64,000 nucleotides of DNA from Nitrosopumilaceae archaeon (GCA_965214835.1 CBDCCK010000002.1:2016001-2080000), one strand, 5' to 3'. Shown: positions 1 through 64,000, counted from the first letter of the stretch. A program made the numbers and translations. Notes: generated from the letters alone by a model not told the origin.

Positions 1-347
1 CGCAGGTAATCGGCTGGGCCACCCCGGTTTTCAGCCATGCCCAAATCATCTTGCAACAAGATTCGTGCCTGCATGTTGCAACGACCTTGACCTCTCACAG
101 GTGCAGTCTTCCCAGATATGACTCACGGATGCACCGGAGGATGGTGTTCGGACAGCATGCTGGGCAGCGGTGAGGTCGGGATCGCACGGATAAGTGATTG
201 TCCAAGCTGGGCACTACGTGCATGACGTAGATCAAGGCGGCCAGGGCGAGCCGTTGCCTGCCGGGATAGCTGTGCATCCATAGTCTGCAGCGGCCGTGCA
301 GGACAGCGTGTGCCGGCACGCCCACATGTGGCGTACCATGTGCCGGC

Positions 348-1760
348 TCACCTGCCGCTCTGGGACGGGTCGGACAGCCTTCCGATGAACAGTATGTTGC
401 CCGTCTCCATGTCCTGTATGACAAAGACAAACGGGTGGTTTGCTGTAAACGTCGGAGGCCCTGACGAACTAGATGCTATTATAGTTGTGGCCCCGGCCTC
501 CGTCCCCTTTTCGTTTACGTTTATGAATGCCTTGTGGACTGCGTCTGACACGTACAGCTGCCCGTCCCCGGCGATGCCAGAAAGGTCGGCCCTCTCACCA
601 AAGATCGAGGTCACGCCCATCGCGGACAGATCCTCTTTTAGGTCGTATGAGACATCAAGGCTGAATCTTGGAAAATAGACCTGCAGTGTTTTCCATGCAA
701 GATCCCCCTTCCACTCCTTGAGGTTCTTGGCACTTAGCAGCCCCTCCAGCTCGCCTATCCCACCCTTTTCGTTTGGCAGCAGCACGAGCATGGAGATGCG
801 GTCGCCCACGTACGGCATCTCAAGGATCTGGTGCGTGCCCACGTTTGCGTGCCTGTAGCCAACATCCTTTGTGTACATCATCGGAACCGTTACCTTTTTG
901 TCGGGGGTCGCCCAGAACGGGTAGTCCTCGATGGTACTGCCTCCGCCAAACGTGTTCACCCAGTCGCCCTTGAAGTATACTGTATTCGTTATGACCAGCG
1001 GCGTTGCGGCGCCGACGGAGCCGGGCGCCATGACCTCTTTTATCCTGCCGCCGGTGTTATCTGACACCCACCCGTTAATCGTCTTGACCGCGTCACCGGA
1101 TCCAAAGTCCACCCTCTCCACGCCGCTGTCGTAGTATATCCTTGCGGTCTGCACGTACTCCTCTAACGGCTCGAGCCACTCTGCAAGCCACAACGCGTTT
1201 GCAACCGACAGCCGGTACTCTGTGTCGGGCCTGTTCAGATCCACCATTGCCGAGCCAAACTGCAGGCGTTTTTCCTCCGGAAACCCGAATGCATCTGTGA
1301 GCTCGTCCCTCGTGTCTCCTCCCGCCCCCTCGTGTACTAGCGCAAAGGCGCCAGTGATGCTCCACGGCGAGAATACGATGTTTGTGCCCTCCTGCCCGGC
1401 GGCGCGGGAATAAAAGTCGACTGCAAAGCCGTTGTTTGCGGCCACGATCCCAGCATAGTCCGAAATCTCGGCTGGCATCAGGCCGCCTGCCTGCAGCAGC
1501 AGGTGCGTGGACTCGGCGGTACCGGCATCCGGCACGGTTACGGCCCACCCCTTCCTTTCTGCAGTGCTCTCACTCACGCACACGGCGCCGCCGGCGCCGC
1601 GCACGACCAGCGCGAGCCCCTCCCTGCACAGGACCCCGTCGGGAGAGACGCCGGCCGCAAGCTGCTTTAGCGGGGGCGGCACATCCGCGTGTGCGGCTGC
1701 GGTAAATGCCACTGCTGCCAGAGCGAGAAAGAGTCCTGTTGCGGCAAAGCGTCTGATCAT
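348..1760 (-). CDS. Secreted serpin (serine protease inhibitor) with N-terminal thaumarchaeal PPLKQ..C..C domain
   Basis: Signal peptide ending AHA; serpin motifs NIVFSPWSI, NTVYFKGDW, hinge/RCL VNEKGTEAGATT and FTANHPFVFVI..ILFIGR. Confidence 0.93.
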   Translation of the reverse strand: MIRRFAATGLFLALAAVAFTAAAHADVPPPLKQLAAGVSPDGVLCREGLALVVRGAGGAVCVSESTAERKGWAVTVPDAGTAESTHLLLQAGGLMPAEISDYAGIVAANNGFAVDFYSRAAGQEGTNIVFSPWSITGAFALVHEGAGGDTRDELTDAFGFPEEKRLQFGSAMVDLNRPDTEYRLSVANALWLAEWLEPLEEYVQTARIYYDSGVERVDFGSGDAVKTINGWVSDNTGGRIKEVMAPGSVGAATPLVITNTVYFKGDWVNTFGGGSTIEDYPFWATPDKKVTVPMMYTKDVGYRHANVGTHQILEMPYVGDRISMLVLLPNEKGGIGELEGLLSAKNLKEWKGDLAWKTLQVYFPRFSLDVSYDLKEDLSAMGVTSIFGERADLSGIAGDGQLYVSDAVHKAFINVNEKGTEAGATTIIASSSSGPPTFTANHPFVFVIQDMETGNILFIGRLSDPSQSGR

Positions 1761-1944
1761 GGCAGAACTACAGGCATGTCGCTAAAAAGTCTGTTGCCGT
1801 AACAGCTCGCTCTGGAAGCGTTCCTGATTTTAGGCACAAATTATACTCGATCGGGATCCTCCGGGATGACAAAATTCACGCCTGAACTTCCATAGTCCGA
1901 GATCTTACAAATAGAAGTGTTGTTTTTGTTTGTTGTTGTGGTAC

Positions 1945-2066
1945 CATCTAAGCGAAATGTGCTGAAAAAATCTGGCAAAAACGGAAAACAACAGCAAGAA
2001 ACGTGCCTCAAATCATGCACAATAACAAGACAGAAACAATAACTTCATCCACATTTCGCTTAGCTG
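1945..2066. mobile_element. MITE family A, copy 1
   Basis: Terminal inverted repeats catctaagcgaaatgtg / cacatttcgcttagctg around a non-coding A-rich interior; related copies at 9983, 27039, 32693. Confidence 0.7.
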
Positions 2067-2105
2067 ATGAAGAAAAAAATTTAGTAAAAGTCAACTTTCG
2101 TTCAA

Positions 2106-3065
2106 CTATTGTGACTCTTCTTCCAGTAACAGTCTAGTTTTGCCAATACCCACAGATGAAAAACTAGGATTGTTTTTGAGAGGATCTGCGTGTAGGATTG
2201 TAAAAGAGTTTGGATGTTTTTTCCAAAATAAATACAATCCAAGTGCCTGAGGTTTTGTCCCCATCGGAACGACTGTCCATCTAAATTTGGTTAGTGAATA
2301 TTTCTGACGGATGCCTTCCAGAGTATTGATGACATTATTTATGATGGTTGGATCTGCATGCTTGAGATTATTTTTGCCAACCATTTTCAATAAGGTATTG
2401 TTCATTCTTTCAGTTTTTCCTTCCCAAGAAGGATAGAAAGCAGGTTTCGGAACCACCAATACTGCTTCATCAGGCTCACAGAAATTGTGTATCGCTTTTG
2501 CCCGATCTCCTTCATATCCTAAAAACTCAAGCAATAACAGCGGAAGACTAGGCGAAGTGTTCCCAATAAATTCTCCCACCGCTTGAATGTCTCCTATTCC
2601 AATAGACATAGGCAAATACAAATCCGTTTTGTAATTCAATGGCTCGGTATAGTAAATTCTAATATTTCCCCATAATTCTACATCATCCAACGTTTTCAAT
2701 AAAATTAGCAGATTTTTGACTGGGATTGTAGAGATATCCAAGACAACTTTAGGGCGGTCATATTTGTCACTTGAACAGGCACAGAATTCTATGATGGAAC
2801 CCATTGGTTTGTTTTCGGATGCAACAATTTCCCGATATGTCGCTGATCTTGATTTCAAAATCTTTCTCATTTTTTCAAGATTGTCTTTTGTTTCAGTTTT
2901 TTCAGAATCAAAAACAAATACAAAACTATCCTTAAACTTTACCCTTTCGTCAAATTTTGAGGAAATTCCCAAACATCGATCTTCGTAGTTTACTGATGTG
3001 ATGAATATATCGTCTGGAGAGTCTTGTAAATTTTTTACTGTGTCTATTAATGAATTGTTTGACAT
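2106..3065 (-). CDS. Hypothetical partner of the ORC/CDC6-like ATPase, possibly tandem CARF-like Rossmann domains
   Basis: 319 aa AT-rich ORF starting 2 bp after the ATPase stop; two motifs reminiscent of the CARF strand-loop-helix (VVLDISTIPVK, VVPMGTKPQALG). Fold call is inference. Confidence 0.6.
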   Translation of the reverse strand: MSNNSLIDTVKNLQDSPDDIFITSVNYEDRCLGISSKFDERVKFKDSFVFVFDSEKTETKDNLEKMRKILKSRSATYREIVASENKPMGSIIEFCACSSDKYDRPKVVLDISTIPVKNLLILLKTLDDVELWGNIRIYYTEPLNYKTDLYLPMSIGIGDIQAVGEFIGNTSPSLPLLLLEFLGYEGDRAKAIHNFCEPDEAVLVVPKPAFYPSWEGKTERMNNTLLKMVGKNNLKHADPTIINNVINTLEGIRQKYSLTKFRWTVVPMGTKPQALGLYLFWKKHPNSFTILHADPLKNNPSFSSVGIGKTRLLLEEESQ

Positions 3066-4616
3066 TTTTATTCGCCAAAAAAGTCAGTAATACTTCCAAG
3101 TTCTTTTGTTCTTGCCACTTTTCTTAATTTGTCTATGAGTTCTTTTTTGGTTTGTTTTTGCGTTCCTGATTCCAATAATCCTTTGAAACTATTGCAGTTT
3201 ATCGGGTATGAAGACATGGGTCTTGGTGAGATTTTCAATGTCTGAGCGTAAATTCTATTTAGAACATAATCATATGACGAAGTGCCATATCCTGGTTTTC
3301 CACGCCTTCCCAATCTGCTTCCATGTTCATGAAAAATAGAGTACATGACACAGGTGTCTATGATCTCCTGCAAGGTATGCCCAATTTCGCAGTTTGGAAG
3401 AATTACTTTTAGGCCCAACTCATCAGGATTTGGGATTGAGATCAGTGATGATTCTGGCTCGTAAAAATGAGTGATCAATTTTTCACGTAGTATGTCTCCC
3501 AAGTCATTTACAAACTTTAGGATTGCACGGCCTACAACAGGAATATCTTGAATATCCCACAAGTGATAGTCGGATATTTGCTCTATGGCTTTAGTTTGAT
3601 TTTTGTATGAAATTTTCTGCCCTTGTTTTGGTTCAATCTTGTCCCTAATGGCAAAAATATACGCCATGCCACATAATTCAACAAATATGCGAAGATTTCC
3701 TGAAGAAAAAGTAACAAAATCACCAAACCCCGCATATGATTTTGCTTTATTCTTGGATAATCGGTATTCTGCGGAAACTCCATAATGCGAATACAAATAG
3801 TCTAATTGGGTTTGGGTTAAACTATCCCAGGGTTTCTTACTGGCATAATATAATGATTTTATTTCCGCCATGATTTTTTCTTTGGTAAATCCATCTAGTG
3901 TTTTGGAATTTGTTTTGAAATAATCTCCCCTGTCTTCCAGAATTTCCTCAATATTACAATTCACAAACCCTGATTCTTTCATGATTTTTTCACAAATTTT
4001 TTTTACATGGTTTGCAAATCTCTTTTTTTGTTCAGAGTCTGATATATCAAAATCCATGTCTACTTTTTCATAATCGTGAATTTCTTGCAATGGCTGATTT
4101 TCCAGGGTTTGAGATTCATTGAATGCTGTTTTTTTAGCCGCAATTTTAAACGTGTATGATGTGCCTTCATTGAACTTCACAAGAGTGTTTAGTACAATTT
4201 TTTGGTTATCGTTAAAATTTTCATACTCATCAATTAAAAAACAAATGTAACGATTCTTTAATTCGGGAACTGCTTCAATAATTTGTTTGCACATAAAATC
4301 TAATGCTTCTTGATCTAAAGATTTTACGGTGTATTCTGCTTTTGTTTTTCTAATTTTTCCCCGAACATAATCTGTAATCTGGCTAATTTGTTCATGTATG
4401 GATAATTCAGTCGAGGCAAAAGTGGTAGTTTTTTCAGGTAGGCGTAATGAACTAGAAATGATTTTAGATATTTTTTCTTCAATGGAATCGTCAATTGTAG
4501 GGATTTTGTTTTTTCTGCAATCTTTTAGTTCAGATAATATTGATTGCCCCAATCTTAAAATCAATTGGTCTATGAAAATTATTTTTGATTCCGATGAATC
4601 GATAGTGTCTGTTTCT

Positions 4617-4680
4617 TCAGATAGCGAATAGGTCCCTCTTGAGGCTCGTCAGATAGCGAATAGGTCCCTCTTGAGGCTCG
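4617..4680. repeat. Perfect 32-bp tandem duplication causing a frameshift
   Basis: tcagatagcgaataggtccctcttgaggctcg x2. Confidence 0.97.
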
Positions 4681-5362
4681 TTGATAGACTCCAAAATATG
4701 GGATTTTTGGATCATTGAATGATTCTACAGAATTAATTGAGGTGATAAACGGTGCACGAACAGATTTTAGCAACATGGTTTTTCCAGACCCTCTTCCTCC
4801 TTCTATGAAAGTGGGTTTGGGGGAAATCATTTGATCATATGTTTTTTCAGGATCTTCGAATAAATTTACAAACGTTGCAGCATCTGTAAAATTTTCTGCT
4901 CTAATTCTCCAAAAAGGGTTTTGATTTTCAATATCAAAAATTTCAGAGTATAGTTTATCAGATGTTTCTGGGGGAGTTAAAGACTCTACAAGTTTTGATA
5001 TTGCATCACCGTATTCTTTATCATCAAATCTTGAAAATAGTTTGTCTTGTAGCATCGTAGAAATTCTAATTGGCATCTGTTTTTTCACTTCGTCATATTC
5101 TTCATATGGCGGAATTATTGGGATTACTCCAAATCGAGGTTCTTCGATTTCTTTAACAACTGCGATGGATAATTCTTTATTGCACCAAGGACTGTTTAGA
5201 AAATCCTTTGTAATTACTGCAGCCAAATAATCAGACGTTCCTAATTCTTCAAATAACATGCCAAAAGAATCTCCACCTTCCAAGACTCTTTTATCAAATC
5301 TTAATCTTAACCGTGTTTTTTCACCTAGATCTTCAACTAACTTATCAACAAATGCACTGTCT

Positions 5363-6602
5363 TAGTTTGTTGCATAACTCCGACTAGAGCCAAGTCGTTC
5401 CGCCCGGATCACTACCGGCACCAGGTTCCTACATGGCAGCCACCGCCTCTGCGATCCACTTGTTGTACAGCCATATCCTCAGCTTTACCTCCTGCACCAC
5501 ATTGGACCACTTGAGGGCCATTACGCCCTCGCCGAACATGCGCTTTATGGACGATATCACGATCTCGATGATCCATCTACTGCCAAAGCCGACCGTACTC
5601 TTCCAGTACCGCAGGTTCTCCTGTCTTTCCTCCTTTGAGAGATCACCCACCGGCACCTCGGGGCCGCCCCCAAGCTGCCATCGCACCAGCTGGCCCCACT
5701 TGTCGCCGGTGCCCTTGCCCTTTGCAGTACAGCTTGTCAAGAGCCGTATGAGTGGTTTTATGCCGCGCTTGTGGCACTCGGCTACGTTCTTCCTTGAACC
5801 GTATGCGCCGTCTGCAAGCAGGATCTTTCCCGGCGTATCAGGATTCGCGCCGGTGTCAAGCAGGGTCATCGGCGAGATCCCATCTGCAAGCATGTTGGGA
5901 ATCTTGACTGCGTCTGCGCCGTCGGTGCGTTCCTGCTGCTGCTGCTCCTCTTCCTTGATGTTCTTGGTCGCCTCCTCAAGCAGTGTCGGCAGTTCCGTGC
6001 TGTCGCCGACTGCGTCACTTGTGACAGATACTGCCAGTACCTGCTTGGTGTCTGCGTCGACCATCAGGTGCATCTTGACAAATCCGCGCCTTACCTTCCA
6101 TTTCTTGCATATCCACTCGCCCCGGTTGTGCTGCTTGAGGCCCGTGGCATCGGCTATCATGACCAGGTTGCGGGACTTGTCGCGCACCGTGATTACATGC
6201 TCTGCAATGTCGACGTCAAGCTTTTGTATTCTCCTGAATATCGTGGTATAACACGGTGAGTCTGCGCCCTTTAGCATCTCCTCGAACATGCCTGACAGCT
6301 GCCTGTACTGTACCATGAATGCGGTCCTGAGGGCGGCTGCGGCCATTATCATGCCTTCTGCATACAGGAACGGGGCGCCCTCCTTGTGACGGTTGGCATC
6401 CTTGAGATCCTTCTCCCATTCCGGGTTGTACTTGACGACTAGGCCTGCCCCCCTCTTTACGTACTTTGCATTGTCTGTTTGTGTCAATGTATACCATACG
6501 AGGCATCCTCATGATCCATTACTTTTTCGGTAAGGATTAGTTGATCATTTTGGTGATTTTTAGTCAGATTTCAAATTTTAGGAAGGGTTATGCAACAAAC
6601 TA
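5363..6602 (-). mobile_element. IS5-family insertion sequence (IS903-like ends), intact
   Basis: 16-bp perfect TIR tagtttgttgcataac / gttatgcaacaaacta; 8-bp TSD cactgtct at 5355-5362 and 6603-6610. Confidence 0.95.
5429..6487 (-). CDS. IS5-family DDE transposase
   Basis: IADATGLK, GFVKMHLMVD, LLADGAYGS, RWIIEIVISSIKRMFG motifs. Confidence 0.93.
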   Translation of the reverse strand: MTQTDNAKYVKRGAGLVVKYNPEWEKDLKDANRHKEGAPFLYAEGMIMAAAALRTAFMVQYRQLSGMFEEMLKGADSPCYTTIFRRIQKLDVDIAEHVITVRDKSRNLVMIADATGLKQHNRGEWICKKWKVRRGFVKMHLMVDADTKQVLAVSVTSDAVGDSTELPTLLEEATKNIKEEEQQQQERTDGADAVKIPNMLADGISPMTLLDTGANPDTPGKILLADGAYGSRKNVAECHKRGIKPLIRLLTSCTAKGKGTGDKWGQLVRWQLGGGPEVPVGDLSKEERQENLRYWKSTVGFGSRWIIEIVISSIKRMFGEGVMALKWSNVVQEVKLRIWLYNKWIAEAVAAM

Positions 6603-6991
6603 CACTGTCTTTATTACTATATGTGACAAAAACCGTGGCCATGATTAGCAGGGATGCACTGCAGATTTAAAATTTTCATTTCATGTGAGGATAATACTGC
6701 AGATGTTTTCTAGTCCTCGATTTCGTAACCGTAAGGCATATGTCCGCAATCAGTGCAGACATAATCATCATCATTTTCATTCCATTAAATCTCCATTTCA
6801 TAGCAAATTGGAGCAGAAATCCAGAGTCATTATAGCAACGCGCAAAAGTCTTTGAGTCAAAACATGGTCAGATTGCCCGTGAAAAACCTCAATTATTTGT
6901 GAGCGTTGCTATACATTTCAAAAATTACTTTTCTAGGCCTGATTCTTTTATTCCACGATTTTTATTAACCGCAACATAACAAAATTTACGA

Positions 6992-7105
6992 ATGCAGGAA
7001 GATGCAGGAGGATGTGAAATTGTTTTTACTATCTATGCAGGAAATGTGAAGTTCATGATCTATTATACTGCAGGATCTATTAATATGCAGGAAGATGTAG
7101 GATAG
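6992..7105 (+). promoter_or_regulatory. Cluster of five TGCAGGA direct repeats upstream of the PAPS-reductase-like gene
   Basis: atgcaggaagatg, atgcaggagg, atgcaggaaatg, ctgcaggatc, atgcaggaagatg within ~110 bp. Confidence 0.5.
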
Positions 7106-7879
7106 ATGTTAGTACAAGAAAGAATTTCGGATTCAAGAGGCATCAAGCGGCAAGCAGATGCAAAGTATATTGTAAGTTATGGCGGCGGAGTAAACTCTAC
7201 AGCATTAATTGTATTTTTGGTCAAGAACAAATTCCCTCTTGATTATGTCGTGTTTTCAGATACTGGTGATGAAATGCCCGAAACATATGAGTATCTTGAT
7301 GTTATTAAGAGGTATCTTAAACGAAGAGACATTCCATTTGAAATTGTAAAGAATAGAAAAAAAGAGGCGCTATCTGACAAATGTCTAAGACGTGGAGTGG
7401 TTCCCTCTCAAGTATGGCGTTGGTGTACTAGAGACTTCAAAGTTTTGCCAATTCATGCGTTTTATAGAAAATTACAATCACACGTCTACCAGTACATGGG
7501 AATCGATTATGGCGAAGTTCACAGAATGAAACCTGCCAAAGTAGATTATGTAACTAATCTGTACCCATTAGTTGATTACAAAATAGGCAGAAAAGAATGC
7601 ATAAGTCTAATCAAAAAGGTGAGACTTCCAATTCCAGTGAAAAGTGGGTGCTATATGTGTCCATTCAACAACATGGAAAGATGGGCCGAGATTTATGAGA
7701 AACATCCAGACTTGTACAAGTATGCCGTGAAGATTGAAGAGCAAAGCAAGCATTTTGGTAAACAGCACCTAGCACCAAAAGGTTACACACTAAGAAAGCT
7801 TGGTAAAATCATGAAAAAGAATAAGAAATTGCCAATGGTTCAGGTTGAGAGCCCCTGCGGCAGTGAATGCATGATCTAG
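7106..7879 (+). CDS. PAPS-reductase/DndC-like PP-loop protein with Cys motifs
   Basis: SYGGGVNS PP-loop, FSDTGDEMPETY, RWCT, KSGCYMCPF, C-terminal CGSEC. Confidence 0.85.
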   Translation: MLVQERISDSRGIKRQADAKYIVSYGGGVNSTALIVFLVKNKFPLDYVVFSDTGDEMPETYEYLDVIKRYLKRRDIPFEIVKNRKKEALSDKCLRRGVVPSQVWRWCTRDFKVLPIHAFYRKLQSHVYQYMGIDYGEVHRMKPAKVDYVTNLYPLVDYKIGRKECISLIKKVRLPIPVKSGCYMCPFNNMERWAEIYEKHPDLYKYAVKIEEQSKHFGKQHLAPKGYTLRKLGKIMKKNKKLPMVQVESPCGSECMI

Positions 7880-8415
7880 TCCTTCAGATCCTTCTTCAGG
7901 ATTTCTAACGCTCTATCATGGATTGTTTGCTTGTGCTTTTTTGCTGATTTTAATAGTTTTTTCTGCAATTCATTTGAAATTGGCAATGCCAGAACAATTG
8001 TTTTGGATAATTGCGAATCTTCAAATATTTTTTGGGATTCTTTGACTGGCATTGTGGGGTTCTTTTTAAGGAAATACACAAAATCCCTAATCTCATCCCG
8101 ATTCAAGTTTTTAATTATCTCGAACGCCTGAGTGCGTTGTTTTGGATCTATGCGTGTTAATTGATATGCCGTAGTCATGCCTATTTTTCCATCATTTGCC
8201 AGTTTTTTAAAATTGGTATCCAGATCATTTATCTTGTCTATTTCTCTTAACTGGGTGATGGAAACGTTAAAAAAACTTGCCATTTTTTTGAACCCCCAGT
8301 CGCTGTGTTTTTTTAAGGTTCTGCATGCCAATGCAAAATCAGTGATTTTTGACGGTTTTTTTTTTGAGCCTTTGAGGTTGGCAACCAAGAGTGCGATCGC
8401 TTTCTCTTCATTCAT
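7876..8415 (-). CDS. HTH protein resembling the C-terminal half of ParB
   Basis: Overlaps the parB-like stop (ATGA); helical HTH-like segment and GKIGMTTAYQL similar to ParB/KorB HTH region. Confidence 0.6.
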   Translation of the reverse strand: MNEEKAIALLVANLKGSKKKPSKITDFALACRTLKKHSDWGFKKMASFFNVSITQLREIDKINDLDTNFKKLANDGKIGMTTAYQLTRIDPKQRTQAFEIIKNLNRDEIRDFVYFLKKNPTMPVKESQKIFEDSQLSKTIVLALPISNELQKKLLKSAKKHKQTIHDRALEILKKDLKD

Positions 8416-9236
8416 CGGTTTTCTCCACTTTCATACTCTCTGATCCGCTCAAGTAACATTTCCGTAGCTATGTCCTCTTTTGTGGACAATCTCACACTTG
8501 CGATCTTTTCAATGGTTTTTGATTTTCTGTTTGGCAGAAGTATGGTATATTGGACTCCCTCTTCAATTGTTTTGGCGGCTTCACGTATATCTCCCACCGT
8601 ATCTGTTTTTCTGGCCGCGTCGATTGCAAATGATATACTACGACGTTTTTTCTTTTCGGTCAGCGGTATGCTTGCAAGCTCATTGGCAATTTTGATTACC
8701 TTTGCCTCATCAACAAACTTGGAGAAAATGTCAACAGCTTTTGTACTGCTAATTTTTTTCTGGGCCACCAGTGCTTTTACTTCGTCAGGTAGTGCATCAT
8801 ATCCCAAGTAGCGTTTTATTGTAGATATGTCTACGCCCAATGCGGCAGCCACCTTTTCCCTGCTCTTGAAGTGTCTCAATAGTTGCTTTGCGGCATTTGA
8901 TTTGTCTTTGTAATCCATGGATAAACTATAAAGGTTTTCGCTCAAAGAAAGAACTCGGGCATCTGCAAGCTTGATTCCTTCGAAAACAAAACAGGGAATC
9001 TTTTGTTTGCCTGCCTTTGCACATGCCATCAATCTGCGCTGGCCACTAAAGACCCCGTACTTTCCTCTGGCATTTTTCCCCTTAACCAACAATGGAACAC
9101 GTAATCCATTCTGCTTGATGTTATTGGACAATTCATCGATGTTCTCCATTGGGTCATGCTTTCTGACATTTGCATCCTCCCACAACTCCAAACTATCAAT
9201 GTCAATATATTGGAGTTTTTGACTTTCATCAATCAT
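8412..9236 (-). CDS. ParB/Srx N-terminal domain + HTH protein
   Basis: NVRK..IDELSNNIKQNGLRVPLLV, SGQRRLMAC, SLSENL, VAAALGVDISTIKRYL. Confidence 0.88.
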   Translation of the reverse strand: MIDESQKLQYIDIDSLELWEDANVRKHDPMENIDELSNNIKQNGLRVPLLVKGKNARGKYGVFSGQRRLMACAKAGKQKIPCFVFEGIKLADARVLSLSENLYSLSMDYKDKSNAAKQLLRHFKSREKVAAALGVDISTIKRYLGYDALPDEVKALVAQKKISSTKAVDIFSKFVDEAKVIKIANELASIPLTEKKKRRSISFAIDAARKTDTVGDIREAAKTIEEGVQYTILLPNRKSKTIEKIASVRLSTKEDIATEMLLERIREYESGENR

Positions 9237-9801
9237 GTTGTATCGTACATCCCATTTTTTCTAATGTTTTTTCGATATTGCTTGGCTCACATAATTGTAA
9301 CTTATCTGAAACTCCTTCATTTTTCAATATTGCATTACCGTGTTTTAAAAAGTGCTTATCGGATGTAATTAATACCGACGCATTGGCCTCCCATGCGGCA
9401 GCCAAATGAATGATGTCTGGTGCAAAAATGCTTGTTTTTGTGGCTATGTGCAGTGCCAGATCCCATCCTTCCGAAGTTAATGACACGGGCTTGATAAATG
9501 GATATTTCACAAACAGCTCTAAAAATTTGTCCTTTATGTTTTTCATCGTTTCGGCAGGCAGCTCAATTTGTGAGCGCTGGCGGCATATTGTGTTGTATTC
9601 CAAACCCTCACTTCTTTTCTTAGACACAAAACTGTCTGCTTGTTCTATGTCTAGCATTTCCATAAATGTAAAAATAGAAGTGTAACACTTCCATGATCTC
9701 TTTCTGATTCTTTCAACCCAGTAGATTGAGTTGTGATTTCGATTATTAGTATTATCCCTAACGATGTTGGTATCTATGTAGAATATGGGATCAGGCATCA
9801 T
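9229..9801 (-). CDS. PIN-domain ribonuclease (VapC-like)
   Basis: FYIDTNI, TFMEM, PDIIHLAAA, LITSDKHF. Confidence 0.85.
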   Translation of the reverse strand: MMPDPIFYIDTNIVRDNTNNRNHNSIYWVERIRKRSWKCYTSIFTFMEMLDIEQADSFVSKKRSEGLEYNTICRQRSQIELPAETMKNIKDKFLELFVKYPFIKPVSLTSEGWDLALHIATKTSIFAPDIIHLAAAWEANASVLITSDKHFLKHGNAILKNEGVSDKLQLCEPSNIEKTLEKMGCTIQHD

Positions 9802-9982
9802 CTTTCAGATTGACCTTTACTATATTTGGTTTTCTTTCTATAATTCTGAATGAAATTTTTTTATGTTCGTTTGGAAATTTTAAGTTTAACGAATCGTTTT
9901 TTCGTTCTGTATTTTTAAATCCTACTTGCTTTTTCATGACATTTTATGTATGCTGCTAGATTAAATAATTTTTCACACATCT

Positions 9983-10086
9983 CAGCTAAGTGAAAAGTAC
10001 ACCAGTCAGGTAGAAAGCCAAGGAATTCAGACCGTTCTAACAACACTTGCAGATGCAAACTGATCAATTACGGTTCGACCCAGCGG
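9983..10086. mobile_element. MITE family A, degenerate copy 2
   Basis: Left end cagctaagtgaaaagtac identical to the copy at 27039; right end eroded. Confidence 0.55.
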
Positions 10087-10486
10087 TTTTCATTGATCAA
10101 ACAAAAATCCAAACAGTGCCGCGATCTTGAGAACAGCCCACGCATATATGAACATGCTGCAGAGGGCGGGATTGTCAAAAAATTTTCCGCAGGCTGCCAG
10201 TCTGCCCTCGGATGTGGGCAACTTCAAACGTAGCACAGGACATTTTTGGCCAGCCATACGCAAAAGGCAACGCAAATATCCATGCGGGCATGCCTTACGG
10301 TAGTACTGCGATCCGACAACGATGCAGGATTTGCAATAAACGATACCGTGAGGTTGTCTCATATGGGAACTGCATAAAGTGGGACAGTTGCCACATAACG
10401 CTGCCATTCAAAAGTAAACTGATTTACAAGTTGAGTCTGATTGAAGACATTGATCTTTTGGAAAAATAATCACTTGCAAAACAAGA

Positions 10487-11374
10487 TCATTCAATCTTTC
10501 CATTAAAATGGGTAAAAGACGAAACGGGCTCTTTTATTTCTCCATATTTTTCTTCCACAACGCTTAACATTTTTTCAGCATGTTGGTAGTCAATCTGCAA
10601 CACACCTTTAGCATATCTGGCATCAGGCCGTAATCCGAATAATTTGTTATGTACTGTAATGAAAGGCTCTTCATCGTTTTTTTGTATTCTTTTGTATTGA
10701 GCAATTTTAGACGAATGGCTTTTTATTTTTTTAGCATGTAAGAAAAACAACAGAATTATGTCAACTATTAATTCAGACGCACTAAATAGGTTATCAACAA
10801 ACGCAGAATAATGTTTGTTTTCTAGTGCGAATTTAGATGTCTGAATAAACTCATTAATTTTATCGTATTTTTTCTTCATTTCACCTTTCCGTAATCTAAA
10901 ATCAAATGAGATGATCCAAGATTTCTTATGTCCAAGCATGATGATATACGCGTCGTTTTCTTGTATTACTTCAGGTTTTTGGCAAATTTCTACATATTTA
11001 GATATGTCATCTTCGTATACCGGATCGTGTTTTTTCAGTCTATTTTTTCCAGTTAATTTTGCTTTTACAATAAGCTTAGTCTCTTTGTTAAACAGTACTT
11101 GGTGCTTTTCATCAGGTGGGAATCGGATCAGGATTGCGCGGGGCATTTCATATGTTGTTTTATTTTCGTCTTTTAGTCTGCGTTTAATTTCAGGCTCCAG
11201 CCACAACTGCCAAATTTGATCAAACAAATTCTGTGCGCCTTGACCATCATCTAATGAAAGACTATCACCCAACAATGATTTGTGTCGTGTTTGAATACTA
11301 AAAACTTTGTAGTAATTCAGCAGACCAGTATCCATGTGAATTCTTTTTAAGCATTTTCCTGGATTTCGTGACAT
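10487..11374 (-). CDS. Protein with C-terminal HEPN domain (start uncertain)
   Basis: C-terminal helical region AFVDNLFSASEL..KSHSSKI..LRPDARY matches the HEPN pattern. Confidence 0.65.
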   Translation of the reverse strand: MSRNPGKCLKRIHMDTGLLNYYKVFSIQTRHKSLLGDSLSLDDGQGAQNLFDQIWQLWLEPEIKRRLKDENKTTYEMPRAILIRFPPDEKHQVLFNKETKLIVKAKLTGKNRLKKHDPVYEDDISKYVEICQKPEVIQENDAYIIMLGHKKSWIISFDFRLRKGEMKKKYDKINEFIQTSKFALENKHYSAFVDNLFSASELIVDIILLFFLHAKKIKSHSSKIAQYKRIQKNDEEPFITVHNKLFGLRPDARYAKGVLQIDYQHAEKMLSVVEEKYGEIKEPVSSFTHFNGKIE

Positions 11375-11529
11375 GGTGCATGGCTTTCGCTAGGGTTGAT
11401 CCACTTCCAAAGGATGGGCGGACACGTATCCATTCGGGGCTTTCCCCCAGTACCATCTTCATCCATTCGTTAGGCGATCCCGCAGTTACTTCCCCGAGGC
11501 ATTATCCTCATACTGATAACGCGGTAAAT

Positions 11530-12800
11530 TCCTAACCATGATCCATTTGAAACGTTTCATGCCGTCGGGTGCAAGCATATCCTATAAGATCATTGGGTGG
11601 GTGGGTGGGGGCTAGGGGGCGGACACCCATGCCATGACCGCACCATGCAGGGTCATCCCACCATCCCCGCAGTGCAGTACATACGGTCACAGCCATTCTA
11701 CGAACTTCCTGTTCTCCTTTAGCATCCAGTAGATGACCCGCAGCAGCTTGGCGGCGGTTGCCACGGTGGCCTTGGAGGTTCCCCTGCTCTTGGCAAGCCG
11801 CTTGTAGAATCTCGTAATGCTGCTGTTGGGCGCACACCTTACATGCGTGTGCACTACCTCGACGAGCGCCCACCGCAGCATGTTGCTTCCCCGCTTGGTT
11901 ATGCGCCCGTGGTATACCTTGTCTGCAGAGTTGCGCACCGACGGGACGATCCCCGCATTCGCGCACAGTTTGTGGGAGTCCGGAAACCTTTCAATGTCGC
12001 CTATCTCAGCTATTGCAACCAGTGCAGTGTACTGCCCCATCCCGGGGATCGACGTGAGAAGCTGCGCACCGGGGCTCTCATCGACTGCCTTGCGTATCAT
12101 CATGTCGGCCTTTGCAACCTCCACGTTCTGCATGTCTATCTCCCTCAGGTAGGAGTCTATCCTATAGTCATGCATGTCCTTGAGCTCTGCCACGTGTGCG
12201 GGCGAGAACGGATACGGCGCCTTGCTCTTGAATCCGGCCTGCAGTGTTATGCCGTGGATCAGGTTCTTCATCCTGGTCCTGACCCTCACTATCTTGTTCC
12301 GGTGTCTGGTCAGCTGCCTGTGGTGTACGATCCTCTCATCGGGGACATAGCATTTGGCTATGTATCCGCCCCGCAGCAGCTCGGCAAGCTTGTGCGCGTC
12401 TATCCTGTCCGTCTTCTTCAGGGATGCCGCTATCATCTTGGTGGCGTACGGGTTTGACAGAACCACGTCCAGCTTGAGGATATCAGTCATGTACCGGTAC
12501 AGCCCGTACCACACAGAGGAGGACTCTGACGTACTTTGCCTTCTTTGGGATCTTCGAGACGGCCTCTGATACTGATTCAAAGTCGCTTGAGATCTTCTTG
12601 TTGGACAGGAGCTTTCCGTCCCCGTCAATCGTTGCCATCTGGACGGATTCCTTGTGAACGTCCAGTCCCACGTATATCATGCCCTTACTACGTCGATGGG
12701 TAATGAGTTTGTTTGCCTTCCCTGATGCCTTCCTGGGCTTTGGCGTATCAGTGGAGGTACCACCTGATCGCCGCACTTTCGATGTCTTCACATATGGTTA
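11530..12800 (-). mobile_element. IS110-family element (IS1111-like layout; boundaries approximate)
   Basis: IS110 transposase followed by a long GC-rich non-coding 3' region; no TSD or long TIR seen. Confidence 0.7.
11687..12680 (-). pseudogene. IS110 transposase, frameshifted near 12530
   Basis: MIYVGLDVHK (DEDD N-terminus) shifts frame at AKYV/ESSSVW; KTDRIDA, LTSIPGMG, GIVPSVRNSA, ITKRGSNMLRWAL, VATAAKLLRVIY. Confidence 0.9.
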
Positions 12801-12809
12801 CTTCCTAGG

Positions 12810-12939
12810 GGAGTTGTCGCCTAATTCGCCAGAATTCCTGAAAACCGTTGAGATACCACGTGGATCAGGCGTGCAAAAGGGCGGAAATTCAGAAAAGCGT
12901 GCAGGTTGAGTCAAACAAGTGGAATTAGGCGACAACCCC
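12810..12939. mobile_element. MITE family B, 130 bp
   Basis: TIR gttgtcgcctaattc / gaattaggcgacaac; direct repeat cttcctagg on both flanks; homolog at 63540. Confidence 0.88.
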
Positions 12940-12949
12940 CTTCCTAGGT

Positions 12950-13201
12950 GTACTTTTACAGACGACGACGCGCAAGAAAGGAAGAATAGCCCATATGCCA
13001 GATACAGGCTGTCAATGTACGGCATACTGTACTGCGTTGACGTGTTGGAACCTACCAGAAAGGAGACGGACAGCATGGTCAAGCAGTACGCGTTCCTACT
13101 GCCACGAGCAGTTGCACAAGTGGTACGAGGATTTTTTCAGGCAGGCCAAGAACTACTATGCCGAGCGGGTGCGGGCAATGAGGGGATCTGGGATTTTTTG
13201 A
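12950..13201 (+). pseudogene. Internally deleted remnant of a paralog of 16181..17071
   Basis: YRLSMYGILYCVD vs YRLSLHGILYCLD; WYEDFFRQAK vs WYRGFFDEAR, in different frames. Confidence 0.8.
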
Positions 13202-13222
13202 AGGATGTCTTAGTTAGCCCAT

Positions 13223-13298
13223 TAGACTTTATGCGTAATCGACCAATCTGATCTAAAAATTCAACACAACAGATCATGATTTGCATACGTACAACCTA
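13223..13298. mobile_element. MITE family C, degenerate copy
   Basis: Left end tagactttatgcgtaatcga shared with copies at 29376, 53172, 62674. Confidence 0.6.
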
Positions 13299-13330
13299 AA
13301 GATCAGTAATGGTTCTTTGACGGTATGGGT

Positions 13331-13531
13331 TCAGATGCCAAAATGCGCCCATGGCTTTCTTTCGGGATGGAGATAGCACTGGAGGCGCTCGCTCCATTCC
13401 AGCGTAGACAGATCAATGCCCCCGAAGGTCACCGCATCAGACGGCCATATGCACGGACCTCCAAGATGCCCGTATACCAAAAAGGCAAGCATCATCCTGC
13501 CGTATGTCAGCCCCATGAAAAAACCCAGCAT
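13331..13531 (-). CDS. Small hydrophobic protein downstream of secreted precursor 1
   Basis: ATG at 13531 (MLGFFMGLTY...), hydrophobic N-half, same position as small membrane ORFs in the other two cassettes. Confidence 0.4.
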   Translation of the reverse strand: MLGFFMGLTYGRMMLAFLVYGHLGGPCIWPSDAVTFGGIDLSTLEWSERLQCYLHPERKPWAHFGI

Positions 13532-13559
13532 GGTTCCTAAAATTAAAAAAAGATAAGGC

Positions 13560-14423
13560 CTAGTAGTACTCATGCCACCACGGAACATACAATCCCCAAT
13601 AAGGAGATGGCCATACATATGACAGTAATTCTGGATTCGGTTCTTCATCTTGGACGGTGTATGAAAAATCGCCGTTAATTCCGGCATGATCGCGAAACGC
13701 GCCCGTATCACAAAGTCCGCCATAATTGCTGCTTGCTACAACCTTGGTGAATTCATACGGTTGTGATGCCGCACCATTCCAAGCTGCATATTCGGGCACC
13801 ATGTGAAACCCCCGATCCTCCAGGATTTGCTGCGTGCTACTTAGAGAATCTCCACCGTAGTGAGTGGACGGATTCGGATCCGATAGGTGTGGATCCAGAA
13901 AGTTGCCTCCACACCAAGTAGGCCATGCACCATGATGCACTGGCACTATTTTGTCACTCAATATGCTGGGCGTTGCGCTCAGGGTAGTGCCGACAGAACC
14001 GTCATTGTCGTCATCAAACAGTTTTCTGAACTCACCTGATCGAAAATCTGATATGATATCGCCAATTCTTTGATCGGTGCCGGTTTGTGATTCATTTACC
14101 TGCCCTACAGGTCCCACCACATCCATAACCCTGTCATTATACGATGCATATCTTTGTGCTATCTGGATGTCTAACTCGCTAACATAGGGATCGTTTTGAG
14201 AGGATGTTATGTCAATGTCAAAATGATAATCCGAATCTATCAAGATGTGTCTTTCCATGACATTAAACATCTGAAGAATGTCAGATTTTTCATATGCCGT
14301 AGTTTTTTGCGTGTCGTCTTCAATGCCTCCCGGAGCTTCTTGTGCCACTGCATTTGTCACTCCTACAGGAGCCAGTAGTGCTAGTACCAAGAGAGGCATT
14401 ATGGATGTTGTTTTGCTGTTCAT
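13560..14423 (-). CDS. Secreted protein 1 (signal peptide, acidic pro-like region, Cys/Trp/His-rich C-terminus)
   Basis: MNSKTTSIMPLLVLALLAPVGVTNAVA signal; ATG lies just after the shared promoter element. Confidence 0.8.
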   Translation of the reverse strand: MNSKTTSIMPLLVLALLAPVGVTNAVAQEAPGGIEDDTQKTTAYEKSDILQMFNVMERHILIDSDYHFDIDITSSQNDPYVSELDIQIAQRYASYNDRVMDVVGPVGQVNESQTGTDQRIGDIISDFRSGEFRKLFDDDNDGSVGTTLSATPSILSDKIVPVHHGAWPTWCGGNFLDPHLSDPNPSTHYGGDSLSSTQQILEDRGFHMVPEYAAWNGAASQPYEFTKVVASSNYGGLCDTGAFRDHAGINGDFSYTVQDEEPNPELLSYVWPSPYWGLYVPWWHEYY

Positions 14424-14520
14424 GTTCTCACCAGTCACTACGCACCTTCGTTATATAACAATTGATATCGGTTTGCGGCATGCTTCTTTTTTCGGGGCCG
14501 GGACGCCCAAAGCGCCGAAA
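14424..14520 (-). promoter_or_regulatory. Shared promoter element, copy 1
   Basis: Reverse complement reads gaaaaaaagaagcatgccgcaaaccgatatcaattgttatataacgaagg...gagaacATG; near-identical to 17113 and 20084 copies; TATA-like tatataa. Confidence 0.85.
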
Positions 14521-14560
14521 ACCGGCAAGAATTTTTACCATCCCGGATACACATACCTTG

Positions 14561-15808
14561 ATGAAGGCGGTCCACAAGGTGACGGTACTGGTAGCGCTGC
14601 AGGTGGCCATGATACTTGCGAGCTTTCTGATAATCATACACCTCGAGTCCCAGACGGCGCTCACCGGCAACATCGTAAACGTTGCCGGAAAGAACAGGGT
14701 CCTTGCCAGCGCGGTCCTGGTGGAGCTGAACCACGTGCTGTTTCACAACCAGACGCAGGACGCGGTGTCAGGATCGCTGGATGCCCTGCATGAGAACATC
14801 CGGTTTCTAAAGTCTGGGGGAACGTCATCGCAGCTGGAGATAGCCCCGCTCTCGCCACGGTTTGCAGGGGACTGGGACCGCATACGGGAAAAGGCGTCCC
14901 AGTACGGATCCCAGGTTCGCGCGCTGATGGGGCAGGATGCGGTGCGTTACCGGGACATCGAGGGGATAGAACAGACGGCCAGGGAGCTTACCGAGATCTC
15001 AGACGCCCTCACAGAGAGGCTGGGCCGCGACGTCGATGCGCTGTCATCCCAGCTTGTGGCACTGCAGGCGGTGCTTGGTGTCATCAACGCGGCCTCGCAC
15101 TTGCTGGTGATCTGGGTGGTGTGGAGGATTCTTGACAGGCATGCACAGCAGATGGCCGTGGCCGAGAGGATGGCCGTCCTAGGCGAGTTTACAGCAGTCA
15201 TGGCGCACAACCTGAAAAACCCGCTGGCTGCCATAATGAACGCCTCCAACAGGATCCGGACACACGGCGGCGGCCACGCAATCATAGGCGGCGAGGCAGA
15301 CAGGATAGACAGGTGTGCTGCCCGCATGTCGCAGCAGATCGACGGTGTGATGAGCTATGTGCGGACCAGGCCGCCGTCCATGGAGGAGTGCTCCGTGCTG
15401 GAGATGCTGGGGCAGGCAGCGGACATGGTGCAGATTCCGGGCAACGTGGATCTGATGGCACCCGAAGGCGACGTGACGGTACGGTGCGACCGAGAGGGAA
15501 TGCAGACGGTCTTTGCCAACCTGATACAAAACGCGGTGCAGGCCATCGGCGCCTCTGCCGGACACGTCACGGTCAGGTGCGAGGAAGGCGGCGGCCACAT
15601 CACCATAACGTTTGAGAACTCGGGGCCGCCCATACCCAAAGGCGACCTGGACAGGATATTCGAGCCGCTGTACACCACGAAGATCCGGGGGACCGGACTG
15701 GGCCTTGCCGGCTGCAGGAACATACTGGAGGCCCACGGCGCGACGATTGCAGCATGCAACGATCCGGTAACATTTACAATACGCCTTGAAAAACATCATG
15801 ACACATGA
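14561..15808 (+). CDS. Membrane sensor histidine kinase (NarX/PilJ-like sensor region)
   Basis: Two TM segments, VNVAGKNR P-box-like motif, H-box AHNLKNPL, N-box NLIQNAVQA, G-boxes; start uncertain (ORF open from 14462). Confidence 0.92.
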   Translation: MKAVHKVTVLVALQVAMILASFLIIIHLESQTALTGNIVNVAGKNRVLASAVLVELNHVLFHNQTQDAVSGSLDALHENIRFLKSGGTSSQLEIAPLSPRFAGDWDRIREKASQYGSQVRALMGQDAVRYRDIEGIEQTARELTEISDALTERLGRDVDALSSQLVALQAVLGVINAASHLLVIWVVWRILDRHAQQMAVAERMAVLGEFTAVMAHNLKNPLAAIMNASNRIRTHGGGHAIIGGEADRIDRCAARMSQQIDGVMSYVRTRPPSMEECSVLEMLGQAADMVQIPGNVDLMAPEGDVTVRCDREGMQTVFANLIQNAVQAIGASAGHVTVRCEEGGGHITITFENSGPPIPKGDLDRIFEPLYTTKIRGTGLGLAGCRNILEAHGATIAACNDPVTFTIRLEKHHDT

Positions 15809-16173
15809 CGGGGACCAAGAAGATCCTGGTGGTGGACGACGATTACGATGTGCTCGAGTCGTGCCTGCTCATGCTTGCCGACGAGGGGCACCACGTCATC
15901 GGCGCCTCAAACGGCTCGGAGGCCGTAGAAAAATACTTTGAGTTCGAGCCGGACATCGTGTTCATGGACATACGCATGCCTGGCATGGACGGATACGAGG
16001 CGTTCCTCAGGATCCACAGGCGCGACGGCGATGCGCGCGTCGTCTTCACGTCAAGCTACGCGCTGGACGAGCAGAGGCACGAGCACGTGCGGGGCATCGC
16101 ATCGGTGGGGATGATCGACAAGCCCGTGGCATGGCGCGACCTCAAGCGGATGATGGGAAGGCATTCCAGGTGA
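15805..16173 (+). CDS. Single-domain response regulator receiver
   Basis: ILVVDDD, PDIVFMDIRMPGMDG, KP; overlaps the kinase stop. Confidence 0.93.
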   Translation: MTGTKKILVVDDDYDVLESCLLMLADEGHHVIGASNGSEAVEKYFEFEPDIVFMDIRMPGMDGYEAFLRIHRRDGDARVVFTSSYALDEQRHEHVRGIASVGMIDKPVAWRDLKRMMGRHSR

Positions 16174-16180
16174 CGCTGTC

Positions 16181-17071
16181 TCACGGAGGGGTGCCAGAGT
16201 TCATGGCTGCGAGTCTTTTTTTGCAGTGATCCCTTGCCTCGTCAAAAAATCCCCTGTACCACGCGCGCATCTCCGGGTTCCTCTCAAACACCCTCCTGGT
16301 CCGCCCCGCGGCGTTCCTCCTTGCCTGCACGGATCTGGACGGGTGCGTATGGTACAGGAGGTAGGTGTAAAACCAGTACGATATCTGCTCTGCCAGATCG
16401 GACTCGGATATGACCTCAAAGTTCCTCCTGTACTTTGTGTGCACGAACGACATCAGCTCGTGTACCGGGCCGTCGGCGCGTCCTGCCGCGGGCGTGTCCA
16501 GAAACAGGGCCTGGGAGAGCACCCGCAGGCAGTACACGTTGTCCCCCAGCGCGGACTTTAACTCGTTCCACATTCCAAATATCCTAGGAAGCGTGCCCGC
16601 ATACGCCGATGCCATCCTGTCCATGCCGTTCCCGTCAAGGTTCATCGCGTCAAGGCAGTACAGGATGCCGTGCAGCGAAAGCCTGTACGCCCAAGAATTC
16701 TTCCTGCCTATCGTCTTTTTCTCCCTTACGGCCAGCCCCGTGTCCAGGATGCCGCCGGTGTACCGGCCCCTGTCGCGCCGCCCCACAAAGAACCGCCGGT
16801 ACTCCCTCTCCTTCTTCCGGACGTCGTTTATGTTGCGGAGCTCCAGCCTTGCCATGTCCCACGTGGTGCACGCGCCATGGGCCGCCAGCAGTCCCAGCAT
16901 GTGCTGCACGCTGCTCTGGTACTCTGTCCTCGTCTTTGCAAAATGGCCGCATCGCGAACGCGCCATGGGCCTTGTATAGATCTTGTACGACATGAGGTTG
17001 CCGTAGCCGTGCCAGTCCTCCATCAAGGGGGGCATGGCATGTCCCGTATTTTTTCCTATGTGTCCGCGCAT
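16181..17071 (-). CDS. Thaumarchaeal hypothetical protein, possibly a wHTH-type regulator
   Basis: 296 aa ORF with TTWDMA...YRLSLHGILYCLD; paralog remnant at 12950; start uncertain. Confidence 0.7.
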   Translation of the reverse strand: MRGHIGKNTGHAMPPLMEDWHGYGNLMSYKIYTRPMARSRCGHFAKTRTEYQSSVQHMLGLLAAHGACTTWDMARLELRNINDVRKKEREYRRFFVGRRDRGRYTGGILDTGLAVREKKTIGRKNSWAYRLSLHGILYCLDAMNLDGNGMDRMASAYAGTLPRIFGMWNELKSALGDNVYCLRVLSQALFLDTPAAGRADGPVHELMSFVHTKYRRNFEVISESDLAEQISYWFYTYLLYHTHPSRSVQARRNAAGRTRRVFERNPEMRAWYRGFFDEARDHCKKRLAAMNSGTPP

Positions 17072-17112
17072 GATGCAAGGATATTCCCCGCCGGATCACC
17101 TTTGCCCTGCCG

Positions 17113-17254
17113 GTCACGGACTTACAGCACATGCCCGATCTGCCGGTCAGGCGGCTTTTGGCGCCCCGGCGCCCCCGGCCTAGAAAAAAAAGAAGCATGC
17201 CACAAACCGATATCAATTGCTATATAACGAAGGCGCGTAGTGACTGGTGAGAAC
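17113..17254 (+). promoter_or_regulatory. Shared promoter element, copy 2
   Basis: ~140 bp nearly identical to 20084-20225; contains caattgctatataac. Confidence 0.88.
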
Positions 17255-17565
17255 ATGAACAAAAAAATAAGAAATGCAATACCGTTTCTTGTGCTGGTGC
17301 TTCTGATTCCAATCGGGCTAGCTAATGCACAAGAAATACCAGGACAAAACGATCCAGCCCAAGAGCCAAGCCAAACAGAATCCATCTATGATCCAGTCAT
17401 GGTTCAATACATGAAGGAGTTAACCGCTGATCCGGGAAAAACGGTAACCGAACGGCTTATTGCAAACCAAACAGTAATAGGTTAGCCCCTGCCTAGAGTT
17501 AAAGTCACACCCACCGTCTTTTCAGGCATGAAAATCACAACTGCAGGCAGATTAGTGCAGGATTG

Positions 17566-19155
17566 CTAGGGGCAGACGACCACGTACCCGGGGTTTCTGA
17601 CCAGCGCGTCCCTGATCATGTCCGTAACGTTACACCCCCGGAGGCGCCATGTCTCGATGCACGTCAACATGTTACCGAACATCTTCTGTCCGTCTTTTGT
17701 CCGCAGTCCGAACCGTATCTTGCGCGCGATCACGCCGGGCCTCAGCGTGCGCTCTGCCAGGTTGTTGGTGGGATCCATCCCAGGACGCGTCGTAAACGTG
17801 TAGAGAAACTCCGAGGCGTTGTCAATCTTTGTGGCACAACTGTCACATCCTTCCTTCCTGTATATGGCGGCAATCTCGCGTGTTTCTGCCACCCGACTGT
17901 CGTGCTGCCTGGCAGCCTCCTCCGGCGGCCCCGGCCCCTTGGCGCAATGCATCTGCCACTTGAGGCGCTCGCCTGCGGCGCGAACCTCCGGGGAGTCCGT
18001 TTTCTCGCTTTGGGCATCTGCCTCCCGGATTATGTGGGCCCAGCACCGCTGCCTGTTCCTGCCAAAGAACTTGTCGTATCCGGGGTATCCGTCAGTCACC
18101 CCGACTCTGGGCACGTATGAAAAGTGCTCATCCAGTACGGATGCCCTCCTGCTGTCAGTTGCCACCATGTGCGCGCCGACGGCATTGCCGTCCTTGACGC
18201 CCACTGCCACCCACATGTAGCCGCTCTTGCCGTCGTATGGCATCCCCGTCTCGTCCATGTGGACGTGGTCGCATCCTGCAATGTCTTTTTTGATGTCCTC
18301 CACGCACGGATCAAGCTTCTTTGCAACGGCCTTGAGGCAGTTCTGTATCATCGCCTTGCTTACATCAATTTCAAAGATCTCCTTTACGATGCGCCTGATC
18401 GAGCCGACGGATGCCGGCATGGTGTACAGGGTGCCGATATAGGAGGCAATGTTGGGTCCAAACTCGGTGCCCGGAACGACCAGCCCGCCCCCGTTTGTCG
18501 TGGTGATGGCGCCGCACTTGCGGCACTTGCGGCGGGTAAAGTAGTGCTGTGTCGTGACCGGCTCTGGGATCTCTGGAATGTCAGTAGCCATCCTGGTTCC
18601 GGCGGGAACCGGATCTGTCAGGTCGCGCCCGTTGCACGCGCCGCACATGTCAGGCACGTGGTTCATTTCCCGGGTCGGTGTTCTCCTGTGTGATATGCCC
18701 TCGTGTCCGGGCCTGCGGCCCGGCCTTGTAGGTGCCCTTCCAGATGCCCCTGCCGCGGCTGCTGCCTTTTTCTGCCTGGTCGGAATCGAGTTCTGCGAGG
18801 AGGGGCTGTGCGGGTTCTCATAATATGTGATGCGTTGTTTGAACTGCTTGATTTGTGCTGTCTGCGTCGCGATTTGCGCGGCAGAGACGGCATTGTCAGA
18901 TTTGCGTCCCGCCTTCTCAGCGGCAAGCTCCTCCCGTGTCCTCTGATGTTCCTTCTGCTCCTTCTGAAGCTTGCCTTGCGTCCTCTGATGTTCCTTCTGC
19001 TCCTTCTGAAGCTTGCCTTGCGTCCTCTGATGTTCCTTCTGCTCCTTCTGAAGCTTGCCTTGCGTCCTCTGATGTTCCTTCTGCTCCTTCTGAAGTTCCG
19101 CTTTTTCGCGGGCAAGCTCATTGCATAGTTCCTTGAATTCCGAGGCTGTAGGCAT
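17566..19155 (-). CDS. IS66-family transposase with N-terminal coiled-coil repeats
   Basis: Zn finger CGAC..CRKC, HMDETG, TDGY, QRCWAHIIRE, PTNNLAERTLRP. Confidence 0.93.
   Translation of the reverse strand: MPTASEFKELCNELAREKAELQKEQKEHQRTQGKLQKEQKEHQRTQGKLQKEQKEHQRTQGKLQKEQKEHQRTREELAAEKAGRKSDNAVSAAQIATQTAQIKQFKQRITYYENPHSPSSQNSIPTRQKKAAAAAGASGRAPTRPGRRPGHEGISHRRTPTREMNHVPDMCGACNGRDLTDPVPAGTRMATDIPEIPEPVTTQHYFTRRKCRKCGAITTTNGGGLVVPGTEFGPNIASYIGTLYTMPASVGSIRRIVKEIFEIDVSKAMIQNCLKAVAKKLDPCVEDIKKDIAGCDHVHMDETGMPYDGKSGYMWVAVGVKDGNAVGAHMVATDSRRASVLDEHFSYVPRVGVTDGYPGYDKFFGRNRQRCWAHIIREADAQSEKTDSPEVRAAGERLKWQMHCAKGPGPPEEAARQHDSRVAETREIAAIYRKEGCDSCATKIDNASEFLYTFTTRPGMDPTNNLAERTLRPGVIARKIRFGLRTKDGQKMFGNMLTCIETWRLRGCNVTDMIRDALVRNPGYVVVCP
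18938..19095. repeat. 42-bp coding tandem repeat (KLQKEQKEHQRTQG), ~4 units
   Basis: Directly visible; copy 2 of the element has one more unit. Confidence 0.95.
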
Positions 19156-19825
19156 GTATTTCCCGGGTAATGATAGTTTATAGATCAGGTGGTCAGAAAA
19201 AATCAACTAGGCAGGGGCTAACCTATTACACCAAACATACTCTGTCACAACAATAGTGCGTGAAATTACCGATGATAAATATGCAGTAAAGTCCGTAACC
19301 AGGATTGACGGCGAAAAAATTTCCTCTGAAAAATTCAGGATGACGGCAATTGACAACTCAACCTACAAACTGGTAAACAACGGTCTGGGCATACGCCAGG
19401 TTTTCACCGACATTCCCAGTGAAGTGGCAGGTGCAGGTTCGGGATCCTCGACGCCCAACAACGCAAGAATTGATCTGTATGATGGAGAGCATGGCACGCC
19501 GCACACATTGACACTGCATGACAACTATTCCGGATGTGCGACGCTTAACCAGGCTGTATTTCAGGCACCTGTAAGGCCAGACACCGTTGATGTGACATGG
19601 GAGGCAAGCCCGTTTTACATGCACTGGTGCTTTATCCCCCACGAGTTCCAACAGGGTGAGGTTAGACACGGAACCGAAACCGTGTTTTTGAACGGCCATG
19701 GCGATCGAAGAGGCAGCCATGCGTTTGACAATCCTCATGTGGGCACAACTTGGTATAGTGTAGAGGCGGATTTCGAATACGGTGTGTGGTAACACATACT
19801 GACGCATTCTTTTTTTTATCCTAGG

Positions 19826-20023
19826 CTGATACTTGGCTTTTGCGGGCTGGTGCTGGCTGGAGTGGGCTCGCTGTCTCTGGCGCATCAAATCCGTCTAGAT
19901 TCTATGTCCTTTGGCCCGTCATATCTGTTACAAGATCTACCCGCACTAGCTCTGCTTGTAGTTAGTGTGGCATTACTGACAGTTTTGATTTACAAGATCC
20001 GCTCCAAAAGGCTGTTTCTTTAA
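19826..20023 (+). CDS. Small two-TM membrane ORF downstream of secreted protein 2 (non-canonical start)
   Basis: Open frame LILGFCGLVLAGVGSLSLA...LPALALLVVSVALLTVLIYKIRSKRLFL; not in the ORF track. Confidence 0.45.
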   Translation: MILGFCGLVLAGVGSLSLAHQIRLDSMSFGPSYLLQDLPALALLVVSVALLTVLIYKIRSKRLFL

Positions 20024-20083
20024 CCACTGCAAGCGATACAAGGCCCGCTCCACGCCAGATCATCGCTGATTGGTGCGTTGTCA

Positions 20084-20225
20084 GTCACGGATTTACAGCG
20101 CATGCCAGATCTGCCGGTCAGGCGGCTTTTGGCGCCCCGGCGCCCCCGGCCTAGAAAAAAAAGAAGCATGCCACAAACCGATATCAATTGCTATATAACA
20201 AAGGCGCATAACGACCTGTAACAAC
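20084..20225 (+). promoter_or_regulatory. Shared promoter element, copy 3
   Basis: Near-identical to 17113-17254. Confidence 0.88.
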
Positions 20226-21104
20226 ATGAACAACAAAGCAAAAAAAACCGTACTGATCCTGTTCGGTTCGCTGATCGCCGCGGCGGTTCTGCCGCTCGGC
20301 GTGGCCGGGATGGCAGATGCTGCCGCAGACAGGGAGCAGACCAAGGAAGGCTTCAAAAGCGACGTAAAGCAGTGGCTGCAGAGCCTTGATGCAGACAAGC
20401 AGTCAAGGGCCGAAAAGGCCGAGGAGCTAAAGCGGGACTATAACGAGTTCCTGCTGGACACGATAGAGCACGTACGCGTCCTGACCGGCACCGTCGATCT
20501 AACGCTTGAGGAGAAAAAGGCCGCAATGCAGTACATCGTGGATGAGACGATAAAAGACGAGCGGTTCAAGCTTGCAACGGACGGCGACAGCGGCGGCGAC
20601 AGGCTCGACTCGGAGTTTCTGGACCTGCTCGGGATACAGACGGCCCAGGCCACGTGTCCGGCCACCACCAATCCGACGTACCGGCAGCTGGCAATCGACA
20701 TCGACGGCGGCACGTATGGGGGACACGCGTTTAACGGGGACAACGGCCTGTACCTTGTCCTGTACGAGGACGATCCTGGCAGCTGCGAGAGGACGTTTAC
20801 GCTCTCGTTCTACGACGAGGATCACCCAACACTTGACGCACTTTATGACGGCCTGAGATTCTTCCTGTACAACAGGGTGTTTGACATCGAATCATTCGTT
20901 ATCCGGAACAACAGCCAGATAATATTCGACAATTCCTGGAGCTCCGGCAATCAATATGCCTGTCTAGACGGGGCTGAGGGATGCCACGACAGCGGTACGC
21001 TGAGCTACACCCCTGGCCAGATGGTCTACGTAAGCAACACCTGGAACCACATGATGAGTACGTCTGATACAAACCCGTCCCTGACAAAGGTCTCTGTACC
21101 TTGA
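20226..21104 (+). CDS. Secreted protein 3 (signal peptide, helical pro-like region, four-Cys C-terminal domain)
   Basis: MNNKAKKTVLILFGSLIAAAVLPLGVAGMADA signal; internal IQTAQA-TC junction. Confidence 0.82.
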   Translation: MNNKAKKTVLILFGSLIAAAVLPLGVAGMADAAADREQTKEGFKSDVKQWLQSLDADKQSRAEKAEELKRDYNEFLLDTIEHVRVLTGTVDLTLEEKKAAMQYIVDETIKDERFKLATDGDSGGDRLDSEFLDLLGIQTAQATCPATTNPTYRQLAIDIDGGTYGGHAFNGDNGLYLVLYEDDPGSCERTFTLSFYDEDHPTLDALYDGLRFFLYNRVFDIESFVIRNNSQIIFDNSWSSGNQYACLDGAEGCHDSGTLSYTPGQMVYVSNTWNHMMSTSDTNPSLTKVSVP

Positions 21105-21123
21105 CCCCCTTTTTATTTTAGAA

Positions 21124-21540
21124 TTGCCGTTTGCTGCCGGCAGGCTGGTCCGATTCTTTACGGAGAAAAAGACAAACTTACTGTATGTCGTAATGCCTGC
21201 ATGCGGATCATTGATGTTGATCGATAACTGGTGTCGGAAGGCGATAGATGAGGCGATAGATGTCGTAATGCCTGCATGCGGATCATTGATGCAGTTTTTG
21301 GGTTTTTTTGAGATAAGCACGAGATATGCTACGTTGAACCCTGCAGCCATGATCATGCTCTTCTTTTGGGAGCTGACATCAATATACAAAATAGAAGTTG
21401 ACTATCTTTTAGCATTCTTTATAGTGATTGGCTCGAACCTGCTGTTCTGGGTTCCAATGGCCCGCTATGTCATGATTCCGCTTCTGAACAGGGTGTTTTA
21501 CCCCAAAGGTCGAGATGGGAAGGGATCATCTAACCGCTGA
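21124..21540 (+). CDS. Membrane protein downstream of secreted protein 3, with in-frame internal duplication
   Basis: Several hydrophobic segments; VVMPACGSLM encoded twice. Confidence 0.55.
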   Translation: MPFAAGRLVRFFTEKKTNLLYVVMPACGSLMLIDNWCRKAIDEAIDVVMPACGSLMQFLGFFEISTRYATLNPAAMIMLFFWELTSIYKIEVDYLLAFFIVIGSNLLFWVPMARYVMIPLLNRVFYPKGRDGKGSSNR

Positions 21541-22350
21541 TTTTCACATCCTGTGCGTGACTCAGACTCGAACCCTTCCTAGTTAAGACCCAATCCAAGA
21601 ATGGGTTTGTTGGGCAACCTGCGCCTTATGGGTTTATCAAATTCGACGGCGCAAGAGTTTACCTAGCCGGCATTTGCAATGGTGGCGGATGACGTGTCAT
21701 GCCTGCCCACAACCTAAACACAAGGCACTGGCATCACTGGTCACGCACCATTGCCCTCAGCAGATCCCTTTTCCCATTCCAGACATCCTGAATCCGGCGG
21801 ATATCTTGCACTTTTTTGCACAGCTCGGAAAGGCATCGCAATACGGGAAATACTGAAAATTCAAAATCTCAAAAGCCACTCTCAGTATAACCCAAAGTAT
21901 ATCATCAGAAAACATGACATAATTGTTCATGGCCAAGGCGGTTCTATAGGCTATTTTTTCACGACTTGGCCAGAAAACTTGACTCGAAATGATTTTTCGT
22001 TCAAATACGAAGGCGGATAATCAAAGTGAGGGGCGGCGATTCTGCAAAATTATTTCCATGACTCCAAATCAGAAAATTTGACTCTGGAAATGGCTTTTCA
22101 CATATGAAGATGGGCAATCAGAACCAAAAGGACAATCATAACAACAAAGAAGTTTTGAAGTGCCTTAAATTCAGAAGGGATGGGAAGAAACATCGGAAAC
22201 GGATAGGTTATTTTCAGAATCAGAATCCAAGACAAGTTGACATGATATAATATCGCCAGATTATCATAAAAAAATCACGATCATGTAGATTAATGTCATA
22301 TCACAGGGCCCGGGCATGTAATTTTCTCAGATAATATCATGATAATCAAA

Positions 22351-22600
22351 GAGCGATTAAAAATTACAGGTTTTTGACGGGCAAAAGATTCAAAAGATTC
22401 CAAGATGTACGGTATATCGTGACAGGATAGAAAGGGAAATAGCCAATACCCTCAGATTGTGTAAACTCCGTGTTTTCATGCTCATTTGATTCCTGTCATG
22501 ATTCTTGGTATTTCTTCGTACACGATATTATAATTTTAAAATTGGTTATCTGTGGTTAATCGTAATAATTTCAGCCCAGGGGGATGACTTTGGCCGGTCG
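22351..22600. repeat. Module leader, copy 1 (direct repeat of 23686-23930; weaker copy ~28130-28275)
   Basis: Shared blocks gacaggatagaaagggaaatagccaataccctcaga and taataatttcagcccagggg. Confidence 0.9.
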
Positions 22601-22620
22601 GTTCATAGCTATGGTGTGAA

Positions 22621-22703
22621 GTCTGAGGAAATCCTTCACTCAGGTAGGGTACAAGGGACTGGGACGACTCTGACGTCCCAGAAGGCTGTGGGATACAGGG
22701 CCC
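22621..22703. other. Conserved two-hairpin non-coding element, copy 1
   Basis: ctgag..ctcag and gggacg-actctga-cgtccc stems; copies at 27317 and 28291. Confidence 0.7.
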
Positions 22704-22902
22704 ACGTCAGGGGCCTGGGAGTCTTTGATTTTCAGGCCCCGGAGGGGGCCTGACGTGTGGTGGATTGGAGACCCAGAAGGGTATCCATGGGAGACTTGAC
22801 TGGTCGTTTTTGTGTCTGGTGAAGTAATGCGAGAGATCCGGTCCAAGTGCCGGCAACGTCAGGCAGAAAAAAAATAGTGAAAATGTAGCTTTTTGCGATA
22901 GT

Positions 22903-23084
22903 CAAAAGTTACACTATGTACATTTTGGGGCGGCCAAAAGTTACACTATGTACATTTTGGGGCGGCCAAAAGTTACACTATGTACATTTTGGGGCGGCCA
23001 AAAGTTACACTATGTACATTTTGGGGCGGCCAAAAGTTACACTATGTACATTTTGGGGCGGCCAAAAGTTACACTATGTACATT
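22903..23084. repeat. Tandem array of a 32-bp unit x5.7
   Basis: caaaagttacactatgtacattttggggcggc, identical units, no spacers. Confidence 0.97.
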
Positions 23085-23137
23085 ATGTACATTTGGCAAA
23101 AAGTTGGCCCTTAAACGTGAAATTACAGATACAGTAC

Positions 23138-23434
23138 ATGCCTGAAAAAAAATATTATAGAAAGGTGCGCAGGCAGGGCCATAGCCTCGTCATCACGATT
23201 CCAAATGCACTGGTGGAGAATCTCGACATTGACGAGGATCAGATCGTCGAGTTTGTGAGTTTTGAGGATCGGATGGAACTAATCCCCATGCGGACCCAGC
23301 ACACTTCATCAAGCGAAGGCGGCAAGGACAAGTACGATCTTGCGCTTGACAAGGCAATGGAGAATTCCAAAAAGCACGGGGAGGAACCTGATGCCTCCTA
23401 TGATAAAAAACTGGAAAGGCTGCATCTCAAATGA
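23138..23434 (+). CDS. AbrB/MazE/SpoVT-like DNA-binding protein 1
   Basis: RKVRRQGHSLVITIPNALVENLDIDEDQIVEF; TATA-like ttaaa at 23111. Confidence 0.85.
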   Translation: MPEKKYYRKVRRQGHSLVITIPNALVENLDIDEDQIVEFVSFEDRMELIPMRTQHTSSSEGGKDKYDLALDKAMENSKKHGEEPDASYDKKLERLHLK

Positions 23435-23685
23435 CCAGGGCCGTCACTCCCTGCCTCTCCTTTTCATCTAGGGTCTCGAAGATCTTGTGGATTTTCGGGC
23501 TCCTTGACCACACGTGACACTGCTCAAAGCCAAGTTTTCCCACTTTGTCATGTTGTATCTGACATGCCCGCGACGGCTTTCTGGGATACGGACTCTGCCT
23601 ATGGGGCATCCTGCAACCACAGGCGACAGGATCCGTCCTGTCCTTGGGAAGATGATCTCCTCGGATGATTCCTATGACAGCCAAT

Positions 23686-23960
23686 GAGTGATTAAAAATT
23701 GTAGACTTTTGGCGGGCAAAAGGTTCAAAAGATTCCGAGACACATGATGTATCATGACAGGATAGAAAGGGAAATAGCCAATACCCTCAGAATTGATAAA
23801 CTCTGTTTTTCATGTTCTTGATTCCTGTCATATTTTTTGATATTTCTCCGGACATGATATCATAATTTTAAAATAATTATCTGGGGTTAATTGTAATAAT
23901 TTCAGCCCAGGGGATGATTTTGGCCAGTCGATTCGGAACGGTCATCCGGGGTCTGGAGGG
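23686..23960. repeat. Module leader, copy 2, ending at the helicase-cassette junction
   Basis: Homologous to 22351-22630; ends gggtctggagg. Confidence 0.85.
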
Positions 23961-24109
23961 ACTAATCTGGCACTCACCGCTTATTTTGGACCCAAGCTGA
24001 ACGGCTTTGACAATTCTTCTTTGCTAACTGGCTAGTCTGAATCTAGCGTTGGGTTCGCTGTTTATGAATGACTTATGGATCGTAAGAAACGATTACGATG
24101 TAGCAGACA

Positions 24110-26653
24110 TTACTTGCTGTGTTTTATTTCCTCAGTATATTTTCTAGTTAAATTATAAAGATCTAACTTATGCTCGGACAATTTTGTCTTTATCAGTTCC
24201 TCTGTAATGTCGTCCAATGGGTATCGGTTGAAGCAAGTATAGAATTTTATGACATTTTCCTTCAAATTGTCGAGGTTCGCCTCTCTGATGACATACGGTT
24301 TTTGCGTAGGAAACGCGTCACGGTTCAACGTATTGGCAGGATGAATTAAAATTGGTTTTAGGTCGCATTCTTCGTAATACTTGTTGAACCAACCTATGTC
24401 GTTATCAAGCTGGCCTATCTCTTTTTTGGAAATGTGTGGTCGATCATATTTCACCTCGTTTTTACACGATATGAGCCAGTACATTTTACCGCCAACGCTC
24501 CACAAGTTGTCAGGTCCCTTGTCACTTTCTTTTTCTGGCCGTTGTGAGGGAAAACCAAGCAGTTCTCCAAGTCCCTTGATCCCCTCTTCAAAGGATTCGG
24601 AGGGAGTGCCAAATGCCACACTGTCTAAAGTACGCCTAAGGTCAGCCATTAGCAAATTGTGGGATTCGTGTTTTCTTATCCATCCTAAAATTTCTGCTTC
24701 ACGGCCATTTGTGTCACTTGAAAGTCTGTTGTAGACCGTACCTAGTTCTGGTTTGTGTAACAAATTATTTTTTTTGAAAGCTTTCTTCTGTTTTTCCATT
24801 GAACCTGTTGCATCGCTGGGATAAAGATAAGTGGCCATTAGCTGTAAATACCAGCCCTTGTCATTTTCTGCAACGGCATCCATGATTTTATTAACTGTTT
24901 TAACGGCGCCGGAAAAATCGTCATGCTGGTATTTTAACTCTGCATCACGTTCTAGTTGGAAGATCTTCAGAAATTCATTACTTAAACATACAGGTTCAAC
25001 CTCTTTCATTTTTTTATCATAATAGCTCTTCCAAGATTTCTCTCGATCCAAAGACTGCTGTATGAGCTTTTCAACTACATCCAACATGTTCCTTCCTTCC
25101 TTTTTCATTTCCTTGGCAAGTATCTCTGCAATTTCAATTTGTTTTTTAGTTTTATCGGATAGAAACTTACGCTTGTCGGTTTCTGAAACAAAATCTGACA
25201 GGCTGTCTCCAGTGATGATAACTATGCACCAGTCGCTACCTCCTCTGATTGCCCTGCCTATGCCCTGTTCTATGCGCTGAGATAATAGTCGCCTCACAGC
25301 GGAAGACCCTTCTCGTACTTTTTGCACATACGATTCAAACAATGACATATGTACAGGCATCGAATCCAAGCACAGAATCCGACATAGACTGTCAGGCAAA
25401 TCGACTCCGTCATATTTGTTTACCAAGACAGTCACCTTCGTGCATCTGTTTTCCCGTATTGCATCTTTGACTTTTTTTAGTTTTTCTTCTAAATTTTTCA
25501 CATCAGCAATGTCCCCACCTTCCCGAGTCCAATCCTCAGCGAGTTTTGACGAGGGAACTATCGACATCGTGCCAAATTCCCCATGCTTTTCGGCCAATTT
25601 GGAAACCCACTTGATCATCTTATATCTAGTCAAAGATGGACTGACTAGTGTAGGAATTATAACGAGTCGTTCACCGCGGTATTTGGATGCTGAGGTTAAT
25701 GGATTAGACACGCTGTCTGCATCTATGCCCAGATCTCTTACTAAAAAGGCGTCATCGTTGAGAGTTGCAGAGAGAAAAATTCGCCGCTTGGCACCTGTGA
25801 ATGAGGGAAGCATATCGATTGGTGACAGCCTCAAAGAAATTTGCATCTTTTTACCGGAGAAGAGGCAGGCAGAAGAAGGGATCTTGTTTTTTAGAAAATC
25901 CCATGCAAACTTTACACTTTGTACGTCTTTGTGTTCGTTCAATATTTCTAGCACGTTTTTGCGATTATCATGCCATGCCCAGAATGGTACTGCCATGACG
26001 CCGTCCGAGCCCCCTTTGATATCGATGCAGGTTCCTTGCGCTTGGCGCATTAGCGGCGCTTCAAACAACGCCCACAGCTCGTTGTAAAGACGTTTTTCTT
26101 CTTCCGAATCATTTTTTGAGACAGTGATAGAGAAAGATTTACGGATTATATCTACACAAGCATGAGCATCATCCATGACCAGAGCCCCAATTGGGACAAT
26201 GTCTTTACCAGATCCAGAAACGGCAAAAACAGACTTGCCGTTAAATAATTTCTGGCAGGTCGTGATCAGGATGGCCTTGGAGTTGCGAAAATCTAAAGGA
26301 AGTTTCCTATCTTCACAGGCCAGAACTGTTTTTATCCCGAATGACTCTGCTTCGCGAGTGGCCTGCTTGACCAGATAAGTGTCAGGACACAAGAAAATAG
26401 CTGGTCCCAGTCCAGCGTTTAAGCTTGATTGCAGCATTAAAAGGCCCAGAAGGGTTTTTCCCTCACCGGTATGGAGTTTGACTATGACATCTTTTTTATC
26501 AAGATGGTTTTCATGCCAGTTTTTTAATATTGTTTCTTGGTTGGTGCGCAGATCTTCCTTGGTTACTTGCTTGTCCAGGCGCTCAAAAATCTTCAGAGGA
26601 TCTGTCTCGTTGGCGTTTGATTCCCCTCCCAGCAGCCTATCAAAATCAACCAA
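24110..26653 (-). CDS. SF2 helicase with C-terminal PD-(D/E)xK-like nuclease (Hna-like anti-phage protein)
   Basis: KLHTGEGKT, MDDAHAC, LSATL, YDGVDLP, QGIGRAIRG; C-terminal GPDNLW...ISCKNE; AT-rich. Confidence 0.8.
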   Translation of the reverse strand: MVDFDRLLGGESNANETDPLKIFERLDKQVTKEDLRTNQETILKNWHENHLDKKDVIVKLHTGEGKTLLGLLMLQSSLNAGLGPAIFLCPDTYLVKQATREAESFGIKTVLACEDRKLPLDFRNSKAILITTCQKLFNGKSVFAVSGSGKDIVPIGALVMDDAHACVDIIRKSFSITVSKNDSEEEKRLYNELWALFEAPLMRQAQGTCIDIKGGSDGVMAVPFWAWHDNRKNVLEILNEHKDVQSVKFAWDFLKNKIPSSACLFSGKKMQISLRLSPIDMLPSFTGAKRRIFLSATLNDDAFLVRDLGIDADSVSNPLTSASKYRGERLVIIPTLVSPSLTRYKMIKWVSKLAEKHGEFGTMSIVPSSKLAEDWTREGGDIADVKNLEEKLKKVKDAIRENRCTKVTVLVNKYDGVDLPDSLCRILCLDSMPVHMSLFESYVQKVREGSSAVRRLLSQRIEQGIGRAIRGGSDWCIVIITGDSLSDFVSETDKRKFLSDKTKKQIEIAEILAKEMKKEGRNMLDVVEKLIQQSLDREKSWKSYYDKKMKEVEPVCLSNEFLKIFQLERDAELKYQHDDFSGAVKTVNKIMDAVAENDKGWYLQLMATYLYPSDATGSMEKQKKAFKKNNLLHKPELGTVYNRLSSDTNGREAEILGWIRKHESHNLLMADLRRTLDSVAFGTPSESFEEGIKGLGELLGFPSQRPEKESDKGPDNLWSVGGKMYWLISCKNEVKYDRPHISKKEIGQLDNDIGWFNKYYEECDLKPILIHPANTLNRDAFPTQKPYVIREANLDNLKENVIKFYTCFNRYPLDDITEELIKTKLSEHKLDLYNLTRKYTEEIKHSK

Positions 26654-27038
26654 TCCGTCTCGATTCTATGATCTGACATACCTTGTAAAAACCATCTGTT
26701 TTTGCCACAGTAATGAAGCAGATTACCTGTTCGGATCTGATCGAAAGGCGGTCTAAAGTGGTTCCAGTGTACGATAAAAAGTACGAAGTGCTTTGTCTCA
26801 TACGCGCTTCCTTCCCAGTCAAATTCTGCGTTTATGATCTTGCCGTTCGGATCTCCATCAAGAAAGTCCCTGATCCCATACGGAACCAAGTTCCTGCTTC
26901 ACTTCATCTTCCAGCTTTCCTCCAATTTCTTCGAATCCACCAGTATCAGGTAGAAGCGGTATGCGCTATCAAGCCTTAGGGATGATCCGAAATTGAAATT
27001 AGAAACCTCGCAAATGCCCGGATTTTTCTGTAAGTTTG

Positions 27039-27149
27039 CAGCTAAGTGAAAAGTACCCTGAAATTGAGTAAAAACAAAAACTGGGCATGAGACACAACGC
27101 CTCAGCAGTAAGGCAAAACAACAAATCTCATTTACATTTCACTTAGCTG
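27039..27149. mobile_element. MITE family A, copy 3
   Basis: TIR cagctaagtgaaaagta / tacatttcacttagctg. Confidence 0.8.
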
Positions 27150-27316
27150 GTTTGCCAAGTAGTTTTATAGATAACCTATCATTTGTAAGAATTTTAATCT
27201 ATTAATGTAAATTCATTTATGCTCGTCAGAATTTGCTAATTTCGAATCAGCTCTCAGATCTACCTTCATGTATCAATATGGTTTTGGGTCTATTTTAATC
27301 AGTAGAAGATAGGCGG

Positions 27317-27395
27317 GTCTGAGGAAATCTCTTACTCGGGTAGGGTTGAGGGACGGACGATATGACGTCCCAGAAGGCTGTGGGGATCAGGGATC
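27317..27395. other. Conserved two-hairpin non-coding element, copy 2
   Basis: gtctgaggaaatc..actcgggtagggt..ggacgatatgacgtcccagaaggctgtggg. Confidence 0.7.
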
Positions 27396-27488
27396 CACGT
27401 TATGTGGCTCTTGTGTTCTGGTTTCATTTTCTGTGTTTTGTGTATTAATGCGAGTTGAAATTCCGTTACTGGCCCTCGGAGATTGGGG

Positions 27489-27635
27489 CCTTTGGCGCCG
27501 TTTTTTGGCGCCTTTGGCCCCTGTAAGATAGGTACCAAACGCACCTTTGGCGCCGTTTTTTGGCGCCATTGGCCCCTGTCGGGCAGGTACCAAACGCACC
27601 TTTGGCGCCGTTTTTTGGCGCCTTTGGCCCCTGTC
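27489..27635. repeat. Tandem array of a 55-bp unit x2.7 built from tttggcgcc motifs
   Basis: cctttggcgccgttttttggcgcctttggcccctgt-NNNNN-aggtaccaaacgca with a variable 5-mer (aagat / cgggc). Confidence 0.95.
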
Positions 27636-27665
27636 TTAAATGAATATCCAACATTTGCTGATGGC

Positions 27666-27974
27666 ATGGAAAAGATACATGAGCGAAGGCTCAGCATCAA
27701 GGACAACTCTTCATTTTTTGCGGTCATTCCATCCGTGATGGTACAAAGCCTAGGTTTGAGACCAGACGAGTACATACGGTTCCACGACCTTGGCGGCAAA
27801 GTCGTGCTGACACCCGGTGGAAAGAGCCTGTCAAAAAAGGACCTCACAGACATTGACTGGTATGAGCGGGCCTTTGATGAGGCAATGAAGGAAGGCAGAC
27901 AAAAAATAGAATGCTCCCCCGCCGGAGAAGCCACCTCCAGGACGAGTGCCTTGGAAAAATTCAGGATCAGATAG
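27666..27974 (+). CDS. AbrB-like DNA-binding protein 2
   Basis: RRLSIKDNSSFFAVIPSVMVQSLGLRPDEYIRF; C-terminal YERAFDEAM..LEKFRIR parallels YDLALDKAM..LERLHLK of protein 1. Confidence 0.8.
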   Translation: MEKIHERRLSIKDNSSFFAVIPSVMVQSLGLRPDEYIRFHDLGGKVVLTPGGKSLSKKDLTDIDWYERAFDEAMKEGRQKIECSPAGEATSRTSALEKFRIR

Positions 27975-28290
27975 ACACCAGCCCTGTGTCTTTTTCCCCT
28001 CATCCTCAAGGGAGGCGTGAATCTGGTGTATCTTGGGGCTTTTGAACCATACGTGACACCTGTCAGACCCCTCTCTTTCCACTTTGTCATGTTGTACCTT
28101 ACGTGCTCCCAACGGCTGTTTACAACTCTGTTTCTCATGTTTTGGTTCCTGCCATGTTTTCTGATAGTTTCGGCCCCCTTCTCCAGACATGATATTATTA
28201 TGAAATCTTGAGGTTAATCATCTGTGATTAATCGTAGTGATTTCAGCCCGCGAGAATATCTCGGCCCTCGATCCGGAATGACAGTGTGGA

Positions 28291-28375
28291 GTCTGAGGGA
28301 ATTTTTCACTCAGGTAAAGATAAGGGACTGGGACGGCTCTGACGTCCCGGAAGGTTGTGGGGGATCAGGTGCCCT
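28291..28375. other. Conserved two-hairpin non-coding element, copy 3
   Basis: gtctgaggga..cactcaggta..gggactgggacggctctgacgtcccggaaggttgtggg. Confidence 0.7.
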
Positions 28376-28524
28376 GTTGAGGGTCCCGGGCGTCCTGGTC
28401 TTGTTTTTTGTGAAATCGTAGGGTAATGCGAGTCAGCTTGCCACGAATGTCTTTGCAAAGCTTGCAAGGTTTTTTTGCAAAGCTTGCAAAAACGCGCCCT
28501 GAGTTTGTTTCAAACTCTGAATGC

Positions 28525-28833
28525 ATGGAATCCGTACAAAAAACATGGCCGAGTCATCTGCGGGCACAGCGGCGGGGCAGTCGTGTCCAGCGTCCCAAAG
28601 AGACTTGTAGACAAGCTGTGGCTTGGGGCAGGGGGGAGAGGGAGGGACTTCTCATAGCGGGCGAGTCAAACGGCACGACAATGGCAAAGCCGATGGAGGC
28701 AAGGCTTGTAAAAAAGGATCTCAAGACGGGAGATGCGGGCGGCGCGTCCTCAAAGGCGCGGGACAGGCCCAAGCACGACAATCCCTTTGATGACCCCGGC
28801 TTTGATCCGCTCCCAGGGCCGGAGATCAAATGA
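28525..28833 (+). pseudogene. Frameshifted AbrB-like gene 3
   Basis: GRVICGHSGGAVVSSVPKRLVDKLWLG in one frame, start and C-terminus in another; preceded by tttgcaaagcttgcaa x2. Confidence 0.6.
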
Positions 28834-28850
28834 TGATTACACATGCAGCG

Positions 28851-29125
28851 GTTGCCAGTAACAGGGAAGAAATGTTCCCGCTAGTGGGCTACTGTTGCCA
28901 GCTTCCGGGAAGAAATGTTCCCGCTAGTGGGCTACTGTTGCCAGCTTCCGGGAAGAAATGTTCCCGCTAGTGGGCTACTGTTGCCAGCTTCCGGGAAGAA
29001 ATGTTCCCGCTAGTGGGCTACTGTTGCCAGCTTCCGGGAAGAAATGTTCCCGCTAGTGGGCTACTGTAGCCAGCTTCCGGGAAGAAATGTTCCCGCTAGT
29101 GGGCTACTGTAGCCAACTACAGGAA
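28851..29125. repeat. Tandem array of a 43-bp unit x~6
   Basis: gggaagaaatgttcccgctagtgggctactgttgccagcttcc, degenerate at both ends. Confidence 0.97.
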
Positions 29126-29375
29126 GGATCGTGGTGTTGCATTGCGATCATCCGGCTCGGCCTCTGGCGCTTTAGGAAAATCCCCACTGCCGTCTGCCCG
29201 AGGAGAACTCAGACAGGATAAACGCAGGTATCACGGGGGGATCGCCAAGGCAAGAGCTTGCCCCCTCCCCGGGATGCGATATGGGGACATGATCATCAAG
29301 ACCCCGGCAGGCAGTGCCGCCCGGGGGCAATCTCCCACCATCAACGATCCTTGGCCCTCTTGGCCGGGGATCCGT

Positions 29376-29454
29376 TAGACTTTATGCGTATTTGCCAAAA
29401 ATGACGCAAAGCTGCATGATTTTTTTGATCTGCACCGATTACGCACAATGTCTG
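29376..29454. mobile_element. MITE family C
   Basis: Reverse-complement homolog of 53172-53251; ends tagactttatgcgta / tacgcacaatgtctg. Confidence 0.75.
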
Positions 29455-29627
29455 TTAGGCGACAGCCCCGCTGTTGCCACAAAAATCCAAGCACCTCCTC
29501 TGACATCAAAATTGCGCCCAACCCTCGCAATCGTGTTATCACACGCATTCACATTTTATATGCAATACCACGCACAAGCAATCAATGGTATGTTTTCCTA
29601 TGCCTGCACAATTATTCCAGCTACGTG

Positions 29628-30683
29628 ATGGCGATGAGTGAGACGGTCAGCTTTGATACCTTTACAGATAAGGAGTTTGAGCAGGGATTCCTGAACATAA
29701 TAAGCCATGGCTCAAAAGACAACACATACAAGTTTGCCTTGGCGCGATTCCTGCTTGATTACAGCAGAGACAAAACCGGTACCCATGTGGATTTTGCCGA
29801 TATTGCAAAATACTTTCTAGAGTATTACTGGAATCAGATATGTAAGATGAAGATGAAACATGCCCCTCAGGCAACAAAAAAACCACAGATTGTAAAGATC
29901 ATAGAAAAAGAGTTTCCAAAAAAATACTATCCCGATACATTTAGAGAGACATGTAGGAAAGAGGAATATGAGGAAAACATCCAAAAGTGCATAGAACGCA
30001 TTGAAAAATTGTGCTTTCACAACGTTACTTGGAGGTTCCAGAGAATCAAGGTCGGCAGGGCAACAGAGGTCAGGATGTTCTTTGACTATAGGATCGCCAG
30101 GAAGACGCACAACAACAAACGGTACGTTGATCTTGACTATGGCATAAACCTGAACCCCGACGCCATCGAATTCTTCAAGCGGCATAACGCGGTTCTTCTC
30201 AAGGCGGTAATTCTTGAATGGGCAAAGTTCCTAGAAAAACTCAACGTTGGTCTCCCAAAGTTAATCGTAAAAACCGAAGGAAAAAACATGAAAAGGGGCA
30301 GCCTGACAAGATTTCGAAGGATACTCAATCCGTTCTTCACTGAATGCTTTTATTGTGGAAAGCAGCTGTCAGATGGAAGGAAGACGCATGTGGAACATGT
30401 CATTCCGTTTGACTATATTGCAGAAGACGATATCTGGAATCTCACCCTAGTCTGCCAGCGATGCAACCTGCAAAAGCTTGGGGCGCTACCGCCCAAAAAA
30501 TACATAGACGATCTGGTTAGGCGAAACCAGGATCACAGGGAGCGGATACCGCAGTTGAAAAAATCCCTTACCCGGCTTGACCAAGACTTTGAGAGGGTAG
30601 TCAAAAACCATTATGAGAATGCAAAGTCACACGGATACATGATCCTGAAGAGCCTGCCTTTGGAAAGAATCTCCAATACGTAG
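29628..30683 (+). CDS. HNH endonuclease (restriction-like)
   Basis: NTYKFAL N-terminal motif; CFYCG..HVEHVIPF..WNLTLVCQRCNLQK. Confidence 0.88.
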   Translation: MAMSETVSFDTFTDKEFEQGFLNIISHGSKDNTYKFALARFLLDYSRDKTGTHVDFADIAKYFLEYYWNQICKMKMKHAPQATKKPQIVKIIEKEFPKKYYPDTFRETCRKEEYEENIQKCIERIEKLCFHNVTWRFQRIKVGRATEVRMFFDYRIARKTHNNKRYVDLDYGINLNPDAIEFFKRHNAVLLKAVILEWAKFLEKLNVGLPKLIVKTEGKNMKRGSLTRFRRILNPFFTECFYCGKQLSDGRKTHVEHVIPFDYIAEDDIWNLTLVCQRCNLQKLGALPPKKYIDDLVRRNQDHRERIPQLKKSLTRLDQDFERVVKNHYENAKSHGYMILKSLPLERISNT

Positions 30684-31119
30684 TTTGACGGATCTAATAA
30701 CTACAGGGAACTGAAGAGCCTGCCCTGTTTCATGACTGATTCCGGGTCGCTTGGCTCATCTTTGATGTATATCCACTTGCTTTCCAGACGTACAAGTTGG
30801 CCACATGCAAATTCGTGCATAGTTGATATGGGCAGGAGGTGGCCACACACGTAAAAAGCTCAGACTCAAAACACGCTGATCATCCTGGTGATTTTTTGCC
30901 AAACTTCAGACTTCAGGCAGGACTGTGCGACAAGACAGAATGCCTGAAGGATGGCCGGTCAGGCCGCCCTGGTTTTCGGCCACGCCCAAAGCCTCGCAGC
31001 AGAAATTGGCTCCTTCATACGCGCCCACCAGCTGATCAAAAAGCAATATGCATCATGCGGGGCAAGGGCAGGGCAAGCGCAGTAAAAACGGGCGGGCAGC
31101 CTGTATGGATGCCAGTCAG

Positions 31120-31218
31120 TCAGTCCGAGATCATGCGGTACGCGCACGCTGCCAGATCCCTGTCAGTATGCCTGTCCAGGTCATCCCTGCAGACAGGACA
31201 CCTTTTGTTGCCGTTCAT
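31120..31218 (-). CDS. 32-aa putative zinc-binding microprotein
   Basis: MNGNKRCPVCRDDLDRHTDRDLAACAYRMISD directly after the integrase. Confidence 0.4.
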   Translation of the reverse strand: MNGNKRCPVCRDDLDRHTDRDLAACAYRMISD

Positions 31219-31249
31219 GCACACAAGACGCGGGCACCATAAAAGGGCC

Positions 31250-32521
31250 CTATTTGGCGTCTGGCCCTATCCTTTTTGCAAGCTGCTCCACCATGAGGCG
31301 CAGGTCGGCAATCTCTGCGCCCTTTTCGTCCTCCAGGCTCGCTATCCTCCGGGCCTGCGCGTCGTTTTCCATGCGCAGCCTTGCCGCGTCATCAAGGGTG
31401 AGGGCCGGCACCACCTGCAGGTACTCCTCTGCCAGCTCCAGCGTGTGGGTCTTGAAGTAGTTGCGGTCAAGCTTTACCAGCCCGGAGTGGCCCATCATGT
31501 ACTCCTTTTTGATCAGGCTGGACAGCGGGGACTCCCGGGAGGAGGCCTCCTTGCACGTCTTGTTCCAGAACCGCCTGAAGCCGTTGGTCATCGGGACGTC
31601 GTGCCTGCGCGTCTTGCCGCTGCCGCCTGAGCCGGATCTGTCGCGGAGTCCCGACCTTGTCAGCACGCCGAGTATGTGCTTTTTTATCATGACCATCGAC
31701 AGCCTTCGCGGAAGGCAGCCGGATCCGACAAACAGGGGATCGCCGGGGAGCGGCCTACGTCCAATCCTGTCGGCGCACTCCGCACGATAGTCGTCAAGCG
31801 CCGCATACGCCTCCGGCGTGATGAAGGCCGGATAGCTCTCGCCGGATCCGCGGTATATCTGCAGCTTTGCGCAGACCGGACGCTTGGCGCCGTCCCGCTC
31901 CCCGCCGTCTGCTGCATCCCCCATCTCAAGTGTACCGTCCGGCATCCTGTACACGGGGACGAGATCCCTCCACTCGAGCCCCTCGAACCCGCCGACCCTG
32001 ATCCCGGAGCTTGCGGCCACCAGTATGATTGCACGCTCCAGCGGCCCCCGGCAGAACCTGAGCATCCTCTGTACCTCCGCGCGCGTCCATCCGCGGGAGG
32101 ACGGCGACGGGCCGGTCTCTTCGGGAAACGTGGCGTATATGCGCTTCCAAGGGATCGCGACGTCGTTCATATCCAGCAGCTTCTTGACCGGCTTGAAATA
32201 CCCGCCAAACGAGACGGGATTGAGGTATTCTGGATTGTCGGGGGCAAGCCTGGTCCGCTCGAGCAGCTTGCGCGAGAGGCTCAGCAGCAGGTCGCGCACC
32301 CATGCCGGATCCTCCCGGCCGTACTGCACCAGCTGTTTCACGCGGCCCTCGAGGTCGCCCTCCAGTATGTCCTCTAGCATGCCGCAGAGCACCTGGCGCA
32401 GCGTGCGGGTGTATTTCTCGCGCGTCTCCTCTGCCTTGATACCCTGGTTGAACAGGGCAAGCGGGGCCGCCTGGCTCACCCTCTCAAAGTCATCCATCGT
32501 AAGCTTCATTCTGATTTCCAT
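31250..32521 (-). CDS. Tyrosine recombinase / integrase
   Basis: SSGIRVG (R), NGFRRF, MMGH, LDRNYF (Y); begins ~30 bp from the tRNA 3' end. Confidence 0.9.
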   Translation of the reverse strand: MEIRMKLTMDDFERVSQAAPLALFNQGIKAEETREKYTRTLRQVLCGMLEDILEGDLEGRVKQLVQYGREDPAWVRDLLLSLSRKLLERTRLAPDNPEYLNPVSFGGYFKPVKKLLDMNDVAIPWKRIYATFPEETGPSPSSRGWTRAEVQRMLRFCRGPLERAIILVAASSGIRVGGFEGLEWRDLVPVYRMPDGTLEMGDAADGGERDGAKRPVCAKLQIYRGSGESYPAFITPEAYAALDDYRAECADRIGRRPLPGDPLFVGSGCLPRRLSMVMIKKHILGVLTRSGLRDRSGSGGSGKTRRHDVPMTNGFRRFWNKTCKEASSRESPLSSLIKKEYMMGHSGLVKLDRNYFKTHTLELAEEYLQVVPALTLDDAARLRMENDAQARRIASLEDEKGAEIADLRLMVEQLAKRIGPDAK

Positions 32522-32551
32522 TTCCTGGAACGCATAAAAGGTACAATATTG

Positions 32552-32647
32552 TGGTGGACCGGATGGGATTTGAACCCACGACCCTTGCGGAGAGGCGATC
32601 TCTTACGCAGTGTGAATGCGTCATCCTAGCCACTAGACGACCGGTCC
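32552..32647 (-). tRNA. trnV: tRNA-Val(CAC) with a 20-nt non-canonical BHB intron (32584-32603) and encoded CCA
   Basis: GGACCGG acceptor stem, ACGCA-TTCACAC-TGCGT anticodon arm, GTGGGTTCAAATCCCAT T arm; intron removal restores variable loop AGGTC. Confidence 0.95.
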
Positions 32648-32692
32648 AAGTAAGACACGAGTCTGGGAGCTTTTTTTGTCTTTGGGTTAGGC

Positions 32693-32795
32693 CATCTAAG
32701 TACAGATGGGATTGTTGTTTTTGTCTTGCTGTTGGGGCATCATGCCACCTGTCCAGTTTCTGTTTTTGCTCGATTTTCGGTACATTTCATAGTTG
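32693..32795. mobile_element. MITE family A, copy 4 (inverted, degenerate)
   Basis: Reverse complement aligns along its length with 27039-27149. Confidence 0.65.
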
Positions 32796-33054
32796 AAAAC
32801 ATGCTAATTGTTCCTCATGGCTGCCGTCTCATGGGGCCCTGGCACCTTCATGCCTGGCCAGCAAGGGGGCGCAAACTCGCACTCGGGAAACTTTACTCGT
32901 CAATATACCGCAGGATGTGGCCCACATGGATGTTTGCACTGCCTTTGCGTGGTTGGCCAAAAACGCCCCGTCCTGCCATCTGAGACTGGCCGCATTCGGG
33001 AACAAACGTACAGCCTGCGGGAAAAAACCGGACGATCCCTGCCGGACAGGATGC

Positions 33055-33222
33055 CTATTTCTTTGCACCAAGCGTCCTGTTCTTTAGCCTGAGATGCGGG
33101 TTCTTGCACTTGCGACACCGCGTGGCATTGATGTCGTTTCTTGCCCCGCAGTTAAAGCAGATCTTCATGTACAGCCTGGCCTGCTGGGCGATTCTCTTCT
33201 TCTCGGGATCCGTGATTGGCAT
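33055..33222 (-). CDS. rpl40e: 50S ribosomal protein L40e
   Basis: MPITDPEK...KICFNCGARNDINATRCRKCKNPHLRLKN, 55 aa (below the ORF-track cutoff). Confidence 0.93.
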   Translation of the reverse strand: MPITDPEKKRIAQQARLYMKICFNCGARNDINATRCRKCKNPHLRLKNRTLGAKK

Positions 33223-33246
33223 GTGTACTCCCACAAAGACTCTCTT

Positions 33247-34155
33247 TTATTCCTTCATCTTGCCTGCAAGCAAGACCGGCACCTCTACAGGCCTCTTTGC
33301 TACCGGAATGTTTGCCTTGTTAAACATCGCTATCTTGGATTCTGCAGAGCCGTATGTACCCATTATGATTGCGCCTGCATGCCCCATCCTCTTCTCCTTG
33401 GGGGCCGCCCTGCCTGCGATGTATGCCACTGCCGGTTTGTCAAACCCACTGTCTATAATCCTCTGGGCTAGGATCTCCTCCGAGTCGCCTCCGATTTCTC
33501 CGACGACGACTAGCCCGTCAAGATCCGAGACGTTCCTTACCATCTCAAAGGCGTCTACGAGCCTCGTGCCGTTTACCGGATCCCCCCCGATTCCGATCGT
33601 GATTGCCTGCCCAAAGCCCGCACTGGTCAGCGCGTCTGAGATCTCGTAAAGCAGGGTTCCGCTCTTTGAGAGCACCGCAATCCTTCCAGCCTTGAACGGG
33701 GTCGGAGGCATGATTCCGACCTTGATTGTCTCCGGAATCATGATTCCCGGCGTGTTGGGGCCGATGACTATTGCATCGTTTTTCCCTGCCATGTCCAGGA
33801 CGCGCATCGTGTCCCTCACCGGCACGTGCTCCGGGATTGCCACTAGCAGCTTGATGCCTGCCTCTAGCGCCTCGGTTGCCGCGCCCAGGAAGAACCTTGC
33901 CGGAACAAAGACGATTGAAATCTTGGCGCCCGTCGCCTCCGCTGCCTCCCTGACCGTGTTGTATATTGGAACCCCCTCAAACTTCTGGCCGCCCTTTCCG
34001 GGCGTCACGCCTGCTGCGATATTGGTCCCGTATGCAATCATGTTTTTCCCATGTACAGAGCCGTACGCCCCGGTCAGTCCCTGGACGATTACCGGTTTTT
34101 TCTTATAGTCCGGCTCGCCCGGACTTCCCCTGAGCAGCTCAAAGACGTCTGTCAT
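33247..34155 (-). CDS. sucD: Succinyl-CoA synthetase alpha subunit
   Basis: GVTPGKGG, IGPNTPG, SKSGTL, GIGGD, GEIGG, RMGHAGA. Confidence 0.96.
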   Translation of the reverse strand: MTDVFELLRGSPGEPDYKKKPVIVQGLTGAYGSVHGKNMIAYGTNIAAGVTPGKGGQKFEGVPIYNTVREAAEATGAKISIVFVPARFFLGAATEALEAGIKLLVAIPEHVPVRDTMRVLDMAGKNDAIVIGPNTPGIMIPETIKVGIMPPTPFKAGRIAVLSKSGTLLYEISDALTSAGFGQAITIGIGGDPVNGTRLVDAFEMVRNVSDLDGLVVVGEIGGDSEEILAQRIIDSGFDKPAVAYIAGRAAPKEKRMGHAGAIIMGTYGSAESKIAMFNKANIPVAKRPVEVPVLLAGKMKE

Positions 34156-34156
34156 C

Positions 34157-35260
34157 CTAGTTTATCCCCATCACTGCTGCGTTGATTGCCTCCTCGACGG
34201 AGTCAAACATCACAGTCTTTGAGTCCCTGAGCATTTCCTGTGCCCTGTCTGACTCTGCCCCCTTTAGCCTCGAGTAGACCGGCAGGTCAATCAGGCCGTC
34301 ATCATATGCCTTGATGAATGCCGATGCGACCGTCGTCGTCTTTACAATCCCGCCGTAAAGGTTTACCAGGATCGCCTTGACCCTGTCCATCCTGCTGATT
34401 AGTGTGAGTGCCTCGTAAACCGATTCGGTGGTCGCCCCGCCGCCCACATCCAAAAAACATGCCGGCCTTCCTCCGTTGTCTGAGAGCATGTCCAGCGTTG
34501 ACATGACCAGCCCGGCTCCGTTTCCCACTACTGCAATGTTTCCATCCAGCTCCACCAGGCTGAATCCTGATTTTTCTGCGCGCTCCTCGATTTCTGTCTT
34601 TTCCTGGTACTTTTGCAGCTCGTCATGTCTAAAGTTTGCATTGTCATCCGTTACGACCTTGCCGTCCAGGGCCAGCAGCGAGTCGTCCCCTGTCACTGCC
34701 AGCGGGTTGATCTCTGCAAGCTCTGCCTCCTTCTCCGTTGTCAGTCTTGACAACTTTTGCAAAATGTCTGCCAGATCGTCTGCTGATTTCCCGTCCAGTC
34801 CAATCTCTGCTGCAACCTGCCTTGCTGTGGCCTCGTCGACATCGCCCAGGCCGACCTCCTTTATTACCTGGCTTTTGACCGACTCTATCTCGACGCCGCC
34901 ATCTGATGATGCGATGACCGTGTAGCATCTCTTGCTTCTGTTCAAAAACAGCGACAGGTACAGCTCCTTTTTGACGTCTGCCATCTTCTCCAGCAATACC
35001 GCACGCGCCCTCTCCCCCCTGATCTCCATGCCCAGAACCTGAGGATACCTGATATCGAACTCGTCGATGTTGTGGCATTTCTGGATCCCCCCAGCCTTTC
35101 CACGCCCTCCGACTGGAACCTGGATTTTGATTACAAACGGGAATCCCAGCTCCCTGGCGTCCCTTCTGCCCTGCTCGATGTCCTTTGAGGCCCTGCTTGG
35201 GGGCGTCGGGATGCCGTATTGCCCGAACAACTCCTTTGCCTGAAATTCTAATAGGCGCAT
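34157..35260 (-). CDS. sucC: Succinyl-CoA synthetase beta subunit
   Basis: LLEFQAKELF, GGRGKAGG, EINPL, NGAGLVMST, FLDVGGG. Confidence 0.96.
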   Translation of the reverse strand: MRLLEFQAKELFGQYGIPTPPSRASKDIEQGRRDARELGFPFVIKIQVPVGGRGKAGGIQKCHNIDEFDIRYPQVLGMEIRGERARAVLLEKMADVKKELYLSLFLNRSKRCYTVIASSDGGVEIESVKSQVIKEVGLGDVDEATARQVAAEIGLDGKSADDLADILQKLSRLTTEKEAELAEINPLAVTGDDSLLALDGKVVTDDNANFRHDELQKYQEKTEIEERAEKSGFSLVELDGNIAVVGNGAGLVMSTLDMLSDNGGRPACFLDVGGGATTESVYEALTLISRMDRVKAILVNLYGGIVKTTTVASAFIKAYDDGLIDLPVYSRLKGAESDRAQEMLRDSKTVMFDSVEEAINAAVMGIN

Positions 35261-35306
35261 GTGTAAGAAAACATGCCTGCCTTGGTCTTTATTAACTGTA
35301 GGGTGG

Positions 35307-35636
35307 TCACTGGACCTCCTTTTCCAGCAGATCGATTATCTCCATGAATCGATCCCTGCTTTTTCTGAGGATGATCTTGGGATAGTCGTCGATCGTATAC
35401 ACGTGCTGCTGGCGAAACGCGGGGATTATCATGCCTCCCGATGCCACAAGCTGCTCTACTATGTAGTTCCTGGTAAGCGAGCATACGATCTCCTCATAGC
35501 TGCCTTCCTCCTCATCGAAGGTCTGGCGGTACAGCACGATTGGCTTGTTTGTCTGCTCGACGATCTTTGATCCCTTGCGCAGCAGCCCGGTGAGGTGGTT
35601 TACCTGCCAGGCATCCAGGCTGATCTGCTTTACCAT
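35307..35636 (-). CDS. Conserved hypothetical protein
   Basis: 109 aa ORF co-oriented upstream of sucC with core-like composition. Confidence 0.75.
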   Translation of the reverse strand: MVKQISLDAWQVNHLTGLLRKGSKIVEQTNKPIVLYRQTFDEEEGSYEEIVCSLTRNYIVEQLVASGGMIIPAFRQQHVYTIDDYPKIILRKSRDRFMEIIDLLEKEVQ

Positions 35637-35716
35637 GGAACAATTACGCCGATTTTCTATTTAACTGCCGACTTTTGCCCTTTGCCAGCCAATTTGCGCA
35701 GGCGAATAAAAAATTT

Positions 35717-37351
35717 GTATGAGGTCACCTACCCCTCACAATAGGGTAAACATTACTGACGGTGCTGATCCTTATACTATGATCGCGTAGACTAGGCATT
35801 GTGAAAGGTCAGCTCTCCGCATGCTACGAGATCAAGGCATCTACAGCATCGCCCACGGAGACGATAAAGAATCTAAAAAAGGACCTCAAGGAGCGTGACA
35901 ATATCATTGAGGAGCAGGGCAGGACCATTGAAAGGCTAAACAAGACACTTGAAAAGCGCGACAAGACCATCAGGGAGCAGGACAACCGGCTCCGGTACTA
36001 CGAGAACGAGAACTCGCCCCCGTCGGCAGACTCGCTGGAGTGGAAGAGGCAAAAGGCGCAGAGGAGAAAGGAGAGGGCCCGGCCCGATGCTGCAGCCGGG
36101 GATGACGGCACCGGGGAGGACAGAAAAAAGCCCGGCGGCCAGAAGGGCCACAAGGGCGTATCGCGCACCCACCGGCCCACCAGGGTACAGAAACACTGCT
36201 TTCCGGGTGGACGGGCGCCGGAGTGCAAGTGCGGCACCACCACAGAGATCATGAAAAAGCCGCAGGTGCGCGACATGATAGGATTCAAGATAAAGTACAC
36301 CGAGACGCGCCACGAGACACAGAGGGCAGTGTGCCCGAAATGCGGCACCATGCATACTGCCCCCGACGGCCTGCCCCGACGCGGCAGCTATGACACGAGC
36401 GTGGTCACAGCCGTCACAAAGCTGCGCAGCGAGGGCGTCCCACACAACAGGATCCCGGGTATAATGTCAGATATCCTGGGCGTGCACATGTCAAAGTCAA
36501 CTGCAATCAACAGCATGGGACGCGTCTGCGACGCCGCAAAGGCGCCTGCCGAGGCCATCGCAGAGGAGGTAAGAAGCTCAAAGACGGTCTGCATAGACGA
36601 GACGGGGATCAACCTGGCAGGCAGACTGGGATGGGCGTGGGCCATGCTGTCGGCGGTGGGCGTGTTCATGATATATGCAGACACCAGGAGCGCCCGGATC
36701 CTGGACCAGTACATGGGCGGGTACGGGGGCGTCGTCACATCGGACGGATATCCCGCATACAAGAGGTTCGGGCTGCTGGGAAGGCTCCAGCGGTGCTGGG
36801 CGCACGAGCTGCGGTTCCTCCTGTATGGCTCGCAGAAAAAGGGCGCCCTGCTGTTTGCAGGAGTCCTGTACCGGCAGATGCAGCAGCTGTTCAAGGATGC
36901 CAGGGAGTGTCTTGAGGGCTGGGACAAGCTGTCCGGGGAGGATCTCCGGGAGCTCGAGGAGAGGACGGGGATAAGCAGTGCCGGCGGGCTGATGGGGCGG
37001 CACTCGCCGGAGCTGCGCCGGCGGTTTGAGACCAACATGCAGAACATGCTGTTCGGATACGTTGATGCATGGGGCGGCCCGCTGGAGCCCCTTCTCAAGA
37101 GGATGCACAGGGCCCTGCCGTGCATGTTTGCGTTTCTGGAATACGAGGGTGTCGAGCCGACCAACAATGGTGCAGAGCGGGCGCTGCTCCCCGTCGTACT
37201 TCAATTCAAGATAAGCGGCCAGATCAAGGGAGGCCTGGTCTGGACGGAAAGGCATGGATGGCTCAATACATGCGTGTCGACATGGAAGCTGCAGGGCAAG
37301 TCCATCATGGATGAGGTGGCCAAAATAATCTAGGGGTAGGTGACCACATAC
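35717..37351 (+). mobile_element. IS66-family element (second type)
   Basis: TIR gtatgaggtcacctacccct / aggggtaggtgaccacatac; 8-bp TSD aaaaattt. Confidence 0.95.
35801..37333 (+). CDS. IS66-family transposase
   Basis: KPGGQKGHKG, CPKCG, IDETG, SDGY, QRCWAHELR, PTNNGAERAL. Confidence 0.93.
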   Translation: MKGQLSACYEIKASTASPTETIKNLKKDLKERDNIIEEQGRTIERLNKTLEKRDKTIREQDNRLRYYENENSPPSADSLEWKRQKAQRRKERARPDAAAGDDGTGEDRKKPGGQKGHKGVSRTHRPTRVQKHCFPGGRAPECKCGTTTEIMKKPQVRDMIGFKIKYTETRHETQRAVCPKCGTMHTAPDGLPRRGSYDTSVVTAVTKLRSEGVPHNRIPGIMSDILGVHMSKSTAINSMGRVCDAAKAPAEAIAEEVRSSKTVCIDETGINLAGRLGWAWAMLSAVGVFMIYADTRSARILDQYMGGYGGVVTSDGYPAYKRFGLLGRLQRCWAHELRFLLYGSQKKGALLFAGVLYRQMQQLFKDARECLEGWDKLSGEDLRELEERTGISSAGGLMGRHSPELRRRFETNMQNMLFGYVDAWGGPLEPLLKRMHRALPCMFAFLEYEGVEPTNNGAERALLPVVLQFKISGQIKGGLVWTERHGWLNTCVSTWKLQGKSIMDEVAKII

Positions 37352-37382
37352 AAAAATTTTGGTGGGATACTCCGGCCTGCGA

Positions 37383-37967
37383 CTACATGTCTAGTGCACG
37401 GGAGTGCTTTTTGGTATGCGGCCTTTCTCCTGAGTACCTTCGTCTCATGTGTCCTGACGGCCTGCCGTATAGCAGCTCTAGAAACCATGACTCGTGCTCG
37501 ATCTCCTCTGCCAGGATGTCCTTTGCAATGTCGTACGTTGCGGGATCCTTGCCTAGAGTCATCTTGCAGACCTTGTCCCAGTTTACGATCGCACCCTGCT
37601 CTGCCTTCAGGCACTTTTCCAGGATTGACTTTAGATCCGTCGGATCGGGGGAAAGCTGCAGGAACTCGCATCCCGACATTTTGATAAAGCCGGCCGCGTC
37701 ATTTGGGAGCTCTCCGCCCAGCTGGTGGATCCTCTCGATGCATGATTCGAAGTGGCTGAGGTCTTCTAGCCTTGCATCCTCGATGATTCCCTTGATGCCC
37801 TCGCCCTCCATTCCGGTACAGTGGGTTCTCAGGTTCGTAAAGTAATAGTATGCGGTAAACTCTACTGATGCGTTGTAGACTAGCGTCCTGATGAGCTCGT
37901 CTACGTCAATGCCGTTCTGCTTGAGAACGTTTACCCCGACCACGTTGAATTTTTCCGAGTCAGACAT
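37383..37967 (-). CDS. dpsL: Dps-like (DpsL) ferritin-family protein
   Basis: EFTAYYYFT, EDARLEDLSHFE, KAEQGAI, EEIEHESWF, PSGH. Confidence 0.88.
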   Translation of the reverse strand: MSDSEKFNVVGVNVLKQNGIDVDELIRTLVYNASVEFTAYYYFTNLRTHCTGMEGEGIKGIIEDARLEDLSHFESCIERIHQLGGELPNDAAGFIKMSGCEFLQLSPDPTDLKSILEKCLKAEQGAIVNWDKVCKMTLGKDPATYDIAKDILAEEIEHESWFLELLYGRPSGHMRRRYSGERPHTKKHSRALDM

Positions 37968-38528
37968 GGCTGATATTGCACACGACCTCCTAATAAAATA
38001 GGGGCTGTCGCGCAATTCTGCCTGCCTGACTATATTTTTGTGAGCCTCCGGCCCCCTGCGCGCCCGGCCCGATGGCATCTTGCAGGTTTTGAGGAAATCC
38101 TGGCAAATCAGGAGACGTCCCGTCACCGTACACCTGTCTAGCCGTGCCTGTCCGAGCACGGCTTTTTTTTGCCGTGATCATGATGTCTTGAAGATCCGAT
38201 GATCCGGCGGGACGCTTGAGCCTGCCTCTGGGACTCTGCGCTGCGGGATAATCCCTGGGGGCATTGGTGCTGTCCTTCATGAGGAGTCTTGTCTGGCAGG
38301 CCCGGTCACGCTACTGCGGGAGACACCCGGCCACGCACTGCGCATCAGGACCCGTCGCGCAAACCATCTCTACCGCAGCCATTCTGATCCCGTCGCCGGG
38401 CCTGCCTCCCGTACGGCAAGCCATCTTTTCTTGCCAGATTCGTGAGCCATGTGCACCACGACGGAGGTGCACTGCGGCCTGATGGCTGGCCTGAGGAGCA
38501 TCTGTCTCTTCACTGCTGTCCCTGCCAG

Positions 38529-40361
38529 CTAAAGCCTGGTCACATCGCGAGAAAAGAAAAGATCCACAAGCCAGTCAAGCCCCACCCTGACTCTCTTCTC
38601 TAGTACCGGAAGGGTGGACAGATAGTACTGCTTCCATACAAACCATGCGGCAAATCCGGTCAGACTGATTCCAAGCATCCTTGCGACGCCGTCCCGCCTG
38701 CCGATCTTTGCCATGGATCCCTTCGACGAGTAAAGAAACCTGGATAACTGCCCCCTGCTGCGAACAGAGCAAATCAGATTCTCCGCCACAATCTTTGCCT
38801 CCCTGATTGCATGCTGGGCAGTCGGAGGATACGGGTTTCCCTGCAAATCCAAAATGCGGGCGCAGTCGCCTAGTGCAAACACGTTGGAACGGCCCGGCAC
38901 CCTTAGAAACTCATCTACCATGATCCTGCCCGTCCTGTCGTGTTCTACATCAAGAGACTTTACAAAATCCTGCGACTCGTTTCCGCCGGCCCAGACCAGC
39001 ACGGAGTAGCGCAGCTTGGATCCATCGCTCAGTGATATCTCAGAGCCGTCTGCATCTGTAACCTTGGTATTGTAGATTATCGTCACGCCTGCCCTGACCA
39101 GGGATTCGGCCGCATGCTTCCCCAAGACTCCAATTTCAGGAAGGATGTGATCCCTTGCCGAAATTAGCGTCACCTGGATGGCGTCAGAATCTATGTTCCT
39201 ATAGTATTTCTCTGATGACTCCCTGATGAACTCGTTGATTTCACCTGCAGTCTCCACCCCCGAAAAGCCGCCCCCGATTATGACAAATGAGAGGAGGCCG
39301 GCCTGCCTCGCAGTCTCCCGCTGATCTGCCAGCTCCAACTGCGCAATTACCTGATTCCTCAAGAGGTTGGCATCATTGAGGGTCTTTATCGTAATGGCAT
39401 GCCTTCTTATGCCCTCGTTTCCAAAAAAGCCGGTCTTTGTCCCGGCTGCAACTACAAGATAGTCGTATTCCAGCAGACTCTCCCCGTTTGAGTTCCTGAT
39501 GGCTGCCAGCCGCCTTTTGAAATCGACGCCAGTAACCTGCGCCTGATAGAACCTAGCCCTCTTGCAGAAATTTCTAATCGGCGTGGCAATGTGCCGCGGC
39601 TCTATCGTCCCAGTCGAAAGCTCCGGCAGCATTGGCGTGTGTAGGAAAAAGTTGTTTTCTGAAACAATGGAAATGCTAATGTCTACGTCCTTTTCAAACC
39701 TTTTCTGTATTTTCTCTAGCACGCCTACGCCTGCATAGCCGCCTCCCAGTATTACGATTTTTTTGGTGTCGGGATGAGCAGATGCGTGGATGTACCGGTG
39801 GTGCTCATTGAACGTGGAAATCTTTGAAAACTCTATGTCGCACGCATGGCACCTGTAGTTCATCCCTTTTTTCGCGGTCATGACGGAGGATGACGCCCCA
39901 AGCGTGATGCCCCACAGGGCGTGGCTAAAAAACGCCCCAAGCAGGTATCCAGTTGAGAATACTGTCCCTACAGCAGGGGCGTTGCCTATCTCTGCCATTA
40001 TTGGATGAATCAAAAAGTACTGTACGGGAAACGCAAAGACGACGGTTACGACAGCGCCTGCCAAGAGGCCAAATACTATCCCGTTTGACATCTTTGAGAT
40101 GTTGAGCATGTTTGTCTTGTATAGGATGACGCCCACAGATATTCCGATGACTGTGGCAACTGCAAAGTGCAGCAATGCGCCGACTGCAGGCTCCGAGGAT
40201 CCCAGAATTTTTGCCGCAGCTGCCCAAAACAGGTTAAACTCAGAGCTTGGTGCATCTGAAAAAAACACAGGCAGAATCATCACAACCGCACCCAAAATTG
40301 AGCCGATCGTAATAAAGAACACCTCCTTTCTTATTGAAAAATCAACGACAAGGGACTTCAA
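38529..40361 (-). CDS. Type II NADH dehydrogenase-like flavoprotein with N-terminal membrane domain and C2H2 finger
   Basis: ILGGGYAG, IIGGGFSGVETAGE, VFALGDCA, PPTAQHA; CHAC..H...H. Confidence 0.88.
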   Translation of the reverse strand: MKSLVVDFSIRKEVFFITIGSILGAVVMILPVFFSDAPSSEFNLFWAAAAKILGSSEPAVGALLHFAVATVIGISVGVILYKTNMLNISKMSNGIVFGLLAGAVVTVVFAFPVQYFLIHPIMAEIGNAPAVGTVFSTGYLLGAFFSHALWGITLGASSSVMTAKKGMNYRCHACDIEFSKISTFNEHHRYIHASAHPDTKKIVILGGGYAGVGVLEKIQKRFEKDVDISISIVSENNFFLHTPMLPELSTGTIEPRHIATPIRNFCKRARFYQAQVTGVDFKRRLAAIRNSNGESLLEYDYLVVAAGTKTGFFGNEGIRRHAITIKTLNDANLLRNQVIAQLELADQRETARQAGLLSFVIIGGGFSGVETAGEINEFIRESSEKYYRNIDSDAIQVTLISARDHILPEIGVLGKHAAESLVRAGVTIIYNTKVTDADGSEISLSDGSKLRYSVLVWAGGNESQDFVKSLDVEHDRTGRIMVDEFLRVPGRSNVFALGDCARILDLQGNPYPPTAQHAIREAKIVAENLICSVRSRGQLSRFLYSSKGSMAKIGRRDGVARMLGISLTGFAAWFVWKQYYLSTLPVLEKRVRVGLDWLVDLFFSRDVTRL

Positions 40362-40613
40362 TGCTTCTCATCTATCTGAACATGATTTTGACAGCTGGAC
40401 ATAATAACCATTTTACCAAATCCGGCGCACGCGGCCGCCTCTCCGGGCAGCTAGGCGCAGGCCTGCATGCAGCTGTGGTTTTTGTGACTGGCAGGTACGT
40501 GGGGCGCGGCCTCGTGCAACCTGACCATGCTTTTTCACATCGGGCCGGCAAGGCCTGACCGGACCGGATGCCGGGCACCATCCCGGTACAGGCAGCCCTG
40601 ACTCGCGCCCCCG

Positions 40614-40738
40614 GCCTGACTGCAGTCTGCCATGGCTACCGGTGCGCACATCAAAAAACGGATCACAGTTTTGACACATCGTGGCATGTTTTGATAAGAA
40701 AATGTTCGATTTTTCAACTGTGCACACTGCAGTCAGGC
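40614..40738. mobile_element. MITE-like element D
   Basis: IR gcctgactgcagtctgc / gcacactgcagtcaggc; interior homologous (inverted) to 44083-44168. Confidence 0.6.
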
Positions 40739-40821
40739 GTTGTGGGAACGGGGGGATTCGGCAAGACGTGCAGGCGGGGATATGGCGTCCCGGCAAGGCA
40801 ATACCCGGATTTTCCCACAAG

Positions 40822-43800
40822 TTACTCTATTCCTATCCGTACCACTTTGCCGTCAATGTCGACTTTTTTGTATTCACTGCATGCCTCAGAGAACTCTATT
40901 TTTTTGACCCTGACCAGGAATGCCAGCTCTGATGCCTTTCCCTCCAGCATGCTTTGCGACTCCTCGTCCAAGTCTAGAATCGATGCGACCTCCAGGACGT
41001 CGGTGGGGTTGTGACCCCTCTCCTTTCTAAGTCTCTGGATGCGTCTTGCAACGTCTCTTACCAGCCCCCTTGCCGTCATCTCCTGGTTCCTCTCCGTGGA
41101 GATGATCACCGTGATCCTGCCCCGCTTTGATAGCGCATATCCCTCAGATGCGCCAAGCGAGACGATAAAGTCCTCCTTGTCCAGAACGACGTCCTCTTCT
41201 AGCTGGAACGTGTACTGGGATTCTTCCTTTAGCGATGCGACGATCTCCTCGGGATCCGTTTCATGATGCCTTTTGATCAGCGGGCCCATGAGCTGCCTTG
41301 CTTTGGGGCCGACTCGCTTTGGCTCCAGCTCCACAACCGGCCTTACAGGCAGCCTGATCTTCTTCATCTCCAAGATCTGCTCTAGGCCGTCGTGGTTTTC
41401 TAGCTCGTGGATCGTGTACTTTTCTACGTTTAGCTGCGCAGTCAAAAACTCTGATAGCGATTCCAGCCTTTCCCCCAGGCCCCCCTCCAGGCAGATTATT
41501 GCCTCGCCTAGCTGCCATCTCCGCTTGAGCCCCACCTTCATTCTGGCAGCTGCCGCAATTGAGACGCATTCCATCATCAGGTCAAACGACTCCTCCACGG
41601 AGTCGCTGATCAGCGACTCTTGCGGCTCTGGCCACCTTTCGAGCAGGATGGATTTGTTTTGCCCAAACGTGCTTAGGTAGAGGTACTCGCTCGTGTACGG
41701 GCACACCGGATGGATGAGCACGTCAAGCGTGCCTAGCACCTCGTGCAGTACGGCATAGATTGCAAGCCTGCGATCTCTTTTAGAGTCCTCCTCGTCCCAC
41801 AGCTCCCTGCGCGTAATGGGCACGTAGATCTGGCTCAGCGAGCCGATGATAAAGTCCTCGATTGCCCTTGCAGACTCGTGGAGGCGGCACCTGTCGCCTA
41901 GCTCCGTCATGTCCCCGATCAGCCTCTGAAGCTTTGAGAGCAGCCAGACGTCTGCGGGGGTCAGCAGGCCCCTGTCACTTGCCCACCGGATGGTAGATGA
42001 GGCATCAAAGCTGTCGTACTGGCTGTTTTGCCTGTAGTACAGGTGCAGGTGGTACAGGGTGCTTACGACCTTGTACGGCCTTGACATGAGCTCCCTTGTG
42101 TCAAAGCTTAGCGGCTCGATGGGGCTTGACTTCCAGACAAAGTAGAACCTGATCATGTCAACCGGATACCTTGTCAGCAGCCCCTCTGCGTCCAGGACGT
42201 TTCCCTCACTCTTGCTCATCTTGCCTCCCCCTTCGTCAAGTACGTGGCCCTGGAACAGGAACGCGTTGTACGGCGCCGCCGGCGCGTTGTTCAATATTAC
42301 GTTCTCAATTAGCAGCGTATATGCCCATCCCCTCGTCTGATCGATCCCCTCCGTAAAGAACGGCGCGGGGATCTCATTCCTGTAGGCCTCATCAGTCAGC
42401 GACGAGTACGGCGCCGAGCCGCTGTTGTGCCAGGTGTCCAGTACGTACCTGTCGCGCCTTGTATTCTGGCCCCCGCACTCTTTGCACCTTACTATAACGC
42501 CGTCGATCCACGGCATGTGCAGCTCAAACCCCTCGCCGTCCGGCAGATCTGCTGAGTTTTCGACTATCTCCCTTCTTGAAAAGCACCATGTCTTCTCCCC
42601 GCAGTCCCCGCAGATCCATACCGGCAGCGGACATCCCCAGATCCTCTCCCTTGAGATGCACCACGGGTGCTTTTCCCTGATGATTCCAAGGAACCGGTTC
42701 TTTGGGGCCTCGTAAAAGTACTCGACGTTTTCGGCCGCCTCTACTGCCTTGTCCCCTAGCCTGTCGAGCTTGTAAAACCACCCCCTTCTTGCAAGCCATA
42801 CTATCCGATGGCGCGAGCGCCAGCACAGCGGGTACTTGTGTCTGATCCTGCCGATTCTTACCAGGGCGTTTTTTGCCCTCAGATCCTCTACGATTACCCT
42901 GTCTGCGTCCCTTACGAACAGTCCCTCGTATTTTCCGGCGCCTGCCGTGAATTTTACCTCGTCGTTGATCGGGCTGAAGATCCTCACCCTGCGCTTGGTG
43001 GCCGTCCTGATGTCCTCCTCGCCGTTTGCAGGCGAGAGGTGCACCAGCCCGCTTCCTGCACCTGCATCCACAAACCCCTCTGACACTGCCACGTGGTAGT
43101 TGTCCTCCGCGGCGCACTCTGCAAGCTCTGGAACCTCGTCTAGCAGCGGGTGGATGTACTTTCTGCCCTCAAACTCCGAGCCCCTGACGGTCCTTTCCAC
43201 TGTGTACTCGGCGATGCGCACCTCGTTGAAAAACTCCCCCATCCTGGTCTTTCCGACAACCCATGTCTCGTTTTCCACCCTTACATAGTGATAGTCCTCA
43301 TCCGGGTTCAGCCCCACCATTGCGTCCGTTACAAGGGTAAATGGCATGGTGGTCCACACGATCAGGAACGCATCCTCGTCTGCAAGCCTGACCTTGTAGT
43401 ACAGCGACGGATCCCCCACCTCCTCATACCCCTGGTTGACCTCTGCGTGGCTGAGTGATGTCTGGCAGCTGGGGCAGTATGCTATTACCGTATAGTCCTC
43501 TTCTAGTATCCCGTTTTCCTTTGCGCTCTTTAGGATCTGCCACTCCCTTTCGATGAACTCGTCCCTGTACGTCCAGTATGCCTTTTGCTGGTTAAACGAC
43601 ATTCCAAGCAGCTCGTCCACCCGGATCCATTTCTCGCTGTACTTTTGAACCAGCCTCTTGCACTCTGAGACCAGCCTTTCGACTCCGACCTTTTCAATTA
43701 CCTCCGACTTGCTCCCAGTTACGCCAAGCTCCTTTTCTGCCTGAAGCTCCACGGGAAGTCCCTGGGCGTCCCATCCTGCATTAAAGGAAACCTTGAATCC

Positions 43801-44016
43801 CTGTAGGGTTTTGTATCTGTACCACATGTCCTTGATTACCCTTCCGCGGAGGTGGCCTGCGTGCGGAGTGCCGTTCATCGTGGGCGGCCCCTCGATAAAC
43901 CTCATCCTTCCTGGCTTGTCTGAGCCAAAGATGAGGCCCTCCAGATCCAGATTCCTTTTATATTCTCTGATCTGGGACTCGATCCTCTTTGCATCAAACT
44001 CTCCGGCTAGCTCCAT
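40822..44016 (-). CDS. ileS: Isoleucyl-tRNA synthetase
   Basis: EGPPTMNGTPHAGH, WTTMPFTL, WCISRER, EGIDQTRGW, KMSKS. Confidence 0.97.
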   Translation of the reverse strand: MELAGEFDAKRIESQIREYKRNLDLEGLIFGSDKPGRMRFIEGPPTMNGTPHAGHLRGRVIKDMWYRYKTLQGFKVSFNAGWDAQGLPVELQAEKELGVTGSKSEVIEKVGVERLVSECKRLVQKYSEKWIRVDELLGMSFNQQKAYWTYRDEFIEREWQILKSAKENGILEEDYTVIAYCPSCQTSLSHAEVNQGYEEVGDPSLYYKVRLADEDAFLIVWTTMPFTLVTDAMVGLNPDEDYHYVRVENETWVVGKTRMGEFFNEVRIAEYTVERTVRGSEFEGRKYIHPLLDEVPELAECAAEDNYHVAVSEGFVDAGAGSGLVHLSPANGEEDIRTATKRRVRIFSPINDEVKFTAGAGKYEGLFVRDADRVIVEDLRAKNALVRIGRIRHKYPLCWRSRHRIVWLARRGWFYKLDRLGDKAVEAAENVEYFYEAPKNRFLGIIREKHPWCISRERIWGCPLPVWICGDCGEKTWCFSRREIVENSADLPDGEGFELHMPWIDGVIVRCKECGGQNTRRDRYVLDTWHNSGSAPYSSLTDEAYRNEIPAPFFTEGIDQTRGWAYTLLIENVILNNAPAAPYNAFLFQGHVLDEGGGKMSKSEGNVLDAEGLLTRYPVDMIRFYFVWKSSPIEPLSFDTRELMSRPYKVVSTLYHLHLYYRQNSQYDSFDASSTIRWASDRGLLTPADVWLLSKLQRLIGDMTELGDRCRLHESARAIEDFIIGSLSQIYVPITRRELWDEEDSKRDRRLAIYAVLHEVLGTLDVLIHPVCPYTSEYLYLSTFGQNKSILLERWPEPQESLISDSVEESFDLMMECVSIAAAARMKVGLKRRWQLGEAIICLEGGLGERLESLSEFLTAQLNVEKYTIHELENHDGLEQILEMKKIRLPVRPVVELEPKRVGPKARQLMGPLIKRHHETDPEEIVASLKEESQYTFQLEEDVVLDKEDFIVSLGASEGYALSKRGRITVIISTERNQEMTARGLVRDVARRIQRLRKERGHNPTDVLEVASILDLDEESQSMLEGKASELAFLVRVKKIEFSEACSEYKKVDIDGKVVRIGIE

Positions 44017-44082
44017 TTGCCCCCTGACTGGTATGTCCCGTGACGTAATAAAGCTAAATGAACCTGCAGGCATGGGGCAATG

Positions 44083-44168
44083 GTGCACACAGTTGAAAAA
44101 TTGTGCTGTTTTCTTATCAAAACATACACGATATGTCAAAATTATGTTCTGATTTTTGATGTGTGTTC
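44083..44168. repeat. Inverted partial copy of element D upstream of ileS
   Basis: cacagttgaaaaat..ttttcttatcaaaacat..cacgatatgtcaaaa matches the reverse complement of ~40645-40730. Confidence 0.6.
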
Positions 44169-44362
44169 TATATTTCTCTGCTGGACGGGCAGAGTCACAA
44201 CTGGCCGATTCGTGCCCGGCCGGTCAGGGGTAGGTGACGCTGCATGCCGGTAATCACAATTCCCTGATGCCATCTGCCGTCCACGGCATGTGATCATGAG
44301 GCGCTGCGGGAGCCCTTCGTCAGCACGCTTGCCCAACTAGTAGGCAAAAAGGCCCTGCCTGC

Positions 44363-44917
44363 CTATGGCCTGTAAACCCGCTCCTCTGTGACGACATAGT
44401 CCATCTGGACGTCGTGCTCCTCGCGTGGCATGGCCCTGACGATCTGCTTTTGAAAGCACAGTGCGATCTTTACTGCCCCGCTGCCGGCCAGATACCTGTC
44501 ATAGAATCCCCGTCCATGCCCGATTCTATACCCGTCCACTGACGCCCCCACGGCTGGGATTACCAGCACCTCCATTTTTTGTGCGGCAGGGCATCCCTCC
44601 TTTGGCTCCATAATGTCAAAACTGCCCGGCTCCAGGCTTGAGAATCCCTCTATCTCCCTGAACTCCAGCTCCTCCCCTGAAACCTTGGGCAGGTACACCC
44701 TTCGCCCGTTGCTTATCGCCTCTTGCATTATTTTCTGCGTAAGCACCTCGCTGCCTGCCGGATAGTACAGTCCGATTTTTGTGGCAAGGTTAAACGGCGG
44801 GATCTTTTTCAAGTTGGCATGTATTTTTCCCGAATTGATCTCCATTAGATCGTGTGACGTCCCGTCTCTTTTCTCCAGCAGCAGCTTTCGCAGCGCCGCC
44901 TTTTTCTCACTGGCCAA
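44363..44917 (-). CDS. 5-formyltetrahydrofolate cyclo-ligase
   Basis: KAALRK, RIGHGRGFYDRYL, EEHDVQMDYVVTE. Confidence 0.93.
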   Translation of the reverse strand: MASEKKAALRKLLLEKRDGTSHDLMEINSGKIHANLKKIPPFNLATKIGLYYPAGSEVLTQKIMQEAISNGRRVYLPKVSGEELEFREIEGFSSLEPGSFDIMEPKEGCPAAQKMEVLVIPAVGASVDGYRIGHGRGFYDRYLAGSGAVKIALCFQKQIVRAMPREEHDVQMDYVVTEERVYRP

Positions 44918-45770
44918 GGTGACCTGACAGGGATGCGGCAGTTACCGTGTTTTTTAGCAGCATGGCCACCGTCATGGGTCCCACCCCTCCGGGAACCGGC
45001 GTTGCAAATGCAGCCTTTTGAATAATGTCCTCATAGTCTGCATCCCCTGCAAGCCTTCCCTCGTGGCGGGTGATGGCGACATCGATGACGACTGCGCCGT
45101 CCTTTATCATGTCTGGCGTTAGTGTGAATCTGGACCTGTCTCCTACTGCTGAAACAACGATGTCTGCGGCCAGGCACCGCCCCCTTAGATCCCTCGTCTT
45201 GGAATGGCACGTAGTAACTGTTGCATTTTTTTCCAATAGCAGGTGGTACAGGGGCTTGCCTACCAGGTTACTTCTGTTGATCACGACCACGTGCTTTCCC
45301 TCAAGGTCGATATCGTGATAGTCAAGCATCTCCATGACCCCAAGAGGCGTGCATGCCACAAGCATCGCCTTTTGCCTAGCTAGCAGTCCTGCATTGTACG
45401 GAGTCAGGCCGTCTACATCCTTTGCTGGGAAAATCCCTGATACTGCTGCAAGCTCATCTATCTGTCCGGGCAGTGGCAGCTGAACTAAAATCCCGTGCAC
45501 CGTCCTGTCTTTGTTCAGGCCGCTGATCACCTCCTTGAGCCGATCCTGTGTAGCATCTGCGCCAAGCCTGTGATCCCTGGTTGTAATCCCGACCTCAGCA
45601 CACGCATTGTGCTTGCTTTTTACATATGTTGCAGATGCGGGATCATCGCCAACTAGAACCGTGGCCAGGCAGGGCTGGATTCCCTGCCCCCGCAGCTGAT
45701 CCACCCCGTGTCTTACCCTGTCCTTTACTGCCTGTGCAATGATCTTTCCGTCAATTTTTGTCCCTACCAA
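44907..45770 (-). CDS. folD: Bifunctional methylene-THF dehydrogenase/cyclohydrolase
   Basis: YVKSKHNAC, GILVQLPLP, KDVDG, CTPLG, TPVPGGVGPMTVAML. Confidence 0.96.
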   Translation of the reverse strand: MVGTKIDGKIIAQAVKDRVRHGVDQLRGQGIQPCLATVLVGDDPASATYVKSKHNACAEVGITTRDHRLGADATQDRLKEVISGLNKDRTVHGILVQLPLPGQIDELAAVSGIFPAKDVDGLTPYNAGLLARQKAMLVACTPLGVMEMLDYHDIDLEGKHVVVINRSNLVGKPLYHLLLEKNATVTTCHSKTRDLRGRCLAADIVVSAVGDRSRFTLTPDMIKDGAVVIDVAITRHEGRLAGDADYEDIIQKAAFATPVPGGVGPMTVAMLLKNTVTAASLSGHLGQ

Positions 45771-46104
45771 TGGACAGATTGTGAATATTTGCTATTTAAT
45801 CCTTGAAAAGCTAATCGGGGCCTAGTATCGGAGCCTGCTGGAATCCGGCGACACCCTCCACCATACTGCTGCGTGATTCTGCCGTCAGGCATCTGCTGGG
45901 AGGTAACAGGTCGGGTTCTGGAAGTTCAGGCACAAATTTTGCCACCAAAAAGGGCCGCTCAGACAGAATTCATGCCTAAAATCAGGAGCAGCTTCCAGAG
46001 CCTGACCTGTTACGCTGGGAGCCTGTGTGCGCGCATGCACCCCATGCAAAAATAGGTGGGTGGATGTATCCCCCCGTGCGGCGCATTCATCCATTTTACA
46101 AAAA

Positions 46105-46467
46105 TCACTCGATTCTGCGGTAAATCACCTTGAACTCTTCTGCCAGGTCATAGGATGTGTTTAGTAGCCGAGTCATCTGGTTCATGGACGTCTTGCCCTT
46201 TCCCAGCTGCCTCAGGATTGTCAGCGCCTTCATGTCAGAGTTTTGCAAGACGCCGGACTGCCCCGCCCATGACTTGAACTCCTTGCTCACATCCAGGCAA
46301 AAGTTGAGAATGAAAAACTCCCAGTCCTTGATTGGGTTCACCGTAGGATCCTTGTGCATGATTGTCTCTGCAAGCTCCTTGAACTCATTTTTCCTGTCCA
46401 AAATGAGCATGTCTAGGGCCTTTTTCGTCCTGGCCTCCTCGAACTCCTCGTGCATCAAAATCGACAT
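46105..46467 (-). CDS. Conserved hypothetical protein
   Basis: ORF from MSILMHEEFEE; protein-like composition. Confidence 0.65.
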   Translation of the reverse strand: MSILMHEEFEEARTKKALDMLILDRKNEFKELAETIMHKDPTVNPIKDWEFFILNFCLDVSKEFKSWAGQSGVLQNSDMKALTILRQLGKGKTSMNQMTRLLNTSYDLAEEFKVIYRRIE

Positions 46468-46678
46468 GTCTTGATACTGCCGGCATGAAAGATAAAGCTG
46501 CACGCAGTTGAAGCTAACATCTGTTTGTTTTCCCGCAAAAATCCCCACAGGCATTCATTTTTTTCATATTTCATTATTAATACGACAATGATCCACAGTA
46601 CGCCATGAAACCGGCCAAGGATCTGACAAAAAAGGAGCTGCGCTCCAAAATGGAAAAGGGCGAGGTCATGCCCTTTAC

Positions 46679-47011
46679 ATGATGACTGGCATCTACCAGC
46701 AAATCTATGACGCCAAGCTGGACGGGCAGCTAGAGGGCATTTTGCTCAAGCTTTTAAAGTACAACCACTCACTCGAGGTACGGGAGCCTATTGGGCAGTT
46801 TTTACAAGACTACGGGGTAGTCGCCTGTGATTTTTCTGAGAGCTACAGGCGATGCAACGAGTTTGACAGTGCGCTGGAGGCCTACCACCACTTTGCAAAA
46901 AACAAGTGCATGCTGATTGACACCCTGCTACAGGACCTAAGGCATACCCTAAGCTATGACTCTGTCCGTGCAGAACTGTCTGCCATGCTGAAGGAAGGCC
47001 TTACCTTCTGA
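46679..47011 (+). CDS. Hypothetical protein
   Basis: 110 aa ORF, possibly extending upstream. Confidence 0.6.
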   Translation: MMTGIYQQIYDAKLDGQLEGILLKLLKYNHSLEVREPIGQFLQDYGVVACDFSESYRRCNEFDSALEAYHHFAKNKCMLIDTLLQDLRHTLSYDSVRAELSAMLKEGLTF

Positions 47012-47313
47012 TGGTTTCACATCTGAGTAAAGTGTGCACCTGCCGGCCAAGTCCTTAGAGTGCAAGTCAGTGGGGATCCGGTCTTGCCCTTGCTAGGACT
47101 GCCACACAATTCCACCTGCTTGACTCGGCATGTTTTTTTGAGCCTTCCCCCATTTTACGCCTGATCTGGATATCGTCTTGCGATCTTGGCCATGACGAGC
47201 TACGACGGCTCCGCCCTCCTGCTGGATCCGATCCGCCTGACCTCTGACCTGTGCCACACTTTGCTTGCACATGCTCAGAAACGCAATTATTTGGGCTATG
47301 GGACAGCCAAGCC

Positions 47314-47598
47314 ATGTTTGTTGCAATGGTAGATATCAAGCTCAAGGCAGGCGTGGAGGATGATTTTGCAAGGTCGTTTTCTGATGCAAACGCCGAGCTC
47401 TCAGGCTGCGAGGGATTCATAGGAAGACGCCTCCTAAGATCCGGCGATGGCTCGCTCAGGATTCTAGTCGAGCACGACAGCCGTGACACGTTTGAGAAAA
47501 TGCATAAGATCGACGCTCATGCAAGGTGGCACGGCAGGATGACCTCGTACATGGCAGAGGCGCCCCTGCCGAGATTCTTCCAAGTAGTTGCCAAATGA
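47314..47598 (+). CDS. Antibiotic biosynthesis monooxygenase (ABM)-like protein
   Basis: GVEDDF..F...GFIGRRLLR...HDSRDTFEKMH ABM pattern. Confidence 0.8.
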   Translation: MFVAMVDIKLKAGVEDDFARSFSDANAELSGCEGFIGRRLLRSGDGSLRILVEHDSRDTFEKMHKIDAHARWHGRMTSYMAEAPLPRFFQVVAK

Positions 47599-47963
47599 AG
47601 CTGGACTTTGATCTCGGCTATTATGTCGAGAGGATCAGAAAAGGCAAGCCCTATTTTCACACATTTATCAGCCGTCCAAGCCTGGCTGCCGGGGTTCTGG
47701 TCCTGGGGCCCGGCGAGGAGGATACGCAGGAGCCCCACGACAGCGACGAGCTCTATTACGTCATCTCAGGCGACGGATATCTTCGAATCCGGAACCGGGA
47801 CTATCCCGTCTCCGGAGACAGGCTGTTCTTTGTGGCCAAGGGTGTCAGGCATTACTTCCATGGAAACAAAAAGGAGCTCAAGGCAGTCTATTTTTTTGGC
47901 GGACCGGACTCAGCCGATTACCGTCTTTCTGCCGACTATTCTGATCCTCTTTCTTGCAAATAG
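47595..47963 (+). CDS. Cupin-domain protein
   Basis: QEPHDSDELYYVISGDG, VAKGVRHYFH. Confidence 0.88.
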   Translation: MKLDFDLGYYVERIRKGKPYFHTFISRPSLAAGVLVLGPGEEDTQEPHDSDELYYVISGDGYLRIRNRDYPVSGDRLFFVAKGVRHYFHGNKKELKAVYFFGGPDSADYRLSADYSDPLSCK

Positions 47964-48527
47964 GCTTACCGCCTCCGGATAGATCCTGTGCTCCTCCCTC
48001 AGTATCCTTCTTGACAGTGTCCTGTCGGTGTCGCCGTCTCTTACCTTGACGACTGACTGTATGATGACCGGGCCGCTGTCCACTCCGGTATCAACAAAGT
48101 GAACCGTACATCCTGAGTATTTTACCCCGTACTTTACTGCCTGCCTTTGTGCATCTAGCCCTGCAAACGATGGCAGTAGCGCAGGATGGATGTTTAAGAT
48201 CCTGTTTTTGTACCTTCTGACAAACTCCGGGCTGACAATCCTCATGAATCCGGCCAGGCACACCAGCCCGTTTGCAGGCGATACGCCGTACTCGTTTAGC
48301 ACCTTGACGACCTTTTTGTCGTACTCCCAGCGCGTTCCTGAAAAGCCCTCGCTTGCAACGACCTCCGTGGCTACCCCCAGCCTTTCTGCAATCTTGAGCC
48401 CCCCGGCATCTGCCTTGCTTGAAATTACGATGGCCGGATTGACTGGAATCCTCCTCCTCTTTACTGCCCTGAGTATGGACTCCATATTGCTTCCCCTGCC
48501 TGAAATCAAGATTCCTAACTGCAGCAA
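47910..48527 (-). CDS. purN: Phosphoribosylglycinamide formyltransferase
   Basis: ISGRGSNM, LAGFMRI, LNIHPALLPSF, GCTVHFVD, DSGP. Confidence 0.96.
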   Translation of the reverse strand: MLQLGILISGRGSNMESILRAVKRRRIPVNPAIVISSKADAGGLKIAERLGVATEVVASEGFSGTRWEYDKKVVKVLNEYGVSPANGLVCLAGFMRIVSPEFVRRYKNRILNIHPALLPSFAGLDAQRQAVKYGVKYSGCTVHFVDTGVDSGPVIIQSVVKVRDGDTDRTLSRRILREEHRIYPEAVSLFARKRIRIVGRKTVIG

Positions 48528-48567
48528 CCAGTGGGAGTGTCTTGAGCCTGCAATTAACTCATGCGGT

Positions 48568-48659
48568 GTATGTGGTCACGTCCCCCTGTTGACTAGGCGT
48601 GAAAATCATGTCATAGATATCAATTCGTGCCTGATTGGCAGGGGTAGGTGACCTCATAC
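48568..48659. mobile_element. 92-bp MITE with ends of the IS66 element at 35717
   Basis: Ends gtatgtggtcac..ggggtaggtgacctcatac; 8-bp TSD catgcggt. Confidence 0.9.
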
Positions 48660-48705
48660 CATGCGGTAGATGAACGGTTTTATCCTGCAGTGTCGTACCT
48701 CTGGT

Positions 48706-48987
48706 ATGACCGGGCACAAGATCACGCACATCAGGCGGAGGGGCACCGAAAAAAGGTGCGAGGCCATCACCAGTGTCAAAATGGACGGCAAGTCGGTACC
48801 TGTGGAGGACATTATCAAGATGATGCGGGGACAGGGCAGGGACAGGGTTCGCCACACCTTCTATATAGAGACCGATGGGATCCGCGTCTCTGTAAAGCTG
48901 GCGCCTGACGACGATGAGCCTACCTATATCAGAACCGAGAGGGCCGACTCCCCCTATGACAACCTGCTCAGCCTTCCAAGGTTCTAA
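48706..48987 (+). CDS. DUF3892-like protein
   Basis: KITHIRR..ITSVK..YIRTERADSPYDNLLSLPRF pattern. Confidence 0.75.
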   Translation: MTGHKITHIRRRGTEKRCEAITSVKMDGKSVPVEDIIKMMRGQGRDRVRHTFYIETDGIRVSVKLAPDDDEPTYIRTERADSPYDNLLSLPRF

Positions 48988-49059
48988 ATGATCATAGCTC
49001 CGGGTCTGTCCTGAACCAACCTTGCAGTTTATATCGAATCTGCCCTCCAGTGACCTTGT

Positions 49060-50037
49060 TTGGAAAGAAGAGTCCTGATGACCAAAAACGGCATCGTCTG
49101 CAAGATAAACAATGACGCTATTTCTCTGGATCCAAAGACTGCGGGCCCCGGGCTAAACTTTGTCTCTCATGCGCACTCTGATCACCTTCCAAGCAGGAGC
49201 GGGGGAACCATCCTGGCATCAAGCGAGACTGGCGCCATTGCCAACCTGCGCGGGCTTGAAATAAAGAACCACGTAACTGATCTTGACAACGTCTCCCTGC
49301 ATGATGCAGGCCACATCCTCGGCGCAAAGGGACTGCTGTATGAGGGGATATTCTACACCGGGGATATATGCACGAGGCGTCGGGGGTTTCTCCCTGGCGC
49401 CCGGGTGCCAAAATGCAAGACGCTGATCACCGAGTGCACGTTCGGACTGCCCGAGTTTGTCTTTCCCCCAGTTGCCCAAATCAAAAGACAGGTCAATGAG
49501 ATCATCTCGGACCTGTACTCCAAGGGCATACCTGTAATCCTGATGGGGTACCAGCTGGGCAAGGCCCAGACCATAACCCAGCTCTTCCAGCACTGGAACC
49601 CCCTCTACCTGCACGATTCTGTCAAGGCCATGAACGACCTGCACCGCAGCCTTGGAGTAGACCTGAGGGAGACGATGGGGCATTCGGAGGCCGAAAGGCA
49701 GGGGCTGCTGGACAAAAAGCCCTGGGTTATGGTGGCCCCGATGATGTCAGAGCGCAGCTCGTTTGTAAGGCACATGAGGTCAAGGTATGGCGCGCTGACG
49801 GTGGGCTTTAGCGGATGGGCAAAGTCCGCCCGGTTTCCCTTTGGGCGGCGATGCGACTATTCCATCCCGCTCAGTGATCACTGCGACTTTCCCGAGCTAG
49901 TCGAGATGGTAATAAGGTCAGAGGCCGAGAAGGTTTATACCACTCATGGGTTTGCAGACGAGTTTGCAGCCCACCTGCGGCAGCACGGGATAGACGCCCA
50001 GCCGTTGCGCGGGGACACGCTGGACAACTTTGCCTAA
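49060..50037 (+). CDS. Metallo-beta-lactamase / beta-CASP nuclease
   Basis: SHAHSDH, AGHILG, YTGD, ECTFG, LSDHCDF, THG. Confidence 0.9.
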   Translation: MERRVLMTKNGIVCKINNDAISLDPKTAGPGLNFVSHAHSDHLPSRSGGTILASSETGAIANLRGLEIKNHVTDLDNVSLHDAGHILGAKGLLYEGIFYTGDICTRRRGFLPGARVPKCKTLITECTFGLPEFVFPPVAQIKRQVNEIISDLYSKGIPVILMGYQLGKAQTITQLFQHWNPLYLHDSVKAMNDLHRSLGVDLRETMGHSEAERQGLLDKKPWVMVAPMMSERSSFVRHMRSRYGALTVGFSGWAKSARFPFGRRCDYSIPLSDHCDFPELVEMVIRSEAEKVYTTHGFADEFAAHLRQHGIDAQPLRGDTLDNFA

Positions 50038-50273
50038 ATCTTGACAAAGCTCCTGCAGTCGCAGTCCAGCATCAGGCAGGTCTCGTTGTTTCTTATGTGA
50101 TCCTCGTATGGGTGCCCGCAGTCTGGGTTCTTGCACATCCTTCTGGTAACCTCCCTTTGAATCACCGACTGGGCAATCCGGTTTGCCTTTTCCCTGGAAT
50201 ACCCCTTTTTGTCTACGTAATAGTGGATTATCTTGCTGTACAGCTTGTCTGCCTTAAACTCGCTCTCAATCAT
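50034..50273 (-). CDS. Small Cys/His-motif hypothetical protein
   Basis: CKNPDCGH..H...C..CDC. Confidence 0.7.
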   Translation of the reverse strand: MIESEFKADKLYSKIIHYYVDKKGYSREKANRIAQSVIQREVTRRMCKNPDCGHPYEDHIRNNETCLMLDCDCRSFVKI

Positions 50274-50521
50274 TATTTTCCACCCTGTGAGGGGATCCAG
50301 TGAAGGGTTATCGTGGACCTGATTTTTGAGATCCTTCTAATTTTTGTCGTGATTATCTCGTCTATTCCCTCCTTGTCCTCTGAGACGATCTTGCAAAAAA
50401 TATCATAGATTCCGTAGGTGCCTCTTGCCTCTGCAACCTCTGGAATCTCTGCGATATGCCTGATGATGTCTATCTCGGATCCTAGGTCGCACTGAATCAA
50501 AACGTATACGGTCTCGGCCAT
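50273..50521 (-). CDS. Lrp/AsnC ligand-binding domain protein
   Basis: VYVLIQCDLG, GTYGIYDIFCKI, IRSTITL. Confidence 0.88.
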   Translation of the reverse strand: MAETVYVLIQCDLGSEIDIIRHIAEIPEVAEARGTYGIYDIFCKIVSEDKEGIDEIITTKIRRISKIRSTITLHWIPSQGGK

Positions 50522-50847
50522 CAGGAGACACTGCCCCTTCTTGAATCCCTGTCCCTTTGGCAGTGGCACCCAGAGTCGCCGCACCCCTCCGTGTACCTTT
50601 TTCTGATCATATGTCAGGTTAGGGCCCAACGTATATGAAGTAGGATCTAGTCCCAGCTTGTGGTTGTTTGAATAATGAGCTAAAATCTAAATATTCATTG
50701 ATAAATCCTGGCCGAGTACCAGATGGCTGCGCGGCTGCAGCCGGGCACCCGTGGGCCCCGAACCTTCAGTACAGGCGGCACTGCAGCAGCTGCAAAAATG
50801 AATGTGGTGCGGGCGTCAGGCAAAGGCCGACCAAAGTCCCGGACCTG

Positions 50848-52150
50848 CTAGCACAGCATTATTCCTATGTCCAGGAGGTTTGTCTGGGTCGGGCCCGTTT
50901 CAATCAGGCCCCCGTACCTTGCAAAGTATGCGTTTGAGTTGTTGGTCTTGATGTATTTTTTGATCTCCACCTTGTCGATTTTGGATGTGCGTGTCATTGC
51001 ACCTGCAAACTTTGTGTTGCCGTCTATTCCGTCCGTTCCAATCGAGCCGACAACCAGATCGTGCCTTGTCTTGCCTGCTATGTGCAGGACAATCTCCTGA
51101 TTCCTTCCCCCTGAGCCGTTTCCCCTTACGAGGACCGTAGTCTCCCCCCCGAAAACCACGCATGAGCCCGGCCTTGTTGGGGCGGCCCTGGCAAGCGCTG
51201 CTGCCTGCTCCTCTATCTTGCCAAATACCGTAGCTGCCTGCGCCCTGTATCCGAGCCCCTCTGCCTTTTTTTTCATCGCAGCCAGGCAGTTCTTGTTGGA
51301 GGCCACTACAAAGTTCTTGATGGCCGGTCTTTTTGGGGTCTCGGGGATCCTCTTTTTTACGCCCGATTCTATGTGTGCAATCACGCCCCTTGGAACCTTT
51401 TTGTCCAGCCTGTACTTTTTGATTACCTTTAGCGCCTGCAGAAACGTCGTATTGTCGCAATAGGTCATCCCTGACGCAATGGCTGACATGTCGTTTGCCT
51501 TGACATCTGACATCAGCAGCGCGATTGCGTCGCATGGAAGGCCCGCCGTAATCTGTCCACCCTTGATCTTTGAGAGGTGCTTTCGCACGCAGTTTATCTC
51601 GGCGATGTTGGCGCCGGATCTTAGCAGCAGCTCGTTTGTCCTGATTTTGTCCTCCAGTGAGACCCCGTCTGGCAGTGCAACAAGTGCAGAGCTGCCGCCT
51701 GATACCAAAAACACGATCAGGTCAGTCCTCTGGCATTTTTTGATATACGCCAAAATAGCCTTGGCGGCCCTTACGCTTGCCTTGCTTGGGCTGGGGTGGG
51801 TCGACGCGACAATCCTGAACTTTGAGCGCCCCGGAATCCTGACACCCCGGGGAACTACAACCATGCCGTCTTTTGCCTTTATTTTTGAGTCAAATGCTGC
51901 AGCCATCGAGAGGGCAGCCTTGCCAAACGCTACAATCCTGACTGCCGAGTATTTTGAGGTCCTCGTCACGCTTTTTCCTATGACGATTGACCGCCCCCTT
52001 AGAATCTTTGAGAATATCACCGATGGCATCGCCGCGGCAATTCCCGCCTCTAAGATCCGGACTGCGTCGTCCTCTTTTTTTAGATCCGGCTCGGTGACAT
52101 CGCTCAAGTATGTCTTTGGTGGTTTCTGTAAGGTATAATAGTAATCAATC
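50848..52150 (-). CDS. Glycerate kinase type 2 (DUF4147/MOFRL); start uncertain
   Basis: FGKAA, HPSP, SGGSSAL, RKHLSKIKGG, GGETTV, GGRNQE, TDGIDG, TGPTQTN. Confidence 0.92.
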
Positions 52151-52163
52151 ATGGCCATTATCC

Positions 52164-53108
52164 ATGCATACGGTACGCATTCCAAAGGTTATCAACTTTG
52201 GAGAGGACGCACTCGGACAGACCGAGTATCCCAGAAACGCCCTGGTCGTCACGACGGTTCCTCCGGAGCTGTCAGACAAGTGGCTTGCAAAGATGGGTAT
52301 CCAGGACTATATGCTGTATGATCAGGTCAAGCCGGAGCCGTCAATCGACGATGTAAATGCCGTGATCTCACAGTTTAAGGACAGGAACCCCTCGGTTCTG
52401 ATTGGGCTGGGAGGGGGCAGCTCCATGGACGTGGTAAAGTACGCCGCACCCGAGATGGGCAAAGAAAAGATCCTCATCCCGACAACGTTTGGAACGGGTG
52501 CTGAAATGACGACCTACTGCGTCCTAAAGTTCGATGGCAAAAAGAAGTTGCTGCGCGAGGACAGGTTTCTGGCAGACATGGCAGTAGTCGACTCTTACTT
52601 TATGGATGGAACCCCCGAGCAGGTCATCAAAAACTCTGTCTGTGATGCATGCGCCCAGGCAACCGAGGGCTATGACAGCAAGCTGGGTAACGACCTGACA
52701 AAGACCCTCTGCAGGCAGGCCTTTGACATACTCCATGATGCAATCATCAATGACAAGCCAGAGAACTATCCTTACGGCTCGATGCTGTCTGGCATGGGGT
52801 TTGGCAACTGCTCTACAACGCTGGGGCATGCGCTATCCTACGTGTTCTCAAACGAGGGAGTCCCGCACGGGTACTCGCTGTCCTCATGCACTACAGCCGC
52901 ACACAAGCACAACAAGTCAATCTTCTATGACAGGTTCAAAGAGTGCATGGACAAGCTTGGCTTTGAGCGGCTTGATCTGAAGGCCGATGTCTCGGAGGCC
53001 GCAGATGTTGTCATGACCGACAGGGGACACCTAGATCCCAACCCGATTCCGATCTCCAAGGAGGACGTCGTAAGGTGTCTTGAGGATATCAAAGCAGGGA
53101 ACCTATAG
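52164..53108 (+). CDS. Fe-containing alcohol dehydrogenase, probably a semialdehyde reductase of the 3HP/4HB CO2-fixation cycle
   Basis: LGGGSSMDVVK, IPTTFGTGAE, GHALS, PHG; 314 aa. Substrate assignment is from recall of Nitrosopumilus enzymes and unverified. Confidence 0.85.
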   Translation: MHTVRIPKVINFGEDALGQTEYPRNALVVTTVPPELSDKWLAKMGIQDYMLYDQVKPEPSIDDVNAVISQFKDRNPSVLIGLGGGSSMDVVKYAAPEMGKEKILIPTTFGTGAEMTTYCVLKFDGKKKLLREDRFLADMAVVDSYFMDGTPEQVIKNSVCDACAQATEGYDSKLGNDLTKTLCRQAFDILHDAIINDKPENYPYGSMLSGMGFGNCSTTLGHALSYVFSNEGVPHGYSLSSCTTAAHKHNKSIFYDRFKECMDKLGFERLDLKADVSEAADVVMTDRGHLDPNPIPISKEDVVRCLEDIKAGNL

Positions 53109-53171
53109 TCTTTTCCACCTTTTTTGTTTTTTACGAAATTCTTGGCATGGGGCCCACACCCCAAATTGGAT

Positions 53172-53251
53172 CAGATCTTATGCGTAGTCGGTACAGATCA
53201 AAAAAATCATGCAGCTCTTACGTCGTTTTTGGCAAGTACGCATAAGATCCA
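53172..53251. mobile_element. MITE family C
   Basis: IR gatcttatgcgta / tacgcataagatc; homologous to 29376-29454. Confidence 0.78.
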
Positions 53252-53645
53252 AGGCCAATTTCTGATCACCACTCGATCTATGTGTACAAGCCACACCTGA
53301 TTCGTTGTTCTGCCTTGCATTTCGAGTTGTGGTACCGTGTCAGGTGATCTATATACACAGGCCACACAAGCTCGCACATGTGCGGACTAGACGTGTCGGC
53401 CAAGCCGGTCGAGGTGCTTGCGGCAGCCTAGGATTCGTGCCTGTTTCCAACCTTGACCCCATGTGCTCAACCCGGCTAGTTACCACTGTGATGTGGAGGT
53501 TCTGTGTAATCTTCGAGACCTGAAATATGGACTTCTCTGAAATTATCATGCCTGAATCCTTCTTTTCTCAACGATGTCTGTTCCCCGTATGTCAAAAAGT
53601 CCCCTAGGTGAGAACTTGAACTGTAGCAACGCATGAGGTCACGTC

Positions 53646-53724
53646 AGCAATAGGTTAGCCCACACCTAGTTAGTTTTTTATGACCTCCCCAATCTATAAA
53701 CTATCAACACCCCGGAAATACATG
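53646..53724 (+). other. Diverged IS66 left end including transposase promoter region and ATG
   Basis: gcaataggttagcccacacctagttagttttt..atctataaactatcaacaccccggaaatacATG aligns to the IS66 end at 19229-19153. Confidence 0.8.
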
Positions 53725-54222
53725 CTGATTGTTTTTGTGATTCTGGGCGCAATCATGGCGATCCTTGTGGTCTACATCCACACCTACGATTACTTTGCAT
53801 ACGTGCTTCCAATTGAAAAATTCGTAGAGTTCGAGCACAGGGTGAATGTTGAGAGGAGTAGGGGCCAGTTTGAGTCGGCAAACCTGATCTACAGGGACTT
53901 TTCTAGGATCTCTGATGATACGATCATGGTGGTCTTTGACGGGATGGTAAAGCGTTCGCTGGGAGACATACCTGAGTTTCACCACGAGGAGGACTATACG
54001 GTAGGACAGACGATACTGGTCAGCTGTGATCCTGCAGACGACGGGGGAACCTATCTTGACTACTATAGGCTTGTCGGCATAACGCAGCAAAACGACACCG
54101 ACTATTTTGACCTGGTCTGGGGTTCGGGATACATTCCGGACCGAATCGCGTGTAGGTATCCGGATGTCATACCGTTTACAAAGGACCTGAATTCCCTCGA
54201 AACCATTCCGCCTCCGACGTAG
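53722..54222 (+). CDS. Membrane-anchored extracellular hypothetical protein
   Basis: N-terminal TM MLIVFVILGAIMAILVVYI, one Cys pair. Confidence 0.7.
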   Translation: MLIVFVILGAIMAILVVYIHTYDYFAYVLPIEKFVEFEHRVNVERSRGQFESANLIYRDFSRISDDTIMVVFDGMVKRSLGDIPEFHHEEDYTVGQTILVSCDPADDGGTYLDYYRLVGITQQNDTDYFDLVWGSGYIPDRIACRYPDVIPFTKDLNSLETIPPPT

Positions 54223-54851
54223 TCAGCATGCCGAAGATCTGGCCAATCACAGTGATCTTGGTTGCACTGTTTGTGGCGATATCTTTTAGCCGGCAGTGGG
54301 GACGTGGTTTCAACTCTGGCTAGGGTCATTCTGTTACCAGACAAGACGTCAGAGACCGTCAGGTGAAAGAACGGGATACATTCCCCCATGCTGATAAGCA
54401 AAAGTTCTTGAGATATTTCATGATCAGATGCCCCTGCGGGCAGTAGATGGCTTTCAGGAACTTGTAGTTTCCAGCATGTCATGACTAGGTTCCCCTGACT
54501 GGCCTCGCATCATGCTACTGTCGTGAGCCTGCCCTTCATGGATACGACACAGGGGGCATGATCATGAAGACCCTGATCGGCAGTGCCGCCCAACGGGCAG
54601 GCTCTTGCCTGCTGTCTGCAGTACAGGCATCAGACTGCATGCTTCTGTACAGCAAGCCTGTGTCCCTCCCGGCGCATCGTATGCCATACGTGTATGACGA
54701 TTGGCACCATGCATGGCGCCAATGATCCTTTTCCTTTTGGCCTGAATCCGCGGATCATGTTGGCATTTCTTGCCAGACTTCTGGTTTTTCATGCACGGTT
54801 ATGCAGCAATCCGCCGACTTTTAAGAGGTCAGACAGCATGCATGGGATGAT

Positions 54852-56138
54852 ATGAAATCCTACGGGCGTGTTGATTCCTCATGGGACAGGGCAAGAGTCA
54901 GGAGCGTGCTTGAGGATGCCTTGTACATGGCCGTAAAGCACGACACATCAGTTTACGTAGGCGAGGATGTAGATGGAAACATAGTCGCCCTTTCCAATCA
55001 GGACGGCGGCCGCGGCCGCATCCACATACTTGCGTGTTGGATAGCAGAGGCTGCCGGCGACCCTCAAAATGGAAAGGCGAGGGCCGACATCTACTGGCTG
55101 TCAGAAGAGTATGAAGCACATGAGGGGAGACCATCGGACGGTCTTGATCACTTTAGAAGCGGCAGGTCAAAAAAGCACGAGGTGCATGAGAGGAGATCAG
55201 AGTCAGAGGATGCAGAAGAGGACTGGGTAAAAGTGGACAACCTGTTCATGTTCATGAGATGCTTCAAGGCGTCCGATTTCAGTGGAGGGATGACAGTCAA
55301 GAGTATGGTAAACATGCTGGGCATGTGGAGCGGCCCCATACAGGATGTGCAGATGACCCCCGAGCAGATAGTACAGCACTGGATAGACTCGGGCATAATA
55401 GTCAAGACCGGCCAGGAGAAGTCAAAGGAGTTCTGGGATCATGCAGCGTACCACCGTTACACAATTGACGAAGTGACCCCCAGAGTGCATGACTGCCTTG
55501 TAAATGGAATAGTCAGGTATGGGGGCCTGCAATTCCTTTCAGAGGGACAAAGTCAGCTGGCCAGGGTGTTCGAGGATGCCAGAAAAATGGTGGAAAGACA
55601 CGGCAGGCCCTTCATCATGGGCCTGAGCAAAAAACACGACATAATGATAGCGCCAGTGTCGGAGAAATCAGAATTTGTCGCCCCCCTATCGTGCGTGATC
55701 ACCAAGTCAGATATTTGGAGCGTCTCAGACATGCATTCTGATATAATTTGGGAAGGACGGGATGAAATGGTGATTAGGCCTACATATTTCTCAGGTGTCC
55801 GGCATAACCGTAGGGTGGCACTTGATATGCTGCATGGCGGCATTGCACAATGCGCAAAGTATTATGGCAGTGTTGAGGACGACCAGGACAGGTGCATATC
55901 AAATCTGGAAAGCGCGTTTGAGGATGCTGTAAACATGCCCAATAGCCCGTATGGTTCGTGCTGCGTGGTACTGAACGGGGACAGGATAACCATGCGATCC
56001 AAAAAAGAGATGACAGAGTGGGCCGGCTGCAGATTCTGGGAGGCAGATCCAAAGGAGTTCCTAGACGGCTGCAGGCTGCTGCGCGAGAGGATCTCGGCTG
56101 CCGCCAGGGACGCATACGAGGACATCAGGTATGGATAG
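54852..56138 (+). CDS. Hypothetical protein (428 aa)
   Basis: Long ORF overlapping the next start; no recognised motif. Confidence 0.7.
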   Translation: MKSYGRVDSSWDRARVRSVLEDALYMAVKHDTSVYVGEDVDGNIVALSNQDGGRGRIHILACWIAEAAGDPQNGKARADIYWLSEEYEAHEGRPSDGLDHFRSGRSKKHEVHERRSESEDAEEDWVKVDNLFMFMRCFKASDFSGGMTVKSMVNMLGMWSGPIQDVQMTPEQIVQHWIDSGIIVKTGQEKSKEFWDHAAYHRYTIDEVTPRVHDCLVNGIVRYGGLQFLSEGQSQLARVFEDARKMVERHGRPFIMGLSKKHDIMIAPVSEKSEFVAPLSCVITKSDIWSVSDMHSDIIWEGRDEMVIRPTYFSGVRHNRRVALDMLHGGIAQCAKYYGSVEDDQDRCISNLESAFEDAVNMPNSPYGSCCVVLNGDRITMRSKKEMTEWAGCRFWEADPKEFLDGCRLLRERISAAARDAYEDIRYG

Positions 56139-57048
56139 GATCGTCTCGTTTCTGCCCAGCGCGACGGAGCTGATCTATGCGTTAGGCGAGCAGGACAGGC
56201 TCCTAGGCGTGACCCACGAGTGCACGTACCCTGAGGGGGCGGCGGCCAAGCCCAGGATCATCAGCACCGTTGTAGACTCGGAGAGCCTCGACAGCCGGCA
56301 GATTGACGAGGCCACGCGCATGCTGGCAGTGGAGGGAAGGGACATCTTTGTGCTGAACCGTGAAATCATCAGAGACGCAAACCCCCAGCTGATCGTTGCG
56401 CAGAGCACCTGCGAGGTGTGCGCCGCGCACACAAGCCAGGTCCGCCAGGCAGCCGAGATGCTAGAGCAAGAGCCGGAGATATACTCGATGGATCCGCACA
56501 GTATGGGGGAGATCCTAGAGGGCGTGACGGAGCTTGCAAGAATCATGGGCGTGGAGGAAAAGGGAGTCCGGCTAAGGGCGGAGCTGGAGGGCAGGATCCA
56601 AAGAGTCAGGGGTGTGGACTTTGAGGCGAGACCGAGGGTGCTTGCAGTAGAGTGGGCAAGCCCGCTTTTTACCTCCGGACACTGGGTTCCCGAGATGACA
56701 GAGGCCGCAGGCGGGGAAAACCTGATCAGCAGGGCGGGGGAGCACTCTAGGAGGATATCGGTAGACGAGGCCATGGAGGCGGACCCCGAGGTCGTCATTG
56801 TCATGCCCTGCGGATTCGACGTAGGCAGGACAAAAACAGAGTATGAAAAATTCCTCAAAGGGGACGGGGGATGGAACCGCCTGCGCGCGGTAAGGGAGGA
56901 CAGGGTCTATGCGGTTGATGCAAACTCGTTTTTCAGCAAGCCCAGCATCAGGACGGTTGCAGGAATCGAGATCCTGGCAAGGATCCTGCATCCCGGGAAG
57001 CTGCCGGGGCCGCCTGCACCGGAGGGCTCCTTTGCCAGGCTGTCCTAG
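56131..57048 (+). CDS. Cobalamin/Fe-siderophore-binding protein (BtuF-like fold)
   Basis: RIVSFLPSATELIYALG, GVTHEC, GHWVPEM, FSKPSIR. Confidence 0.88.
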   Translation: MDRIVSFLPSATELIYALGEQDRLLGVTHECTYPEGAAAKPRIISTVVDSESLDSRQIDEATRMLAVEGRDIFVLNREIIRDANPQLIVAQSTCEVCAAHTSQVRQAAEMLEQEPEIYSMDPHSMGEILEGVTELARIMGVEEKGVRLRAELEGRIQRVRGVDFEARPRVLAVEWASPLFTSGHWVPEMTEAAGGENLISRAGEHSRRISVDEAMEADPEVVIVMPCGFDVGRTKTEYEKFLKGDGGWNRLRAVREDRVYAVDANSFFSKPSIRTVAGIEILARILHPGKLPGPPAPEGSFARLS

Positions 57049-57218
57049 GGCCTACCGCTCCTGGGACTCGTCCAGCTCGTCTGCCTCCAGGGTCTTTCGA
57101 TTCGGCCTTGTAGGTACATAGATGACTGTCAATGAATACCCCTTGGATGCATCGCACATAGGGGGATTGGTCTGGAAAAGTTGCCTTTTTGGTAAATATG
57201 GAACTGGTTTTTTGAAGG

Positions 57219-57691
57219 TCAGATCCTGCACTCGGATCTCAGGGATCTGGCGGTGGTCCAGTAGGCAATACACAGTACTCCAATGGATGTAAGGCGGATC
57301 GGAATCTCGTAGTTTGTTACAAACGACGATGCGGCAGCGCCGGCAGATCCAAAGGTCGAGATTACTGCGAATCCGACGGGGCCGCAGCCGCATGCGCCGG
57401 CAACCGCCCAATCGCTGTTCCAAAAACGCCGCCACCCATCCTTCGGGACGAGCCCCGGAGCATGCGGATCCTGTACACATTCATCGACATCACAAGCCCC
57501 GACAGCGCAGACAGGGCCATGATAAGGGAGAATCCAAGCTCGGTATCCCGGGGCAGGTGTGCCACCACGTACGGCTCTAAGAACACATACTCGGAGATTA
57601 CCAGCAGCGGGACGGCCAGGCCGGCAAAGATTATGCAGGCAATTGCGACATACGAGTAGTCGGAGAATACCAGCCTGAGTACGGATGCCAT
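57219..57691 (-). pseudogene. Membrane protein (CGC motif) with a one-base deletion in a G run near 57408
   Basis: Adding one G restores GTAIGAVAGACGCGPVGFAVIS...ECRI-stop. Confidence 0.7.
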
Positions 57692-58358
57692 TTAGACCAT
57701 CGAGTCGAGGACCTGCTTGAATACGGAGTAGGGCTGCGCGCCGACAATCTTTTGCTGCTGGCCGTCAGGGCTCACTATGAAAAACGTGGGGGGTGCGGTC
57801 TGCACCGGCCTTGCGCGCCTCGCCCACATTGAACTGGACGCGCTGGGAGTACTTGCCAGAGTCTAGGCAGCTCTCAAAGAGCCCCATGTTCAGCCCCAGG
57901 CCGAACGCAAAGGCCCTCAGGCGCTCGGATCCTGCCCAGCTGTCAATTTCCTCCTCCTGGGAGTTGTACAGTATGTTGTGATACTCCCAGTACATTCCCT
58001 GATCCTCGGCGCAGTAGCTTGCCTGTGCGGCCCTCGAGGAGTCACGGCCCAAAAACGCAAGGTCCACGAACACCAGGTTTGCCCTTCCGGTATCAATATA
58101 GTCCTGCTTGATTGCAGGGGCAGAGCCCAGAAACCATGCGTGGCATGCATGGCACTGGTAGTCGCCAAACTCGACTATGGTGATTGGGGCGTCAGGACTT
58201 CCCAGGATCGGGGATCCCATGGCAGTGGAGATGTCGCCATGCATCCTCTGCACGTCCAAGTTGGCATCCTCCGGGCCTGAAAATGACGTGTATGAGACGC
58301 CTATCCCGATGATCACGACGGCAACCACGGCGGCTGCGATCAGTCCGGTCTTTCCCAT
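57692..58358 (-). pseudogene. DsbA-like thioredoxin with a one-base insertion in a C run near 57790
   Basis: EFGDYQCHAC; removing one C restores RTPTFFI..GAQPYSVFKQVLDSMV-stop adjacent to the next ATG. Confidence 0.8.
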
Positions 58359-58924
58359 AACTGACAGGGTTTTCTAGCTTGTTGCATAACTCCGACTAGA
58401 ACCCAGCCAATTCTTCCGGATCACAACTGGCGCCAAGTTCCTACATGGCAGCCATCGCCTCTGCAATCCATTTGTTATACAGCCATATCCTCAACGTAAT
58501 AGGTTAGCCCCTGCCTAGAGTTAAAGTCACACCCACCGTCTTTTCAGGCATGAAAATCACAACTGCAGGCAGATTAGTGCAGGATTGCTAGGGGCAGACG
58601 ACCACGTACCCGGGGTTTCTGACCAGCGCGTCCCTGATCATGTCCGTAACGTTGCACCCCCGGAGGCGCCATGTCTCGATGCACGTCAACATGTTACCGA
58701 ACATCTTCTGTCCGTCTTTTGTCCGCAGTCCGAACCGTATCTTGCGCGCGATCACGCCGGGCCTCAGCGTGCGCTCTGCCAGGTTGTTGGTGGGATCCAT
58801 CCCAGGACGCGTCGTAAACGTGTAGAGAAACTCCGAGGCGTTGTCAATCTTTGTGGCACAGCTGTGATCTGGACCCCGTATTTTCGAACCACTTTTTGGG
58901 CGTTTTTGCGTAGCTCTGGCATCA

Positions 58925-59761
58925 TCATTTGCCTGCCTCCCTTTGGTGCCGTACGACGAACTCCATCGGAGTGAGATATCCAAGTGAGGAGTGTATTCTG
59001 TCATGGTTATAGTCCCTAAATGCCTCCCTTATGACGTCTGAGGCGTCCTGGAAGGAGTCAAATTCATGGGGCCACAGGTATTCCCTCTTGATGCTTCCGT
59101 GAAACGACTCTATGTGGCCGTTTTGTTCTGGCGTCCTGTATGCTATGAGCTCGTGTCTTATTCCCAGCTGTTTCAGGGACTCCCTGAACATGCGCGACGT
59201 ATACTGAGAACCGTTGTCTGTCCGCAGGGTCAGCATGCTGCAGTCCGGATCTGCTGCCGATACCGCATCGAGTACGGCCTGAACCGCATTCTCCTTTTGC
59301 GCCGTGGTATCAAAGGAGTATGCAAGCCACCTGCGCGAAAAGGCATCAAGTACGTTGAAACAGTAGCACCAGCCGTCCCCGCCGCAGTCCACGTATGTGA
59401 TGTCTGCCTGCCACAGCCGGTTGGGGGCATCTGGCCTTGTAAGCTTGCGCGAGGCCCGTATTATGTCGTTTTTGGTCTTTTTGGGCTCGATCCAGCCTAT
59501 CTGGCGGTAGATTCGCTGTATCTTTTTGCGGTTTACGCGCACGCCAGTCTCGCGCAATATCTGGTTTGCCATCCTCCGGGTTCCGTACGTCGGCCTTTTC
59601 TTGCCTATGGTACGTATGATTGAGACCGTCCCGGGGTCGGCTTTTCTGGCTCGTCTGTCGGCGTCCTTCCTGGCGTAATACCAGGTGCCCTTTGAGACGC
59701 CGCAGTATTCCAGGGCTGTATTGAGGCTCATCTTCTGGTGGCAGATCTGTACGGCATTCAT
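58925..59761 (-). CDS. IS3 OrfB (rve integrase core)
   Basis: WQADITY, LDAFSR, TDNGSQY, NGHIESFHGSIKRE, RIHSSLGYLTP. Confidence 0.94.
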   Translation of the reverse strand: MNAVQICHQKMSLNTALEYCGVSKGTWYYARKDADRRARKADPGTVSIIRTIGKKRPTYGTRRMANQILRETGVRVNRKKIQRIYRQIGWIEPKKTKNDIIRASRKLTRPDAPNRLWQADITYVDCGGDGWCYCFNVLDAFSRRWLAYSFDTTAQKENAVQAVLDAVSAADPDCSMLTLRTDNGSQYTSRMFRESLKQLGIRHELIAYRTPEQNGHIESFHGSIKREYLWPHEFDSFQDASDVIREAFRDYNHDRIHSSLGYLTPMEFVVRHQREAGK

Positions 59762-60045
59762 CCTTTGCTCAGCTCCATTGTTTTTTTTAAAGCGTCACAG
59801 GCCACTGCATACTCGCCTATGATGCGTTTGAGATTCTGGTTCTCCTTTTGCAGGGCAGCCGCTGCCTTGTCATTCCGGCCCAGGATGGATGCCTTGCCGC
59901 CCTCGACGAACCTGTCCATCCACCTGCCAAACGTGGTGGGCGCGATGTTGTGCTTGCGGCACAGCTCGGCAGTGCTGATGCTGGTCTTGATGGACTCCAT
60001 CACTATGTCTGTTTTTTCGGCCAATGTGAACTTTTGTTTTTTCAT
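59758..60045 (-). CDS. IS3 OrfA (HTH)
   Basis: FTLAEKTDIV..LCRKHNIAPTTFGRW..ENQNLKR; A8 slippery run. Confidence 0.92.
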   Translation of the reverse strand: MKKQKFTLAEKTDIVMESIKTSISTAELCRKHNIAPTTFGRWMDRFVEGGKASILGRNDKAAAALQKENQNLKRIIGEYAVACDALKKTMELSKG

Positions 60046-62673
60046 GCCCCGTATGCCCTCCTGTCACATACAAATTCTACGCATTTGGGTGGTTCGAATT
60101 TTATGGGGTCCTCACCAGCTGTCACATCCTTCCTTCCTGTATGTGGCGGCAATCTCGCGTGTTTCTGCCACCCGACTGTCGTGCTGCCTGGCAGCCTCCT
60201 CCGGCGGCCCCGGCCCCTTGGCGCAATGCATCTGCCACTTGAGGCGCTCGCCTGCGGCGCGAACCTCCGGGGAGTCCGTTTTCTCGCTTTGGGCATCTGC
60301 CTCCCGGATTATGTGGGCCCAGCACCGCTGCCTGTTCCTGCCAAAGAACTTGTCGTATCCGGGGTATCCGTCAGTCACCCCGACTCTGGGCACGTATGAA
60401 AAGTGCTCATCCAGTACGGATGCCCTCCTGCTGTCAGTTGCCACCATGTGCGCGCCGACGGCATTGCCGTCCTTGACGCCCACTGCCACCCACATGTAGC
60501 CGCTCTTGCCGTCGTATGGCATCCCCGTCTCGTCCATGTGGACGTGGTCGCATCCTGCAATGTCTTTTTTGATGTCCTCCACGCACGGATCAAGCTTCTT
60601 TGTAACGGTCTTGAGGCAGTTCTGTATCATCGCCTTGCTTACATCAATTTTAAAGATCTCCTTTACGATGCGCCTGATCGTGCCGACGGATGCCGGCATG
60701 GTGTACAGGGTGCCGATATAGGAGGCAATGTTGGGTCCAAACTCGGTGCCCGGAACGACCAGCCCGCCCCCGTTTGTCGTGGTGGTGGCGCCGCACTTGC
60801 GGCACTTGCGGCGGGTAAAGTAGTGCTGGGTCGTGACCGGCTCTGGGATCTCTGGAATGTCAGTAGCCATCCTAGTTCCGGCGGGAACCGGATCTGTCAG
60901 GTCGCGCCCGTTGCACGCGCCGCACATGTCAGGCACGTGGTTCATTTCCCGGGTTGGTGTTCTCCTGTGTGATATGCCCTCGTGTCCGGGCCTGCGGCCC
61001 GGCCTTGCCGGTGCCCTTCCAGATGCCCCTGCCGCGGCTGCTGCCTTTTTCTGCCTGGTCGGAATCGAGTTCTGCGAGGAGGGGCTGTGCGGGTTCTCAT
61101 AATATGTGATGCGTTGTTTGAACTGCTTGATTTGTGCTGTCTGCGTCGCGATTTGCGCGGCAGAGACGGCATTGTCAGATTTGCGTCCCGCCTTCTCAGC
61201 GGCAAGCTCCTCCCGTGTCCTCTGATGTTCCTTCTGCTCCTTCTGAAGCTTGCCTTGCGTCCTCTGATGTTCCTTCTGCTCCTTCTGAAGCTTGCCTTGC
61301 GTCCTCTGATGTTCCTTCTGCTCCTTCTGAAGCTTGCCTTGCGTCCTCTGATGTTCCTTCTGCTCCTTCTGAAGCTTGCCTTGCGTCCTCTGATGTTCCT
61401 TCTGCTCCTTCTGAAGTTCCGCTTTTTCGCGGGCAAGCTCATTGCATAGTTCCTTGAATTCCGAGGCTGTAGGCATGTATTTCCCGGGTAATGATAGTTT
61501 ATAGATCAGGTGGTCAGAAAAAATCAACTAGGCAGGGGCTAACCTATTACTCCTCAACTTTACCTCCTGTACCACGTTGGACCACTTGAGGGCCATTACG
61601 CACTCGCCGAACATACGCTTTATGGACGATATCACAATCTAGACGATCCACCTTGCACCATAGCCTACCGTGCTCTTCCAGTACCGCAGGTTCTCCTGTC
61701 TTTCCTCCTTTGAGAGATCACCCACCGGTACCTCGGGGCCGCCCCCGAGCTGCCATCGCACAAGCATGCCCCACTTGTCGCCGGTGCCCTTGCCCTTTGC
61801 AGTGCAGCTTATCAAGAGCCGTATGAGCGGTTTTATGCCGCGCTTGTGACACTCGGCTACGTTTTTCCTCGAGCCGTATCCGCCGTCTGCAAGCAAGATC
61901 TTTCCCGGTGTATCTGGATTCGCGCCGGTGCCGAGCAGGGCCAGCGGCGATGTCCCGTCTGCAAGCATGTTGGGAATCTTGACTGCGTCCGCGCTGTCGG
62001 TGCAGTTTTTCTCCTCTTCCTTGATGTTCCTAGACGCCTCATCAAGCAGTTCCTTCAGCTCCGTGCTGTCGCCGACTGCCTCATCTGTGACGGCTACTGC
62101 CAGCACCTGCTTGGTGTCTGCGTCGACCATCAGGTGCATCTTGACAAATCCTCGCCTTACCTTCCATTTCTTGCGTATCCACTCGCCCCAGTTGTGCTGC
62201 TTGAGGCCCGTGGCATCGGCTATCATGACCAGGTTACGGGTCTTGTCGCGCACCGTAATTATGTTCTCTGCAATGTCGATGTCAAGCTTCTGCATCCTCC
62301 TAAATATCGTGATGTAGCACGGAGTCCGTGCCCTTTATCATCTCCCCGAGCATGCCTGACAGCTGCCTGTATGGTATCATGAATGCGGTCCTGAGCGAAG
62401 CCATGGCCATTATCATGCCTTCTGCATACAGGAACGGGCGCCCTCTTTGTGGCGGTTGGCATTCTTCAGATCCTTCTCCCAGCCTGAGTCGTACTTGACT
62501 ATTAGGCCTGCCCCCCTCTACGTACTTTATTGTTCGTGTGTGCCAATGTATACCATATGAGGCATCCTCATGATCCATTACCTTTTCGGTCAAGATCCGT
62601 TGATCATTCTGGTGATTTTCTGTCAAGTTTCAGATTTTAGGCAGGGTTATGCAACAAACTACCCCCACAGCAC

Positions 62674-62755
62674 TAGACCTTATGCGTAATCGGTTCAGAT
62701 CTGGGATTATTACGAACAAATTTGCCTCATTCAGGTCGATTACGCATAAAGTCTA
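62674..62755. mobile_element. MITE family C, 82 bp
   Basis: TIR tagaccttatgcgtaatcg / cgattacgcataaagtcta. Confidence 0.82.
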
Positions 62756-62787
62756 CTCTTTATATTCATAAATGACCTCTTACATAT

Positions 62788-63423
62788 ATGACAATGGTAA
62801 ACGAGCTGGAGAACCCGTTTGATTATTTTAGATCTGAGCTGGAGAACGTTTTTGGAGTTGATCAAAAACAGCTAAACGCATTGATCAGCGCCTACAATAA
62901 AACCGGCTATAACACACCGCTCAAAAAACTTGCCGAGATGCTTGGATCTGAAAACGATTATGGTTTTGCTGAGGTGCATATATTTCCCCTTTGTTGTGTT
63001 TCTTACGAATATTTTCAAAGCAAAGACAATACCAATACATTCCTAGCAAAGTCAAACCTCACATCAAAAACCAAGAAATCTATCAAGTATTTTTTTTCCA
63101 AACTAACTGATAAAGGGCTGCGTGGCTTGGAAGTTCAATATCATATTTATGGAAACCTGTTTGATTTCCAAGCACTGGATCCTATAAGCGACAATAACAT
63201 ACTACTAGAAATAAAAGATCAGTCTAACAAAGCCGTCTGCTATCTTCCTGTTACTAGAATCACGTTTGCCCGTGGTGGCGACGATGAAAAAACAATATCG
63301 TCTGAATTTTCTCAGGATAGGCTGGCTCATCTCATCTCAACACTACAGTCAATTTATGATAGAAACTCCGCACTGACTAAAACATATAAAAAATCCATAA
63401 CAGACCTGCCTGTGATTGAATAA
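62788..63423 (+). CDS. Hypothetical protein (AT-rich)
   Basis: 211 aa ORF. Confidence 0.7.
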   Translation: MTMVNELENPFDYFRSELENVFGVDQKQLNALISAYNKTGYNTPLKKLAEMLGSENDYGFAEVHIFPLCCVSYEYFQSKDNTNTFLAKSNLTSKTKKSIKYFFSKLTDKGLRGLEVQYHIYGNLFDFQALDPISDNNILLEIKDQSNKAVCYLPVTRITFARGGDDEKTISSEFSQDRLAHLISTLQSIYDRNSALTKTYKKSITDLPVIE

Positions 63424-63539
63424 AAATGATGTCATATGCACAAGCTAGCACATCTGGAATCTCAAGGTCTCATTCTAGACGCTATCGACTTGTACGGATA
63501 AAAACCAAGCACAAATCATCTAGCACATACGTACGATCT

Positions 63540-63668
63540 GGACTGTCGCCTAATTCATTAGAATTCTTGAAGACCAAGAATACCATCAGGATTAGGCGTG
63601 CAAAAGTGGTGAAAATTCAGAAAATCGTACTGGCTGGATCAAACAAGCGGAACTATGCAACAACTTCC
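63540..63668. mobile_element. MITE family B, diverged copy
   Basis: tgtcgcctaattc..aggcgtgcaaaag..aaattcagaaaa..tcaaacaag aligns to 12810-12939. Confidence 0.8.
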
Positions 63669-63699
63669 ATACGAGCCGATTCGAAAGGGAGAGTGGCCT

Positions 63700-64000
63700 A
63701 TGTAAGGAAATTCTTTAGAAATCGTCCCAGAGTACAGCCCCCTCGGGAATCAAAAACAAAAGAAATCCGTCGTTACATACAAACTCAGCAATGGGACAAG
63801 CTGATTCCCTACGTGGATGAACTAATCCAGCAAATAGATCTGGGTGCAGTCGCCCTGCCCCTCATATCAAAATTATTGGACTCTGTCACGCAGGACTATG
63901 CAGTCATGGAAAAAAATGCATTCATGCACGAGGTAATCCAGTCAGTCACCATTTTGCTAAAGGATGTCATGATATCTGCAATACAAAACAACACCATTGA
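63700..64000 (+). CDS. Partial ORF running off the window end
   Basis: Open frame YVRKFFRNRP...QQWDKLIPYVDELIQQ...; start not determined. Confidence 0.45.

Follow-up and report, generated by a model that had tools for sequence, protein, structure and literature searches.

Toward the left end of the window (the whole 64,000-nucleotide stretch of Nitrosopumilaceae archaeon DNA that was analyzed) lie three pieces of a gene for a TIR domain fused to an ORC/Cdc6-like ATPase. These are followed, on the same strand, by an intact gene for a protein having two CARF units. Table 1 collects the features.

Table 1. Features of the locus; positions are counted from the first nucleotide of the window.
Feature	Position	Strand	Remark
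Short dispersed host-genome repeats	1860..2066		41 matches in own genome; inverted repeat I6; begin ~40 nt after CARF stop
Tandem-CARF partner gene (CARF6-type), intact, 319 codons	2106..3065	-	Starts 2 nt beyond ATPase stop (3068-3070)
Piece C of TIR-ATPase gene	3068..4645 (stop-to-stop frame 3068-4648)	-	ORC/Cdc6-like ATPase body: Walker B LIDE, SSGNLR..ELCG, C-terminal region; stop 3068-3070
Two tandem 32-nt units, 1 mismatch	4614-4645 and 4646-4677		Extra unit shifts frame of TIR-ATPase gene
Piece B of TIR-ATPase gene	4678..5362 (stop-to-stop frame 4579-5361)	-	Remainder of TIR (WCNKE, Glu 74) and ATPase start with Walker A GRGSGKT
Target-site duplication, 8 bp, CACTGTCT	5355-5362 (copy 1) and 6603-6610 (copy 2)		Direct repeats (repeat family D20)
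Insertion sequence, 1,240 bp	5363..6602	-	Perfect 16-nt terminal inverted repeats; falls after codon 13 of TIR-ATPase gene
DDE transposase frame of insertion sequence, 359 codons	5429-6508	-	DDE_Tnp_1, E 1.2e-19
Piece A of TIR-ATPase gene	6611..6642	-	Start codon (6642-6640) and first 13 codons (first TIR strand), severed by insertion sequence

A preliminary description of this DNA had proposed that three fragments conceal a single gene. The analysis recovered that gene. If the insertion sequence, one target repeat, and the unit at 4646-4677 are dropped in silico, the pieces read through on the minus strand as a 764-codon frame with no internal stops, where a TIR domain with its glutamate is followed by Walker A, Walker B, and an ORC/Cdc6-like body, just as had been named. 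WCNKE occupies residues 70-74 of this read-through, with GRGSGKT at 200, LIDE at 376, SSGNLR at 553, and ELCG at 562. Alignment places piece A at the N-terminal end of intact homologs. Piece B matches TIR_2 (Pfam PF13676, E 3.2e-10, 41 bits against a cut-off of 28) and profile positions 1-81 of PF24389 (E 8.9e-17, 61.5 bits, cut-off 27). Piece C matches positions 94-565 of the 571 in PF24389 (E 2.4e-55, 188.8 bits, cut-off 27), and is 87% identical to P0002, an intact homolog of 772 amino acids. Both Walker motifs are invariant across 16 homologs. The assembly itself holds no uninterrupted coding frame for the ATPase, which is broken both by the insertion sequence and by the 32-nt duplication. 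Here the preliminary description was mistaken in treating the hidden gene as live, for an insertion sequence has killed it.

The folds of the TIR and ATPase parts were examined on a model of P0002 (pLDDT 79.6), the 87% identical homolog. Its TIR, residues 5-147, superimposes on the SPARTA TIR 8qlp with a Z of 14.9 and an rmsd of 2.4 over 127 aligned residues, while its ATPase aligns with 2qen over 328 residues (Z 13.0, rmsd 5.2). Yeast ORC1, archaeal Cdc6/Orc1 (2qby, 1fnn, 2v1u), BrxC, and RPP1 are among the Foldseek matches of the model. The AAA part also matches a fused "CARF_STK_AAA" model (E 2.6e-9). In a second structure comparison, made with the whole 772-residue model, the list was taken up by TIR matches. 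The glutamate of the WCNKE motif, Glu 74, corresponds to the catalytic glutamate of TIR NADases; it aligns with the glutamate of WCLME in the flax L6 TIR, and its column holds Glu in 36 of the 37 alignable TIR-class copies.

The insertion sequence has a GC content of 0.54, against 0.34 for the gene that it splits, and belongs to a multi-copy family: the genome holds 44 further matches to it, of which the nearest full copy is 96% identical. This insertion cuts off the rest of the gene from the start codon and first TIR strand, and from the promoter side upstream. Public data bear directly on this break. Logan contigs from four runs in two studies stop about 30 nt inside each of its ends, at 5392 and 6573-6574 (both edges for runs X1, X6, and X3; the left edge alone for X2); none of the contigs of these four runs was reported to join across an empty site. 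The same data speak differently of the 32-nt duplication. In all four runs, single contigs reaching 5392 skip 32 nt, joining 4616 to 4649, and the 727-residue database protein P0001 is identical to the form having a single copy of the unit. Thus, the public contigs independently confirm the break made by the insertion sequence, and do not confirm the frameshift break. With only one copy of the unit in the contigs of all four runs, an assembly artifact or a private variant may account for the second break; a duplication carried by some cells may also be compatible with these contigs. Caution is in order here, as public contigs show one of the assembled breaks and lack the other.

The gene that follows had been suggested as a possible tandem-CARF partner, and this suggestion held up. 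The protein has no Pfam match, and 12 CARF6--CARF_CARF_CARF models of PADLOC match it, with a best E of 7.9e-27. "CARF6" as a name was probably taken from the classification of CARF proteins published in NAR, 2020. Homologs of the partner protein score slightly over the cut-off for CARF_Card1 (26.7-30 bits versus 24.6) and under the cut-off for Csa3_N. The AlphaFold (AF2) model has a pLDDT of 93.6. It aligns with Can1 (6sce) at Z 13.3 and rmsd 3.7, with 236 residues aligned over 18-301; its C-half (residues 174-300) aligns with Can2, Csm6, and Card1 at Z 11-12, and the protein aligns with the SAVED domain of Cap5 at Z 9.6. As modeled, the partner is a Rossmann-like CARF fold present twice in one chain. 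Both halves carry conserved motifs after a strand, predicted to be of the pocket type: D110-I-S/T-T in one, P-x-G-T-K-P-Q at 267-273 in the other. Profile search found no effector domain fused to the protein, and the genes of the cassette include no obvious maker of a CARF ligand.

Do the two proteins work together? A predicted complex of the ATPase with the CARF partner has a median score of 0.85, where the best of three controls reached 0.00; this score is a model confidence, obtained from alignments made for this analysis. Of 80 solved complexes, 58 attained this mark, as did 2 of 110 mismatched pairs. Contacts agree between runs by at least 93%, and the pLDDT of the CARF partner is at least 85. 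The predicted contact falls in the ATPase part, not in the TIR. These models support binding between the ATPase and the CARF protein. In relatives, the pair is strictly conserved: in all 86 loci that have at least 900 bp downstream, the ATPase gene is immediately followed by a CARF gene in the same orientation, and the window shows the same order with a gap of 2 nt. The pairing put forward in the preliminary description is supported.

The relatives also show, of course, what else belongs to the cassette. The preliminary description had inferred a two-gene sensor/effector module. Loci in relatives are normally larger, and the pair is no self-contained module. A DNA methylase gene is adjacent in 55 of the 60 loci for which both flanks are available (20 of 22 in the TIR class, 32 of 34 in the PRTase class), and, as effector, most bacteria have a stand-alone PRTase-CE gene rather than a TIR. 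By the profiles of this analysis, 35 loci fall in the TIR class and 66 in the PRTase class. The CARF family alone counts 3,043 cluster representatives at E <=0.001. The cassette is spread sporadically over archaeal and bacterial phyla, from methanogen-type archaea to gut Bacillota. Among 600 pattern matches in viral contigs, none encoded a relative, and a second scan of genome contigs, made with a near-clade alignment, gave three further TIR-class loci, all distant. Since PF24389, PF24390, and the PADLOC CARF6 models already catalog parts of the cassette, it is less new than the preliminary description assumed. A literature search found no description or test of the cassette. The accessible parts of papers that use these Pfam names concern other contexts only, and PRTase-CE adjoins type III-A retrons according to the accessible part of the one paper found.

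In the window, the methylase is missing. No homolog of it was found there by tblastn (all E >0.5) or by HMMs, and tblastn found no remnant adjoining the CARF gene. Methylase-like genes stand elsewhere in the same genome (best E 6.5e-8) and might substitute for it; the methylase may also never have been present in this lineage. Methylase-linked TIR copies keep the glutamate in all 25 cases that can be aligned. The methylase-less copies are more varied: L150 has Asp for Glu, the copy in the window is broken by the insertion sequence, and L037 is intact. L037 (protein P0007), at 76% identity, is the closest relative with known context. It has an intact TIR-ATPase with its glutamate, and adjoins pieces of a protein-primed polymerase B; neither the 5 kb upstream nor the 1.4 kb downstream contains a methylase. 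This, in turn, means that a methylase is not strictly needed nearby.

The setting is that of an island. The GC content is about 0.35 in this low-GC island and about 0.58 in the left flank, with the step at about 2000. Short dispersed repeats mark this left edge, at the place where relatives have the methylase gene. ParB-like and PIN genes and transposases belong to the context. The cassette was not found in any of four genomes of the same genus, and was found in only 2 of 60 relatives searched. There is no tRNA gene in 1-20000, and thus no tRNA-type integration site was found. The host is archaeal, as the preliminary description had supposed.

We consider it very probable that the locus derives from a conserved conflict cassette, acquired horizontally and now decayed; in its full form, the cassette comprises an effector (a TIR fusion or PRTase-CE), an ORC/Cdc6-like AAA+ ATPase, a tandem CARF protein, and a DNA methyltransferase. 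As only the CARF gene is whole in the window, the system here is most likely dead. How an intact cassette would work can be outlined. The methylase would mark the DNA of the cell as its own. Surveillance of DNA would fall to the ORC/Cdc6-like ATPase, on which the CARF protein would sit, its pocket reading a ligand of nucleotide type. A foreign signal would then drive an ATP-dependent assembly that gathers TIR domains, and these would destroy NAD+, stopping the infected cell. In a further reading, the cassette would be a methylation-gated suicide switch that acts by depleting NAD+, having the tandem-CARF protein as a subunit on the ATPase and the methylase as antidote. We offer this last reading tentatively, and hold it to be possible rather than probable. 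If it were true, selection would favor loss of TIR activity in copies whose methylase is gone, and the window would stand as a natural knock-out recording the dependency on the methylase.

Might the pair be alive nonetheless? If the cell bridged the breaks or lacked them, a working TIR-ATPase and CARF protein would form a two-gene sensor/effector module. The frameshift is, after all, absent from the contigs of all four runs, the glutamate and the Walker motifs are intact in the read-through, and two-gene forms lacking a methyltransferase exist in L037 and L150. The insertion sequence, however, appears in contigs at both of its edges with no empty-site joint reported, it deprives the gene of its start codon and first TIR strand along with the upstream region, and the pair normally sits within a larger cassette in relatives. 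A live module is therefore extremely improbable. A partly living remnant is unlikely as well. Here, transcription out of the insertion sequence would reach the 727-residue frame in the form of P0001, with an internal TTG start, and an ATPase with a crippled TIR would pair with the CARF protein, acting (for example) as a non-killing sensor or decoy. It fits that the single-copy form is one open frame from just past the insertion sequence to the normal stop, that the CARF gene is intact and identical across its database copies, and that the predicted contact spares the TIR. Yet the TTG start is simply the choice of a gene caller, and the assembled genome carries the frameshift as well.

The cassette could also have nothing to do with immunity. 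An ORC/Cdc6-like fold, an island with ParB-like and PIN genes and transposases, and a relative (L037) beside polymerase B pieces would suit a plasmid or virus that has integrated, with these genes as its initiator or maintenance module and the CARF protein serving as regulator. Several features, however, fit a conflict system better: a TIR is fused to the ATPase or a PRTase-CE is linked to it, a DNA methylase is linked as well, the distribution over archaeal and bacterial phyla is sporadic, and PADLOC models of CARF6 and MTase_II match. Nor did the 600 pattern matches in viral contigs supply a single relative. We judge the initiator reading very unlikely.

A decayed conflict cassette remains our preferred reading. 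Because it is most likely dead, the copy in the window has small value of its own, and serves as a clean example of a broken, methylase-less copy. The cassette itself is widespread. It brings epigenetic self-marking together with a CARF nucleotide sensor outside CRISPR and with effectors of the TIR or PRTase type, three themes that normally stand apart. The strong interface predicted between the ATPase and the CARF protein may guide work on intact relatives.

Single parts of the cassette resemble several known systems. Thoeris (ThsB TIR with ThsA) has in common a prokaryotic TIR with a conserved glutamate, and a ThsB model gives a weak match (E 0.0051); a partner of the ThsA type (SLOG/Sir2 or Macro) was not seen here, however, and the TIR is fused to an ATPase. 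BREX and MADS are methylation-based defenses with ORC/Cdc6-like or P-loop ATPases, and the cassette, too, combines an ATPase of the ORC/Cdc6-like kind with a DNA methylase. Fold matches include BrxC chains (9zdx, E 1.9e-4), a second methylase type of the cassette matches mad2 (E 1.5e-19), and one cassette ATPase matches mad8 (E 4e-8). In MADS, m6A distinguishes self from phage DNA, according to the accessible part of the report (PMC13662399). The cassette is much smaller than these systems, with NAD- or nucleotide-type effectors, and the profile matches in its loci include no PglZ, BrxL, or MAD3/4 nuclease. Membership in Thoeris, BREX, or MADS was rejected, the likeness being limited to single parts. 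The CARF effectors of type III CRISPR (Can1, Can2, Card1, Csm6) offer another comparison; the tandem CARF pseudo-dimer resembles Can1, but has no fused nuclease or other effector domain, and the neighbors that profiles find in the loci are ATPase and methylase genes, not cas genes. TIR-STAND and TIR-NLR proteins (plant RPP1 and Roq1, bacterial TIR-ATPase defense proteins) likewise place an N-terminal TIR on a switch-type P-loop ATPase, and RPP1 (7dfv) is the top whole-chain Foldseek match (E 2.1e-5; TIR Z 13-15). Here, however, the ATPase belongs to an ORC/Cdc6-like Pfam family rather than to NB-ARC or NACHT, has no repeat sensor domains, and is tied to a CARF subunit and a methylase. There is, finally, the catalogued but unnamed cassette of PRTase-CE (PF24390), ORC-CDC6-like ATPase (PF24389), CARF6-type tandem CARF (PADLOC PDLC01910-01923), and DNA methylase. 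The window differs from it in having an N-terminally fused TIR in place of a separate PRTase-CE, a missing methylase, and a broken ATPase gene; it shares with it the ATPase and CARF families and the order of their genes.

The gene for the TIR-ATPase, like that of its tandem-CARF partner, is read from the minus strand, and its pieces are separated by two breaks, an insertion sequence (IS) and a 32-nt tandem duplication. The preliminary description held that these pieces rejoin into a single 764-aa open reading frame, followed 2 bp later by the partner gene. This is borne out. With the second 32-nt unit, one of the target repeats, and the IS itself taken out, 764 codons are read free of stops, the read-through contains all of the motifs named in that description, and the partner gene starts 2 nt past the ATPase stop. 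The rest of the TIR, after its short start piece, matches TIR_2 in a profile search (E 3.2e-10), and the ATPase family PF24389 "ORC-CDC6-like" is divided between two frames (positions 1-81, E 8.9e-17; positions 94-565, E 2.4e-55).

Features of the interrupted locus and its surroundings, in window coordinates
Feature	Position	Strand	Remarks
Serpin gene	348-1760		470 codons; Serpin E 1.5e-105; high-GC flank beside the island
Tandem-CARF partner gene	2106-3065	-
Stop-to-stop frame of TIR-ATPase	3068-4648	-
Stop-to-stop frame of TIR-ATPase	4579-5361	-
32-nt tandem duplication (break 2)	4614-4645 and 4646-4677		one mismatch
IS (break 1)	5363-6602		1,240 bp; perfect 16-nt inverted ends; 8-bp target duplication CACTGTCT
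TIR first strand, gene start	6642-6604	-	short start piece, 13 codons
PAPS-reductase-like gene	7106-7879	+	low-GC island; PADLOC SspD E 3.8e-33, BrxP E 1.3e-15
Gene of no named family	7876-8415	-	low-GC island; 179 codons
ParB-like gene	8412-9236	-	low-GC island
PIN gene	9229-9801	-	low-GC island
IS110-family transposase frame	11687-12628		right edge of low-GC island; Transposase_20 E 1.4e-23
Fragment of the IS family of break 1	58375-58493
Second copy of the IS family of break 1	61551-62661		88% identity

The two breaks do not have the same standing in public data. Here, Logan contigs from four sequencing runs in two studies were mapped over 1800-6900. Every run has one contig that joins 4616 directly to 4649, leaving out exactly 32 nt, which is the single-copy form. 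These contigs are built from 31-letter words, and a fixed 32-nt duplication would be expected to form a loop that breaks the contig; the two units with the next four letters have 33 letters in common, and the contig table likewise has 33 fitting either side. Because the contigs are unbroken despite these 33 common letters, we read the duplication as absent or rare in the samples of the four runs, although contigs cannot prove absence. The database protein P0001 (727 aa) also represents the single-copy form, its sequence being that of the read-through when started at an internal TTG. The IS insertion, unlike the 32-nt duplication, is supported by the public contigs: those from the unique flanks end about 30 nt inside each boundary of the element (5392 and 6573-6574), and no empty-site joint across the IS is reported in the contigs of the four runs. 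Broken copies of the ATPase are not rare, since it lies in two frames at seven other loci collected from genomes and metagenomes (L008, L057, L059, L060, L092, L097/L099), although some of these splits could stem from sequencing errors in contigs of metagenomic origin.

The inserted IS encodes a DDE transposase frame, and its 8-bp duplication and length of about 1.2 kb presumably fit an archaeal IS5-type group. The genome holds 44 matches to its family, the nearest full copy at 96%, implying that a resident element hopped into foreign DNA. The cassette is acquired DNA, since it sits in a low-GC island (about 2000 to 11500; GC 0.31-0.45, versus 0.55-0.61 on the left) and since a search found it in none of four same-genus genomes and in no more than 2 of 60 relatives. 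The interrupted gene has a GC of 0.34 and the inserted IS one of 0.54. The host genome (3.22 Mb, 2 contigs) is archaeal, with one archaeal SSU rRNA and an adjoining LSU rRNA. At the left edge of the island, short dispersed host repeats (41 matches in the genome) begin about 40 nt past the CARF stop, and GC climbs beyond them; these repeats, the rise in GC, and the IS110-type transposase at the right edge indicate that the island was reshaped by mobile DNA. Its pairing of PAPS-reductase-like and ParB-like genes resembles, we presume, IbrA/IbrB-type modules. Within the repeat zone, at 1965, one of the two covering contigs in runs X1 and X6 lacks one letter (depths 68.7/134.7 and 41.3/82.3), owing either to a polymorphism or to a copy of the repeat.

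Sixteen full-length homologs (750-789 aa, 38-87% identity) combine TIR and PF24389, and none of them varies in Walker A, in Walker B, or in the SSGN.R..ELCG stretch; this last stretch probably resembles the sensor-2 "GDAR..LL" motif of Cdc6/Orc1. The structure model of P0002, an intact 772-aa homolog 87% identical to the window ATPase, has a pLDDT of 79.6, and its Foldseek matches include the TIR-NLR RPP1, yeast ORC1, archaeal Cdc6/Orc1, BREX BrxC, and RdrA. Its ATPase body aligns with the Pyrococcus ATPase 2qen (Z 13.0, rmsd 5.2, 328 aligned) and its TIR with that of SPARTA (Z 14.9, rmsd 2.4, 127 aligned). The Glu of WCNKE, which we take to be the catalytic residue, lines up with the Glu in the WCLME motif of flax L6.

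Pfam gives no match for the partner itself, but it is matched by 12 PADLOC models named "CARF6--CARF_CARF_CARF" (best E 7.9e-27); the name CARF6 probably goes back to the CARF classification paper. Its AlphaFold model, made from 40 homologs, has a pLDDT of 93.6 and two Rossmann-like halves. The top structural match is Can1 (Z 13.3, rmsd 3.7, 236 aligned, model residues 18-301), which likewise holds two CARF domains within one chain; the second half matches Can2, Csm6, and Card1 at Z 11-12, and SAVED domains align with the entire protein at Z of about 9. In each half, a Y-E-x-D-R-type turn is conserved behind the first strand, as is a D-I-S/T-T or G-T-K-P-Q motif behind strand four, the sites at which CARF pockets are usually located. 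Members of the family are numerous (3,043 representatives at E <= 0.001; 1,515 at 1e-10; 177 at 1e-30) and mostly stand-alone proteins of 310-340 aa.

A contact between ATPase and CARF protein is predicted. Residues 150-772 of P0002 (alignment of 16) were modeled with the window CARF protein (alignment of 40). The median score was 0.85, a mark attained in 58 of the 80 solved complexes and in 2 of the 110 mismatched pairs, and the best of three controls reached 0.00; the three runs agreed in at least 93% of contacts, with a partner pLDDT of at least 85. We know of no solved ATPase-CARF complex of this kind, so a high score from model memory is unlikely; the contact is nonetheless a model's prediction, based on alignments built for this analysis. 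The predicted contacts join P0002 residues 241-254, 275-283, 324-345, and 608-617 to the CARF inter-domain segment 156-174. Strand 241-254 of the ATPase is the stretch repeated by the 32-nt duplication.

Linkage was examined in 110 ATPase loci, of which metagenomes supplied 80, genome contigs 26 + 3, and a relative of the same order 1. They were scored with local profiles whose members had been checked against Pfam; L005/L041 and L047/L048 are identical copies, and L097/L099 have the same coordinates. All 86 loci with at least 900 bp downstream have the CARF gene after that of the ATPase, in the same orientation. Where at least 1.3 kb was available on both sides, a DNA methylase gene lies within 1 kb in 55 of 60 loci (TIR class 20/22, PRTase class 32/34, others 3/4); the remainder are L007, L026 (methylase 2.6 kb off), L037, L086, and L150. 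By these profiles the effector is PRTase-CE (PF24390), a separate gene before the ATPase, in 66 of the 110, a fused TIR in 35, and "other" in 9, two of which (L062, L070) are TIR according to Pfam. The TIR-class methylase is of the N6_N4_Mtase type (MTase_II models, E 1.2e-49) and usually overlaps the CARF stop; that of the PRTase class is of the N6_Mtase/Eco57I type. Two hints of fusion link the parts. The AAA part of P0002 matches a 1,187-position "CARF_STK_AAA" model (E 2.6e-9), and in the database protein P0092 (643 aa) the CARF partner's second half is continuous with an N6_N4_Mtase domain, through either a true fusion or a read-through of overlapping genes in gene calling.

In L007 (Nitrosopumilus; 5692-7893 and 9086-10651), a 137-residue N-terminal domain of no named family replaces the TIR, the ATPase weakly matches MADS mad8 (E 4e-8), and an AlwI-type restriction enzyme gene lies on the opposite strand, with no methylase near. 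In L026 (Flavobacterium), the CARF gene is separated from the methylase by a second, 570-codon gene (8852-10564) that has a zinc ribbon and starts in ORC-CDC6-like fashion.

The window holds no methylase homolog by tblastn (all E > 0.5) or profile search, and the best match in the genome is weak and distant from the locus (E 6.5e-8). In a quick tree, the window copy clusters with P0002-P0011 and L037 in starred clades. L037, its closest relative with context (76% identity) and the only member of that clade whose context is known, also has no methylase. Beside it lie a gene for an 8xMP membrane protein and a protein-primed polymerase B gene represented by two pieces (1547-3444, 965-1474 of L037), which suggests carriage on a mobile element. 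L150 is methylase-less as well, but stands elsewhere in the tree. The Glu is kept in 25 of 25 alignable methylase-linked TIR copies; among methylase-less ones, L037 keeps it, L150 has Asp and an altered first strand, and the copy in the window is interrupted by the IS, a pattern of tiny numbers in groups defined after looking, beside ten further copies without known context.

In a working cassette, the methylase would mark self DNA. The ORC/Cdc6-like switch ATPase, with its docked tandem-CARF subunit, would integrate a DNA signal and a nucleotide signal, and assembly driven by ATP would then switch on the TIR (NAD+ loss) or the PRTase-CE. Domains, linkage, and the predicted contact are the observed part of this scheme; every activity in it we infer.

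Because the chain is interrupted at its effector and the methylase is missing, the window locus is quite probably dead. That a truncated ATPase is still paired with the CARF protein we consider unlikely. A role in maintenance of an element, for which one might point to the neighbors of L037, is less probable again. Least credible, by a little, is a live two-gene module, the reading of the preliminary description. The families of the cassette are already catalogued in Pfam and PADLOC, and no description or test of the cassette was found in the literature searched; the window locus is therefore a new, broken copy of a known cassette.
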